Assembly: GCF_000315625.1 (NCBI RefSeq)
Contig: NW_005434591.1
Location: 307,895-371,894, forward strand
From: Guillardia theta CCMP2712
Taxonomy: Eukaryota; Protista; Cryptophyta
Reading direction: 5' to 3'
DNA: 64,000 nt
Within the stretch, counting starts at the first letter, position 1; each line of letters begins with the position of its first letter. Made by a program: the position numbers and the translations under genes. Positions 1-64,000 of this stretch are shown one piece after another. A model generated the notes under the pieces. That model made no database searches and was not told where the DNA came from. It worked only from the letters and a program-made list of their open reading frames with translations.

Positions 1-514
1 CTTTGCTTTCTGTCACAATACAGTCACACGAGCATGTCTGGCAGAGAGTCTTTGTTAGCATACTCACATCTTCTTCAAGCTTCTTCTTGAGCTCCTCAAG
101 CTCAGCCTCGATCTCGTTCTTCTGGTCTTGTGCCCTATCGAACTTCAGCCTCCCTCCCTCCTCGTCTTGCCTTCCCGTCCTCTCTCACCTGTAGATCTTC
201 TCCTTGAGATGCAGCGGTCGCTGGTCTGCGAGCATGTCGAGATCGACCTCACGGGGCGGCGGCTTGATGCCGTACATGTCGTTGTATCTGCTGATTAACT
301 TCTGCCTTGCCAGCTCGTTCGGGTCCTTCTTTCCTTTCTTCTTCCGAGCTCCCGCCCTGCTGGCACGCACGTTGCCCCCTCTGTTCCCTCCTCGCAGGGT
401 TCTCATCGCCATTGGGGGGCTGATGGGATTGAACCCGCCAGAGAACGCGGGAAATGTCTCAGTGGTGAGGGCGAGAGCGAGGAGGAGCCGGAGGAAAGGA
501 CGCGCAAGTTTCAT
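1..514 (-). CDS. Intron-containing protein with signal peptide and coiled coil; runs off the left edge
   Basis: ATG at 514 gives MKLARPFLRLLLALALTTETFPAFS (hydrophobic leader), then ...MRTLRGG. GT donor near 190; next exon reads LKFDRAQDQKNEIEAELEELKKKLEED, followed by another GT donor near 67. Confidence 0.65.
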
Positions 515-1265
515 GTCTCTTCCCCACAGCTCGAGCAAGTATCTTGGTTCATTCAAACATCCCGCAGGAAATCTCGAGGATGTTTCAATCTCCTTCCTTT
601 CCCATCAGCCGCCTCCTCGACCAGCTGCTGGCCTTGATGACGCTCCTGCTCTGGCTCTATCCCGCACTTGCTCCATCACACACACCCCTCGTCACTCTAT
701 CTCCCCCTCTTCTCATCCTCTCCACCACATCCTCCTGCAGATCCTCTCTTGCTCTCTTGTCCTCTCCTCCTCTCCTCCTCCTCCTCTCCTCCTTCATCTC
801 CCAGTCACCAGTCCTCCTGGGATACCTTCCTTCATAGCGACCGCCTCCATTCCGCACCACCCTACCTAGGTTTCCCCATCATTGTTCACCCCATTATTAA
901 CCTACTAGTACCCCTTATTTCAGGGGTGGTGTTGCCAAGGATCGATACCAGTACCCCCTCTTTTTGTATGTAACCCCGTCACTCCGCCACCTCAGCCAAA
1001 CATGCGCTACACATTGCGAGCCATAGTCAATGATTTCCACAGCCTCCTCCTCCTCCTCCTCTTCCTCCTCCTCGCTCTCCTTCCCCTCTCTCCTTCATCG
1101 ACTTCTCTCTACTGCTTCCCCTGCCTCCCGCTTTCCCTCGCTTTCTCCCGCTAGCATCCCGACATCGTAGCCTGATGTGATTCTTCTCTTTTCCCTTGCC
1201 TGTTGATTCATGACTGCTGCGGTGTGTATTTCGTTCTCACAAGTCCATCAGGGACTTGAATATCG

Positions 1266-1420
1266 TGATATCAGCTCAACTCCTATATCTCCTGTATGAT
1301 ATCAGCTCAACTCCTATATCTCCTGTATGATATCAGCTCAACTCCTATATCTCCTGTATGATATCAGCTCAACTCCTATATCTCCTGTATGATATCAGCT
1401 CAACTCCTATATCTCCTGTA
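1266..1420. repeat. 31-bp minisatellite, 5 perfect copies
   Basis: (tgatatcagctcaactcctatatctcctgta)x5 with no spacers. Confidence 0.95.
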
Positions 1421-1521
1421 TTCTTGTGCAATCATGCCAGTCTTGTCGTAGATAGCTTCGTAGATGCGGCCAGCCTACATCCGTTGTGCTGCACGTCTCA
1501 CTTGCAAACATCAGTATCATC

Positions 1522-3877
1522 ATGAGCGATCATGGTTTCTTCCATTTCATCCGAGCAATCCATTCATCCCCTCTAAGTCTTGATGGTCTTGCAGGTTCTT
1601 GAAAGCCCATGGCCATCGGCATTGTCGAACGATGAAGTACGCTCCATTGCTTGCCTGTGACGATCGCTCGACCAGTGAAGCCCAGAGATCTTTCTGATCT
1701 TACCAACTTCGGGTGTCGAAACAAGAGCAACAGGCAGGCACAATGACTATCAACACTCTTTTAACACATGCGAACTCTGCTGGGTTCTTCAACTCCAAGG
1801 GCAAGATGCTAAAGGCAGTCCTGTTCACCAAGAAATCTGAAACCCCCAACTTGTGGCTGCGAGTAGCAGATGCGTTGTCGTCCAAGTATGACTTCGGGGA
1901 GGTGAGAATGGATGAGGATGCGATTCTGTGCAAGTTTGGACTCTCTGCCGAAGTCCTCCCGAAGATCATCGCAGTGAGGGTGGTGGAGGAGGGGAAGGCG
2001 GAGAATATCCTTTACGAAGGGCCCAACGACTTCGAGCACATCGCGGAGTTCCTGAAGGATGCGGCGGAGGGAGGGTCACAGCTGGTAGAGCTGAAGAAGC
2101 AGGTGGAGTTCTTCCAACGGGAGGTTCGGGGACTGCAGCACGAAGTAGCGCAAGAGAGGGAGACTGCGCAGGCGGCGAAAGCTGAATCTGCCCGCATCAA
2201 GTTGGCGCAAGTTGGGCAGGTTGAAGCGATCCGTAAAGGGATCGAGGCAGAGCTGAGTCAGGCGAAGAGCAACGAGGCCGCGATGAAGAACCAGTTGGAG
2301 AAGGAGACGAATGAGCTGAAGGAGACGATTGCGCGGCTGGAGCGGGAGAAGAAGAGTCTGGAGGAGACGCTGGAAGTGGAGAGGCAGGTCCGAGGCGAGA
2401 AGATCATCAACCTTGCTCCTGAGAGCTTCGACACTTTCATTCAAGCCTCAGACCGACCGGTTAAGACCGTCCTGTTCACGAAAAGAGAGGATACTCCGGA
2501 GCTATGGACGCAGCTGGCGGAGAAGAACTCCTACATCTGCTCCTTTGGTCTAATCCGCCATACCTCTCAGGCGCTCTTGTCCAGATGCTCCGTTCGCGCC
2601 GAAAACCTTCCTCGGATCCTTTTCTACACCAACAACGTCAGTCACCCGGTCGCGTACGAGGGGCCTCATCGCCTCGAGAACATCCAGTCGTTCCTGGACG
2701 ACTTCCTCCAGGGTGGGCAGCAGTTCGTCGACCTCCGCAAGGAGCTTCAGGCCTCCAAGGACGTGGTCGAGAAGTTGCAGCGCCAGCTGCATGATGATCG
2801 GCGGAGCAGCGAGAAGCAACTCGAAGAGGCCGACAAGTCCTACAAGGAGCAGGTGAAGGGACTGAACAACACCATACAATCCTTGCAGGTGAGGTTTCAA
2901 GGATGTCATCTTGCTTTGCCTGATGCTGTTGACGTCAGCGACAACTCAAGGAGTCCTGCGCCGGTGCAGGGTTGGAAGTTCAGAAAGTTCGACAAGAGTT
3001 GGAATCCCGCTGCCAGGCAGCTGAATCTCTGGTGAGGCAGGAGAAGCTGACTCGTCAACAACTAAGGGCAACTTTCAGGTGCAAGAACTATCGACGGAGC
3101 TTGTTCGGGAACGTCAGTCGCTGCAGGCAAGTTATGATGCGCGATAGAGGGTGAGGGTGAGTGCGGAGCAGGCGAAGATATCAGAGGCATGCGCAAGAAG
3201 AGATGCTACGATCGTGAAGAACAAGCACAACATGGCAGAGGTACAGCTAGTTCACCAGCTGCATCACGTGAAGTTTTTGTTAGGTGAACGATGTGATGGT
3301 TTCGATCGAGGAGGAGCTGAAGGAGCTCGAGAAACAGGCGAAAGTTTGTGAAAAGGTTGGGAAGGAAGCAAAGCAAGCTCGTGGGGGGTGAAAGATGCCG
3401 CAGGTGACCTTGAAAGCTGCGTCTGCCGTGCATGTTGCTCTGGTGCGATCTGCGCGAGAGAACGAGAGGATGCATGTAGCGATGCGGGAGTTCATCGGTG
3501 AGTTCCCTTCCTTGTCTTCTCGCTTCCCGCGACTCGTCAAGTTGCCTGCTGATCCTCGTCGTCAGACGATTTGGCTCAGAGCCAGCCGATCTTAGAGATG
3601 CATGACGACGGCGAGTCGCCGATCAAGAACGACTCCGAAGGCTTCATGGGCACCATGGCGGCCAAGTACAAGAAGTTCAAGAAGAAGCTGCAGAGCGGGA
3701 TGGAGGACGGGAACTCATCGGATGGGACGGACAACCACGTCGCTTCTCAGGTTGACCTCCCAGCATGAATCTCGACCAACAACGAGTGACGTCCGTTGTG
3801 GGCAGGTCAGGAAGGCGATGACTTTCATCTCGCAAAAAGCAAACTTCCCTCGTACCTGGGAGAACAAGCCGAGGTGA
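1522..3877 (+). CDS. Protein with two thioredoxin-like (non-CxxC) domains alternating with coiled coils; multi-exon, ends approximate
   Basis: Long ORF 1713-3035 has two similar units (KAVLFTKKSETPNLW...YEGP and KTVLFTKREDTPELW...YEGP), each followed by E/K/Q-rich heptads. GT-AG introns follow 2888. Confidence 0.7.
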
Positions 3878-4213
3878 AGGCCCTGACCCCTGTGGAGTTT
3901 GACCCCAAGTGATGTGACTGCCTCGTAGATCGCCAGCGTCCTCCGTCGCTGATGGGGATGTGGACAAGAGGTGATCTTTCTCCTCCTGTCTCCTCCTGTC
4001 TCCTCCTCCTCCTCTCGGTTTCCTTGCTTTACCCTGCCATGCAGCAGCGGTAGCGAAAGGAGAGCCAACGGAGATAGAGGAGCGAACGTGAGAGTGACAA
4101 GGCTGGTGCCGCCATGGCTGATGGTGGAGCAGGGAGGCAGAGGACCCAACGGGGTGAACCAGACAGAGGCGCTGGCATGGCACGGGCTGGAGATGAGGAA
4201 GCTGAACGACGGT

Positions 4214-4253
<40 letters not shown>

Positions 4254-4329
4254 TACTGACATTCATAGCAGGAAACGTGTCAGACACTTCTGGTCATTCT
4301 CACGTGATTTCCTTTTGAGCCTGAGAGGA

Positions 4330-5129
4330 GGAGGCTGACTGAGTGGCAGGCATCCTCGGAGCGGAGGGAGGACGACGAGAACCCGAGCACGAGGAAGAAG
4401 GAACGAAAGCACTGGAGCGACTCCGAGGGAGGAGAAGCTGTGAAGGAGCCTTCCCTCATGCACAAGCTCAAGCGCTTCGGGCTGAGTGATCGCAAGGAGG
4501 CGGAGGCAGCGCAGGATCAGGAGCAGTCCCGACGGTCGCAGCTGGAAGGCAGGCAGGCGATGTCAGAGAGGATGCCAGCGCTGGTGGGAGGAAAGCTGCT
4601 GCTGGCGCCGACGAGGAAGGGGGAGGGGGAGGCGAAGCATCACAGCAAGTCACACAAGGCGGCAGCGAGCGAGAAGGACAGGAAGGGGTCGGACAAGCAG
4701 CTGGAACGTCCTCACAGACCCTCGAGGATCGACGACGAGCGCGACCTCGGAGCATGGGGCTCGCACCCCCGCCCTCCCACTGCCCCGGACCCCTCCCGCA
4801 TCTGGTCCTCTGACGTGGCGGGGGGGGGAGGCTCTGACTTGTCGGAGTATCCATGGCGGGAGAGGGACATGGTGGCCGCGGCGGCAGAGACGATGGCGGG
4901 AAGGAGCGCGCAAACAGCGGACCGAGCGGGGCAGGCGGCGGGACGGGCAGGGAACAGCCCGCATGATCCTCCTCCGGCTCCTGCCGAGCTGGGCAAGTTC
5001 AACCTGTCGCGCATCTCCGTGAGGGAGGATGGGAGGGAGGACGCGTCTGCGCGGACATCGGCGCTGCTCATGGACCACGAGGCCCCGATCTCAACGCAGA
5101 ACGCTACCTTCTGGAACAGACTGTTCTGA
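4330..5129 (+). CDS. Low-complexity hydrophilic exon(s), hypothetical protein
   Basis: ORF 4440-5129 with coding-like composition, ending NATFWNRLF*. Unclear whether it joins the upstream gene. Confidence 0.4.
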
Positions 5130-5294
5130 AGTGCTGTAGACTTGTACATAGAGAGAAGCAGGAGGATAAAGAGGAGGAGGATAAAGAGGAGGAGGAGGAG
5201 GAGGAGGAGGTGGTGGTGGTGGTGGTGGTGGTGGTGCTGGCGGAGAAGGGATGGAGTAGGTATTTACAAAACAATAAGAGGGGGGAGGAACTTT

Positions 5295-6171
5295 CTACCA
5301 GTTCGAGTCGCTTCCACCAGAACTCTTCGATCCCCAGAGCCCGTTGCCGTCCCCGTATGACTGGATGATGAACCTCCTCGACTGAGACAACCCTTCCTCC
5401 TGTACTTCAACTCAGTCTTCACAGCTCCGCTCCTTGCCTCGCTGCACCACTGCTCTCCTCTCCCTCCCTTCGCCCCAAACTTTTCTTCTCTCCTCCACTG
5501 TACCCTTCCACAGAACTTTTATCCTTCTTTCTTCCTCCCGACCCCTCCCTCATTGCATAACTGTAACCGTGACTTTCTTTCATCTCTTCTCACGACATCT
5601 CCCTCCCTCTCTCCCGCTCTTCCTCCCTCCTCTCCTTCAGACTCTCACCTGGTCGAGCTTGCGGTGGGGCTGCAGAGCCTTCCAGTAGTTGTCAGACCCT
5701 GGAACCATCGAACCCGAGCTGCTCTTGAGCATCTGACACAGTTCATCAGCCGCACATGTCAAGGGAGCTTACTTCACAAGGTAGCGATCTTTCTCTGATT
5801 GTCCTTGATAAGTTCAGAGGATCTATCTATTCTCCACCGGCCGCCCCACTGCCGGCCCTTTGCTCCTGTCTCTGCGCTCCTCCCTTCCCTCATTCTTGCT
5901 TCACCCTCGTTCAATCTTCTATGTTTGCAACCCTCCTTTTATGCCCCTGCCCCTCCTTCCTGTTGCTCCCTCTCCTTCCTGTTGCTCCCACTCCTTCCTG
6001 TTGCTCCCTCTCCTTCCTGTTGCTCCCTCTCCTTCCTCTCTCCTCGCCTCCTTCCTGATTTCATTTCACTTCGCCGTCACTTCTTCCTGACTTCTTCATC
6101 TTCTTGCTCACCTGCATCTTCCGCATCGTCGCCCTCTCGCCATCTCCCACGTTGAACAGCATCGCCAGCAT
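5295..6171 (-). CDS. Possible small multi-exon hypothetical gene
   Basis: Short non-repetitive blocks bounded by gtgag/gtaag donors on the minus strand (near 6111, 5772 and 5649), separated by purine-rich introns. No recognisable domain. Confidence 0.25.
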
Positions 6172-6427
6172 TCCAGAAATAGAGGCAGGGTAGGGGTGGT
6201 TTCGAGGGTATAGGATGAGGTAGGGGTGTTGAGTGATGTGGGTGTTGGTGAATGTCGGTCGCAGAGGGGGTGGGGTTATATTGTAGGGGGTACTTTTACG
6301 TGAATGTGGGGGTACAGGGTAGATGTTGCTAAGGGGGCCTACGAGGAATGGGAAAGAGGGGGGTAGGGGGTCATGTATTAATAAATTGATTTTTAAATTA
6401 CAACACTTTTAGGGAATCTCACGAGCC

Positions 6428-9400
6428 ATGGCGACCAACGAGGGAGCGAAAGTGAGTTTGTCGGCATGCAGCAGCTCCTCCTCCTCCTCCTACTGCCCAT
6501 GCACGCTTGGTCATGATCATCATGCTCCTGCTCCTGTTGTTCCTGCCCCTGCCCCTGCCCCTGCTCCTCTTCAGCGTCCTCGTCCTCCGCCTCTTGCTCG
6601 TCTTCACTTGAGGGCTATACTGCTAGATTGTTTTCTCTGCACTCTGTAGCTTGGTTTGTATGCTGGGGAAGATGCTCCTCCTTCCTCTCCTAGTCATATG
6701 TCCTTCTGGCCCTTGTGGTAGCTCTCACACCATTGTGGTTGTCACAAAGTGCTCCTGCTCCATACGATGACGTGGACGTTTGTTGCTCCGTATCCTCCTC
6801 TTGCTGCAGCTTCCGCGCCCTCTCCCTCCTCTTACTCTCATCCTGCAGTCTTTCGCGCGCAGGGACAAGCTCATCGAGATCCAGAAGCAGGTCAGTCTGC
6901 ATGGAAGAGCTCCGCCTCCCCTCATCCCCAGTTTCACAGGCCCAGAAGCGATGGGAGGAGGAGAAGGCGTTCGAGATGGACGCTCCTGCTCCTGGCTCGG
7001 CAGCTCCAGTGAGTCACCTCCTCATGCGGGTGACGGTGACTGAGGGAGGAGCAGGAGAAGCACTTCGTTACCTTCCCCTACCCCTACATGAACGGCCTCC
7101 TTCACTTGGGCCACACCTTCTCGCTCTCCAAGACAGAGTTCTCCATGGGTGGGAAATCTCCTCCTCCTCCTGCTGCTAGCCCTCTATCCTCCTCCTCCTC
7201 CTCCTCCTCCTCCTCCTCCTCCTCCTCCTCGTTCTCCCCTTCTCTCCTCTACTCTGCTCTTTTTGTAGCCCGCCCTTGTTGACTGCTGTGCGCTCCCATC
7301 CCTATCCTCCTGCTCTCCCTCCTCCCTCCTCTCTTCCCCGTGACGACCGCGCAGGGTACGAGAGGCTCAAGGGCAAGAAGACGCTCTGGCCGTTTGGCTT
7401 CCATTGCACGGGCATGCCGATCCAGGCGGCAGCAGACAACTTGAGTGAGAGGGAGGAGGCGACTGAGGGATTAGGCTGAGCGCAGGGTGCAGGACGTGAC
7501 ATCATCGGCATGTACCAGGAGATCTACGGAGGGGTGAGAGGAGGAGGATGTGGTGGTGACGGTGCTGACAGTCAGTCAGGAGGAGGAGAAGGAGGCGGAT
7601 GCTGAGGCTTCAAAGGAGGTGTGCTGCTGACCTGGGGGATGAAGTAGTGTTGAAGTTGATGTGCAGGAGGAGGAAGCAGAAATGGACCCGACCAAGTTCA
7701 AGGGCAAGAAGAGCAAGGCAGCTGCGAAGAAGGGCAAGGGAAACCAGTAAGTCGGCGGGGTGGGAGAAGCGGAAGGAGGGAAGGATGGAGGGAAGAGAAG
7801 AGAAAAGAAACGGAGGAGTGAGGAGGAAGGGGAACGGGTAGCATGAGCAGCAGGAGGAGGAGGAGCAGGAGCAGGATCTGAGAGACTTTGACACGTTTGG
7901 TTCAGATGGCAGGTGTTGGAGTCGATGGACATTCCTAGAGAAACTATCCCTCGCTTCGTCGATCCTGTCTACTGGCTTCAAGTGAGTCCTCCTCCTCCTC
8001 TTCCTCTCCTGTCCTTTTCTCCATCGTCCCCTCCTACTCATCTCTTCCTTCCCCTTCCTTCTCTTCGTTCCTTCTCTCTCCTCCTTTGCTTGTTCCCTTC
8101 ATGTTCACGACGGGCCTTTGCAGTACTTCCCTCCCATCGCCAAGCAGGACTTGATTGAGATGGGCGTGAAGGTGGGACAAGAGGAGTGGGAGGCGGAATG
8201 AAAGGGAGCGAGGGGAGCGGCAGAGACGGAGAGGAGCAGAGACAAGAACAGGAAGGAGAAGGGAGGAAAGGAAAGAAGTGGAGAGAGGGAGGAGGAGGGA
8301 AGGAGAGGAGAGGAGAGGGGGAGGAGAGGCGAGGGGGAAGGGAAGGACAGATTTGAAGGGGAAAGGAAATCATTTCGAGGGTTTAGGTGGATTGGAGGAG
8401 GTCGTTCATTACCACCAACGTCAACCCCTACTACGATTCTTTCATTCAGTGGCAGTTCCACAAGCTCCGGTGACTTCAAACTTCTCCCGCTCCTCCTCCC
8501 GCTCCCTCCTTCCCCTTCCTCTCCTCCTCCCTCTCCGTCTTCCTACTTCCACTTCGTTTATCTCCCTCCCTCTCTCTCCCTCTCTCGCTCGTCTCCTCCT
8601 CTCCCTCCCTCCCGTGCTGCTCTCACACTCCCCCAGCAAGCTCGAGAAGGTTTCTTTCGGCAAGCGTTACTCCATCTTCTCCCCTATCGACAACCAGATC
8701 TGTGCAGATCATGACAGAGCTACTGGTATGCTCCTCCTCCTCCTCCTCCTCCTCCTCCTCCTCCTCTCCTCCTCCCTCTCCTCTTCCTCCTCCCTCTTCC
8801 TCCTGCTCCTGCTCCTCCTCGTCCGTGTCACTGTCTTCCTTTTCATTTGCTCCCTGAACTTCTCCCTTTGCTATCCCCTCTGCTTTTCCTCATTCTCCTC
8901 TTTCCTTTCTTGTTCCACCACCTCCTCCATTCTTCCCCGCTGCCTTTCTGTACCCCTCCTTCCTCCTCCTCTCCCTCGTCACCCCTGCTGTCTTGTAGGC
9001 GAAGGAGTTGGACCGCAGGAGTACGTCCTCATCAAGATGGAGATTCTTACCTTGCCCCCGGCGCTGCAGCAAGTTGATTCCACTTCCTCGTTACCATCCT
9101 GCTCCTCCTCCTGCTCTTGTTCCTCTCTCCTCCTCGTCCTCCTGCCTCCCTCTCCTCTTCCGCTTACTCGCACGCAGCTCGAGGGCAAGAAAGTTGTTCT
9201 CCTCGCCGCTACTCTCCGTCCCGAAACCATGTAAACCCCTCCTTCTCTCCTTCCTTCCTTCTCTTCCTCTTCCTCCACTCCCTTCTCTTCCTCTTCCTCC
9301 ACTCTCTTCTCTTCTTCAGGCTGAAATTTCATCGCAGGTACGGGCAGACCAACTGCTGGGTCCTCCCCCACGAGAAAGATGGTGAACTACCAGAGACTTC

Positions 9401-10246
9401 CTACCCCCCACCCCTCTCTCTCCTCCCTCCTTCCTCCTTCTTCCTTAACCCCCCCTCCCCCTCCCTCCCTCCTCCTCCTCCTCCTCCTTCCTTCCTCCTC
9501 CTCTCCTCTCNNNNNNNNNNNNNNNNNNNNNNNNNNNNNNNNNNNNNNNNNNNNNNNNNNNNNNNNNNNNNNNNNNNNNNNNNNNNNNNNNNNNNNNNNN
9601 NNNNNNNNNNCCCTCCTCCCTCCTCCCCCCCTCCACCTCCTCCTCCTCTCCCTCATTTTCTCTTTTCTGGCGCTTGCCCCTCGCCCGCTTCTCCTTCATC
9701 TCCTCTTGCTGATCTTCTGACCTCCAGCCATCGTCGGGGAGCGGGCGGCAAGGAACATGGCCTTCCAGGGGCTGACGCCGGAGGTAACGAGGCAGCAGCG
9801 GGTTGAAAGAGCTCGTGACGTCCTGCTGGCAGTTCGGCGAGGTCAGGGAAGTGATGAGAGTGCGAGGAAGAGACCTGGTGGGACTCCCGCTCAGGTGAGC
9901 CCGTGCTAGCTTCCTCTTCCCTCTCCTCCTCCTCCTCCTCCTCCTCCTCCTCCTCCTCATCCTCCTCCTCCTCTTCCTCCCTCTTCCCCCACCTGCTTCT
10001 CCTTTTCCTCCTTCCTATCTCCTCCCTTCCTCAAACCTCATTCATCGTTCCCTTCCCTCTCTTTCCTCTCCGTGTCTTCTTTTCTTTCTCATCCTGTTCT
10101 CAGGGCTCCTCTCACCAAGTTGTGCCCCATCTACACCCTCCCCATGCTCACCATCTCCATGAAGAAGGGAACGGGTGTCGTGACCTCGGTAAGCGAGAAG
10201 GAGGAGAGGAAGAGGAAGTGAAGAAGGAGTGGAAGTGGAGATGGCA

Positions 10247-10279
<33 letters not shown>

Positions 10280-10324
10280 TGGCGGTGACTGTGATGGTGG
10301 CAGCTGTTGTTGTTGGTGGTGGGG

Positions 10325-10405
<81 letters not shown>

Positions 10406-12893
10406 TCTGGCAGGGAGTGACGTGGGGGGCAGGTGCCATCGGACGCGCCGGACGACTACCAGGCGCTGATGGACCTCAAGAACAAGCCGGCGCTGAGGGA
10501 GAAGTACGGGGTCAAGGACGAGTGGGTCCTGCCCTTCGACCTCATCCCCATCATCGAGATCCCCTACAAGCGCGACGACGCGCCGGAGGGAGCCGAGCCC
10601 GAGCTGACGGACCTGGCGGCTAAGGTGGCGTGCGAGGAGTACAAGGTGGCTTCACAGAATGACAAGGAGAAGCTGGTGCTTGCCAAGGCGAAGACGTACA
10701 AGCTCGGGTTCTACGAGGGGAAGATGACCATCGGAGACTTCAAGGGGATGCCCGTGCAAGAGGCGAAGAACAGGGTGAAGGCTCAGATGCTCGAGGAGAA
10801 CAACGCGTACTCGTACGCTGAGCCGGAGAAGGAGGTGATGTCTCGGTCCGGCAACGAGTGTGTGGTGGCCCTGACGGATCAGTGGTACATCAAGTACGGA
10901 GAGGAGGAGTGGAGGAAGCAGGTGGAAGAGCATCTGCAGAAGGACCTCAACTGCTACTCAGACGACACCAAGTCCAAGTTCGAGGCAGCTCTGAGCTGGC
11001 TGGGGGAGTGGGGCTGCTCCAGGTCGTTCGGTCTGGGGACGCTGCTGCCATGGGACAAGCAGTTTGTGATCGAGTCTCTCTCTGACTCCACCATCTACAT
11101 GGCCTACTACACCTTCTGCCACATCCTCCACCAGGGCCCCTTCGACGGCTCCGTGCCCGGGCCCGCTGGCGTCGTCGCCAAGGATCTCACAGAGGAGGTC
11201 TGGGACTATATCCTGCTGGACGGGCCCCAGCCCAAGGACAGCAAGGTGCCGCAGGAGACGCTGGAGAGGATGAAGCAGGAGTTCAACTACTGGTACCCCG
11301 TCGACCTGCGCGTGTCCGGTAAGGATCTGATTCAGAACCACCTTACCTTCTTCCTCTACAACCATGCCGCCATCTTCCCCAAGAAGCACTGGCCCCGTTC
11401 CATCCGCACCAACGGCCACGTCCTGCTCAACAACGAGAAGATGTCAAAGTCGACCGGCAACTTCAAGACCCTCAAGCAGGCGATCGGCGAGTACTCGGCT
11501 GACGGCATGCGATTCGCGCTGGCGCTGGCGGGCGATGGCAACGAGGACGCAAACTTCGAGCATGACGTGGCGAACGCGGCGATCCTGAAACTGACCAACG
11601 AGCTTCAGTTCGTGGAGAAGTCGCTGACTGAGCTGGACAAGATGAGGACGGGAGAGCTCGACCTCTTCATCGACAAGAATTTTGACAACGAGATCAATCG
11701 TCTTGTCAAGTCGGCGGACGAGTGCTACCGCCGCATGCAGTTCCGCGAGTCGGTCATCGAAGGCTGGGACAAGCTCCAGAACGCGCGGGACAAGTACCGC
11801 GCCATGGCCGGGCCCATCGGCATGCACGCGGAGCTGATCAAGAAGTTCATCACGTGCCAGACGCTCGTGATCGCTCCCATCTGCCCTCACTACTCCGAGT
11901 ACGTGTGGGGGCTGCTGGGGCACAAGGAAAGCGTCATGGAGGCTCGCTGGCCGGAGGTGGGAGACGTCGACCCGCTGCTGGTGCGCATGAACAGCTACTT
12001 TGACAAGACGCTGTCGGACATCCGAGCCAAGACCGACAAGGCGCGAGCCAAGAAGGCCGTGGCCAAGGCGACCGTCTACGTGGCCGACGAGTTCCTGGAC
12101 TGGCAGCAGGCGGCGCTGAATGTGCTGAGGTCGGTGGTGGACAAGGGGGAGAGCTTCGGGAAGGACTTCAAGAAGAACATGATGAGCTTTCCCGAGCTCG
12201 CTCCCTTCAAGGCTCAGACTAAGGTCCTCATGCCCTTCGCCGCCTTCTCCATCGACGAGTTCGAGGCCCGTGGACCCGAGGCCTTCGAACTCAAGGTGAG
12301 GGGCGAGGAGGGAGCGGGGGAGGAAGGGCGAGGTAGTAGGGAGGGAGGGAGGGAGGGAGGGCGGAGGGCGGATGAGAGAAGACGGGTTTGCTGAGATACA
12401 TGGCAGGTTCCTTACGATGAAGTTCGTCTCCTCACCGACAGCATCGAGTATCTCAAGGTTGCTTTCCTTCCACCTGCTCTCTCTCCTCCTCCCCTCCTCC
12501 ATTTCCTTCTCCCTTCCCCGCCTTCTCCTCCTCTCCCCTCCCGTCCCCTTCCCTCTGCCTGACCCCAATTGCTCAGGGAGAGCTCAGCGTGGAGGAGATC
12601 GAGGTGACCAAGTGGCCTCCTTCAGACCCTGCCGTCCTCAAGAACCTGAGGTATGAATGTGCTCTCATCTCCTCTCGCTCCTCCTCTCCTCTCGCTCCTC
12701 CTCTCCTCCCGCTCCTCTCCTCCCGCTCCTTTCTGTAACCACTTGTTCTGCTCTCTCTCTCTCCCTGGTTGTACCCTGTTGTTCTCTCTTCTGCCTCCTT
12801 CCTGGTCTCGCTCTCGCGCTCTCCGTTTCCTCCTCACTTCATCGCAGCAACAATCCTGCTACTCCCGGCAAACCAGCAGTCAGCTTCTCATGA
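6428..12893 (+). CDS. LARS1: Cytosolic (eukaryote/archaeal-type) leucyl-tRNA synthetase, many introns
   Basis: [14 protein letters not shown] (HIGH motif, ~7070-7115), [70 protein letters not shown] and KMSKS. Ends [12 protein letters not shown]. Confidence 0.97.
9511..9610. other. Assembly gap (100 N) inside the LeuRS gene
   Basis: Run of N flanked by CT-rich repeats. Confidence 1.
10329..10403 (+). repeat. (CAG)n trinucleotide tract, ~25 copies, intronic in LeuRS
   Basis: Lies between the GTAAG donor at ~10189 and the acceptor at ~10432 that join KGTGVVTS to VPSDAPDD. Confidence 0.9.
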
Positions 12894-13119
12894 CCTGAAT
12901 AAACGTGCAAACGTCTCCTCTTGTCATGTTCTGTTGCCATCAGCTCATCTCATGCTCCTCCTCTCATCTCTCATCTCACGCTCTCTCACAACGATTTCAA
13001 GTAATTGATGGTTTTGAATGTTTTAATCAAGATTTATCTTCTTGTTTCATGTCTCATGTTACAGTGAGGCAAGGAGAGTCCGCAGGGGCTCCTCCATGCA
13101 AAAAGTTTCGAGGTGAAAG

Positions 13120-14245
<1,126 letters not shown>

Positions 14246-15189
14246 GGTCTGCATAAAACATCCATGGTTAATGATATTCACCAGTATTCCAAGTACATAT
14301 TCACACCAAACTGTGTATGTCCATCAAGACAACACAAGAATCTAACTAATTCAAGTACTGGATCGTTCGAGCGAATGAAGACAAATTCGGTCGCCTCTTG
14401 TGGATCTTCTCAAATATTGTGCATGTAAAATCACACCTAGTCCCCTTCCTCCAGTTGTAGAATCCACTATCTCAGTCTCACTGACTTGTTGACATGGAAC
14501 AATCGAGCTCAACTCTTGTTCTATCCTACTCCACCTTCTTCTTCTCTCCTCTCTTCTTCCTCTTCTCTTCTCTCCTTCTTCCTCTCCTCTCTCCTCTCTC
14601 TCCCTCCCCACACACACAGCCCATGTCGCATGCTCTCTTACATTCTCTTTCCCGCCAATTCGCTGCCCGACGCTTCTTATACCCTCACCCCCTCACCCTA
14701 CCCCTACTCTCGAACCCCCACCCCCAAAATTTGAACCCTACCCATATGTTTTTTACCCCACCTGTCAGAGGAGCACATCCGACAAATTACTACCGGTACT
14801 TGCTTTACACCCTACCCTGTATATAGAGAATTGTCCTCCCTCACCCATCAGAATACAACAATACAGACAGGTATGTCACCACTACTCTGCCTGCCCTACC
14901 CCTCATACATTTTCAATACCCACCCTAAAAACAGCATGCGGAATTTGCACACCCACCCTTTCACTTTCCCACTACCCTTCTGAATCAATGAATTTCACCC
15001 CCACCCCACATTGCCACCCCTACCCCTTTTCCCGCCTTGTGGACGGGCTGAGCCTGAAAGCTCCACAGCTCCACTTTTCTCCACCCCTGCAATCCGAGGG
15101 TCCTTCATGGACCCCACCCACAAACTTTCTATGTTTTCCTACGGTAATGGTAGGCTATTTGTACTACCCTACCCTATAACTTGTGGGAT

Positions 15190-15985
15190 CCGAGGGGCTC
15201 TGCCATGGCGGGAGGCGCCCAGCGCGGCGGGATCCGTAACGTCTGAGTTGCGGCGCGGGAGAAACCGTTACTGAGTCAGCCTGCCAGTCACAGTGACTAG
15301 CTGAGCCGAGTGCCCGGCCGGTCCGCCGAGTACCGTACCGTCGGCGGTGAGGGTACCGCACTGGTACGGCCCTAGTACTACGTACGGCGGTGGCTCGGAC
15401 CGGGCGTAGTCGTTCAGTGACTGCCACGGTGGCCGGCAGGGGGCCTGACTCGCCTCAGTGAGGCCCGCCGGGCGCCGGGCGCCGGCCGCTGAGTGACGGC
15501 GCCGGGACAGACCGTTGACTCGGACCCACGCCGGGTCCGATCGCCGGCCCCCCCGGCTCCGGCGGCCCGCCGCCCGGCGGCGCGGCGGCCGCGGCGGGCC
15601 CGGCCCCGTTTACCGTAGTACTTTCTGAGTCAGTGACTCAGAACTTGAAAGTTAACCCGGCCGCCGGGCCCCGCCCGGAAAAGTTCCGAAGTTCAACCGG
15701 TTCTATGCGTTCACGGCTCCGACGCCGGGAGCGCGGGCCCTGGCACCGCCGGGCCGGGCCGTCTGTCACCGGCCCGGGTCAACTCAGTTGACTTGAACAG
15801 TTCAACGGTTGACTCCGTTGACGCCCGGAGTCAGTGCCACTGACGGAAGTTGCTGAGGGGACTGAGCCTGGCCGGCCGGGCCAGGCTCTCAGGCCCGCCG
15901 CCCCGGGTCACCGGTCCGATCATCGCCCCGGGCCGGCCGGTTCAACGGTTCAACACGGTTTCAGTGCTGCCCTGGCAGGGCAACT
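15190..15985. repeat. GC-rich island built from short nested palindromes
   Basis: Examples: ttctgagtca-g-tgactcagaa, tcggaccc...gggtccga, gtcaac-tca-gttgac, gtcac-a-gtgac, gccac-g-gtggc. No credible ORF. Confidence 0.8.
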
Positions 15986-16599
15986 GAACCTGATAATAAG
16001 ATTCATGAGGCATTGAAATTTTACTATGTTTTCACCTATATAGATAATTGCTGTCCTCAGTGTATCCTGAGGGCAAAGGGATTTTGAACCTCCTCCCCTT
16101 TGTCCTCTTGGCTCCTCCACCTCCACCTCCTCCTCCACCTCCTGCCCGTCCTCCATCTCTCCTCCTGCTCGTCCTCCATCTCTCCTCCTACTTGTCCTCC
16201 TCCTTCTCTCTTTCTCCTCCTCCTCCTCCTCCATCTCCTTCCCTCGTCCTCCTCTTCTCTTGCCCTCCTTCCCTCCGTCTCCTTCTCACGTCCTCCTTCC
16301 CTTGTCCTCCTTCTGTCGTCCTCCTCCTTCACCACCACCACCACCTTGCTCTTCTCCTTTTCTCTCACACTACTACCTTCAACACTTTAACCGTCGACAC
16401 CATCATCTTTCCGTCATCCACCACCATTTTCTCTGCCGCCGCCACCACCTCCCCTGCTTGCCCCGCCTCCGCCTCCGCCTCCAGTTCTCCTCGTCTTGTT
16501 CCTCTTCTTGCCCTGGTCTAATACCTGGTCTGCCTGCCGCATTTCTTCCTCCAGCTACTCTTTCTCCTCCCCGACTTTTTTGTGTTGCGGCCATCGGAT

Positions 16600-19500
16600 T
16601 CCCTTGCTGGTTATCATGTTCGAGCACGTAGGGAGCTGTTGATTCCTTGTATGGACGAGGACGGAGGAGGCCGGAGTTGCGAGGCTGGTGATGAGAGGCT
16701 GGAGTGAGAGAAGATGAGAATGTCTCGACGCCACGTGGTGCAGATTCTGCAGGTGAGCTGCTGCTGAGTGAGCTTGTGGGGAGGACCTGACTGACGAAAC
16801 AAAGGGTCTGGTCTTGCTGTCCTTCCTTCTACTTGTGTCAGGTGAAGGATGTTGCATGTTCGCGTGAGATGTGAAGGGTCGACAAGGAGTCTTGTTGTAA
16901 CAGACTCATTTTGATCTCGCATGTCAATCTGATGTCTCAACCTGATACATCAATCTGATATCTCAATCTGATGTGTATTCGATCTCAAAGTGATATTCCA
17001 ATGGGATATTTCAATGTAACACCTGGTTCCAGCGGTTGATCGTCATGTGATCGTCGGCTTTGAAGCTCTGGGGACGGTAAGGAGGAGGACTAAACTTGTG
17101 TGGAAATCTGAACATGCCGTGAAGATCCATGTCTATCAAACTTTCAACTTCTCCCTCCTCGCCGGAAGCTTTCAGTCATTGTCAGCCGGCGCGTCGCTAC
17201 AAGTCAGCGTCAACGACAACATGTCAAGAGTCTTGTCGCTACTCCCGTTGTTGACATGGAGGTGAAGGCTGGGAGAAACCAACGTGAGGCTGTTGGACAG
17301 CTTCAAGCTCCAACTCCCTCAGGTACCCCCTGCTCCTGCTTCCGCTCCCGCTCCCGCTCCCGATCCCGCTCCTGCTCCTGCTCCTGCTCCTGCTCCTCGA
17401 TCCTGCTTCCCAATCCTTCCTCTCCCTCCTCCTCCTCCCTCACTTATCTTACTTCTTCTCCTCACCCCACTTACCTGTTGCGCCATGCTCCTGCTTCATG
17501 CGGCTTCCCCTGTGACGTGACTTGGTGTGACTCGCAGAACTCCTGGCCGTCTGATGTAGCAGAGAATCCGTTGCTCATGGTGAGACATGCTCTCTGACAT
17601 GCTGGGAGAGCTGACGCGTGCGGAAGGCCATCGACTCTGCCAGTTTACAGCAGATTCCTGCAGGATGCAAGCCGTTCGGACCTGTGAGGCTGAGAGGGGA
17701 GGAAAGGAGGAGGAAGCGAGGGGGGGCTGGGAAGGGGGAGGAGAGAGAAAGGGGGTATGGGGAGTATGCGAAGTGAGGGAAATAGGAGTTAGGGACAAGG
17801 AGGGAAGGGGAGTGGAGCGGAGAGGAGGGGCGGGGAGTGCTGGAAGTGACATGGCGCAGGTGTGGTTGATTTCTCCTGCTATTGGTCTGAAGGCTTCGGC
17901 TGTGGTCAACCTTCCACTCATCAAGTGAGTTTGTTCAAGGAGTGTCGGCACTGACCGTCTCATGCAGCTCGAGCTCACTCAATCTTCTCTTGGCGCCTTT
18001 CATGTATCCTCGACTTGTTCTTGTTCCGCACCTCCTCTTCCCTTCCCCTCTTTTCTTCCCTTCTCTTCCCTTCCCTCTCTTCTTCCCTCTCTTCTTCCCT
18101 TCCCTCCACCGTTCCCTTCTCCTCTTCCCTTCCCTTTCCTTCGTTTCCTTCCTTGTTCTCCCCCTCCTTGTCCCCAGCTTTCCTTCCTCGCTCGACTGAG
18201 AACGGACGTCAGGCTCTTGAATCGTTCCTCCGAATGGCAGAGGATCGGCGTGTGGCAGAATCAGGTTGCCCTCCAACCCCCCTCCTCTGAACTTGCTGTA
18301 CTCCTCCTCCTCTTCCTGCCGCTGCTGTTGCTCCTACACCTACTCCTACTCCTCCTCCTCCTCCTCCGCGTAATGCCTTCCATCCTCCAGTCATCCTCCG
18401 CCGTCTCTACGACTGCGGACGCTCTCGGAGTCTTTGGGGTGAATCTCCAGAGGGGTAGGAGGGAAGTTGACCCTCCTGCAGGTCTTCAGCATCGACTCTC
18501 AGGTCGTTATCAGCGCCAACCCTCAAGACTCGACCAGCAACTCGCAGGTTGGAAAAGTCCTGCCCTTTCCCCTCCTCCTCCTCCTCCTNNNNNNNNNNNN
18601 NNNNNNNNNNNNNNNNNNNNNNNNNNNNNNNNNNNNNNNNNNNNNNNNNNNNNNNNNNNNNNNNNNNNNNNNNNNNNNNNNNNNNNNNNNNNNNNNNNNN
18701 NNNNNNNNNNNNNNNNNNNNNNNNNNNNNNNNNNNNNNNNNNNNNNNNNNNNNNNNNNNNNNNNNNNNNNNNNNNNNNNNNNNNNNNNNNNNNNNNNNNN
18801 NNNNNNNNNNNNNNNNNNNNNNNNNNNNNNNNNNNNNNNNNNNNNNNNNNNNNNNNNNNNNNNNNNNNNNNNNNNNNNNNNNNNNNNNNNNNNNNNNNNN
18901 NNNNNNNNNNNNNNNNNNNNNNNNNNNNNNNNNNNNNNNNNNNNNNNNNNNNNNNNNNNNNNNNNNNNNNNNNNNNNNNNNNNNNNNNNNNNNNNNNNNN
19001 NNNNNNNNNNNNNNNNNNNNNNNNNNNNNNNNNNNNNNNNNNNNNNNNNNNNNNNNNNNNNNNNNNNNNNNNNNNNNNNNNNNNNNNNNNNNNNNNNNNN
19101 NNNNNNNNNNNNNNNNNNNNNNNNNNNNNNNNNNNNNNNNNNNNNNNNNNNNNNNNNNNNNNNNNNNNNNNNNNNNNNNNNNNNNNNNNNNNNNNNNNNN
19201 NNNNGAGTCTTCTGATGATGAGAAGAAGGCTGAGGGATCGAGCGACACGTCGGAATCCTATCGACAATCCGAGGAGGAAGAGGAAGACGACGAGGAGAGG
19301 AAGACAGACAGTGCGGAGAGAGTGATGAAGGACAAGAGAAAGAAGGAGGAACAGGAGCAGGAGGAGGAGGAGGACAGGAAGGGGAGGAATGATGATAGTG
19401 ATGATAAGGAGGAGGAGGAGGAGGAGGATGGGTGGGTTAACGATCAAAGCAAGGATCAGAAAGCTTCAGCATCGCAGAGGTGAAGTGGCTGGTGGACTTG

Positions 19501-20280
19501 ACGTTGACGGCTGACGTGACCACAGGAGTGAATCCGACGACTCGTCCTCTCCTCCCTCCACTGACCGAGTCTCGTCTCGTCGTTCACTTGAGGGAGAGAA
19601 GGAGGAGGAGGGGGAGAAGGAGAAGGGAGAGGAAGGAGGAGGGGGCAAGAGAGAGGGAGACAGCAATGGCAGCCCTGCGGTCTCGGCTGAGGGCGAGAGG
19701 AGGGGAGAGGGAGGAGGAGGGCTCGACTCCTCCTTCAAGTAAGTTCTCCTCCTCTGATCCGATGACGGCTGCTGATACCTGCCTCTCAGCGAGTCCTCCC
19801 TGCTGGAACCAGCCGCTGTCAACATGGTGAGGATGGAGGAGGAGGAGACGGTGGCAGGAGGAGATGGAAGTTGGGCAGTGGGAGAAGAGAAAAGGGGAGG
19901 GGAGGGGGCGAGGAGGAGAGAACGGGAGGCTGATGGGGTCGCAGACTCGTCAGCCGTCTCCTCACACCCTGGAGATCGAGTCAACGTTGACTCGCCTGCG
20001 GAAGACCCGCGAGTCGGCGCTCAACTTTCAGAGCAGGACGCGGCAGGACCTCTCAAGGGCGCATCAAGGTAGGGCAGAAGTGCTTGCCCGGCTCTCATGA
20101 CGTGCTGTTAGGACATCTCGGTAGATGATGGAGATGTGATGGCTATCTTGGAGGTTTGGTGAGATTGTAATTTAGAGTCAGAGACTTTAAGTTCTCGATC
20201 TGATTGAAGATTTCTTAACTTTTTACATGTCGCCTGGTGTTGTTACAGGGTGCTAATCGATCTTGATGATGTCTTCTTTT
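16600..20280 (+). CDS. Multi-exon hypothetical protein with acidic/Ser-rich C-terminal part; boundaries approximate
   Basis: Coding-like blocks between GT-AG introns, and an acidic exon at 19205-19479 (ESSDDEKKAE...). Interrupted by an assembly gap. Confidence 0.4.
18589..19204. other. Assembly gap (N run)
   Basis: Run of N. Confidence 1.
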
Positions 20281-20334
20281 GTTTGTTTCTCATCCTTATC
20301 TCTTCACTTCTCGTTCTGATTCACTTGTTGCTTT

Positions 20335-20412
20335 CCTTTCTTCACATCTTGTCTTCATTTCTTCACATCTTGTCTTCATTTCTTCACATCTTGTCTTCAT
20401 TTCTTCACATCT
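20335..20412. repeat. 21-bp tandem repeat, ~3.5 copies
   Basis: (ttcttcacatcttgtcttcat)n between convergent gene ends. Confidence 0.85.
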
Positions 20413-20436
20413 CAACACATTTCTTTACATCTGTTG

Positions 20437-23400
20437 TCAAGTCTTGCAGAACTCCTCGCACATGTCTGAGCATGAAGAGTTTGTCGTTTCAACGGGAGTA
20501 GGACATCTTGCCGAGCAGCATTCCATGCAGCTTCTATTGTCCCGCTGCTGCTCCTTCTCGCACTCATCGACGAAGGCTGGAGCGTCCACCAGCACGAACC
20601 CCAGCTCTGACGTAGCTGACTCGTTCCTCCCTCCTCCTCCTCCGCACTGCGTGACGAGTGAGATGGTCGTGAATCGTCGGAGCATGACGGGGAGGAGGCA
20701 GAGTAGCATGTGATCTGATACGATCGAGCTGTTGGCGCACTCCAGCCTCCTGTGAGCATCGATGGCGATGCTGAAGGGGAGCGGGGAGGAGGAGAAGCCT
20801 TGCCCGAGAAGAGTCAGAGTCTGTCCTCCTTTGCAGGACGGCCTGGAAGGCGTCAGGTGGAGGAGAGCAGGAGCGTACAGGTAGCGCTTCCTGAACGTCC
20901 TCGACAGTCCGTCGATGCTGATGCTCACATCCGCTAACCCGATCTCCCCAGCAGGAGCCCGGCAGGTCAGGATGGTCTCCCCCGACGCCCTGACTTGCTT
21001 CACCTCCACCTGAACACACGCCTTCCCTCCCACCTCCACCCGAATGTTCTCCTGCTCCCCGTCCAAGTTCTTCCCGAAGATGCTGATCTCCTGTCCTCGT
21101 CCTCCCATGGCAGCGCAAGGCCTCACCTTGCTGAGGATCGGGACTGCCCCTGACCCCGACGAGCCGCGGAGGACGGCGAGCGCCAGGTCCCCGTCCCTTC
21201 CCTTCCTCGCCGCTCCCTCCGCGCTGTCCCATCGGAGGGAGAACCGGGAGGAGAGGTAGTTTCCCACCAGGTCCACGTCTCTTGGCCGCAGGCATCCCAT
21301 GTAGTCCTTGCTGGCTGCTGTCCCCGACGAGCATCGGTACAGCAGCATCTCCAGCACCTCCCCCTGCCACCCCCTCCTCCCTGCCGCAGCCCCTCCCTCC
21401 TCCACCTGCTCCCCAGCAGCGCCCAGGAACAAGTTCGACAGGACGAGGTCTGACAAGTTCCTGCTGGGCACCTGCAGGACGAGGTTCTGGGGCCGAAGCC
21501 CACCGACGTACTTGTAGTAGAAGCCCCTGCTGCCGTCCAGCACCTGCACCTCCACTTGCCAGCTCTCCCCCACCGTCACCTCCTGCTCCCACGGGTCAGC
21601 GATAGCTCGCGTGCTCACCAGCCCCTACCGACGACACGACGGCCCTCACGCACCGGTCGAGGTTCCCGGGCGTCGAGCCGTCCAGCTCGACTCCAGCTCC
21701 CGAGCTCTCCGTCAGGCACTTGCAGCTTCCCTTCCTCGCGACAAGCTGGGGAGCAGCTGAGTATCCGAACCCGGAGTCAACCACCTTCACGTGCGAGCTG
21801 GCGGTCACAGAGGAGGAGAGGAGGAGGAGGCGCATGCCCTGCCCGTGCCCCCCGACCCCGAACAGCTCCTCCCCCTCCCGGCATCCCACCAGCCGCCCAG
21901 GCCCCACGTCGACGCCGACGACGCGGGTGACGGACTGCTGGGACGTCACGCGGCGATGGGAGGAGAGGGAGAGGAGGAGGAGGCGAGCTGAGGTGCCGAC
22001 CAGCCTCGCTCCATGCGCGATCTTGGGGACCATGACAGCTTCTCTAAGGGAAGAGCCGCAGGAGAGGGAGGGAGGGTGCTGGAACGAGTAGCCCTTCCCG
22101 TGATCCAGGATGCGAACGCTTGCGACGGCTCCGTCGTCGTCAACCTCACAGGTCGCCTCCAGCCCCTTCCCCGTGCAAGGAGCCTCGCACACAATCCTCA
22201 TCCTCCCTTGCGCGTGTCCCATCCCTCCGTCCACAACCTCGACGGACGTGACTGTACCTTCCATCTTCCTCTCGCTGCCCTCGTAGACAATCTCCACCTC
22301 CACCGCCTCGTCGCATCCCCTCCCGTGCGACTTGGCGTCCAAGAAGAAAACCTCAACCACCTTCCCCTGGTCGTTCACCCGCGTCCTCCCCGCCAGCCCT
22401 TCCCCCCTCGACCCCTCCACCAGCCTCACCTCTCCCTCCACGTAGTTGACCCCTCCCTCCACCACCTCCATCGTCGTCACGCTCCCGAGCTGCGAGGTCG
22501 TGGAGCACTCGGAGACGTCGATCGTTCTTCCCCCACAGTCAGGCGGGTAGCGGATGGCGAGCTCGAGGTTCCGGTCAGTCGTCAGCGCCTCCTCCTCCAC
22601 CACCTCGACGCTCGCGATGCCTCCGCCCTCGTTGCACGAGTAGCTTCCTCTCACTCCCGCGGCAGTCAGGAAGGAGCCCGAGGGGAGGAAGCCCTCTCCT
22701 GCCCTCACCACCTCCACCCGCCGCATGGAGGGGTCTGACATGCTGACCTCGTGATAGAGCGCGAGCTGAGAGCCGTTGGCGGGCGACATGGTGGCGTCAA
22801 TGCCGGCATGCAGGAAGTCGACTGTGCGGGAGGAGGCGCTGAAGGAGAGCAGGGAGCTGGGCTCGTAGATGAAGTAGGAGTCGACCCCAGGTGTGACGTC
22901 GGCCGAAAGTTGCTGGTCGAGAGTTGCCAGTCTACCGTTGACGAGGCTGCTGTGAGGAGAGGCCCCGTAGTGAGAGACGCGACGAGTCTCGCCGTTGATG
23001 AGGAGCGTCTTGCCGGCGATGCTGCCAGCGAGTAGAGGAGAGGACGCGCTCAGAGTCAGGTAGCGCCTCCCGTGCGACACCGTCCGGATCACGAACTGAC
23101 GGCCCTGCACGCTTGTCTCCTCGGGAAGACTTTGATTCAGTGTGACCGTCCCGTCCTCCTGCTGCTCTGTCACGGTTCTTGCGATGCGCTCGCCTCCTCC
23201 CAGCAAGATCTCCAGCACCATCCCGTTCAGCTCGTCTCCTCGCAACTTCTTCTCGAGCTGCAGCTTTAAGGTTGTGCTTCCCGCTTCCTCCTGCTGCAGG
23301 GTTCCTCGCAGCACTGTCTCGTGCTCTAGCACTCCCCTCGTCACTGGAGGGCGAGAGGGTTTGGTGACAGCAAAGAGGCAGAAGCTCGAGCGAGCATCGT

Positions 23401-24709
23401 CGGCGATGTCGTTGGCGTCAGAGGACGGCAGCTGCGTCTGCTCTCTGCTCCTCCTCCCTTCCTCCCATGGCTCATCCCCAACTTTGACGTCTCGCCTTCT
23501 CCTGTCGGCCTCCGAGAAATTCAGGAGGAAGCAGGAGGAGCTACCGGACATAGCGACGGAGAGCAGGAGGGAGTCTGGTCGCAGCAGAGAGTTGTTCGAC
23601 ACGAGCAACGTTGGCGGCTCCTCGAGCGTCCTGAACCGAGTTGACTCGTCCACCGGCCGGGAAACTTCCTCTACTATCGCCCAGCCCTCCTCTTCGTAGT
23701 GCACTACACGGCTCTCTTCCCAGTACCCCTCCCTCTCGAAGCTGATCCCTCGCCCCAGCACCTCCTCCTGCGTCCTCGCGCCGGGCTGGTGGATCTGAAC
23801 CCGGAAGCGAGAGGTGACGTTAGGAGCACGGAGCACTCGCCCTGCAGAGGAGGGAAAGCTCAGGACCCGAGCTGCCGTCACAGTGAAAATCTTGTACGTC
23901 TCCTCCTGCTCGATCTCAAACTCGAAGGCCGAGGACAGGGAGAGTTTGTGCTCGCTCCTGCTGTACCTCACGATCGGTCGAGTGCTCTCTCGGACCTGCA
24001 CACTCAACCCTACCAGGCTCTCCTCCTTCACCGGCAGACGTTCGCGAAGGATGAGATCGACTTGAGCCATGGCACTTGCTATCCTCCCAGCGAACAAGAC
24101 ATGGTAGGAAGCGCTTGTCCACTGCTTCAAGACTTGTTTCTCGGACACGGAGAACTCGCTATCAGAGGGCTTGTTCTTGTACTTGTTCTTTGACTTGTTC
24201 TTTGACTTGTTCCGATGGAATAAGTTGAATCTCTCGGTGATGGAGTATCCGTGCATGATCTTGTATCGAGTCACGTTGGCTTGCAGAGCTTCTGCAGCGA
24301 GGAAGGGCGAGTCGACCCAGACCTCTGCATCCCCGTCGTCCTGTACCTGCCGCTGACTCAGTCCCAGACCTCTAGCACAAGCGCTTCTCACATCCCCATC
24401 GCCATTGGCGTCACCTGTGTAGGCGGTTATGACCCTGCTCTCCCCTCCGATGATGATGGTGGCGCCCAGGTAAGCGTTCACGCTCCTCTCTGCCCTGCTG
24501 TCGAGCACGAGGCTCGTGGGCGATCGGATCCAAAGGATTTTCCCGCTTACAACCTGCATGGAGGGAGAAGGCTTGAGCCAGGCGGCGAGAGAGCAGGAGA
24601 CGGAAGCATCGTAGAAGTCTCTCCTCGGGTCTCCATACTCCGTCATGATGCCCGCGCGGCTCCATGGCACGAGCAGCGCGAGCAGCGCGAGGGAGCGCCA
24701 TGAAAGCAT
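20437..24709 (-). CDS. Large secreted protein: LamG/ConA-like elements, beta-rich repeats and two C-terminal IPT/TIG domains
   Basis: Signal peptide MLSWRSLALLALLVPWSRAG. ORFs 21596-24736 and 20437-21618 can be joined by one ~46-nt GT-AG intron near 21583-21628. IPT-like GGRGQEISIFGKNL and GGQTLTLLGQGF. LamG-like tail GEVLEMLLY...VGNYLSSRFSL. Confidence 0.8.
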
Positions 24710-24867
24710 CCGGATCCGAAGGATGGAAGAATTCAACGACTCGTCAAACTAGTCAAAATCGAGTATGTGGGAGAGAGGGAGAGGGGGAGGGCCAGGGGTA
24801 CCTATGCGAGAGGAGAGGGTCGTGGGAAGGGCAGAAACAGGACGAGAGAAGGACTAGAACAGACAGA

Positions 24868-25060
24868 TGGGATAGAGAGAGAGGAGGATAGAGAGAGAGG
24901 AGGATAGAGAGAGAGGAGGATAGAGAGAGAGGAGGATAGAGAGAGAGGAGGATAGAGAGAGAGGAGGATAGAGAGAAGGAGAGGATAGAGAGAGAGGAGG
25001 ATAGAGAGAGAGGAGGATAGAGAGAGAGGAGGATAGAGAGAAGGAGAGGATAGAGAGAAG
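24868..25060. repeat. GA-rich minisatellite (gatagagagagaggag)n
   Basis: Directly visible tandem units. Confidence 0.9.
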
Positions 25061-25405
25061 GGAGGGGGGGGGGCTGGGGGGATTGAGAGTTGGAGATAGA
25101 AGGTGCAGTGAAGAGGGCAGAGCTTGCAAGAAATCTTGAATGGATGGAGAGATGATGGAATTTCAACACTGAGACTTTCTTGAATGTTCATTACTCTGTC
25201 GCTATTTCAACAGGGGAAAAGTACACGTGGGACGCTGAGGTAGCCTCATTATGACAAGAGGAGCAGACCCGGATTGAGAAAGGAGGAGATCAAGTATCCC
25301 ATGTGAACACCCTCGCTCTTTTCTCGTCTCTCCCTCACGTCTTCACTTGCAACATCGTCCATGATTGTATTAGAAGCCGCTATCGCGCCATCAAGGGATT
25401 TCGTT

Positions 25406-26828
25406 TCACTTGCCTCCTCGCAAAGCTGCCAGTCGTCGTTCCAGTTCGTCCAAGGGCGGAGGGTCTTCTGTAGTTGACCCACCTGAGAGAGGATCAGGTA
25501 AGAAACAAACAGCAGGCGCGTCATGCTTGCCTTCTGTCTCGTCCAGATCAGGAGCGGACGGAGAGAAGGTCGGGGGCACGATCTGTCCCTTCACATGCTG
25601 CTTCGGATCCGGATCGCAATGGTGCTGGCAGGGCTGGTCGTAGGGAGGAGGAGGAGGAGGAGGAAGGCCCGGCTCTGCCTCTTTGGCCATCCCGTGACCG
25701 CAATGTGTACAAACGCCTCCGGCGGTTTGAGTATTGGGTGGAGGCCTGGACTGATTCCATCCATCCACCGCAGCTTTCACGTTCCCCTCCTCCCCGGATG
25801 CCCCACCGCTGACCTCATCGGCAGAGGGCACTGACGGCACGTACCCTTGAACCTGGAGGGGCGAGAAGACGGCAGGACATGTAAGTAAGGTGTTGAGTGA
25901 GCAGGTAGATCACAAGATAACCTCGAGCGGCAGCGATTCGTCGGTCCAGTTGATGTTGTACTGCTTCGCCACGGAAGAGAGAACATTGCTGAAGGAGCAG
26001 CCACACGATCATGATGGTCAGTGATGATCCCTTGCAGTACAAGCGAGCAGTACCTGACTTCTTGCTCTGTGGGACGTTTGTAACTCAAAAGATGTACGAT
26101 TCGAATGTTTCGCCCTTCATTCTGAGGATCATCCACCTAGCATGGGGTCACACCAGTGCAATCGCGCATGTTGTGGTTGATGACCACCTTCATGGCCTCT
26201 TCGATTGCTTTGCGTCCGTATCTTGAAATGAATTGTTCCTTGACTTTTATCAATTCCTTGACATCCTCTCCAAGCCTGCAAATTAGAAGGAAAGGTTAAC
26301 ATCACGAGATTTCAAGTAGGAGCATCGATCTCTTGCCTTGGTGCCGCCCATATGAGTGTGAGAACCATTTCTTTGACGTCATCAGAAAGGCTTTTGAGCC
26401 ATTCAGTTCGAGCAGGAGATAAAGCTTTCAACACTCACTGCTTTTCGCTCTCAACTAGTTGAAACCTCGCAAGCAACAGTTCACACTGCGACATCAGCCT
26501 ATCCAAACCATCCGCATAAGCCTCTTCCCGCACAACCTAGAGAAAATTCACGTTCTGACCACTTTGGGTCAAAGATTTGCAGAAGGTTTACATTCTCCGC
26601 TTGAATACGTGCTTGCTCTTCTTTGTTTTGAAGCAGCAGATCTTTTATTCTTCGTTTAGCTCCGTCAATGTATTGCAGCTTCTTGTTCCGCACAAGCCTT
26701 TCGACACAAAGTCAAGAGCAGACACGCATGGATGATCGTCAATCAACTCACTGCATGCGCTGTATGGACAACTTGATGTTCGCTTTTGTTTTGGACTTGT
26801 CGAACCCGGAAAACAGAGAACCAATCAT
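25406..26828 (-). CDS. IST1: IST1 homolog (ESCRT-III-associated regulator of Vps4)
   Basis: MIGSLFSGFDKSKTKANIKLSIQRM...RNKK...EEQARIQAENV...LIWAAPR, a proline-rich linker, and a C-terminal MIM1-like LDELERRLAALRGGK*. Confidence 0.85.
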
Positions 26829-27635
26829 TATCTCAAGCCTAACATACTGGTGAATTCATTCCCACTCAACCAAAACAACAAGAAGATGTCATGACGACAA
26901 GTGCCATGATGAAGGAGGGAAACACAAGAATGATAAGAGACAAGAAAGAACGGCCAGGTCGATGCTACGGAAGAGATTTCGCCATAATGAACTCAGTTTT
27001 GTGAATTCAAACTTCCTCAAGATTCTTGCTTTCTACAGCTCATGCATTCTTGGTCTTTCCCCGTAATCACGCCCTCCTTACACCCCCTTCCTTTCTCCCC
27101 TCTCCTCCGGGTTCGCTTCCTTCTTCGCTAATCTGCCATGAATTTGTTTAGAGAGGTTTTCGCACGGTTTTGAGGTCTTATTTCCAGCCTGTTTTCAACA
27201 TTTTGTCCTTCATAATTTGAAAATTTAAGATCACAAATCCAACTTTTCCACCAAGAGCCTGTCAAATTCTGAAGAGCAATCCAGGTGTAGCACAATTGTA
27301 ACGGTTATTACTGTAACGATCTGAACGTTGTTCCGTAACGAACAAGGGTACCCGCCAGGGTGGGACCACACGCCTCGGGAAGGGGGTCATTCACAGTAGG
27401 ATGTGGGGGTGGGGGTAAGGATCCTCCAAGGGTAGGTGGTGATTTGACATGATCATGAGGGGTGGTGCCTTGAAGTCGTGAATGGGTGGGTAGTATTATT
27501 TTCAAGAATTCACCACGGGTGGTATCAAGATGGGTGTAGTGTCACTATGAAGGATAGGGGTACTCTAGGTAGGTAAGGGTAGTTGTAATTGGGGTGGGAA
27601 AATTTTGAGGGGTGGGTGCTTCAAACCTCGCCGAC

Positions 27636-29090
27636 ATGGCGAACGGTAAGCTATGATGGAGGAGGCGAGGAGGAGAATGGGATGAAGAAGAAAGATCCAG
27701 CAGTGGTAGGAAGCGAATAATCACTGAGGTGGAAACGGATAGAAAGGTTAGGACAGATAGACGACGCTCTGATGTAGACTCATACGTGTCTATATGAGAG
27801 ATTCAAGTTCGTATATGAGAAAATTTTGGGGATTGCACTGGAAAGGATTCGAAGTATGAAGATAAAAAGATAGCTGTGAAACTTACGAATATGTTCTCCT
27901 CATAGAAACACCTTCAGTCTCCATAATTTTGCCAAGTCTCACAACACTCATTGGGATTTGCACAGGTGTCCAAGAATTTTCAGCTCAAGCTGACCCACAG
28001 CGTTCCTGGACGTTGCAGGAGGAGAACGACTGGTTGCGAGCAGTAATATTCTGCATTTTCAATATTGAAGAGCAAAGATCCGCTCATGTTTTCGGTTTTA
28101 TCCCAGGTTCTTCGGCTAGCAGAGGCGCATATCAAGCATGAGAAGGAGGAGCTGAAGTCTCTCAGAGTGAGGACTCTTGAAGAGGGGGTTTCATCTTACG
28201 CGCATGCAAGGTCGTCTTTGATAGGAGCAAGCAAGATGCTGAGCAGCATTACTTGGCATTGGAGGCAAGAGTTCGCGCAGCAGGTGTGTGATGTAGTTCT
28301 ACACGATTTCTCGAGTGTTGTTGGTTTGACTACACGTAATTGTTTTCCCTCTTCATTCGAACACCTTTGACCTTGTCAATTTTGTTTTTCATCTTATCTG
28401 AACATGATTCTCCTACAGAGAAAGATAAGCAGGATTTTGAATTGAGGATCTTCCGGGAAAGAGAACAGGTAACAAGTGACTTGACTAAAACCACCATATC
28501 ACAAAGGATGTGACATCTCGAAATCAGATTAGAAGTTTGGAGGCTTCGCTGAATGATCTCAGGGCAAGGAGCGTCAGGACTCAGGTTGCCTCTACCGACG
28601 AGTGACTTGTTTGAGCTAACTTGTGCGATAGGAACTTGTACAGAAAGCGTACTCGGATGAGCAGGGTTTCCTTGAGAACGTTAGGAAGCTCAAAGCTTCC
28701 TTTGCAGGTCCTTGTTGTGCATTACACTGATCAATATCGCTCACACATTGCCTACAGGCGAAAAAGCGCGTTTGGAACAAGAAGTGTCTAGAGTTCGGGC
28801 TTCTTTGATGCAGGCAGATTTGATTTCTTCTTGTACGACCCCTCATTCATCAAGTGCAGGAGAGGCAGATGAGGGAGGAGGCAGTCCAGCGTGAGAGTGC
28901 GACTCTTGCCAGGTCCAGCTTGCAGAGGTGGAGATTGTTCCTGACACTGCAGTTGCAGATACAGAGCGACAGAGAGTCAGAATCGTATGTCCGCAAGCTA
29001 TCAACCTGCGCTTTCATCCAGCTTCTCGGGACAACCCACTCTCTCCTCGAGCCTCTCTGGACAGGTGAATTTCAAACAGGTTTTGGTTGA
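27636..29090 (+). CDS. Multi-exon coiled-coil hypothetical protein
   Basis: ATG at 27636 followed by a GTAAG donor. Short E/K/R-rich exons (HIKHEKEELKSLR, GEKARLEQEVSRVRASLMQ). Confidence 0.45.
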
Positions 29091-29279
29091 CCTTCTCCCT
29101 AACCTGAGTTTCGCAAGCCTTCTTATTATGCGGCGGGTGCACTTCGATCCGAGCATCTGTACATGTGATCAACACGGCACTGCATGAAAAGTTGAAGTTT
29201 GCCAGTGCTTTTTCAGTTGTGAGCAAATGTCAATTGGGTGGGAGTGAGAACTAAAAGGTTGAACCGAATTTAAAAGCCG

Positions 29280-29650
29280 AAGCCTGTCACGTGTGGCACT
29301 TCGAATTCAGGACTACGTGGCCGGGCCGCGTAGCCCTGTAGTCAAGTTTCGAGGCTTACTCGGAACTTCGGAACTTAGTTCCGGCGTCACTGAGAGTCAC
29401 TGAGTCACCTGCCGCCACGCGGCCCCCCGTCCCGTTGACTGACTGACTCAGTGAGCTCGTGGATGATTGGGCGGGCGGGCGACAACTTGCCACTCCGGGA
29501 GCCTGCCCGGCCGCACCGGATGATCCACCGTATCCGTTGATTCACCCTCCTTATGATGCCAGACCGCGAGTGACCGTCATGCTGAGTCCGATCACCTCCG
29601 AGGCAGCACTGGGGCACCCGGCGCACTTGCCAAGGGCACAGCTTTCAGTA
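29280..29650. repeat. Second palindrome-mosaic island
   Basis: ggaact-t-agttcc, gtcactgagagtcactgagtcac, actgactgactcagtgag, ctacg...cgtag; same motif vocabulary as 15190-15985. Confidence 0.7.
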
Positions 29651-29931
29651 CGGTAAGGGGTAGGGTCATGATAAGGTACCCGGCTCTAGAAGGGGTCAAG
29701 TGGGTCAAGAGACGGGGTCATGGAAGTGACAAGTTACCATGTTGGTAATAACCCGGTGACCCGTGGTAGGGGGTAAAGAAGGGGTGTATATCCCTGGCAT
29801 ATGGGCTCGTGATAGGAGGTAGGGGTCCTTGAGGCAGAGCAAAGACGTGGGTGGGTTGTGCGGGGATGTGGGGATAGGGTTCAAAGGTCGTCGGAGCAGA
29901 GGAAAAATGCTGGGATGAAAGCATGGCGACG

Positions 29932-30022
29932 ATGAGAAGAGGAATGAAGAGAGAAGATGAGTGAGGAAGAGGAATGAAGAGAGAAGATGAGTGAGGAAGA
30001 GGAATGAAGAGAGAAGATGAGA
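29932..30022. repeat. 30-bp purine-rich tandem repeat, 3 copies
   Basis: (gaagaggaatgaagagagaagatgagtgag)x3, approximately. Confidence 0.85.
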
Positions 30023-30225
30023 CTAGAGAAGAGGAATTGATACTAGAAAGAAGAGAAGAGATATGGGAAGATGAATGATGGGAAGAGAGAAATGAAAAGA
30101 AAGAAATTGACGCCACAAACGAAGAAAGAAGAACGAAAAGAGAGAAAGGGAGAAAGAGAGTAGACTTGGGCGATGGCAGAGATCTACAATCAGAAACTTT
30201 GATGAACGAGAATGAATAGAGGAGC

Positions 30226-33200
30226 ATGCAGGAAACTGCGACTTGGGCAGCAGGTACAGATTCTTGCTTGCAATCAGATCATTAAATTTCGACAAGGACA
30301 GACTGTACTTCAGCGTGATATGAGACTTGAAGTATGTTGACCTATTCTTCTGATTGATCTCTTGCGTTTGAAAGGAGGTGGGTGGAAGAAGAAGTTCGAC
30401 CTCTGAGCTCGCTTGCCGTACGCTGCAAGGCCATGACAGTGTCAACAGGCATCACATCTTGTGATTGATTGAACCTGACATTTGGTCTGATCTAGCTTAT
30501 ATGCAATCTCAGTATCCCTTTGTGGGTATTGGTTGTGTAGTCGACAGAGACAACTATGGCAATGCAGTTGTGTCGGAGTTGATACAGGTGAGAGGCAGGA
30601 AGAGGTTTTTTTTGGTTCCTCCTCACTCCAAGTCAGGGCGGCCCTGCGGCGCTGAGTGGGCAGATCAATGCGGGTGACATCATCACAAGCATTGATGGGC
30701 AGGCGGTGGCCTCGATCAGGCCCGACAACCTTCCCAACTGGATGCTGGGAGAGTCTGGAACCATGATCAGTCTTGGTATCAAGAGCTTCAACTCGTCTCA
30801 CTCGCGCATAGTCAAGTTGATCAGACAGCCCATTCAGGAATCCGGAAGGTCCTTCGCCTCTTTCAACCAGAATCTCGTCGGCATCGGGGCTGTCCTTGCA
30901 TCGGACATCTACGGCAACCTGGTCGTCGCTCGGCTTCTCTATGGGGGTGCAGCAGCGTATTGCAAGCCCAACGATCTGTTTGGAGAAGACAAGCTGAAGA
31001 AAAACGACATTGTGGTCGCGATTGATGGAAGAGACGTGCGAGGACTGCAGCCCATCGATGTCCGCCCGATGCTGCTGGGTCCGGTGGGGACGAATGTCAC
31101 GCTCCTGATCAAGAGGGCCAAGTATGAGCAGGCAGTGGAGATTGTGTTGCGAAGGCGCCCGCAGGTGATGCAGACTGAGGTGGTTCCGGTGATAGCGAAC
31201 CAAGAGACTCTGAGGAAATCTGTCGCAAACATCCCGCACTCCCCCCCAAGGAAAGCTCAAGCTGTCGTTCCCAAGGAGCCTCCTCGCAACATTCACCCGT
31301 TCCCACAACAAGCGGTTGGCGCCCCTGTGCCGGATCAGCAGTTTCAGGTCATGCAGGAAGTCCCTCGGATGGAAGCGTTTGAGGATCAGCGAGGCAAGAT
31401 GGTGAAGGTTGGTGTAGGCCTTGTGCTGAGGGAGAGAGCTGATGGGAGCCATACGGTCAAACGTCTCAAGCCAGGACAAGCAGCTGCACATTGCGGTCAG
31501 ATCGAGCCTGGAGATCTCCTGACCCATGTAGATTCCCTGGACATTGCCAAGGGAGCTCCTTCATCGCTGCTTGCAGATCTGATTGCTGGCCCCCAAGGCA
31601 GCGTCGTGAACCTCACGTTCGAGAAGCCCGATGGAAGCAGGATCAGCATCAACCTTCTGAGAGGATCAGCCGATTATATCGCCGAAGTTCTTCGTCGAGA
31701 AGCCTCCAATAATGGGAGCGTGAATCAGTCTCCTCGTCTCGACAGTGGCAGGCAGGGGATGGAAGACATCCTTGCTGGAGCCGTCGGGGTCAGTTTGTCC
31801 CTAGATGAAGATTACGATACTCTCGTCACATCTCCCGAGCGCTTGCAAAGCTTCAACATCGAGTTCAAGTCGGATGTCGCCAACTCACTGACGGTACACC
31901 CACGACGCATCCAGCTTGTCGGCCTGCAGCGCTCGCAAGGGATCATCGTTGACCTCAACATCCTTGTCGACGACGAGGATCAGCGGACGCCGCAGCATCT
32001 CGCGGCTGAATTGGCGGCTCAGGTCGCCGACGCCAAGAGTCCGCTCAGGAACGCTAGCAGCACTGGGCTGGTGCGGCGGGCGGATGTGCATGTTGGACCC
32101 GTCTCTCCTCCCCCTAACGCTGCTGTTGTGTCGTCCCCGATTGTCAGTCAGAGTAACATGAAAGGAGTGGGGCTGGTGCTGCGCGAGAACGAGAACCGGC
32201 AGCAGGTGGTCCGCCGGCTGCTGCCTGATCAGGCAGCAGCCCAGAGCGGAATGATCCGCGCCGGAGACGTTTTGACGCATGTCAACGGCATCCTAGTTCA
32301 AGATGTCCCCGTGTCAAGTCTGATCCTCGGGCCCGAGGGCACGACCGTCTTCCTACGGTTTGTGAGGCCGGAAGAGGACGGCATCACCTACGACGTCGAG
32401 CTCATGCGAGGGACCCCACCCCACATGAACGGGGAAAGTTCGACAATGGAGAGTGTGAATGGCCTGAGGAAAGCTATGGCGCAGAAGGAGGCGAGGACTG
32501 GTGAGGGTACCAGCAAGGTCGGGCCCATGGCGCAGGCGGTCCCGCGAGTGATAGAGAAGCAGAGCAATTTCGAATCCGGAGTGACCAAGGAGGGAGTTCA
32601 GATCACTATCTCCCTCAAGAGCGACCCGCAACGATCTTGCGACGTCACGCTGCCTCAGACTTGGCCCGAGTTCCTGACCATCTCCTCGAAGCTGCTCAAC
32701 ACAGGTGAAGTGACTCGGGTATTCTCCATGGATGGAGTTCCGATCCTCGGGCTCCAGGACATCAACGCTGGAGACAGCCTCCTCATTCACTCGGCAGCGA
32801 AGGGACAGTTCGAGTCATGGTCATACGGGCTGGTGGTGAAGCGAAGGTACCTCCTGCGGGAGAAGTTGGGAGAGGGAGGGTTAGGAGTTGTCTGGTTAGC
32901 GATGGATAGCATAACAGGATTCGATGTCATCCTGAACGAGGAGGGAGATCAGAACGCGCTGGTAGTTCGCGATGCGATACTGATGGAAAAGGGCGTGGGG
33001 GCTGAGAGTGACAGGAGGAGGTTGCGAGAGGAGCGTTTCCTGCGCGAGATCAGCATCGTTGAGAACCTCAGGGATAAGCATGTCTGTGCAGCACTCGACC
33101 ACGGGCTGCAGCAAGGAAGGATGTTTGTCGTGCTCGAATTCCTGCAGGGCCAGTCGCTTTCAGAGGCTCTCGCTGCTAAGGCTGTTCAGGTGACTCGCTA

Positions 33201-34163
33201 CTGCGCCTGTCAATCTGCCCAGCTAATTAGGAGCAGGGAGAGGTGCTGACAGTCCAGCAAGTGCATCGTCTCGCTATTGAGCTGCTCCTGGGCCTGGAAA
33301 TGGCCCACGAGAATGGCCTGCAGCACCTCAACGTCAACCCCGCAAACGTCTTCATCTCCAGCGACGGTCCAGCTCAGGCCGGGCTAGCGCGTCCACCTGA
33401 CAATCACGCGCAGGTGTGAAGCTGCTGGGGCTCGGACTTGCCCTGTGGGAGCCAGAGATGATCCGAGACTCCTCCCTCCGCCTTCCGACAAAGGTGAACT
33501 GTTGAAGAGGCAGGAAGAGAAGGAGAGGGAAGGGGAGGAAGAGAAGAGGAAGGATGACGAACAAGAAGCAGAGGAGGGAGAGGGGGATTAGGAGGGGAAG
33601 CAGGAGAGGAGGAAGGGGGGGGGGGGGTGAGTTTAACGTAGCAGCAGGCGATGCCGCAGTACATGTCGCCCGAGCAGATCTCCGGGCACCTGACGGACCA
33701 GCGGTCGGACATCTTCTCTGTTGGGGTTCTCCTCTTCCAGTGCATATGCGGCAAGCTTCCCTTCAACGGCTCTGGTTTCGTCCAGATCGCCGAGTCCATC
33801 ACCCAACATCAGATCGCAGATATCAAAGTCAGGCCTTCCCTCCCTCCCCCGATCTCCCCTTGAGCCTCTCCTGTCCTCTCCTGTCCTCTCCTCCTCTTTT
33901 CTTTTCATCCCTTCTCTCTTCTCCCCCCTCCTGACTTGGACCTCTGCCTCTCTGACCTCCTGATGAACCAGGAGTTCACAAGCTTTCCTGTCAGCCCCGA
34001 TCTCAACCTCTGTGTGCTCAAGGCCCTCGCCAAGAACCCCGAGCAGAGGTCTACCCCTATGCCCGTCATCGTCTCGCTCAAAGTTACTTGCAGGTACAAG
34101 ACGGTGAGGGAGATGCGAGAGGAGCTAGAGCGGATCGACCTTGAAGCAACCGCGATGATGTAG
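30226..34163 (+). CDS. Multi-PDZ protein with DCX/KHA-like segment and C-terminal protein kinase fold (probable pseudokinase); start uncertain
   Basis: Four PDZ-like units (VGIGCV, VGIGAV, VGVGLV, KGVGLV; ...GDxxTxxD/NG...GPxGT/S). Kinase motifs GEGGLGVV, YMSPEQ, DQRSDIFSVG and ALAKNPEQR. Confidence 0.85.
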
Positions 34164-34346
34164 TACTGACGACATCAACCAGCGATGTTGCGCTTGAAGC
34201 ACTAGCACACATTTTTTGAATTTCTCCCTCAGTATTTCAAAGCTTCTTTTTCACTCCTTTACTTCTCAATCGACCTCAGTGCCCTCTTCCTCTGATCAGG
34301 GTCTCCTCCTCTCCTGCTCGTTTCCTTTATCCCTGTCTCGTCTTGT

Positions 34347-34549
34347 CTCCTCTCCTCTCCTCTCCTCTCCTCTCCTCTCCTCTCCTCTCCTCTCCTCTCC
34401 TCTCCTCTCCTCTCCTCTCCTCTCCTCTCCTCTCCTCTCCTCTCCTCTCCTCTCCTCTCCTCTCCTCTCCTCTCCTCCCCTCCCCTCCCCTCCCCTCCCC
34501 TCCTCCCCTCCTCCTCTCCTCTCCTCTCCTCTCCTCTCCTCTCCTCTCC
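34347..34549. repeat. (CTCTC)n microsatellite
   Basis: Directly visible. Confidence 0.95.
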
Positions 34550-34806
34550 ACTTGCTCTGAACTCGATGCGCTCTTTCAAGCAGCTCGGTTCCAAGTAGCG
34601 GTACAGGTGACTCTCGTAGTTCTTCTGTCTTGCGCTATGAATTGAGATTGAAATAGTTTATCAAGTGCCTCAAAGTAATTCCTATGTAAATGATTGAGGC
34701 GGGCTTTAATTATCTACCCTGAGACCTTTGGGCTAAAATAGTTTACTTGTCAAACGCTTCTTGACGAGGAGGTAGAGGGCGAAAGGAGCGAGTGAGGCAA
34801 GAGGAG

Positions 34807-34982
34807 TGAGGAGAGGAGAGGAGAGGAGAGGAGAGGAGAGGAGAGGAGAGGAGAGGAGAGGAGAGGAGAGGAGAGGAGAGGAGAGGAGAGGAGAGGAGAG
34901 GAGAGGAGAGGAGAGGAGAGGAGAGGAGAGGAGAGGAGAGGAGAGGAGAGGAGAGGAGAGGAGAGGAGAGGAGAGGAGAGGA
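34807..34982. repeat. (GAGAG)n microsatellite
   Basis: Directly visible; reverse complement of the preceding array. Confidence 0.95.
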
Positions 34983-35163
34983 GGAGGAAAAGGACAGATG
35001 GAGTCAGTGAAGGTGTGATAAAGTGAAGAGAGTTTTAGAGACGGATGAATAGGATGTCTTTGCCCAAAACATTGCATGCAGTGAGAGTTTGCGCGAGTTA
35101 GGAGGGGAAGGTGAGTATACGTAGACGGATAGGCATTGGAGGACGAAGCAACTGCAAAGAAAG

Positions 35164-37400
35164 ATGACCATGAGATCGGATGTACTGCTACCAATGCTTG
35201 CTGTAACAATGCACCTGCTCGTCGGAGCACAGTACGTGTCAGGAACAGGGTTGTGCGACCCTTGTCCGAGGGACTCGAATCAAACTTGTGTGTGTCCTCT
35301 CGACCAGCTCCTCCTCGATGGCTTGTGCTGCGACTGCAGCTCCTCCTCAACAGCCATGCTCCAGCCTGCCCTGGAGGTCCAGGGACAAGGCAACAACATC
35401 TCTCTTGTCATCAGCGTTTGGAACGTCTCCAACCATCCGGCAGTCAAGTGCGGAGGAAGTGACGCCTTGTGCGAGCCCTTCAGCGTCTTCTACACGCTTG
35501 ACGGCAGCACACCGCAAGCCAGCAGCTTCATCGCATGCGCGGATGGAGGATGGCAGGGCGATAGATGCATGAGTACCTGGCAAGACGTGACGCTCAGGAT
35601 GTGGGCCAGTGTGACTCTACGAGTGATTGTGATCAAGCAGGTAAGTTGCTATGTGCTCCTGCTCCTGCTCCTCTCTCCCTCCTACTCTCCCTCTTCCGCT
35701 TCCTCTGTGCTGAGCTGATTGAAGGGGCTGAATCCGGACACGTGCATGGCGTATGACTTCACGAGTAGAAGAACCTGCGACTCGCCATGGGAGAAGACGG
35801 TGAAGAAATTAGGAGGTTGAGCGTTCAGTGACTTGACCACAGCAAGACATCGCATTGAGCATCGAGAGTCCGTTGATCGCTGTCAACCAATCGTCCGACG
35901 GGTTTGGTCCCAAGTTGGTGACCATAAGGTGACATGTATCTGTATGCTCGCATGCGCTGACCTAGCTTGTCCCTCCAGCACCAACATCCCTCATGAGGAG
36001 CTGGCGAGATTCAATGTGAGGGAGTTCTTGTTTGAGCTTGTGCTAACATTCTACCCCAAGCTCGCTATCAAGTACAAAATTTGCGACAGACAGATCCTAC
36101 AAGACAACGAGCTCGATTGCCGTACCAGCACGGACGATACTATTTACTCCCTCGACATGGTTCGTGTGGCTGATTGGTTGCTTCTCCCATGATCTCCTCT
36201 CAGGAATTCATTGACGTCATGGTATGGAAGAAGCGCATTCAATGGACTTCGTATACAGTGAGTGCTTTGAGGAGGCGGGCTCGGGTAACGTCTCATGCGA
36301 CTGCAGGAGCCGTTCAGGTTGACATCAACCGCGACAGTCTTGACCTTCATTGCGCATCAGGGCGGCTATGGCAGCTCAAGTGAGAAGCTCGTTCCTGCCA
36401 AGTCTTTATCGCACTGACTTGTCTTGTCTTGTCTTGTCTTGTCTTGTCTTGTCTTGTCTTGTCTTGTCTTGTCTTGTCTTGTCTTGTCTTGTCTTGTTGT
36501 ATCTTGTCTGGCCTGGCCTGGTCTGCTCTTGTCGTGCAGTCTCCTCGCAAGTTGTTATCGTTCGCAACCTCGTCATATCCGACCCTCCTCCTGCTCGTCC
36601 GCTACCCCTTGGCTCCATCATATCCTTAACTTGCCAAGATCCACACACCAAGTTCTTTGAGTTCTCCATGCACACTCGTTCTGTGGCATCTTCCAGCTCA
36701 ATCTCCAACAAGGTGGGAGGATGGTGGGAAGTTTGCGCTCCTCCTCACCTCTCCGTCAAGGCTATGCAGACCGTCGACTGCGTGCCCGGCGCGACCCCTC
36801 GGGTTGAGTTTCCGTTACCCTTCGTCGCGGATATGAACCTCACAGTCAAGGCGACGGATGCCCAGGGGAACGAGGTCTGTTGACTTGTTCTTTCTCACCC
36901 AACAGGTTTGATGGTCTTGATGACAGACGTGCGAGCAAACATTCTTCGAGTTCAAAAGTCCGGCGATCCAAGACAGGAACAACGACTTTTGTCCTCCCTT
37001 CTCGTCGTCAGTCAGATCGGCTCTCGTGTCTGAGTTCCAGGTGGAGTCCAGGAGGCGCGGGTCTTGCCAGGTAGACATTCTTGTGACGACTTTCTTCTCA
37101 GCAAGTGGGCAAGAGCCTTGAGAGCCTGAGAGGAGAAAACGACGTCAGATCCTTCATACAGGTGAATGGCTGCTGGAGGAGACGTCGATAACCTGTTGGA
37201 CAGGTTATGATCCGCAAGCAGATCTTGAATGAGACGCAAGGCTGCGAGCTGCTGCAGTTGAGAGGGTTCAGATGTTGGTAAGCTCGTTGTTAACAACAAA
37301 CACTTGCGAAACATGCGGACAATATGCACAGACATGCCAGCGAAGGGAATGCTTCAAAGTTTATCGCGTTGATTTCAATTTCTATCTTATTCGCGTCTCT
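35164..37400 (+). CDS. Secreted multi-exon protein with a chitobiase-C/Fn3-like motif; 3' end uncertain
   Basis: Hydrophobic leader VLLPMLAVTMHLLVGA, Cys-rich N-terminus, FYTLDGSTP motif and several GT-AG introns. Confidence 0.6.
36417..36496. repeat. (CTTGT)n microsatellite, probably intronic
   Basis: Directly visible. Confidence 0.95.
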
Positions 37401-37415
37401 CGTCTGAGGACAAAA

Positions 37416-39408
<1,993 letters not shown>

Positions 39409-39641
39409 TTCGTTCTGTAGTGACTTGGTTCAGCTATGATAACACTCACACGTACATGCATGGATATGATAATTGGTTTCAACTCGAGGATTACTATTCT
39501 TGTCCCCTGCTTCTCCTCATAACTGTATTTTCCTGTCTCCTTCCATTCCCCACATCTCTTGCACTTTACCTCCTCACTCCATCCTCCTTCTTCATGCGCT
39601 CTCACCGTCCCCTCATTTCATCCTCTTTTCTTTTCACATGA

Positions 39642-40271
<630 letters not shown>

Positions 40272-40727
40272 TGACTTCTTCTCACCCCCTTTTGTTAGCA
40301 AAGTACCCCTTATTTGATTTGATATTTCACCCTACCCTATTCCCCACCCACCCATAGGAGAATACCAATATTTGACCACCCCTTGAATGCACAGCAACCA
40401 CCCCTTGCCATACTACAAGGCTGAAAGCTCCGAAAGGCTCCGACAGATCACAATGGTAGGACGGCGAGTGGGAGGGGGACGAGGAGGGGGAGGAGAGGGC
40501 ACAGGGGCGAGGACAGGAGCGAACGAAGAAGAGAAGACTAGAGGAGCAAGTGACAGATTGCCTGCAGGAGACCAGAGAATGAATCGCTGGCTGATACAAC
40601 TTACATCTCTCTTCGTTCTTTTCGCACGAAATTGTATATGATGCGGTTTTCGCAAGCAAAGCTTCTCAATTCATCGCAGACGCTCAGATTATCTTGCTGT
40701 CTCCTAGCAACCATTCCAGTCACGTGG

Positions 40728-43236
40728 ATGGTCGGCTTGAAATCAATTGGGAGGTATGGAGTGTGCATGTTTGAATGATTACGATGATACCCATCACAGA
40801 TACATCATCCTCCCTTTCCTGGCGATCTCAGCATTTATCACGACTCAGAGCTCGTCGCTTTGATTCGTGTAACTTTATGCCGCTTCTTCTTCTCTCCTCT
40901 CACCTGGGGAGTCGCAGCACCCGACTGAGCGTGGCAGCCTTCACATTTTGGGGTCAAGTCACGGGAAGCATCAGATCCGAGCTGTTCTCATGCCCGTCGA
41001 CGACGAGACGAGGCAAGTGAACATCAGGCTGTCATCTCTGACGCCAGACAAGGTCATGGACTCGTACCATCACATATTACAGTGTCAACAACGACCACGG
41101 AGAGTGGTTGGAGGGGGTCGGGTCGCTCAGAGATGTGATGGTTGCTCTCTTTATCTTCCGTTGTGAAGGTTGTTCAACAGTGCCCGTTGCGACAAACCAG
41201 CTTGCTCAAGGTTCTTGATGATAAAATCGCGCAAGTTAGTTGGATTCTTGCTCCATCCGCCTCCTTCTGACGAGTATGATTGCAGCAAGAGCGAAGGCTT
41301 GATGAAATAAAAGCTAAGATCCTTCAAGTGTGTGGGTCAAGGTCTCCATGTAACGCACAGCTGATCATGATACTGACGGTCTATACCATCACAGACCATT
41401 TGGGCATGGCAAGACAGATTCAGAGTGCGAACATGATGCTCGCAACTGCTCTAGGACGTGTTGCAAGTAGACTGTCAGATTGCAAGGCAAACCATGACGA
41501 TAAGTTGTGACAGGGTTTCCGGTACCTGCAGCAAGCAGAGCAGCACAATCGAGGAGCAGGAGCTGGTTGTTGCTCTTCACTCCAGCAGCTCCTGACCCCT
41601 CTGAACTCTTTTGCCAGCTCAACAACTACAGGATCGTAGAATTGTTGCACAGGTAATCCGTTCACTCAAGTCTTGCTTGACTAGCTCAGAGGATTCCACT
41701 CGCGCGAGCACTCGCTGTGGACGGCAGAGGACATGAAGTCAGACGCGTCCGCGAGCATCATATGGCACGGGAAGTAAGCTAGCTCGACTGACCTCCATGT
41801 CTCTCATCTGGAACGACAGCCAGTTCATGGGGATGGAATCTGATTTTATTGAGCACTTCCTGGGAGGACTTTATAGGTCAGAGCGATTGTTGACCCCTGT
41901 CTTGGCGATGTCTGATCCAGAATTCTTCTGACAAACAAGATCTTCTATCAATGACACGAACTTCAATACCTTCGCTCCCAACGCAATCATCGTAGTGCAG
42001 GTGTTGGACCCTTGCTTGTTTCACCGGTTGTTCATGAGCAGCAGGAGACTTTTCCGGTTGTTGGCAAGCGAGAGTTTTGGGAGCCATTCGTAAGTTATCT
42101 GAAAGAGTTTAAAGTAGGCTCTTGAGATTATACGATGTGATAGTGATAAGCGAGCTCAGGCAATGGAGTTTTCTGTATCAGTGTTTCTTACAAGTGACGA
42201 GAAGTATCTGGCGCCCTTCGATTGGGTCGACGACGTTGACCTCTACCTCCGAAACTGCTGGCATCCAGGTACTCTTCCCATCCCCTACATCCGGCTGGAC
42301 TGATCACCAGCTGCTCCAGCGCTGGAGGAGATGAGAGAAAAAGTTGTCGCCCTTCCGTTCGGCTTCAAGTCAGGGTTCTACCTCCCGTAAGGCGTTGGAT
42401 GCCCCACGACAAAGCTTTTGACTCTTTTTTATCCTCTGAGCTAGCTCCGAGCTGAGAAGACTGGGATCGGTCTCGCCCTCGTCTTGCAGGGGAATCTTGG
42501 GTAGGAAGTTTGTTTGGAACTTCATTGGGAATGCGAACTGCTCGACGTCACGTGAGAAGCTGGTGGAGGAGGTGAAGGCTAAAGCAGCTGGAGTGTTTGC
42601 TCTGATTTCCCTGCCTGTACCTTCATCAGATCTTCAAGCATGGAAAACCCCGCGAGCTCCAGGGGTTTTTGCATCTCACCCACACCTTCGACGACCCTTT
42701 TCACGGCCTCGGAGTGCAGCAGTACCGGAGAGTCTTGGAGGATAGCGCCTTCACCTTCTGCCCCGAGGTCTCTCCTCCCCTTCCCGCCCCTTGGCTGACG
42801 GAGGAGGCAGGGAGTGCACGTGGAGAGCTACAGACTGACGGAGGCGATCGAGGTCAGCGAGATGTTGTGGGTGCTGGCGTGCTGTGATGGTGCGAGCAGA
42901 GCGGGTCAGTCCCGATAGTGACATGCAACTACTACTTCGACGTCTGCTCCTCCTCCTCTCCTCCCTTCTCTCATGCTGTCCTGCAGGGTCTCTTTGGAGA
43001 TGCGCACGTCTTGCCGTGCGTCAACGACTGGTGAGTCTAGTGGGTGTTGCAGCGAGGTGAAAAAATGTAGGTCATGGGAGGAGCTTCAGGCGGTGATGGA
43101 GTCAGTCAAGCAGGTTTTTGCTTCCCCTTCCTCCCCTGCCCGTGTGTGAAGAGCTTGGTAGAGACTAGCAGGCGACCCCTGCTACCTGCAGTCTTGGTGG
43201 CACTCATGGAAGTTGTCGAAGAAGCGATGTAAGTGA
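40728..43236 (+). CDS. Exostosin-like (GT47-type) glycosyltransferase, many introns
   Basis: N-terminal hydrophobic segment (YIILPFLAISAFIT). RKFVWNFIG and YRRVLEDSAFTFCPEG...ESYRLTEAIE...GSVPIV, which match the exostosin C-terminal signature. Confidence 0.7.
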
Positions 43237-43581
43237 TCCTTGCTTATCTTGTGTCTCATATCTTGTGTGTCATAGTTTCCTCTCCCCGTTCCTCTGTACT
43301 ATCCCTTTCACTTCGCATTGTGTCTTTCTCCTGTCCTCCTCTCCTTCGCCTTTATGCTCTTCTCTTCTTCCCTATCCTCTGCTTCGACTATTCATTGCTT
43401 TTCATCTCTCCTTGGTTCCTTTCCTTGCCTCCTCTCATGATTTCCCAATCTTCCCTCAAATCTTCGTTGATGTTTTCAGCAGTCCTGCAGGAGAAGCTAG
43501 CAAGGAGAGGAAGAGTTGACTGAGATTTAATGTACATGAGTTTTGTGAGACATGCAAGTCCTGATACGATCTTGACTTCCC

Positions 43582-46500
43582 TCACACTTGGCACAAGAGG
43601 TTCTTAGCAAGGATCTCGTTTCCCCCTGCGTCTGACATGATCGCGAAGTCACCGTATGACGTGGATCGGACTCGTCCGGGAATCGGGCTCCATGAGGAGG
43701 ACACGTTGAGTTTGACGTCTCTCAGCTCGCCGCTCAGCAGGTCAATCACCCGAAGGTCTCGCCCGAAGTTGTCCAGCACGAGGAGCCCAGCTCGACTTGA
43801 GTTGAGGCACCTGCTGCCGAGGGCCCTCCAGAAGCTGACGCCAGCAGGATGGTTGACAGGGGAGGACGTGTTGAGCGTGGAGACTTCCAAGGATGTCAAG
43901 TTGAGCTTCCTAACCCTGCTGGCCTGGAACTCGATGACGAAAGCTGCTCCCTCCTCCTCCCAGACCGTCAGATCCCATGGGTTGGTAAACTGCGCTATCA
44001 ACCCCACCCCATCCTGAAGCCCAGCGATGCCGGAGCCTGCGAGGGTGGTCACTGTGTTCTTCGACAGGTCAATCATGCGGACGGAGTGCCCGGAGAACTC
44101 AGCGACGAGCAGCTTGCTCCCCTGTGACGTCAGCGCGAGACTACAGGGGCCCGCAAAGGTGGCGGCAGCGGTGGAGCCATCCAGCTGACCGAAGGCCCCG
44201 GAGCCGGCGATCGTCGATACGGAGCAAGAAGACAAGTTGAGGCTCCTGATGCGGTTGTTCCAGAAGTCTGCGATCAAGACCAAGCTCTTGTCGATCCCCC
44301 AAACTACATCGATTGGCCCATCAAATTTTGCCATGGCGCAGGTTCCGTCCTCATACCCTGACCCGGATGTCCCGGCGACTGTTGTCACTTGCAGTAGGGG
44401 CACGAAGAGCAAGCGGATCAAGCTGTTCAAGTAGTCGGCGATGACGACATACTGGCTGTCAGCACTGACTGAAATTCCGACAGGATTGGAGAAGCTCGTG
44501 TCATTCCCGGCGCCGTCTTGAGAGCCTGTCCGATGGTTGCCCGCGAGAAGTGTCTGGAAGCCTTGACTGAAGCACGAGCTTCCTCCAGGAAGCGACCAAG
44601 TCCCTTGGTTACACTGCGAGCACAACGACTGTCCCAGGCTGTCGCTAAACGTGCCTGACGAACATGCTTGACACGCTGTTTGAGCGTAAGAGCCAGCAAA
44701 GAAGCCGGCTTGACACGCCGAGCATGCCTCAGGGCCCTGAGAGTCTCGGTAGCTGCCAGGGGAGCAAGGCATGCAGAATCCTGAGGCGTTGGACTGAGCG
44801 GAGAAGTTTGACTCATAACCTGAGATGCAAGTGCACGACGAGCGGCTCTCAGTTGATATCATCCCCGCCGGACAAGCTTGGCAAGCCGAGCTGCCTATGG
44901 CACCCTTGTAAGTGCCATCTGGACATTTGACGCAGACCAAGGAGTCAGCTGGGAGGATTTGACCCTCAAAGCCGATCGGGCAGGTGCACGAAGTTCTTGC
45001 CGCGTTCGCGATTTTGCCGGTCTCACACTCGGCACAGGACGCGTTTCCCCAGTCAGACTTGTACTGTGTGCCATTGCAGAGCGAGCAGTTGGGAAAGTCC
45101 TGAAACCCAGCGTCGCAAGCGCAGGCGTACAAGGACGTGCTTCCTGGCATCGAAGAAGCATTCATTGGGCACCTTTCACAGGCATGGTTTCCGATTCCAT
45201 CCTTATATGTCCCCGTAGGACACGGGAGGCAAAGCATAGCGTCGGGATCAAAAGAGAATCCGGGAGCACAAAGACATTCGCGATAGCCCGGGGAGCTGCT
45301 GGAGTTGGCAGGGCAGGCAAGGCAAGAAGACGCTCCCGTGCTGTTGATGTAGGAGGAGTTGGGACAAGTCATGCACGATGAGGCGCCTGCCGCGTCTTGG
45401 AACGAGCCCGCCTCACATGGCGTGCAGCTCAAGCTGCCTTCACTAGCTGAATAACTTCCTTCCCTGCAGATATCGCACGAGCTTGAATCGATGTGTCTAA
45501 AGCCTTGCTTACACTTGCAGTCAAGCTCACTAGTACTCGCCGCATTCGAAGTCATGTTCTCGGGGCAACTAAGACACAAGCCAGATCCATTCATCGGCTT
45601 GAACTTCCCGGACGGACAAGCATAACATACAAGCATGGGACCTGCCTGACCTGATCCCGAAGAATTGTTGCTCCATAACTCCTCTCCCGAGCTGTTTGAG
45701 CCGTTTGAGCTGTTTGAGCTGTTTGAGATGTTGTTGGTGCTGTTGTTGCCTACGACTTCTAGAGAGCTGTTTGAGCTGTTTGAGCTGTTTGAGATGTTGT
45801 TGGTGCTGTTGGTGCCTACGACTTCTAGAGAGCTGTTTGAGCTGTTGTTGGTGCTGTTATTCGAGCCAGCTTCGATGGCCATGGTACTGTTGCCTGTTAA
45901 GAGACTCGTGTTATTGAAGCAACAACAAGGCAGCAGGAACAACTACCTGGATTGGGGTTGTCGGTGTATCCCATGTCGCAGATGCAATCGGTGTAGTTGG
46001 TGCTCGCTTGGAGGGACGTGGAGCCGGAGGGGCAGAGCTCACATTCCTCGAGTCGACCTCTGGTCCAGCTGTACTTCCCCTTCTCACATGGCAAACAGCT
46101 CTCACTCCCATTGTTGGGCTTGTAGTATCCTGGTTGACACGCAACGCACCCTCCCGACGGCTCACTTTCATAACCTGCTATGCACACGCATGCGCTCAAG
46201 TCAGCGCTGCCAGGAAGGGAGGTTTGGTTTGCCCTCGGACACGCAAGACATTGCGAAGGGCTGGAAGCAGCAGTGCCAGGACCATACTGTCCAGCGGCAC
46301 AAAGTTGACAAGGCAGAGAGCCGTTAGACTCCTTGTATGTGCCAGCAGGGCATTGGACGCACGAGTCATTCAACCCGTAGAAGCCTGGCAAGCAGAAACA
46401 TTGCTGGATACCCGTGCTTCCTGCCTCAGAAAGACTGTTGTCCATACAGTCCGTGCACTTAACAGCTGCGACGCTATTTCCATACTTTCCAGGGGGGCAG

Positions 46501-49500
46501 AGTAGACACTCCCCTTCTCCTACACTCCCCTTGTAGCTGCCAGCACTGCAAGCTGAACAAGACATGCCATCAGGACTGTAGCCTGCCAGACAGACGCAGT
46601 ATCGACGATCGAGAGAGGAGGTCATGTTTTCTGAACAGTTGAGACAAGCGATGGCTCCTGAGACGTTGACGTAGGAGAAATTCGAGCACTGAAGACATGA
46701 AGAGGCTCCGTCAGCATCTTGAAACGAGCCAGGGTCACAGCTCTGACAAGTGAGACTACCAGCAAGGGAAGCGAAGGAGCCTCGAGGGCAGGGAAAGCAT
46801 TCCTCCTTGCCTGTGCTGTTCTTGAACTTCCCTGCCTCGCACAGGCTGCATGAGTTGTCGCTCGCGTTGATTTGATACCCAGCAACACACTGACATTGTT
46901 GAAGGTCACTGGCTCCAGCCGTTGACTCGGCATTGGCCGGGCATTGCGAACAGGTCGAGACTCCATGCTGAGAGTTTGTGTTGCTGAAATGATTCGGAGG
47001 GCAGAGAGCGCAGGCAGAAGCAGCGCTGAGATTGGAGAAGCTGCCGTTGGGACAGAAGCTGCATTGAAAGTTCCCTACGTCCGCCTTGTACTTGCCGGCT
47101 GTGCAGGCGATGCAGGAGCCTTGGATGGACTCGTGTCCAACGTCACAGAGGCAGAGGGTCGATTTCTCCGAGAGGGTCGTCGCATGTTCCGGGCATGCGA
47201 GACAAGAGGAGCTGTTTGAAGCGTCGCTATAGGTTGAGTTTGGACATGGAGTGCAGGGATCTGTGCCGACGCTGCTCTTGAAGGTCCCGGGCAAGCATGC
47301 AGTACAATTCGTTCCATTCAGCTCATATCCAGCTTGGCACGAGCAGTTGCCAGCAGAAGAGCTTCCAGCTTGCGACGACACATGTGCTCCGGTGCATTCA
47401 GAACAGAAGGATGCCCCGAGATCTTCGTTGTATGTCCCAGCAGGGCATGCCTGGCATGGAAAATTTCCAGCAGAGCTCTTGGAGAAGCCGGCAGAGCAAG
47501 GCGCACACTTTTGATCGTCACCTTTGGAGAAACCAGCTGCACAGGTACAGTTGTCTACAGACACACTAGCATTCAATGAGGTTGAGTTGGCCGGACATTC
47601 TACACATTCTTCATCACCTTGACTCTTGTAAGTACCAACTGGGCATGCAACGCAGTCGCTGGATGACGAGGATTCGGTAAGGGTGTGAAACTTTCCTGGA
47701 GGGCATCTGATACAAGTTGTGGATCCGAGAGCCTCGGAGAATTTCCCTTGGCCGCATGGCAGACAGATCGACGAGTTGGTGCTGTTTGAAGTGAAGGTGT
47801 AGAACCCGGCTTTGCAGTTACACTGACCTGACCCCGGAGAGGAGGACCGATCGCTAGCACAATCGTCGCAGACAGAAGCTCCAGCACTTGTACTGAACGT
47901 CCCAGCCACACAGGGAGTGCAGGAATACGCACCGGAGGCAGACAAGTTACTGTACTTGCCTGCTTCACATGCTGTGCACTCTTGCGATCCATTCACAGGT
48001 TTGAAGGTTCCTGGAGGACAAGCACTGCAGTTCTGAGAAGCAAGCCCTGTGTATCCGGCAGAGCACACGCAGCTTTCAATCGCCTTGCTGCCTGGGACAG
48101 AGAATGAGTTCAGCGGACAAGCGACGCAGCGGGAGGAGGATGAAGAGGCTGTCTGACTGTTGTAAGTTCCTGCAGGGCACTGACTGCAGACACCCATGTC
48201 GAGACCCTCTTTGAACGTGCCTGGCTGGCATGCCATGCAGAAACCTGAGACATTACTTGTAAATCCAGGGGCACACAAGCAGTCTGCTGCCATTCTTGAG
48301 CCCTCATCGCTTGTGTTTTGATTCGAACCACAAGCAAGACAGTCGGAGTCATCCGCTGACCATTTGTAGAATCCCTTGGGACAGAACATGCAAGTAGAGT
48401 TAGCGACGCCTTGCATTTCTCGTTGCCTTCCACTCCCGCAAGTCTCTAAGTGGGTCAGTGTCACAAGCGAGACATTTTCGCGGTCTAGTTCTGCTGAGAG
48501 ACTGGCGTCAACTCGACCCGCATACGTTGAAGAGAAGTATCTTGGAACGAGAACAGAGAACGAAACATTCCTTTGCGAGTCAGATGCCGGCGATGCCATC
48601 CAATTTGTGAACATGTTCGACGACAAATCCCCTAGGCTGAGCAAAATTCTCTGAAACAAGAATTCCAAACCCGCATAGTTGACATCTTGGCCCAACGTCA
48701 CCTTGTACTGAAGTTCCACGATGTCATTTGTACAGGCTGACCTTCCGCCTATCGCGTAAAAGTTCTCCTGGCAGGCTGTACAAAATGAAGAACCTTCAAG
48801 ACTGAACGAGCCAGGAGGGCATGTAGAGCAATTCTCCAACGAGCCTATGCTTTCCTTATACTTGCCCGCACCGCATGCTTGGCATCGCCCATCGTCCTGC
48901 CGCAGGAATCCTCTCTTGCAGTCACAGGCACTGGCCGTGAGGGAGCCGAAGGGGCTGGTTCCATTAAATTGATCGCATGACTCGCAGACTCCATTGCCGC
49001 CCCCGTAGAAACCAGAGAAACAAACACAAAAGAAGGAGCCTGAGACAACAACGTCAGCTCACTGCCGTCTCGCTCCTAGACTACCTAAGGTGTTGTAGCA
49101 GAACGCGTCCTCTCCACATGGAGACTTTTCACACTCGTCAATATCCGAGCACAAGAACGAATCGCTTGTGCAGTAGCTGATAAACAAACTGCGATCAATT
49201 TGGGCATAGATCAACCTTAAATCACCTTTCAAACAGGCCTACAACAGGGTGACTGGCCATGTTGAGATTGGTCTGGTTGCCAAGTATGAAAATGTTTTCC
49301 AACTCCGCATCCGTCAAGGACATATTGTAGATGTTCAAGTCCTGCATGGTATGGTGAGCCAAATCTCGTTAGATCCTCTCCTACCTTGATTTCTCCTACA
49401 AAGGATTGGGAGCCATCGAATGCATTTCCAACAATACTCCTTGTTCTGCGGACAGTCCTTGGCAATATCTGCTCAAGAAAGTCAAGGGAAAGAACGAATG

Positions 49501-52500
49501 AGTATGCGATACCGTGTGATTCTGAGTGCTTGGAAGCTGAGAACCGTTTACAAAGAAAACAACTTGTCCATTAGGGCGCAAAGTAACAACATTCCAACTC
49601 CATTCATTGAGGCGAGCTGGAAATTCAGCAACAGCAATAAGTCCAGAGCAGCCGGCTTGAGGAATGACCTATCGGAAACAGATCTCAGTTGCGTGTTTCG
49701 ATTAACATTCGACATGCGAACCTCGAAGGTCATTCGTCTCAGCGCGTCTAAAGATAGTCTGATAACATCACCCTGTTGCTGCGATTCCATCTCAAGAATG
49801 ACCTGCTCAGACTCTTACAACGCGGACTACTGAAAGCAAAATGACCTGGTTGAAGCTAGAACAGTTCTTGCACTGGGAATGAGAAATGTTGCATGCAAGC
49901 GCAGTTTGATTCCGTTTCCACATCTGTAAGCCATCAGCATCATCATGATCCGACATAAGCCATCGGTCAGGCAGTCAAGTTTCAGACTTACTGAGTTTGG
50001 ATCGCTGCCTGTGGAAGCAACCACAAACTCTCCAAGAGCCTCGAGGTCGCAGGCTGACAGGTTCTGCTCATTGACCGTGGGCAACGGGAAGGGAAGAGGC
50101 TGTAGAAGAAAATCAGTAAAAACCTTCTTTCTTGCACGTGATACCTTGATCCTTAACGATATCGTGAGATCGCCTCCAATGTCTTGTGATATGTTGAACC
50201 GATCACCACTGCTGTGAGTGTTCCCTTGGTAAGATGCATCCTGCAGTCCCATCAGATTGAAGTAAACAAGAAGTGATAATGATCACTTTAGAGCACTCAA
50301 ATCCTGTTTTGCAAGCACAGTCTGACGCTCTTGTTGATCCAGCATCACTAAACAAAATCAGAAGGGAATGATAAACTTTCGAGATCTGGTTGTGCCTGAA
50401 AGACTTTTCCGGACAAGACCGGCATTGACCATCGTGGCTGTAGAAATTCTGATTACATCTACATTCGTATGACCCTGTAAGATTTCATAAGAAACCTTGA
50501 ATTCAAAGTGAGTAAAATTATTGACCTGGCGTGTTTATGCACGTAGCATTCAAAGAACAAGCATTGCCGCCATCACATTCGTTAACATCTACGCATGTTG
50601 TTTTGTTGTCTATCGACATCTCTGCCATGTATCCTCCCGCACAAGAACAATTCATCCATGATAAACTTCCCTCTGGTGAAATCAGTCCGCCCGGACATGG
50701 CGTGCAGGTGGGTCGCGATTCAACTGATGCCCAGAAATGATTTGCTGGGCAAGGCAGGCACGAGTCAAATCCCTGCGACAGTCCGTCAGATCGCAAGCTC
50801 AGCATCGAGAAACATCGACGGTACCAGCGAGGAACTTTTTCTTACCCTCCCGTCATCGCACACGCAGTCAGATGGTGAGGAGCTTCCAGCTGCACTCGTC
50901 GACCCCACTGGGCAAGCGACGCAGTAACTCTGACCGGACGAGGAGAAGGTGCTTATGGGACATTGGGTGCAATTCAAAGCCCCGCTGCTATTCGTGTATT
51001 TCCCACCCTCACACAGTTGACAAACGTCAAGCGTTGCCGGGTGATAGTTGTCATCCCCAAAGGTTCCGGGAGGGCAGGGGAGACACGACAGAGTCTCTTT
51101 CACCCAAAAGTACCCTGCTTCACAACAAGCAAGAGCATCAGGCCCAAAGGCAGGCCCTCCTGGACAGAGCTCAGAAACGTTGGCGGAACATGCGGTAGCT
51201 CCAGGTGTCGACCATTTCCCAGCTTCGCAACCTGTGCAGACTGTCAGGTTGTCCGTTCTGAAAGTCCCAGCTGGACATTCGACACAAGCTTGCTCAGGAG
51301 AAGTAATGAGCCCCTGGTAACCGGCGTTGCAGGTGCAACGATCACTGCTATTCTGACTGGAAGATGCAAAAGGGCATTCCAAACAAGCCGAAGCCCCAAC
51401 AGCAGGCGCGAACTTCCCTTCCAAACACATGAAGCAAAGGCCGTTTCCAAATTGACCAGCAGGACAGCAAATCTTAGATGAGATTTCCTGTTCAGAACAA
51501 TTGTACAAGAATGAAGATTTGTTTCGAAATGGAATGCCTCTAACAAAGACCTCAAGTGCTTCTTGTCCAGGGATCTTCCAGGTTGGATCTATTTCAACTG
51601 TATGCATGGGTGTTTCAACAATCAAGTATGCTTCTTTGACGTCAAGAACCACTCCGTCGTATTGGCCAAACGAAATCTTGAACAAGCTCCGATCCATGGC
51701 CTGTGCGGGAATGCTGGAAATAGCAATTGATACAGCAGAACCTCCGGAGACAGGGCCAGAAGAAGGCAAGACACCCATAATTGACGGCCATTGAAAGGCT
51801 GACAAAATACCGGCAGGTACAAAGTGTGCTCTGTTTATCGAGACTTCAATCTCAAGCGCAATAAGCTGTTCAGGACGGATATCAATCATGGGAAGGACTA
51901 CGATTGCACTCTTTTCCGTTATGACAGTGCCAAACACATCAAAGTATGCTGAACGAATTTCGAGGCCCCCAAGATCTGCTCGAAAGTTTTCACCTGTGAG
52001 TGTGATGGTCCTCGCAGAATCTTGTGATAAATCCACCGCAAAGTACGGAGGAGATGACATGTTCACAACTGGATCCAGGAAATAATCAAAGATGTTTGCT
52101 TTCATCGGACTTTGTGCGAACAATACGTTGTGAATGATGACTCCAACTGTAATATTGTCAACTTGAATGAAATCATGAGACGGGACTGCACAAACAACTT
52201 CATCTCGTGACTTCACTCGAGCGCTCACATTAACTTGGTCCCCAAATACACAGAGAAGAGTCCGATTTGACAATTCCTGATAGTCGTACAAATTTAAATT
52301 TTCAATTTGAACTGACAAGTTGTATCCTCCAAAATAGTTGCCTCCACGAGGAAAAATGGAGATGATGTTGCAAGGGCAGCCCAGAAGAATCAGTTCTTTC
52401 TCTGAGCGTTCATAATTGGCGATCACATTCCGTGTCAAATTCGTCATTTTCACATATCTCTGAACAACACAGAAGTCGTTTACTATTCTTGTGACCGTCT

Positions 52501-53024
52501 GATTCATGTCTGTTGCAGAAATTGTTGAACTCTCCTTACTTGAAAGTATGTTGAGAACATATATGGAGTTTTCAGCAAAACAAGTAGACTGAAACTCATT
52601 GGAACAGACGAGCCCGAGCTGTTTTTCGTTCTCATCTGCATGCAACAATCTAGTTGCTCCCAGCAGCACGTGCGCTCGCTTGAGTTCCTATGCTATCAAG
52701 TCAACCACATCAAACGACCTTGTTTCGGATGACAGGGTTTACTCACCTGCAATCTGATGTAGAGATTCGCATACGTCGATTCGTAACTTTGAAGGTTACA
52801 GCTAGCATGGAGTATGTTTTCAATGATAGCAAACTCACTGCGCACACTTGATAGCTGGCTCAGCACTGAGTTGTTCAGCCACGCTTGCTGGCACGAGGCT
52901 TCTTGCGCCTTTTGAGGGAACGTGACTGATGGATAAAATTGACAAACATGCTCACCTCTGCTAGACTGTACAGAGCAAAGAAGAAAACTACTATGGCAAC
53001 ATGATATTGACGATCACTGAACAT
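43582..53024 (-). CDS. Giant secreted Cys-rich protein: IPT/TIG domains, EGF, many ephrin-receptor-like (GCC2/GCC3) repeats and C-terminal NHL beta-propeller
   Basis: Signal exon MFSDRQYHVAIVVFFFALYSLAE at 53024. PSSGPVSGGSAVSI (IPT), CVDVNECDGGNACSLNATCINTPG (EGF), repeated CxxCPxGTYK, and NHL repeats TLAGSG..G.QDG...A.F..P. ORFs 50786-52669, 45897-48839 and 43582-45942 are assumed to splice into one gene. Confidence 0.8.
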
Positions 53025-53478
53025 TTGGTATGTGTTGATAGAATAATGCGGCAGTCAAGAATCTACATAGGATATTCGATTCGAGACTTGAGAGTTCCAA
53101 TCTCTAGGTGGAAAGCGTCGTTACACAAGCGATGGTTTAACAGCTCATGGCTATCTGTCGAAACGATTAGATTAGCCTCAAAGTTTGGAGGATGGCTTTC
53201 GGTTCATATCTAAATAGTGATTTTGCTACATACTTCTTCTTCTTCTATCCATCATCTCTTCTACTCTCATCCCCACTGCCTATCCTTTCAGCTGCCCCTG
53301 CTCTGCCCCATCCCATCACTTGCCTGCCCCTCCCCGGAGATATAGGAGGTCTCGACCTTTCACGTCAAAACACGCAACCCCATATACCACCTACCCCCCA
53401 CCATTTTTAATTGTTTCTGGAACAAATAGTTACTCATTACGATTGGCTTATTTTATTTCGAGATCTTTGCAAATTGCC

Positions 53479-56259
53479 ATGGATGGCAGCGACGTCGACT
53501 TCGAAGCAGATGCTGGTGAGCGATCAAGATAGAAGGAGGAGGAGGAGATGGAAGCAGCGGGGGGAGATGGAGGCAGGAGGAGGAGATGGAGGCAGGTGGA
53601 GGAGATGGCGGCAGGAGGAGATGGCGGGAGGAGGAGGAGAGGGAGGCAGGAGGAGATGGAGGAAGGAGGAGGAGGGAGAGGGAGGCGGGAGGAGGAGGAT
53701 ATGGCAGCAGGGGGGAGAGAGGCGGGAGGAGGCATGAGAGTGAGGCGGAGGAGGAGGATATGGCAGCAGGGGGGAGAGAGGCGGGAGGAGGCAGGAGATG
53801 GAGGCAGGAGAACGAGGAGATGCAGGCAGCAGGAATGGAGGCAGGAGGAGGAGGATATGGCAGCAGGAGGAGGAGAGGGAGGCAGGAGGAGGATATGGAG
53901 GCAAGAGCAGGATATGGAGGCAGGAGGAGGAAAAGGAGGCAGGAGGAGGAGGAAATGGAGGCAGGCAAGAGGTTGAGAGGGAGGCAGGAGGAAGAGGAGA
54001 TGGAGGCAGGAGGAAGAGGAGATGGAGGCAGGCAAGAGGTTGAGAGGGAGGCAGGAGGAGGAGGAGATGGAGGCAGGAGGAAGAGGAGATGGAGGCAGGA
54101 GGAGGATATGGAGGCAGGAGGAGGAGGAGAGGGAAGCAGGCAGGAGGAAATGGGGGCAGGAGGAGGAGGAGATTGAGGTTTTAAAGGAGCAGCAGCAAGA
54201 GAGAAACGGTGGGATAAGAAAATCTCGCGACTATTGCATTTGCCCTACCTTGGCATTTTTATCTCACGCTTCCTGAGAAATACGTCTTAGATCAATCATG
54301 GTGTTTGACATATGGAGTTGTATCTTCTTAGCTGATGATATTTAGGGTTTAGGATCATGAGTCTTACTTGCTGATAGGACCTGCTCACCAAGAAAGTGCG
54401 TCGAGCGGATCCAGTGTTGACTTCGAAGATGATTATGGCGATCAGCCTCATACAGGAGCTGTGCACCACAACGAAGACATGGTAGTTTTTCATTCTTCTC
54501 TCCCAGATGTCCAGCGTGGGTCTGACAGAGCTCACAGGGTGAGGGCTCCATCGGCAATGCTGTCAACGATTCTCTGCACTTAGACCGCATGGTTGCATGG
54601 ATAGCTTGCATTCAGATGGACCTGCAAGACGCATTGGAGGTTTGTTACAAGGCATCCAAACCTCTCTAGAATCTGACTGTTCTCCTCTATCAGGAGCACA
54701 AGAAGGAGGATCACAACGTGCGCGCACTGGTTCAGCAAATACAAGATCTTCGTGAGAATTTGGTTCCACGGCAAGTTCAAGCTTTAAACTGTTAATGCAA
54801 GGGGACGCCACAGTACGAGATTCATGGAGGCACCTTGAAACGAAGCAGAAGCATGCAGGTTTGTTTTCGAAGCATCATGCCAGCAAGCTTGTGAATGTTG
54901 CTCTGGGTCAGAGCGAATGGCAGAGCTCAATGAGAGGAAGAAATCCCTTCTAGAATTCAGGTAGGCGTCAACGACGCATGTCTAGATTTGATAGTTTTTC
55001 TAGAATGTTATCAGAACTTGTTCCCAAGAATTCTGACGTCGTTTCGTCAAGACAGAGCGGTATTTCACTTCTTTCTTTGTTGATGTTACTCCTGCCATGA
55101 TCATCCGTTGCTCAATCATTGGTTTAGTAGTCTAGATTCAGACTTACCATTTTAAGAACAACCCCCAACAAGACACATGCTTTGAACTGTGTTCTCATGA
55201 ATTTCATGTTGAACCTAATTCGTTTCCAGACACCATGTCAGGTGTGAGGCGAGACAGTGATTCGGTAGAATCACCTCAAGTAAGAATACCAATGTCCAGC
55301 ATTTCCGAGACTTTGGTGCTTTTGCTTAGAACCCTCTTCTCTATTACTGATTGTTTCATTCTTTCTGCAGACTGCGTATCTTCCAATATCAAGAGAATCG
55401 GTTTACGCCGCGTTTGCTGGAGTTGGATCAAGTGAAATGCGAGATTGATTTGAGGGACAAGGTTGACCTCACAATCAGGTTCCCCCATATCGAATCACAA
55501 CCAGGAAAACTTGGACTCAGAATCAACCGACAGCATCAGATCAAACAGGTTCAACCCTTTGTCACTACTATGAGTTAAAAACTGAATGACGATGGCAAGG
55601 TCTGTGAAACCAATCAGTTGGGCGAATGAGGAGACAGATAGAAGAAAGGTGAATGGTTTAGCAAGTCAAATACAATTTGAGATTGTTCACCTTTGTTAGC
55701 ATATCGACACGGTACTGAAGGGTGAGGAGATTGTAAAGGAAACCAAACCAGATATAGAGTTGGTGTACCCGGAAAAGATGGAACCCCTTGTTTCTCATGC
55801 TTCTGATCAGGTCACTTGATACTTTAGTTGGGCACAACTTAGGCTGCCAAACAGGTGGAAGACGGAGACAGAGGAAGCGAAGAAGAAATCTCGACTGACG
55901 AGGCACAATTCAGTGAAAGCAGCGAATCCATTGGGAGGACGAAGCACAACGATGTTCTAGAACGTTACAAGGAGCAAATCGCTCAACTTGTTACGGATGC
56001 CAAGTTCTTTCGAGAAGCAGGTTCCCTTTCAATCTCGTCGACCTTGATGGTTGACTATGTTGCAGGATGTGATGGCGAATCATTGCTCGACGAGCTCATG
56101 CAGCAATGCAGTTTTCTCCCGGATGAACAGGCAGTCAAAGTAGTTGTGATATTGTTTGTAACGCTCTTGCAGCATTCCGTCCGAATCGCACTGTCTGGCT
56201 TATTGTTTAGCCATGACAATGAGGAGTTACAGTCACAAGAGAAATCTCAGGACGAATAA
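53479..56259 (+). CDS. Multi-exon hypothetical protein, acidic/coiled coil; 3' end uncertain
   Basis: MDGSDVDFEADA followed by a GTGAG donor. Later exons include SGSSVDFEDDYGDQP and VEDGDRGSEEEISTDE... Confidence 0.45.
53530..54172. repeat. Degenerate GA-rich minisatellite (ggaggagatggaggcagg-type), intronic
   Basis: Directly visible repeated units. Confidence 0.9.
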
Positions 56260-56653
56260 AGTGGATCATGAGTCAGTCAAGTAAGATAGAAATGACATGG
56301 AATTTTGATGTTCATGGAAATTGTACGATTGACACACCTTGGTCACTCTCTGTTGACCTGTCGACATTAAATAAGAAGAGCAGCAAGGAACGTCTATCAG
56401 ATGTGTACCTTGTCGAATATCCTTGTCCTCCAACGTTGTCTCTCCTCGTCTTGCCGCCGATACTTACACATTCACTCTCTATCATTCGAACGATCCCCGT
56501 CACACTTGTTCTTGTTACGACCCTCTACACTTTCTCTTCTCTTTGTTTTCCTCCTTCTCTTCCTCACCTTCCATGCTCCTCGTCCTCTCTCCTCCACCAG
56601 CTCCTTCTCTTCCATGTACGCTTTCATCCTCCCCCTCACTTCCCTTCTTTGCA

Positions 56654-57037
56654 GATCCAGAGGTTGGAGTGCGGGAGCCGAGAGCGCAGCGAGGGTTCCA
56701 GGTGGAGGAGCATCAGCTTCTGAACATCTTGAGGCAGATGAGAGAGTACAAGAGCTTCGTGTACTACTTGTGCGAGCGAGACTCTGTCCGCAACCTCCTG
56801 CCGACCCTCCAGTCCAAGTTCGAGCTCGCGTCCAAGGCGCTGTCTCAGTTCCTGGAGCATCAGCGGAGGAACTTTCCTCGGCTTTACTTCGTGGAGGACA
56901 AGGACATTATTGAGATGCAGTACGCCTGCGTCAACAACCCCTCCTCCCTCCGCTACTACCTCCCGCTCATCTTTGAGGTGGCCGACCTGTCCTGGAGGGA
57001 GGAAAAGCCTTCTCAGGACGGGGAGGAGGAGAGAGGG
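56654..57037 (+). pseudogene. Isolated dynein heavy chain (N-terminal region 2-like) exon, truncated
   Basis: KALSQFLEHQRRNFPRLYFVEDKDIIEM matches the dynein L..KR..FPRFYFLSD..LLEI motif. Preceded by a pyrimidine tract and CAG acceptor. No motor-domain exons follow. Confidence 0.6.
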
Positions 57038-57400
57038 GACCCGCGCATGCAGCAGGTTCAGGTGCCGACAGGCGGGCCTGAGGCACCCGCAGGAAGGAAG
57101 GCAGTAGGGGGACCAGATCCGGCTCGTCCGCTTGATGGAGGGTATCATCCAGCCGACAGAACAGAGGAGGGGTCGAGAATGTCCAGGTCTGCTCACAGGG
57201 TAGAGGAGCGCTGCAATGTAAGAAGCTGGCCGTGGCGATGTAGTAGGCTGATACGCCATCCCCTCCTAGAGGTGTGAGTCCATCTCCTCCCTCCTGATAT
57301 ATAGGCGACGTCTGGCTCCCTGGCTTTTCCACACACACCGGGAATGAGCTGGTGCTGGACTTCACGGTGGTCTTCATGCCCACCATGGAGCTACGCTGAT
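57038..57400 (+). mobile_element. Possible relic of a non-LTR retrotransposon restriction-like endonuclease
   Basis: Stop-interrupted frame containing IGDVWLPGFSTHTGNELVLDFTVV, which resembles the GD...LDxTV core of RLE-type (CRE-like) elements. Confidence 0.35.
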
Positions 57401-57703
57401 AACGGAGTGGGATGGATGCGTGCAGGAGGCGGTATATGGGGACCCTAATTGCCATCATCTGCGTGCTCGTCTGTTTCGGCAGCGTCGAGCTCGCATGGGT
57501 CTTGCCGTCCTCCTGATCGCTGATCCTCGTTCCCCTGCTTGTCGTGGCCCATAGACTCGCTGGTGTGGTTGGAGTAGACTGAGGATTGCGCTGCCCGATC
57601 CCTTCTTGGGCGGACTCGGTGAGGCGGGTTTCGTTCGGTATCTCCCTCTAGCTTGCTCCTGTTTGTCCCTTCCACTTTTAAGTAAAACATCATTACCGCT
57701 GCC

Positions 57704-58858
57704 ATGGCCAAGAGAGCTCGAGAGCTGGTCGAGGAAGAGACGAATGCAGCTGTAGAAGAAGAGGCTAGGGGGGTGCAAACAAACGTCAACAAAGTAGATC
57801 AAGCCATCACTGATGTAGAGCAAGAGATCAAGGGAGTACAGGACGAGATCAAGGGAGTACAGGACGAGATCAAGGGAGTACAGGACGAGATCAAGGGAGT
57901 ACAGGACGAGATCAAGGGAGTAGTGGACGAGATCAAGGGAGTAGATCAAGTCATGGCGGATGTAGAGCAAGAGATTAGCCAGGCACAAGACCCCAATATG
58001 AAGGCTGACTTGATCATGAAACGAACGAAGCTTGAAGGTGAAAAGAATCGGCTTGCGGTCCGAGAGACACGTCTTCGAGATGACAAGAGACAGCTTCGGA
58101 ATGACAAGAGACAGCTTCGAGATAAAGAGGCAGGACTTCGAGATAAAGAGGCACGGCTTCGAGAGGAAACGAAGGAAAAGAAGCAGGCAGCCTTTACCTG
58201 GACAGAGTCAGAAGCTCGGCTTGACGGCATGGGCTTTTGCAAGGAGGACAAATACTTCCGTCTAGCTTGCTCTTACTTAAAGGGCACAAATGTAAACAGC
58301 GGAGAGCATCTTCTTCTTGTGATGATCATTATCCTGGGTGTGGTTCATGTGTACATGCACATGACGTCCAGTCCGGTGAAGAGTATCACGCCGTTGCAAG
58401 ACAACATCTGTCCCTTGCAGACGCGATACAATGATACTCTGTTGAGGCATTTTCCAGTGCCACCCAACATTACGGAGCCAGTCCAGCAGGAGCAAAAGCC
58501 GAGCCCCCAGAAGAACGATACCGTGCGGCCAACCCAGGATCAGAAGCAGCCAATCCAGGAGGAACAGAAGCCGCAGGCCCCCCCAAAGGAAGGGAATCAG
58601 TCTGAGACACGCCAGGAGGAGCAGAAGACTTCAACTGCAGATCACGAGAATGTGAACCAGAAAGAACAGAAATGGACTGTCTTCAGTTCGTTGCATCTTC
58701 CCCGCATCGACCTTGTTCGCCTGTCGGTCCCTGTCGGGACGCTTGCCATCGCAATCGCTTCTCGCGTCACCTACAACTCGATCATGCAGCGCCGTGCGTA
58801 CTACAAGAAGCTGAATGATGATTTAGATGCGATCATCAACAGAAAGCCGTTGTGGTAA
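57704..58858 (+). CDS. Intronless, apparently chimeric ORF: heptad-repeat coiled coil fused to a two-hydrophobic-segment, Q/P-rich protein
   Basis: 384-aa ORF with 21-nt repeats encoding EIKGVQD and LRDDKRQ/LRDKEAG. Abrupt change near 58318 to VMIIILGVVHVY...; AATAAA at 58879. Confidence 0.6.
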   Translation: MAKRARELVEEETNAAVEEEARGVQTNVNKVDQAITDVEQEIKGVQDEIKGVQDEIKGVQDEIKGVQDEIKGVVDEIKGVDQVMADVEQEISQAQDPNMKADLIMKRTKLEGEKNRLAVRETRLRDDKRQLRNDKRQLRDKEAGLRDKEARLREETKEKKQAAFTWTESEARLDGMGFCKEDKYFRLACSYLKGTNVNSGEHLLLVMIIILGVVHVYMHMTSSPVKSITPLQDNICPLQTRYNDTLLRHFPVPPNITEPVQQEQKPSPQKNDTVRPTQDQKQPIQEEQKPQAPPKEGNQSETRQEEQKTSTADHENVNQKEQKWTVFSSLHLPRIDLVRLSVPVGTLAIAIASRVTYNSIMQRRAYYKKLNDDLDAIINRKPLW

Positions 58859-58959
58859 ACCCGTTTTGCTAGTGTTGCAATAAAGTACGTTCAATATCTA
58901 CTCCCGGTGAGCGCGATGTATAAAGGGGTGGTTGGCTGGGCGGTGGGGTGTGGTGGGAT

Positions 58960-60640
58960 ATGGGGGGTGGGGCACGGTGGGCGCTTGCCGGCTCCTGCCT
59001 CCTGGCGTGGCTCGGGGGCGTGTCGGGGCAGGGCTTCATGCCGGTCCACGGGAGCATCAACGTGATGCCCACGGCTGCGCTGCACTCGGCATCGAGCGTG
59101 TCGTACGACTACGCCGCGCGGGTGTGGTCGATCCAGCTGACCTTCGACGCCGGGGTGGCAGGGGTGCCGTACGCGCCCTTCCTGCTCGACCAGCGGCGGG
59201 ACACGGGGCCGAGCCTCAACTTCCTCTCGGAGGTGGCGCCGTGGTGCGGGCTGGTGCGCTCCTACTGCTGCTTCGAGGACCTCCTCAACGGCACGCTCTA
59301 CTTCAACGACGCGCTGGCCTCCGCCGTCTCCGGGCTGGGCGCGTGCGCCTCGGCGCCGGGGGCGTGGGCCGCGGCGCTGGCCGACCCCTCGGCGTACGGC
59401 GGGGTCCGGCCCGCGGGCAACGTCACGTTCGACTTCGCGGGCAACACGCTGCGCATCCCGCACGAGCAGGCGCAGCTGTACGGGCGCGAGTACCTGGACC
59501 AGAACAACAACTACGTCGTGGACCTCCGCTTCCTCGCGGTGTTCCAGTCGGCGGCGGCGGGGGTGCTGGAGCTCGCATGGGTGCCGTACCAGGCCGTGCT
59601 GCTCCGCGACATCGACGGGCTCTTCGGGCGCTCGTACGAGGACGTGCGGCAGTGCGTGGCGGCGCCCTACCCGAGCCCGGCCGACTCCTTCTGGCTGGCG
59701 CGCTACGCCTCCCCCGCCTCGGCGGACAAGGTGTGCGAGTGGTACTGCAACCTGGGGCGCTACAGCTTCCCGCTCCACGCGGCGCAGGCGGAGAGGCTGG
59801 CCGCCCGCGCGGGGCATCGCCGTGGGGTACAGCCTGTGGCTGCTGATGAACACGACGGAGCTGTCGCGGGCGCTGGGAGCGGACGTCGTGCCGCGCAACC
59901 TGACGATGGAGTCGGCGCCGACGGTGCCGGCCTGGCTGGACTCGGTGGCGGCCAACATGAGCGCGGGCATCGCGGAGCAGGTGGCGAGCATCGCGGGGAG
60001 GGCGGTCGGGGTGCGGGCGCTGGCGGAGCTGCACAACACCCAGTACGCGCGGGAGTGGCGGGTCTACATGCACACGCTGAGGGCCGTGTACGAGCGGCTG
60101 AACCCCGGCAGCGCCGTGGCGGGGCTCGAGACCGTGTTCCTGCGGGAGAGCGCCTCGCAGCCGTACGCGTTCCCGCCCTGGCTGCAGCAGATGGGGGTGT
60201 TCGACCGGGAGGGCACGGTCGCGGTGGCGGACTACCCGGTCGCGAGGCGGTCGGGCCCGCGCGTGGGCCTGCAGCGGCGCGGCGGGCGGAGGCAGGCGCT
60301 GCCCGCGGCCCCCATCGACGCGGTGGCGATGGAGATGGTCGTCTTCCTCGACACGCAGGGGCTGACGGTGGGGGAGGTGGTCAACTCGATCTTCCAGGCG
60401 GGGGTGGCGATGGTGAACTCCACCTCGCTCCGGGGGCTGTGGGGGATGGACATCTTCGTGCGGGAGCTGACCGTGCGGGTGGAGCCCGTGGGGAGCCGGT
60501 TCCAGGGCGGCTTCCTGGTCTCCTTCCTCCTGCTCGGGGCCGCGGGGGCCGCGCTGGCGTGCCTGGGGTGCTACGCCCTGTCCGTCCCGCCCTACGAGCG
60601 CCTGCGCAGGGCTCCGGGCTCGTATGCAGACGCGGGTTGA
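58960..60640 (+). pseudogene. Intronless GC-rich type I membrane glycoprotein-like gene with one frameshift
   Basis: Signal peptide RWALAGSCLLAWLGGVSG, Cys-containing ectodomain and N-glycosylation sequons. The frame changes near 59790-59815 with no GT donor. C-terminal TM GFLVSFLLLGAAGAALACLGCYAL. Confidence 0.7.
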
Positions 60641-60700
60641 AATTCCGAGCGTATTTAGGGCGGGAGGCCGCGCCGCACCCCATGGTTGCTGGCGGCCGGT

Positions 60701-61105
60701 ATGTCGTACAGGCAGTCCTCGAAGCAGGTGGAGCGCCACAAGCACGTGGGCGAGCTGGACAACCTTCATCGCTTTGAGAGCGAGGCCATCGTGACGACCG
60801 TCAACGAGATCGCCGAGGGGGGGCTGAGGCCGCGGACGCAGCTGCTGGACGCCGCGGACTGCCACACGCTGGTGCGGGCCACGCTGACGCTGGGCGGGGT
60901 GGGCGGCGGCGGGGAGGATGGGGCGGGGACCGTGCTGGCCTCGGCGATGATGAAGGTGCCCGTGGGCGTGCCGAGCGGGGCGGACGCGGCGACCTCCGCG
61001 GCGCTGCTGTCGAAGATGCTCGGCCCCAACAGCGGCCTCTTCGCGGGGCACGAAGACGCGCGGACGGCGATGCTCCGGCACCTCCGCGGCCTGTTTAGGG
61101 TTTAG
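60701..61105 (+). pseudogene. Intronless GC-rich ORF running into telomeric repeats
   Basis: MSYRQSSKQVERHKH...AMLRHLRGL; the final codons and stop are supplied by the TTTAGGG array. Confidence 0.6.
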
Positions 61106-61149
61106 GGTTTAGGGTTTAGGGTTTAGGGTTTAGGGTTTAGGGTTTAGGG
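61094..61149 (+). repeat. Interstitial telomeric array (TTTAGGG)8
   Basis: Eight perfect Arabidopsis-type telomere units. Confidence 0.97.
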
Positions 61150-61189
61150 GGCCCCTGACAGAGGCAGGGGCCCCTGACAGAGGCATGCT

Positions 61190-62304
61190 GCTCTGCGGCG
61201 CGTAGGGAGAGCGCAAGAGGACCGGAGGAAGCTGCGAGCAAGAGGTTTGTATAGTTCAAACAGCTTTCTAAGCATGGTACTACAGTATGATGAGAGCGTT
61301 CGCAACCTGCTGTATCGGAGATCATGCCAATACACGCAGGGCGAGCGCTCTGGAGGCCACGTCGAAGAGGCCGCCGACCTCGTCGAGAGGGTGAAGAACT
61401 TCGCGAAGCGGTATCCTGGTAGTAGGACAGCTCATGCTTGCAGAGCTGAGGGGGGATGCACCCCCGACGCTATCGCTGAAGCCATCCGCTCAACATGTCG
61501 GCAGGCGAGACGCGACCTGTTTGAAGACTCTCTGAGGGAATGGAGCTCAGAGTCGAGAGCATGGTTTATACAACAGATGGAGGAGGCCAAGAAGCAGAAT
61601 GTCGAGACATACATCGGCACAGAAGGCACCGAGGGGACCTCCTTCATCTCCATGACTCTCCTGGGCATCTCCTCGATGTATGTTCGACAAGAAGACAAGT
61701 TGAAATCGAAGCTTATGGAGCTAGGTCTCATGGTAGACTCAGTCGATGGCACCTTACAGACCTGAGATAGCACGAGCAGACGACATCTCAGTCACCGTCT
61801 CCTTCCTTCGGAATGAAGCAGCCATGGAGCTATGGGAAGGCAGGAGAGAATACTGCATAGACGGCAGATCGTTCAGAGCCACAGAGGTGAGCATTGCACA
61901 TGACCGGTCCTTCAAGCTTCGAGCCAAGCGAGGACCTTGGGGCAAGGGAGGGAGCCTTGCCGAGCTATCACAGCTCTTAGCTCTTGGAGGAATGTCGACG
62001 GCCGACATAGCTCAGATCTATCGATTTCAGCTGCTCTCGCAATCTCTTGCAGCCGCAGAGGTACAACCACTTGCGGGCATGCTCGTGCAGGGTCCTGGGG
62101 GCAAGTACTGGCACTCTCCAGCAAAAAGAGCTGGAGTGGGTGCTCAGCTCGCCTTCGACGGCAAGTTGCGAGCAGACCTTGGCCTCGTTCAGAGAGAGCG
62201 AGGCGATGGAGGGGGTACATCTCACTCTCATCAGCGACGACGCCAAGCTCAGAGAGACGTTTGCAGTCGAGCTCACAGCCGACACCTTCGTTCCTAGTGG
62301 CTAA
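61190..62304 (+). pseudogene. Degenerate intronless ORF, possibly from a mobile element
   Basis: Overlapping ORFs 61247-61765, 61746-62297 and 62047-62304 read like one frameshifted protein; no splice signals or recognisable domain. Confidence 0.4.
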
Positions 62305-62771
62305 GTGACACAAAGGTTTTTCGGGTTTTTGCCGTTTTCTCACGGGCAAACCTTTAGAGGGCATTAAAAGGTGGGGTGGGGGTGTATGTGTACGGGTATA
62401 TTTGTATTACAAATGTACCGGTTCCAAGCTCATTCGGGGGGGTAGGGGTACTCGTCTGCCGAAAAAATGGCGCGCGGGCATCCTCCAGGAGGTGGGTGCA
62501 TAGCGTACTTGCCCGCCTTTGCCAGGATCCATTTGTCTTCACATGCACAGGACGTGATCATATTAGTGTAAATATGATTCAAAAAATCCATTTTCTTATC
62601 CTTTCCATCAGTTTTTGTCCAATGAACACGGTTTGTGAAATCGCCAACTCGTCTTCGATGCAACTGAAATGAACATTCTTGCACAGACAAGCAGGTAACA
62701 ACAGTCGAATATCGTTTAATGATATCAAAACTTATTTGATCATGCTTAAGATCTGTTAATTTGTTCTTCAA

Positions 62772-63060
62772 TTACGCAAAATTTTCCTTACAGCAATGTC
62801 GTGAAAAACAGTTCCTTTGCGTTCCAGGACCACACAATCCAAAAGGGCGCTTCAATGGATCGTTTTTGCTGCACTGGTAACAGCAAAAGGAAGTCTTGCA
62901 ACCATGTTTGTCCCTGCCACAGCATACCTTACACCTTACACGAGTTACTTTCGCTCATAGCGTTGTCGCTCTCAACTGACCCCTCTGGTTTCCAATAGTT
63001 TTCTGTGGGGGTATCCTTCCACATATGTGAATAGCAAATGGCAGTTGGGGTCTGGGGTGG
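62772..63060 (-). mobile_element. Relic C-terminal cysteine-rich domain of a piggyBac-like transposase
   Basis: Manual translation (not in the ORF track): RVRCKVCCGRDKHGCKTSFCCYQCSKNDPLKRPFGLCGPGTQRNCFSRHCCKENFA*, with an in-frame stop just upstream. Confidence 0.6.
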
Positions 63061-64000
63061 GTCAGACGGCTGGGAGCTGATTCAAATTGGTTGGGACCAG
63101 TTTAAGGGGGTAGGGTACTTCCTGGTAGCAAATAATTGTACCAACAGTACCATTTTTATGGTACACATAGAGTACTGTTAGGAAAACTTGTACCAAAATA
63201 GTTTATGCGGTACCTCCCCTGTTCAAACTATGATGCTTTGGACCCACCTGTTTCCCAGTGAAAGTCCCTTCTCCGATGGGGTCAAGTTTTGGACCCTACC
63301 CTGCCTCCGACCAACATAGACCACCCTTGTAGATCAGAGGGAGCTCTCAAGCCTTGCCCCTTCCCTTCCCTGGTTGCATATCCAAGGTTAGCAAGTGAAT
63401 GTTACGCAGACGTGACTCGTCTGCAGCAGGAGAGCTCAGACGAGGACAAGCAGAGGCAATCCTTGCAGAATCTGGTGTGAGCGCAGCAGTCTGAATACAT
63501 CTCTGTGATTGCAAACACATGTAAAGAGGGTTGATCATCATAGATTTTAGCAGCTTGAATAAGGAGTACTCTGCACGGACCGTCCGCTAGTGGCGCTGTA
63601 CGATGGATGACATTGACTCTCATGAGCAATAAGTAGGAAGTCATGAAGCATGTCACGGAGACAGCATGATCTATACTTATTTCATAGGAATCTGCTGCAA
63701 AGAGTCGGGCTTGAGGGCGTTCTGAGCAATATGCAAGAGTATTGCCAAGGCATGTAAAGAGTTTCAAGGAATACCAGTGCATTCATCAAATAGCAGTGAT
63801 GAGGTACCACATGAAGGCATGACTTGCAAATTGATTGCATGTCGTGTTCCATTTGATGACTTACAATCAAGACGCTTTTGAGCGACAAAACGATACCCCT
63901 TATAGCATTGTAAATCATATTTCATTTCCTTCACCTCGAGTCGAAGCAAGAAATTTTCAAGGTGCTGATATCTTTGTTTTGACTAGACTGACATGGTATC

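Follow-up and report, generated by a model that had tools for sequence, protein, structure and literature searches.

Both endogenous viral debris and short telomere arrays at internal sites are familiar, and to a specialist the locus described here is tidy rather than surprising. Its closest described counterparts include the endogenous mirusviruses of cryptophytes. The mirusvirus MCP, Triplex2 and maturation protease are present in Guillardia theta (GCA_000315625.1), with the MCP in clade E03 (PMC10827195), a host-level observation without linkage to the gene cluster studied here, and the species has also been listed with a single NCLDV marker (PMC5294986). These mirusviruses share with our locus the host species, gene-dense virus-like DNA and mostly unnamed genes, and the TATA-type spacers of the cluster fit a phylum that commonly encodes a TATA-binding protein and whose curated set comprises 1,257 genomes (PMC12768974). 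They differ in that MCP, triplex, portal and terminase are not tied to the cluster here. The Polinton-like viruses of G. theta and other cryptophytes (PMC12220804) are likewise endogenous DNA viruses with several copies in the G. theta genome, but their capsid, packaging ATPase, integrase and pPolB were unrecognised in the 10.7 kb of L001, a metagenome contig carrying relatives of our cluster.

Three further systems resemble the breakage of the locus rather than its genes. In the accessible part of PMC12210455, the degraded and duplicated giant-virus insertions of Acanthamoeba are partial, chimeric and unexpressed; they show abrupt changes in GC, lie close to telomeric repeats and lack mobility genes of their own. 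Those insertions show a subtelomeric bias, whereas in our locus a gene from a putative viral donor is directly interrupted by the short, perfect array. Short interstitial telomeric sequences at double-strand breaks (PMC2246262) share the perfect internal array of about 50 bp and the flanking duplication, but were recognised in mammals by comparing orthologous sites that lack the array, whereas here the flanks are unrelated. In HHV-6A, viral DNA adjoins host-type telomeric repeats as it does here; its TMRs lie at the viral genome ends (PMC4887096, available portion), whereas our array is mid-gene and missing in relatives.

The window that we analysed is a stretch of 64,000 nucleotides from G. 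theta CCMP2712, and all positions refer to it. It contains a broken 2.8-kb fragment of a gene cluster that is conserved but unnamed, in which a small membrane gene, a glycoprotein gene and a gene for a 450-residue protein (the ORF3 family) follow each other in this order. The features are as follows:

56573–57380, + strand: last exons of a host dynein-heavy-chain-like gene (DHC_N2, E=1e-14)
57381–58317, + strand: multicopy host element, including the 5′ part (ATG at 57704) of a coiled-coil gene family
58318–61093, + strand: the cluster fragment as a whole
58318–58858, + strand: 3′ part of ORF1, an orphan sequence that continues the frame of the host gene and encodes two hydrophobic segments and 4 sequons
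58879–58924, + strand: AATAAA (58879), a predicted poly(A) signal, and TATAAA (58919), a predicted TATA box
58960–60640, + strand: ORF2, a predicted type I membrane glycoprotein (GC3 0.98)
60652–60657, + strand: TATTTA, a predicted TATA-like promoter, conserved in L001
60701–61093, + strand: ORF3 stub, the first 131 of about 450 residues
61094–61149, + strand: (TTTAGGG)8, perfect, with the G-strand pointing away from the fragment
61148–61185, + strand: 19-bp tandem duplication starting within the last repeat
61186–62301, + strand: unrelated right flank, whose exons are separated by three short GT-AG introns

On the left, the dynein-heavy-chain-like gene appears from its sequence to end where repeated DNA starts, and no further dynein match was present in the scanned frames downstream of 57380. 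The left edge of the multicopy element is approximate, with a loose end at 57381 in one DNA run (X18). Many divergent contigs stack on 57381–58317 and depart from the window after 58317 (runs X1, X2 and X18). Because in all three DNA runs the host gene's other copies stop matching beyond this position, the predicted boundary at 58318 is exact. The short side of this junction is covered by 30 letters in X1 and X2, where the bridging rule needs one more. None of the three co-oriented ORFs of the original prediction is intact. ORF1 is not a separate gene: its frame is open from 57704 over 384 aa and joins the multicopy coiled-coil gene, which contributes residues 1 to ~205, to the insert at 58317/8. 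The 3′ part returned only itself in sequence searches, and the upstream genes in L001 and in two other G. theta loci with cluster genes (P0006 and P0030) did not match it in sequence. Judging by hydropathy, it likely corresponds to the small, variable membrane gene found ahead of the glycoprotein in relatives. The composition of this 3′ part is host-like (GC 0.53, GC3 0.69).

The second gene is frameshifted. Near 59795–59810, two anchors are separated by 31 nt where seven of seven homologues have 22-23 codons, so that ~35-38 nt are missing. Relatives of ORF2 are 552-589 aa long and carry a C-terminal TM helix, 5-6 N-glycosylation sequons and 8-12 Cys, which agrees with the predicted membrane glycoprotein; the signal peptide of the family was called by eye from the alignment. 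The third gene, as predicted, enters the telomere repeats without a stop of its own, and the stop of its frame (61103-61105) sits inside the array. With ORF1 fused in frame to a host gene, ORF2 frameshifted and ORF3 truncated at residue 131, the fragment reads as a broken relic and not a working virus, and would have no viral function now.

The predicted rise in GC and CpG from 58.9 kb was borne out, with a GC change point at ~58925. The GC content of ORF2 and ORF3 is 72-73%, compared to at most 65.8% in any window of equal length left of the change point, and their CpG density is 0.140 compared to at most 0.091. GC3 reaches 0.96-0.98 in both genes and at most 0.88 in long frames outside the cassette. 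Two other proposed marks of the insert were less useful. Microsatellites are indeed missing from it, but the segment at 45.9-53.5 kb is equally without tandem-repeat rows, and the intronless character discriminates poorly, as the same window contains host frames of 657-1053 codons. The region as a whole is a patchwork of truncated pieces.

All spacer elements of the original prediction (stop at 58858, AATAAA at 58879, TATAAA at 58919, ATG at 58960, TATTTA at 60652 and ATG at 60701) lie where it had placed them. The first spacer has the same layout in L001, with ATTAAA followed by TATAAA 44 nt before the ATG, compared to 41 nt in the window, and TATTTA precedes the ATG of ORF3 by 49 nt in the window and 48 nt in L001. 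The TATA-like motifs would correspond to promoters of the host-polymerase type. In one RNA run (X21), low transcription of the 3′ end of ORF1 was the sole activity detected: the read depth was 1.3-5.3 over 58490-58876, the 3′ half of the ORF1 3′ part, and dropped from 5.26 to 0.12 past 58876, with almost no reads on ORF2 and ORF3. Twelve presumed RNA runs contain 0.18-0.23 of the query words, which equals the size of the ORF1 part and was not counted as evidence.

Longer copies of the cluster, as called for by the original prediction, were found with ORF3 uncut; a capsid or polymerase gene tied to the cluster was not. The glycoprotein and the uncut ORF3 occur in the same order at P0006 and P0030, where the public models are fused, and on the gene-dense, 10.7-kb contig L001. 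This contig holds nine unspliced ORFs with 88% coding sequence, four of its genes are ordered as in P0006, and none of the nine reaches a curated family. Both proteins also occur on contigs of the same sizes (5367, 3702 and 23543) in ENA, Logan and JGI, which suggests that they are linked there. The ORF3 family has members in Guillardia, Hanusia and further assemblies. Named relatives come solely from Guillardia and Hanusia, all of them cryptophyte cell sequences, and the Hanusia relatives are partly split across several frames of one transcript. No relative was found among the GTDB genomes. Six copies share 83-93% identity with one another and 61-65% with the window copy, which by sequence is a separate lineage; a recent duplication from the other G. 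theta copies was considered and rejected. Trees of the family were mostly unresolved and only identities were used. A relative with 93-98% identity was found in a freshwater metagenome, where eight of 11 listed differences fall at third positions (P=0.009, depth 2-5).

We consider it probable that the cluster is of viral origin and, if so, that it most likely belongs to the cryptophyte mirusvirus clade E03. Mirusviruses are the leading candidate because G. theta carries their markers. Nothing significant was returned for ORF2, ORF3 and L001 in sequence searches of Pfam, PHROGs, NCBIfam and PDB. No hallmark viral gene was recognised among the nine L001 ORFs and the window proteins in Pfam, PHROGs and NCBIfam. 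In these sequences, which are fragments and were compared with general families, an HK97-fold MCP, triplex 1/2, portal and terminase were unrecognised. A double jelly-roll MCP, A32 ATPase, D5, VLTF3 and PolB were likewise not found in L001 or the cassette, again fragments only, nor did the nine ORFs of L001, itself a fragment, give a Pfam match to the Polinton-like set (MCP/mCP, packaging ATPase, integrase/recombinase). No transposase or integrase was recognised. The sole viral hint was a Herpes_teg_N match (E=0.069) on a neighbouring gene in L001, a family that does not appear in the available supplements of two mirusvirus papers. Pattern scans of IMG/VR, which reach close relatives only, found none. 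Thus, of the predicted endogenous large-DNA-virus fragment, its foreign, virus-like and broken nature is supported by the syntenic relatives, the gene-dense metagenome copy and the promoter spacing, while its mirusvirus- or nucleocytovirus-like identity, with neither a hallmark gene nor an IMG/VR relative found, is something that we infer.

For a full-length ORF3 relative the predicted model had a pLDDT of 82. A model from two sequences reached only 33, and fold searches used a nine-sequence model, which had no Foldseek match with TM >0.14 (including BFVD and PDB). Its best VIA Z was 6.1 over 63 residues, which proves neither a new nor a known fold, and the best ESM Atlas scores (0.83 and 0.80) are leads only. 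The available literature text does not name the scaffolds of the G. theta mirusvirus markers (PMC10827195, text and supplements) or the accessions and locus names of the cluster proteins, and the locus is not described there; the supplements of bioRxiv 10.1101/2025.04.19.649669 lay outside this scope.

The eight perfect repeats with the G-strand outward lie at 61094-61149, as had been predicted. In the assembly the array is internal, with sequence on both sides, and its eight units are of the host type, which the accessible part of PMC3622300 proposes as the ancestral cryptomonad telomere type. Shuffled sequences averaged 0.02 matches, and none of 100 shuffles gave as many as eight. A single G is in register at the left edge of the array, and degenerate repeats are absent from its borders. 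As the two flanks are unrelated, the array marks a rearrangement junction. The 19-bp duplication is likely an end-joining scar. The right flank is apparently a host gene without its 5′ end, for which no Pfam family was found.

The reading that we favour, at somewhat better than even, is that a piece of a viral cluster was captured at a break, healed by telomerase inside the third gene and rejoined to an unrelated host gene. A large DNA virus of cryptophytes is the likely source of the cluster; the piece was likely captured at a chromosome break by end joining, without an integrase; telomerase likely then added eight host-type repeats at a break inside the third gene, and the capped end was likely joined to the host gene. 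Telomerase action and rejoining are suggested by the short and perfect array and the adjoining 19-bp duplication; insertions of short, perfect repeats at breaks are documented, and some carry a flanking duplication (PMC2246262). Of the two origins that the original prediction had offered for the repeats, a telomerase repair scar fits best. The other, in which the virus carries telomeric repeats at its own genome ends and integrates through them like HHV-6, would suit the host-type repeat abutting virus-like DNA and has a parallel in the subtelomeric integration of a mirusvirus in Aurantiochytrium. However, the array breaks the gene at residue 131, and full-length relatives read through the repeat site instead of ending in TTTAGGG; L001 has 0 core-motif matches compared to 3.1 expected by chance, and the arrays of HHV-6 lie at genome ends (available portion of PMC4887096). 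We have rejected it as extremely improbable.

The break and telomere scar would be unchanged if the cluster were non-viral, a large mobile element or host gene island specific to Guillardia and Hanusia. Every named relative is from these two genera, no hallmark gene or IMG/VR relative was found, and host frames in the window are also long and intron-free. This is nevertheless unlikely, given the dense coding and short spacers of L001, its nine ORFs without a curated family, the lack of a recognised transposase or integrase, and the partly split Hanusia frames, which are what inserts in decay should show; the pairing of a type I glycoprotein with a neighbouring herpes-DUB-like gene would also suit an enveloped virus. 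Two further explanations concern the repeats. That the fragment lies at a true telomerase-healed chromosome end, with the sequence right of the array being an assembly join, is quite unlikely: the array is perfect and outward-facing, the flanks are unrelated and the right junction is known from the assembly alone, but there is no N gap nearby (Ns occur solely at 9511-9610 and 18589-19204), the array has just eight units, and the duplication starting inside the last unit resembles a repair scar. It is very unlikely that the repeats belonged to the right flank from the outset, as part of a former subtelomere that template switching copied or fused to this site, rather than being synthesised on the virus-like end. 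The patchwork nature of the region, the single base in register on the left and mosaics with short internal arrays in telomerase-negative Chlamydomonas (10.1101/2023.01.23.525193, accessible part) would agree with such an origin, whereas the G-strand orientation puts the virus-like piece, not the right flank, on the proximal side, and the array has no bordering degenerate repeats.

If the captured piece is viral, its intact copies supply two marker genes, one for a glycoprotein of the envelope type and one for a foldable 450-aa protein, together with conserved promoter motifs; these would belong to a cryptophyte virus in a cultured model alga from which only capsid-module markers have been reported so far. 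The junction would then show, to the base, telomerase at work on viral DNA inserted into an algal genome. A more speculative and rather unlikely extension is that the cluster represents a lineage of large DNA viruses of cryptophytes that has not yet been described and may lie outside the curated mirusvirus families, with a new fold in the 450-residue protein, and that the host cut and telomere-healed a recent viral insert; a viral membrane gene would thereby have come to share its reading frame and its transcription with a multicopy host gene. The public annotation hides both defects behind predicted introns: GUITHDRAFT_144197 spans the frameshift in ORF2, and GUITHDRAFT_115379 splices the ORF3 stub to the right flank across the breakpoint.

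The spacer motifs and the eight perfect TTTAGGG repeats of the original prediction were all found in place, as was the GC-rich cassette from 58.9 kb. GC content increases abruptly at ~58925, and ORF2 and ORF3, with 72–73% GC and a GC3 of 0.96–0.98, are the extreme of the window. For the three co-oriented intronless ORFs originally described, the spacing and motifs held, but the ORFs are not intact: ORF1 is fused, ORF2 is frameshifted and ORF3 is partial. Protein searches recovered public G. theta CCMP2712 models of ORF2 (GUITHDRAFT_144197) and ORF3 (GUITHDRAFT_115379) that are identical to the window and lie on a 379-kb scaffold. The ORF2 anchors are 31 nt apart here vs 22–23 codons in seven of seven homologues. 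ORF3 comprises residues 1–131 of a protein of about 450, and GUITHDRAFT_115379 attains 449 aa only via splicing across the repeats to unrelated exons. The lack of introns, put forward as virus-like, is a weak sign because host frames of 657–1053 codons are also present in the window.

ORF1 turned out not to be a separate ORF, as its frame is open from 57704 and links a multicopy host coiled-coil gene with an orphan 3′ part. Across 57704–58858, this host gene (21-bp repeat units) is fused in frame to the orphan insert; its family may be akin to the Crinkler-like expansions reported for Guillardia. The predicted left boundary was exact: host-gene copies in the DNA runs X1, X2 and X18 depart from the window after 58317. 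In X1, which may be the source of the window DNA, and in X2, a single contig extends from 58288 across ORF1 and reaches into ORF2 without any difference to the window, the overlap at the left junction being 30 letters, one below the bridging rule of the read-mapping tool. Further upstream, a dynein heavy chain-like gene (DHC_N2; 56573–57380) apparently ends where the repeated DNA starts, and no continuation of it was found further downstream within the window.

In the RNA run (about 6% sampled, 34 reads placed), depth was up to 5.3 at the ORF1 3′ end, 0.12 beyond AATAAA and at most 0.14 over ORF2 and ORF3. ORF1 reads were located only on its 3′ half, with zero reads over 58361–58489. First mates mapped to the plus strand, so the RNA may derive from either strand, and a host-insert fusion transcript is a possibility.

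Bases 57200–61060 were compared with reads of four runs. X2 is the same as the window through the frameshift, up to 59851. The X1 contig contains 22 unmatched letters past 59809 and two X18 contigs depart from the window at 59800–59801, as would be expected if these samples carry the undeleted form of ORF2. Depth in X1 and X2 is zero past about 59900, which carries no evidential weight according to the read-mapping tool. The same 16 bases (59795–59810) give plausible residues in both frames, which suggests that the frameshift arose recently by loss of DNA between short repeats and varies from line to line. The freshwater metagenome X18 contains the host element as well as pieces of ORF1 (one difference in 215) and of ORF2 (93–98%); 8 of the 11 differences listed are at third positions, and errors are possible among them since depth is only 2–5. 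At this low depth, the pieces hint that X18 includes a host similar to Guillardia that carries a related insert.

A search for longer copies with capsid or polymerase genes had been proposed as a check. Longer syntenic copies were found, but none of the proteins tested was a hallmark viral gene product. On two other G. theta scaffolds (P0006 and P0030), fused gene models contain the glycoprotein together with a full-length ORF3, and the two also appear to share contigs in ENA, Logan and JGI, with linkage judged from equal sizes of the listed contigs. Among 1.84 billion representatives, an ORF3 profile matched 13 relatives, all of which were looked up; the named ones are from G. theta (2) and Hanusia phi (6, partly fragments of one transcript). 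The metagenome locus L001 (10,750 bp; nine unspliced ORFs covering 88% of its length) shares with P0006 the order glycoprotein, ORF3, convergent 210-aa gene and lysine-rich 133-aa gene. Its spacer before the glycoprotein contains a poly(A)-like hexamer followed by TATAAA 44 nt upstream of the ATG (41 in the window), and TATTTA precedes the ORF3 ATG by 48 nt (49 in the window). A hydrophobic, glycosylated small gene lies upstream of the glycoprotein in L001, P0006 and P0030, with a lower GC3 in L001 (0.74 vs 0.90). The ORF1 3′ part is similar in build to these small genes without a sequence match to them, so we infer its membership of the cluster from position. The window copy is 53% identical to L001 and 61–65% identical to six copies that share 83–93% among themselves; by these identities, the window copy represents a separate lineage rather than the product of a recent duplication.

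Individual genes of L001:
1147–2010, plus strand: Cys-rich 287-aa ORF, unannotated, without family match
2294–4552, plus strand: 752-aa ORF, unannotated, Cys/His motifs, without family match
8901–9533, minus strand: 210-aa gene, weak Herpes_teg_N match, syntenic with G. theta copy P0006
10147–10749, minus strand: ORF fragment, unannotated, without family match

By eye, we take the motifs of the 752-aa protein to resemble those of transglutaminase-like proteases and the 10147–10749 fragment to resemble a kinase C-lobe. The AT-rich non-coding stretch at 4553–5073, whose flanking G- and C-rich tracts look like short inverted arms, is possibly an origin or a small insertion. The Herpes_teg_N match (E=0.069, 132 of 183 profile positions), the sole viral hint among the family searches, falls short of the cut-off, and the family name is absent from the accessible parts of the supplements of PMC12768974 and PMC12606086. 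A full-length ORF3 relative has a confident predicted fold (pLDDT 82, pTM 0.79), for which Foldseek and VIA-align gave nothing above the common-arrangement level (best Z 6.1 over 63 residues).

We consider a viral origin of the cassette likely. In its favour we counted the compact layout, the orphan-rich genes, the predicted type I glycoprotein, the conservation of the TATA-like motifs, the presence of multiple divergent copies within a single genome and the mirusvirus markers described for the host; PMC10827195 lists MCP (clade E03), Triplex2 and maturation-protease markers for G. theta. Against it we counted that a hallmark gene was not found in any of the proteins tested, that all eight IMG/VR scans for close relatives were empty and that named relatives come only from cryptophyte cells. 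Of the predicted mirusvirus- or nucleocytovirus-like origin, the virus-like organisation stood. The cassette proteins are not named in the literature searched. If the cassette is viral, a mirusvirus is the leading candidate source, a nucleocytovirus or PLV being possible. Altogether, the cassette is a real endogenous element, now decayed and bearing a telomere scar, that probably stems from a large virus.

The perfect array points outward from the fragment. On its right side come a 19-bp duplication and a gene that lacks its 5′ end and has three short GT-AG introns. That the virus itself carried telomere-capped ends, one of the two origins initially proposed, was rejected: ORF3 relatives read through the array site and the motif is absent from L001. 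Unlike the arrays of HHV-6A (PMC4887096), the repeats therefore do not belong to the ends of a viral genome. TTTAGGG has been proposed as the ancestral telomere motif of cryptomonads (PMC3622300). In mammals, repaired breaks can carry short perfect arrays flanked by deletions or duplications (PMC2246262). Further reports describe short internal arrays within rearranged ends in Chlamydomonas (10.1101/2023.01.23.525193), degraded, chimeric viral pieces close to telomeric repeats in Acanthamoeba (PMC12210455) and a subtelomeric mirusvirus in Aurantiochytrium. A true chromosome end at the array, joined to the right flank in the assembly, is possible; no N gap occurs near the array.

The junctions and lesions are present in the assembly. 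In the order of events and agents that we regard as likely, a virus-like genome piece would have been joined by end repair into an already broken region, made up of the dynein-like gene followed by the multicopy element. Within ORF3, a break would then have gained telomerase repeats, the telomere-capped end would have fused to another host fragment, and ORF2 would later have lost about 35–38 nt in at least one line.

Elsewhere in the window, two telomere-like units with one mismatch (54341–54354) are probably chance or an old scar. The AT-richer, non-coding region 62300–64000, with scattered GGGGTAGGG-like motifs and without a Pfam match, is possibly a transposon remnant. On the minus strand, 43582–52507 harbours a large cysteine-rich surface-protein gene with ephrin-receptor-like repeats, NHL and exons of up to 1053 codons.
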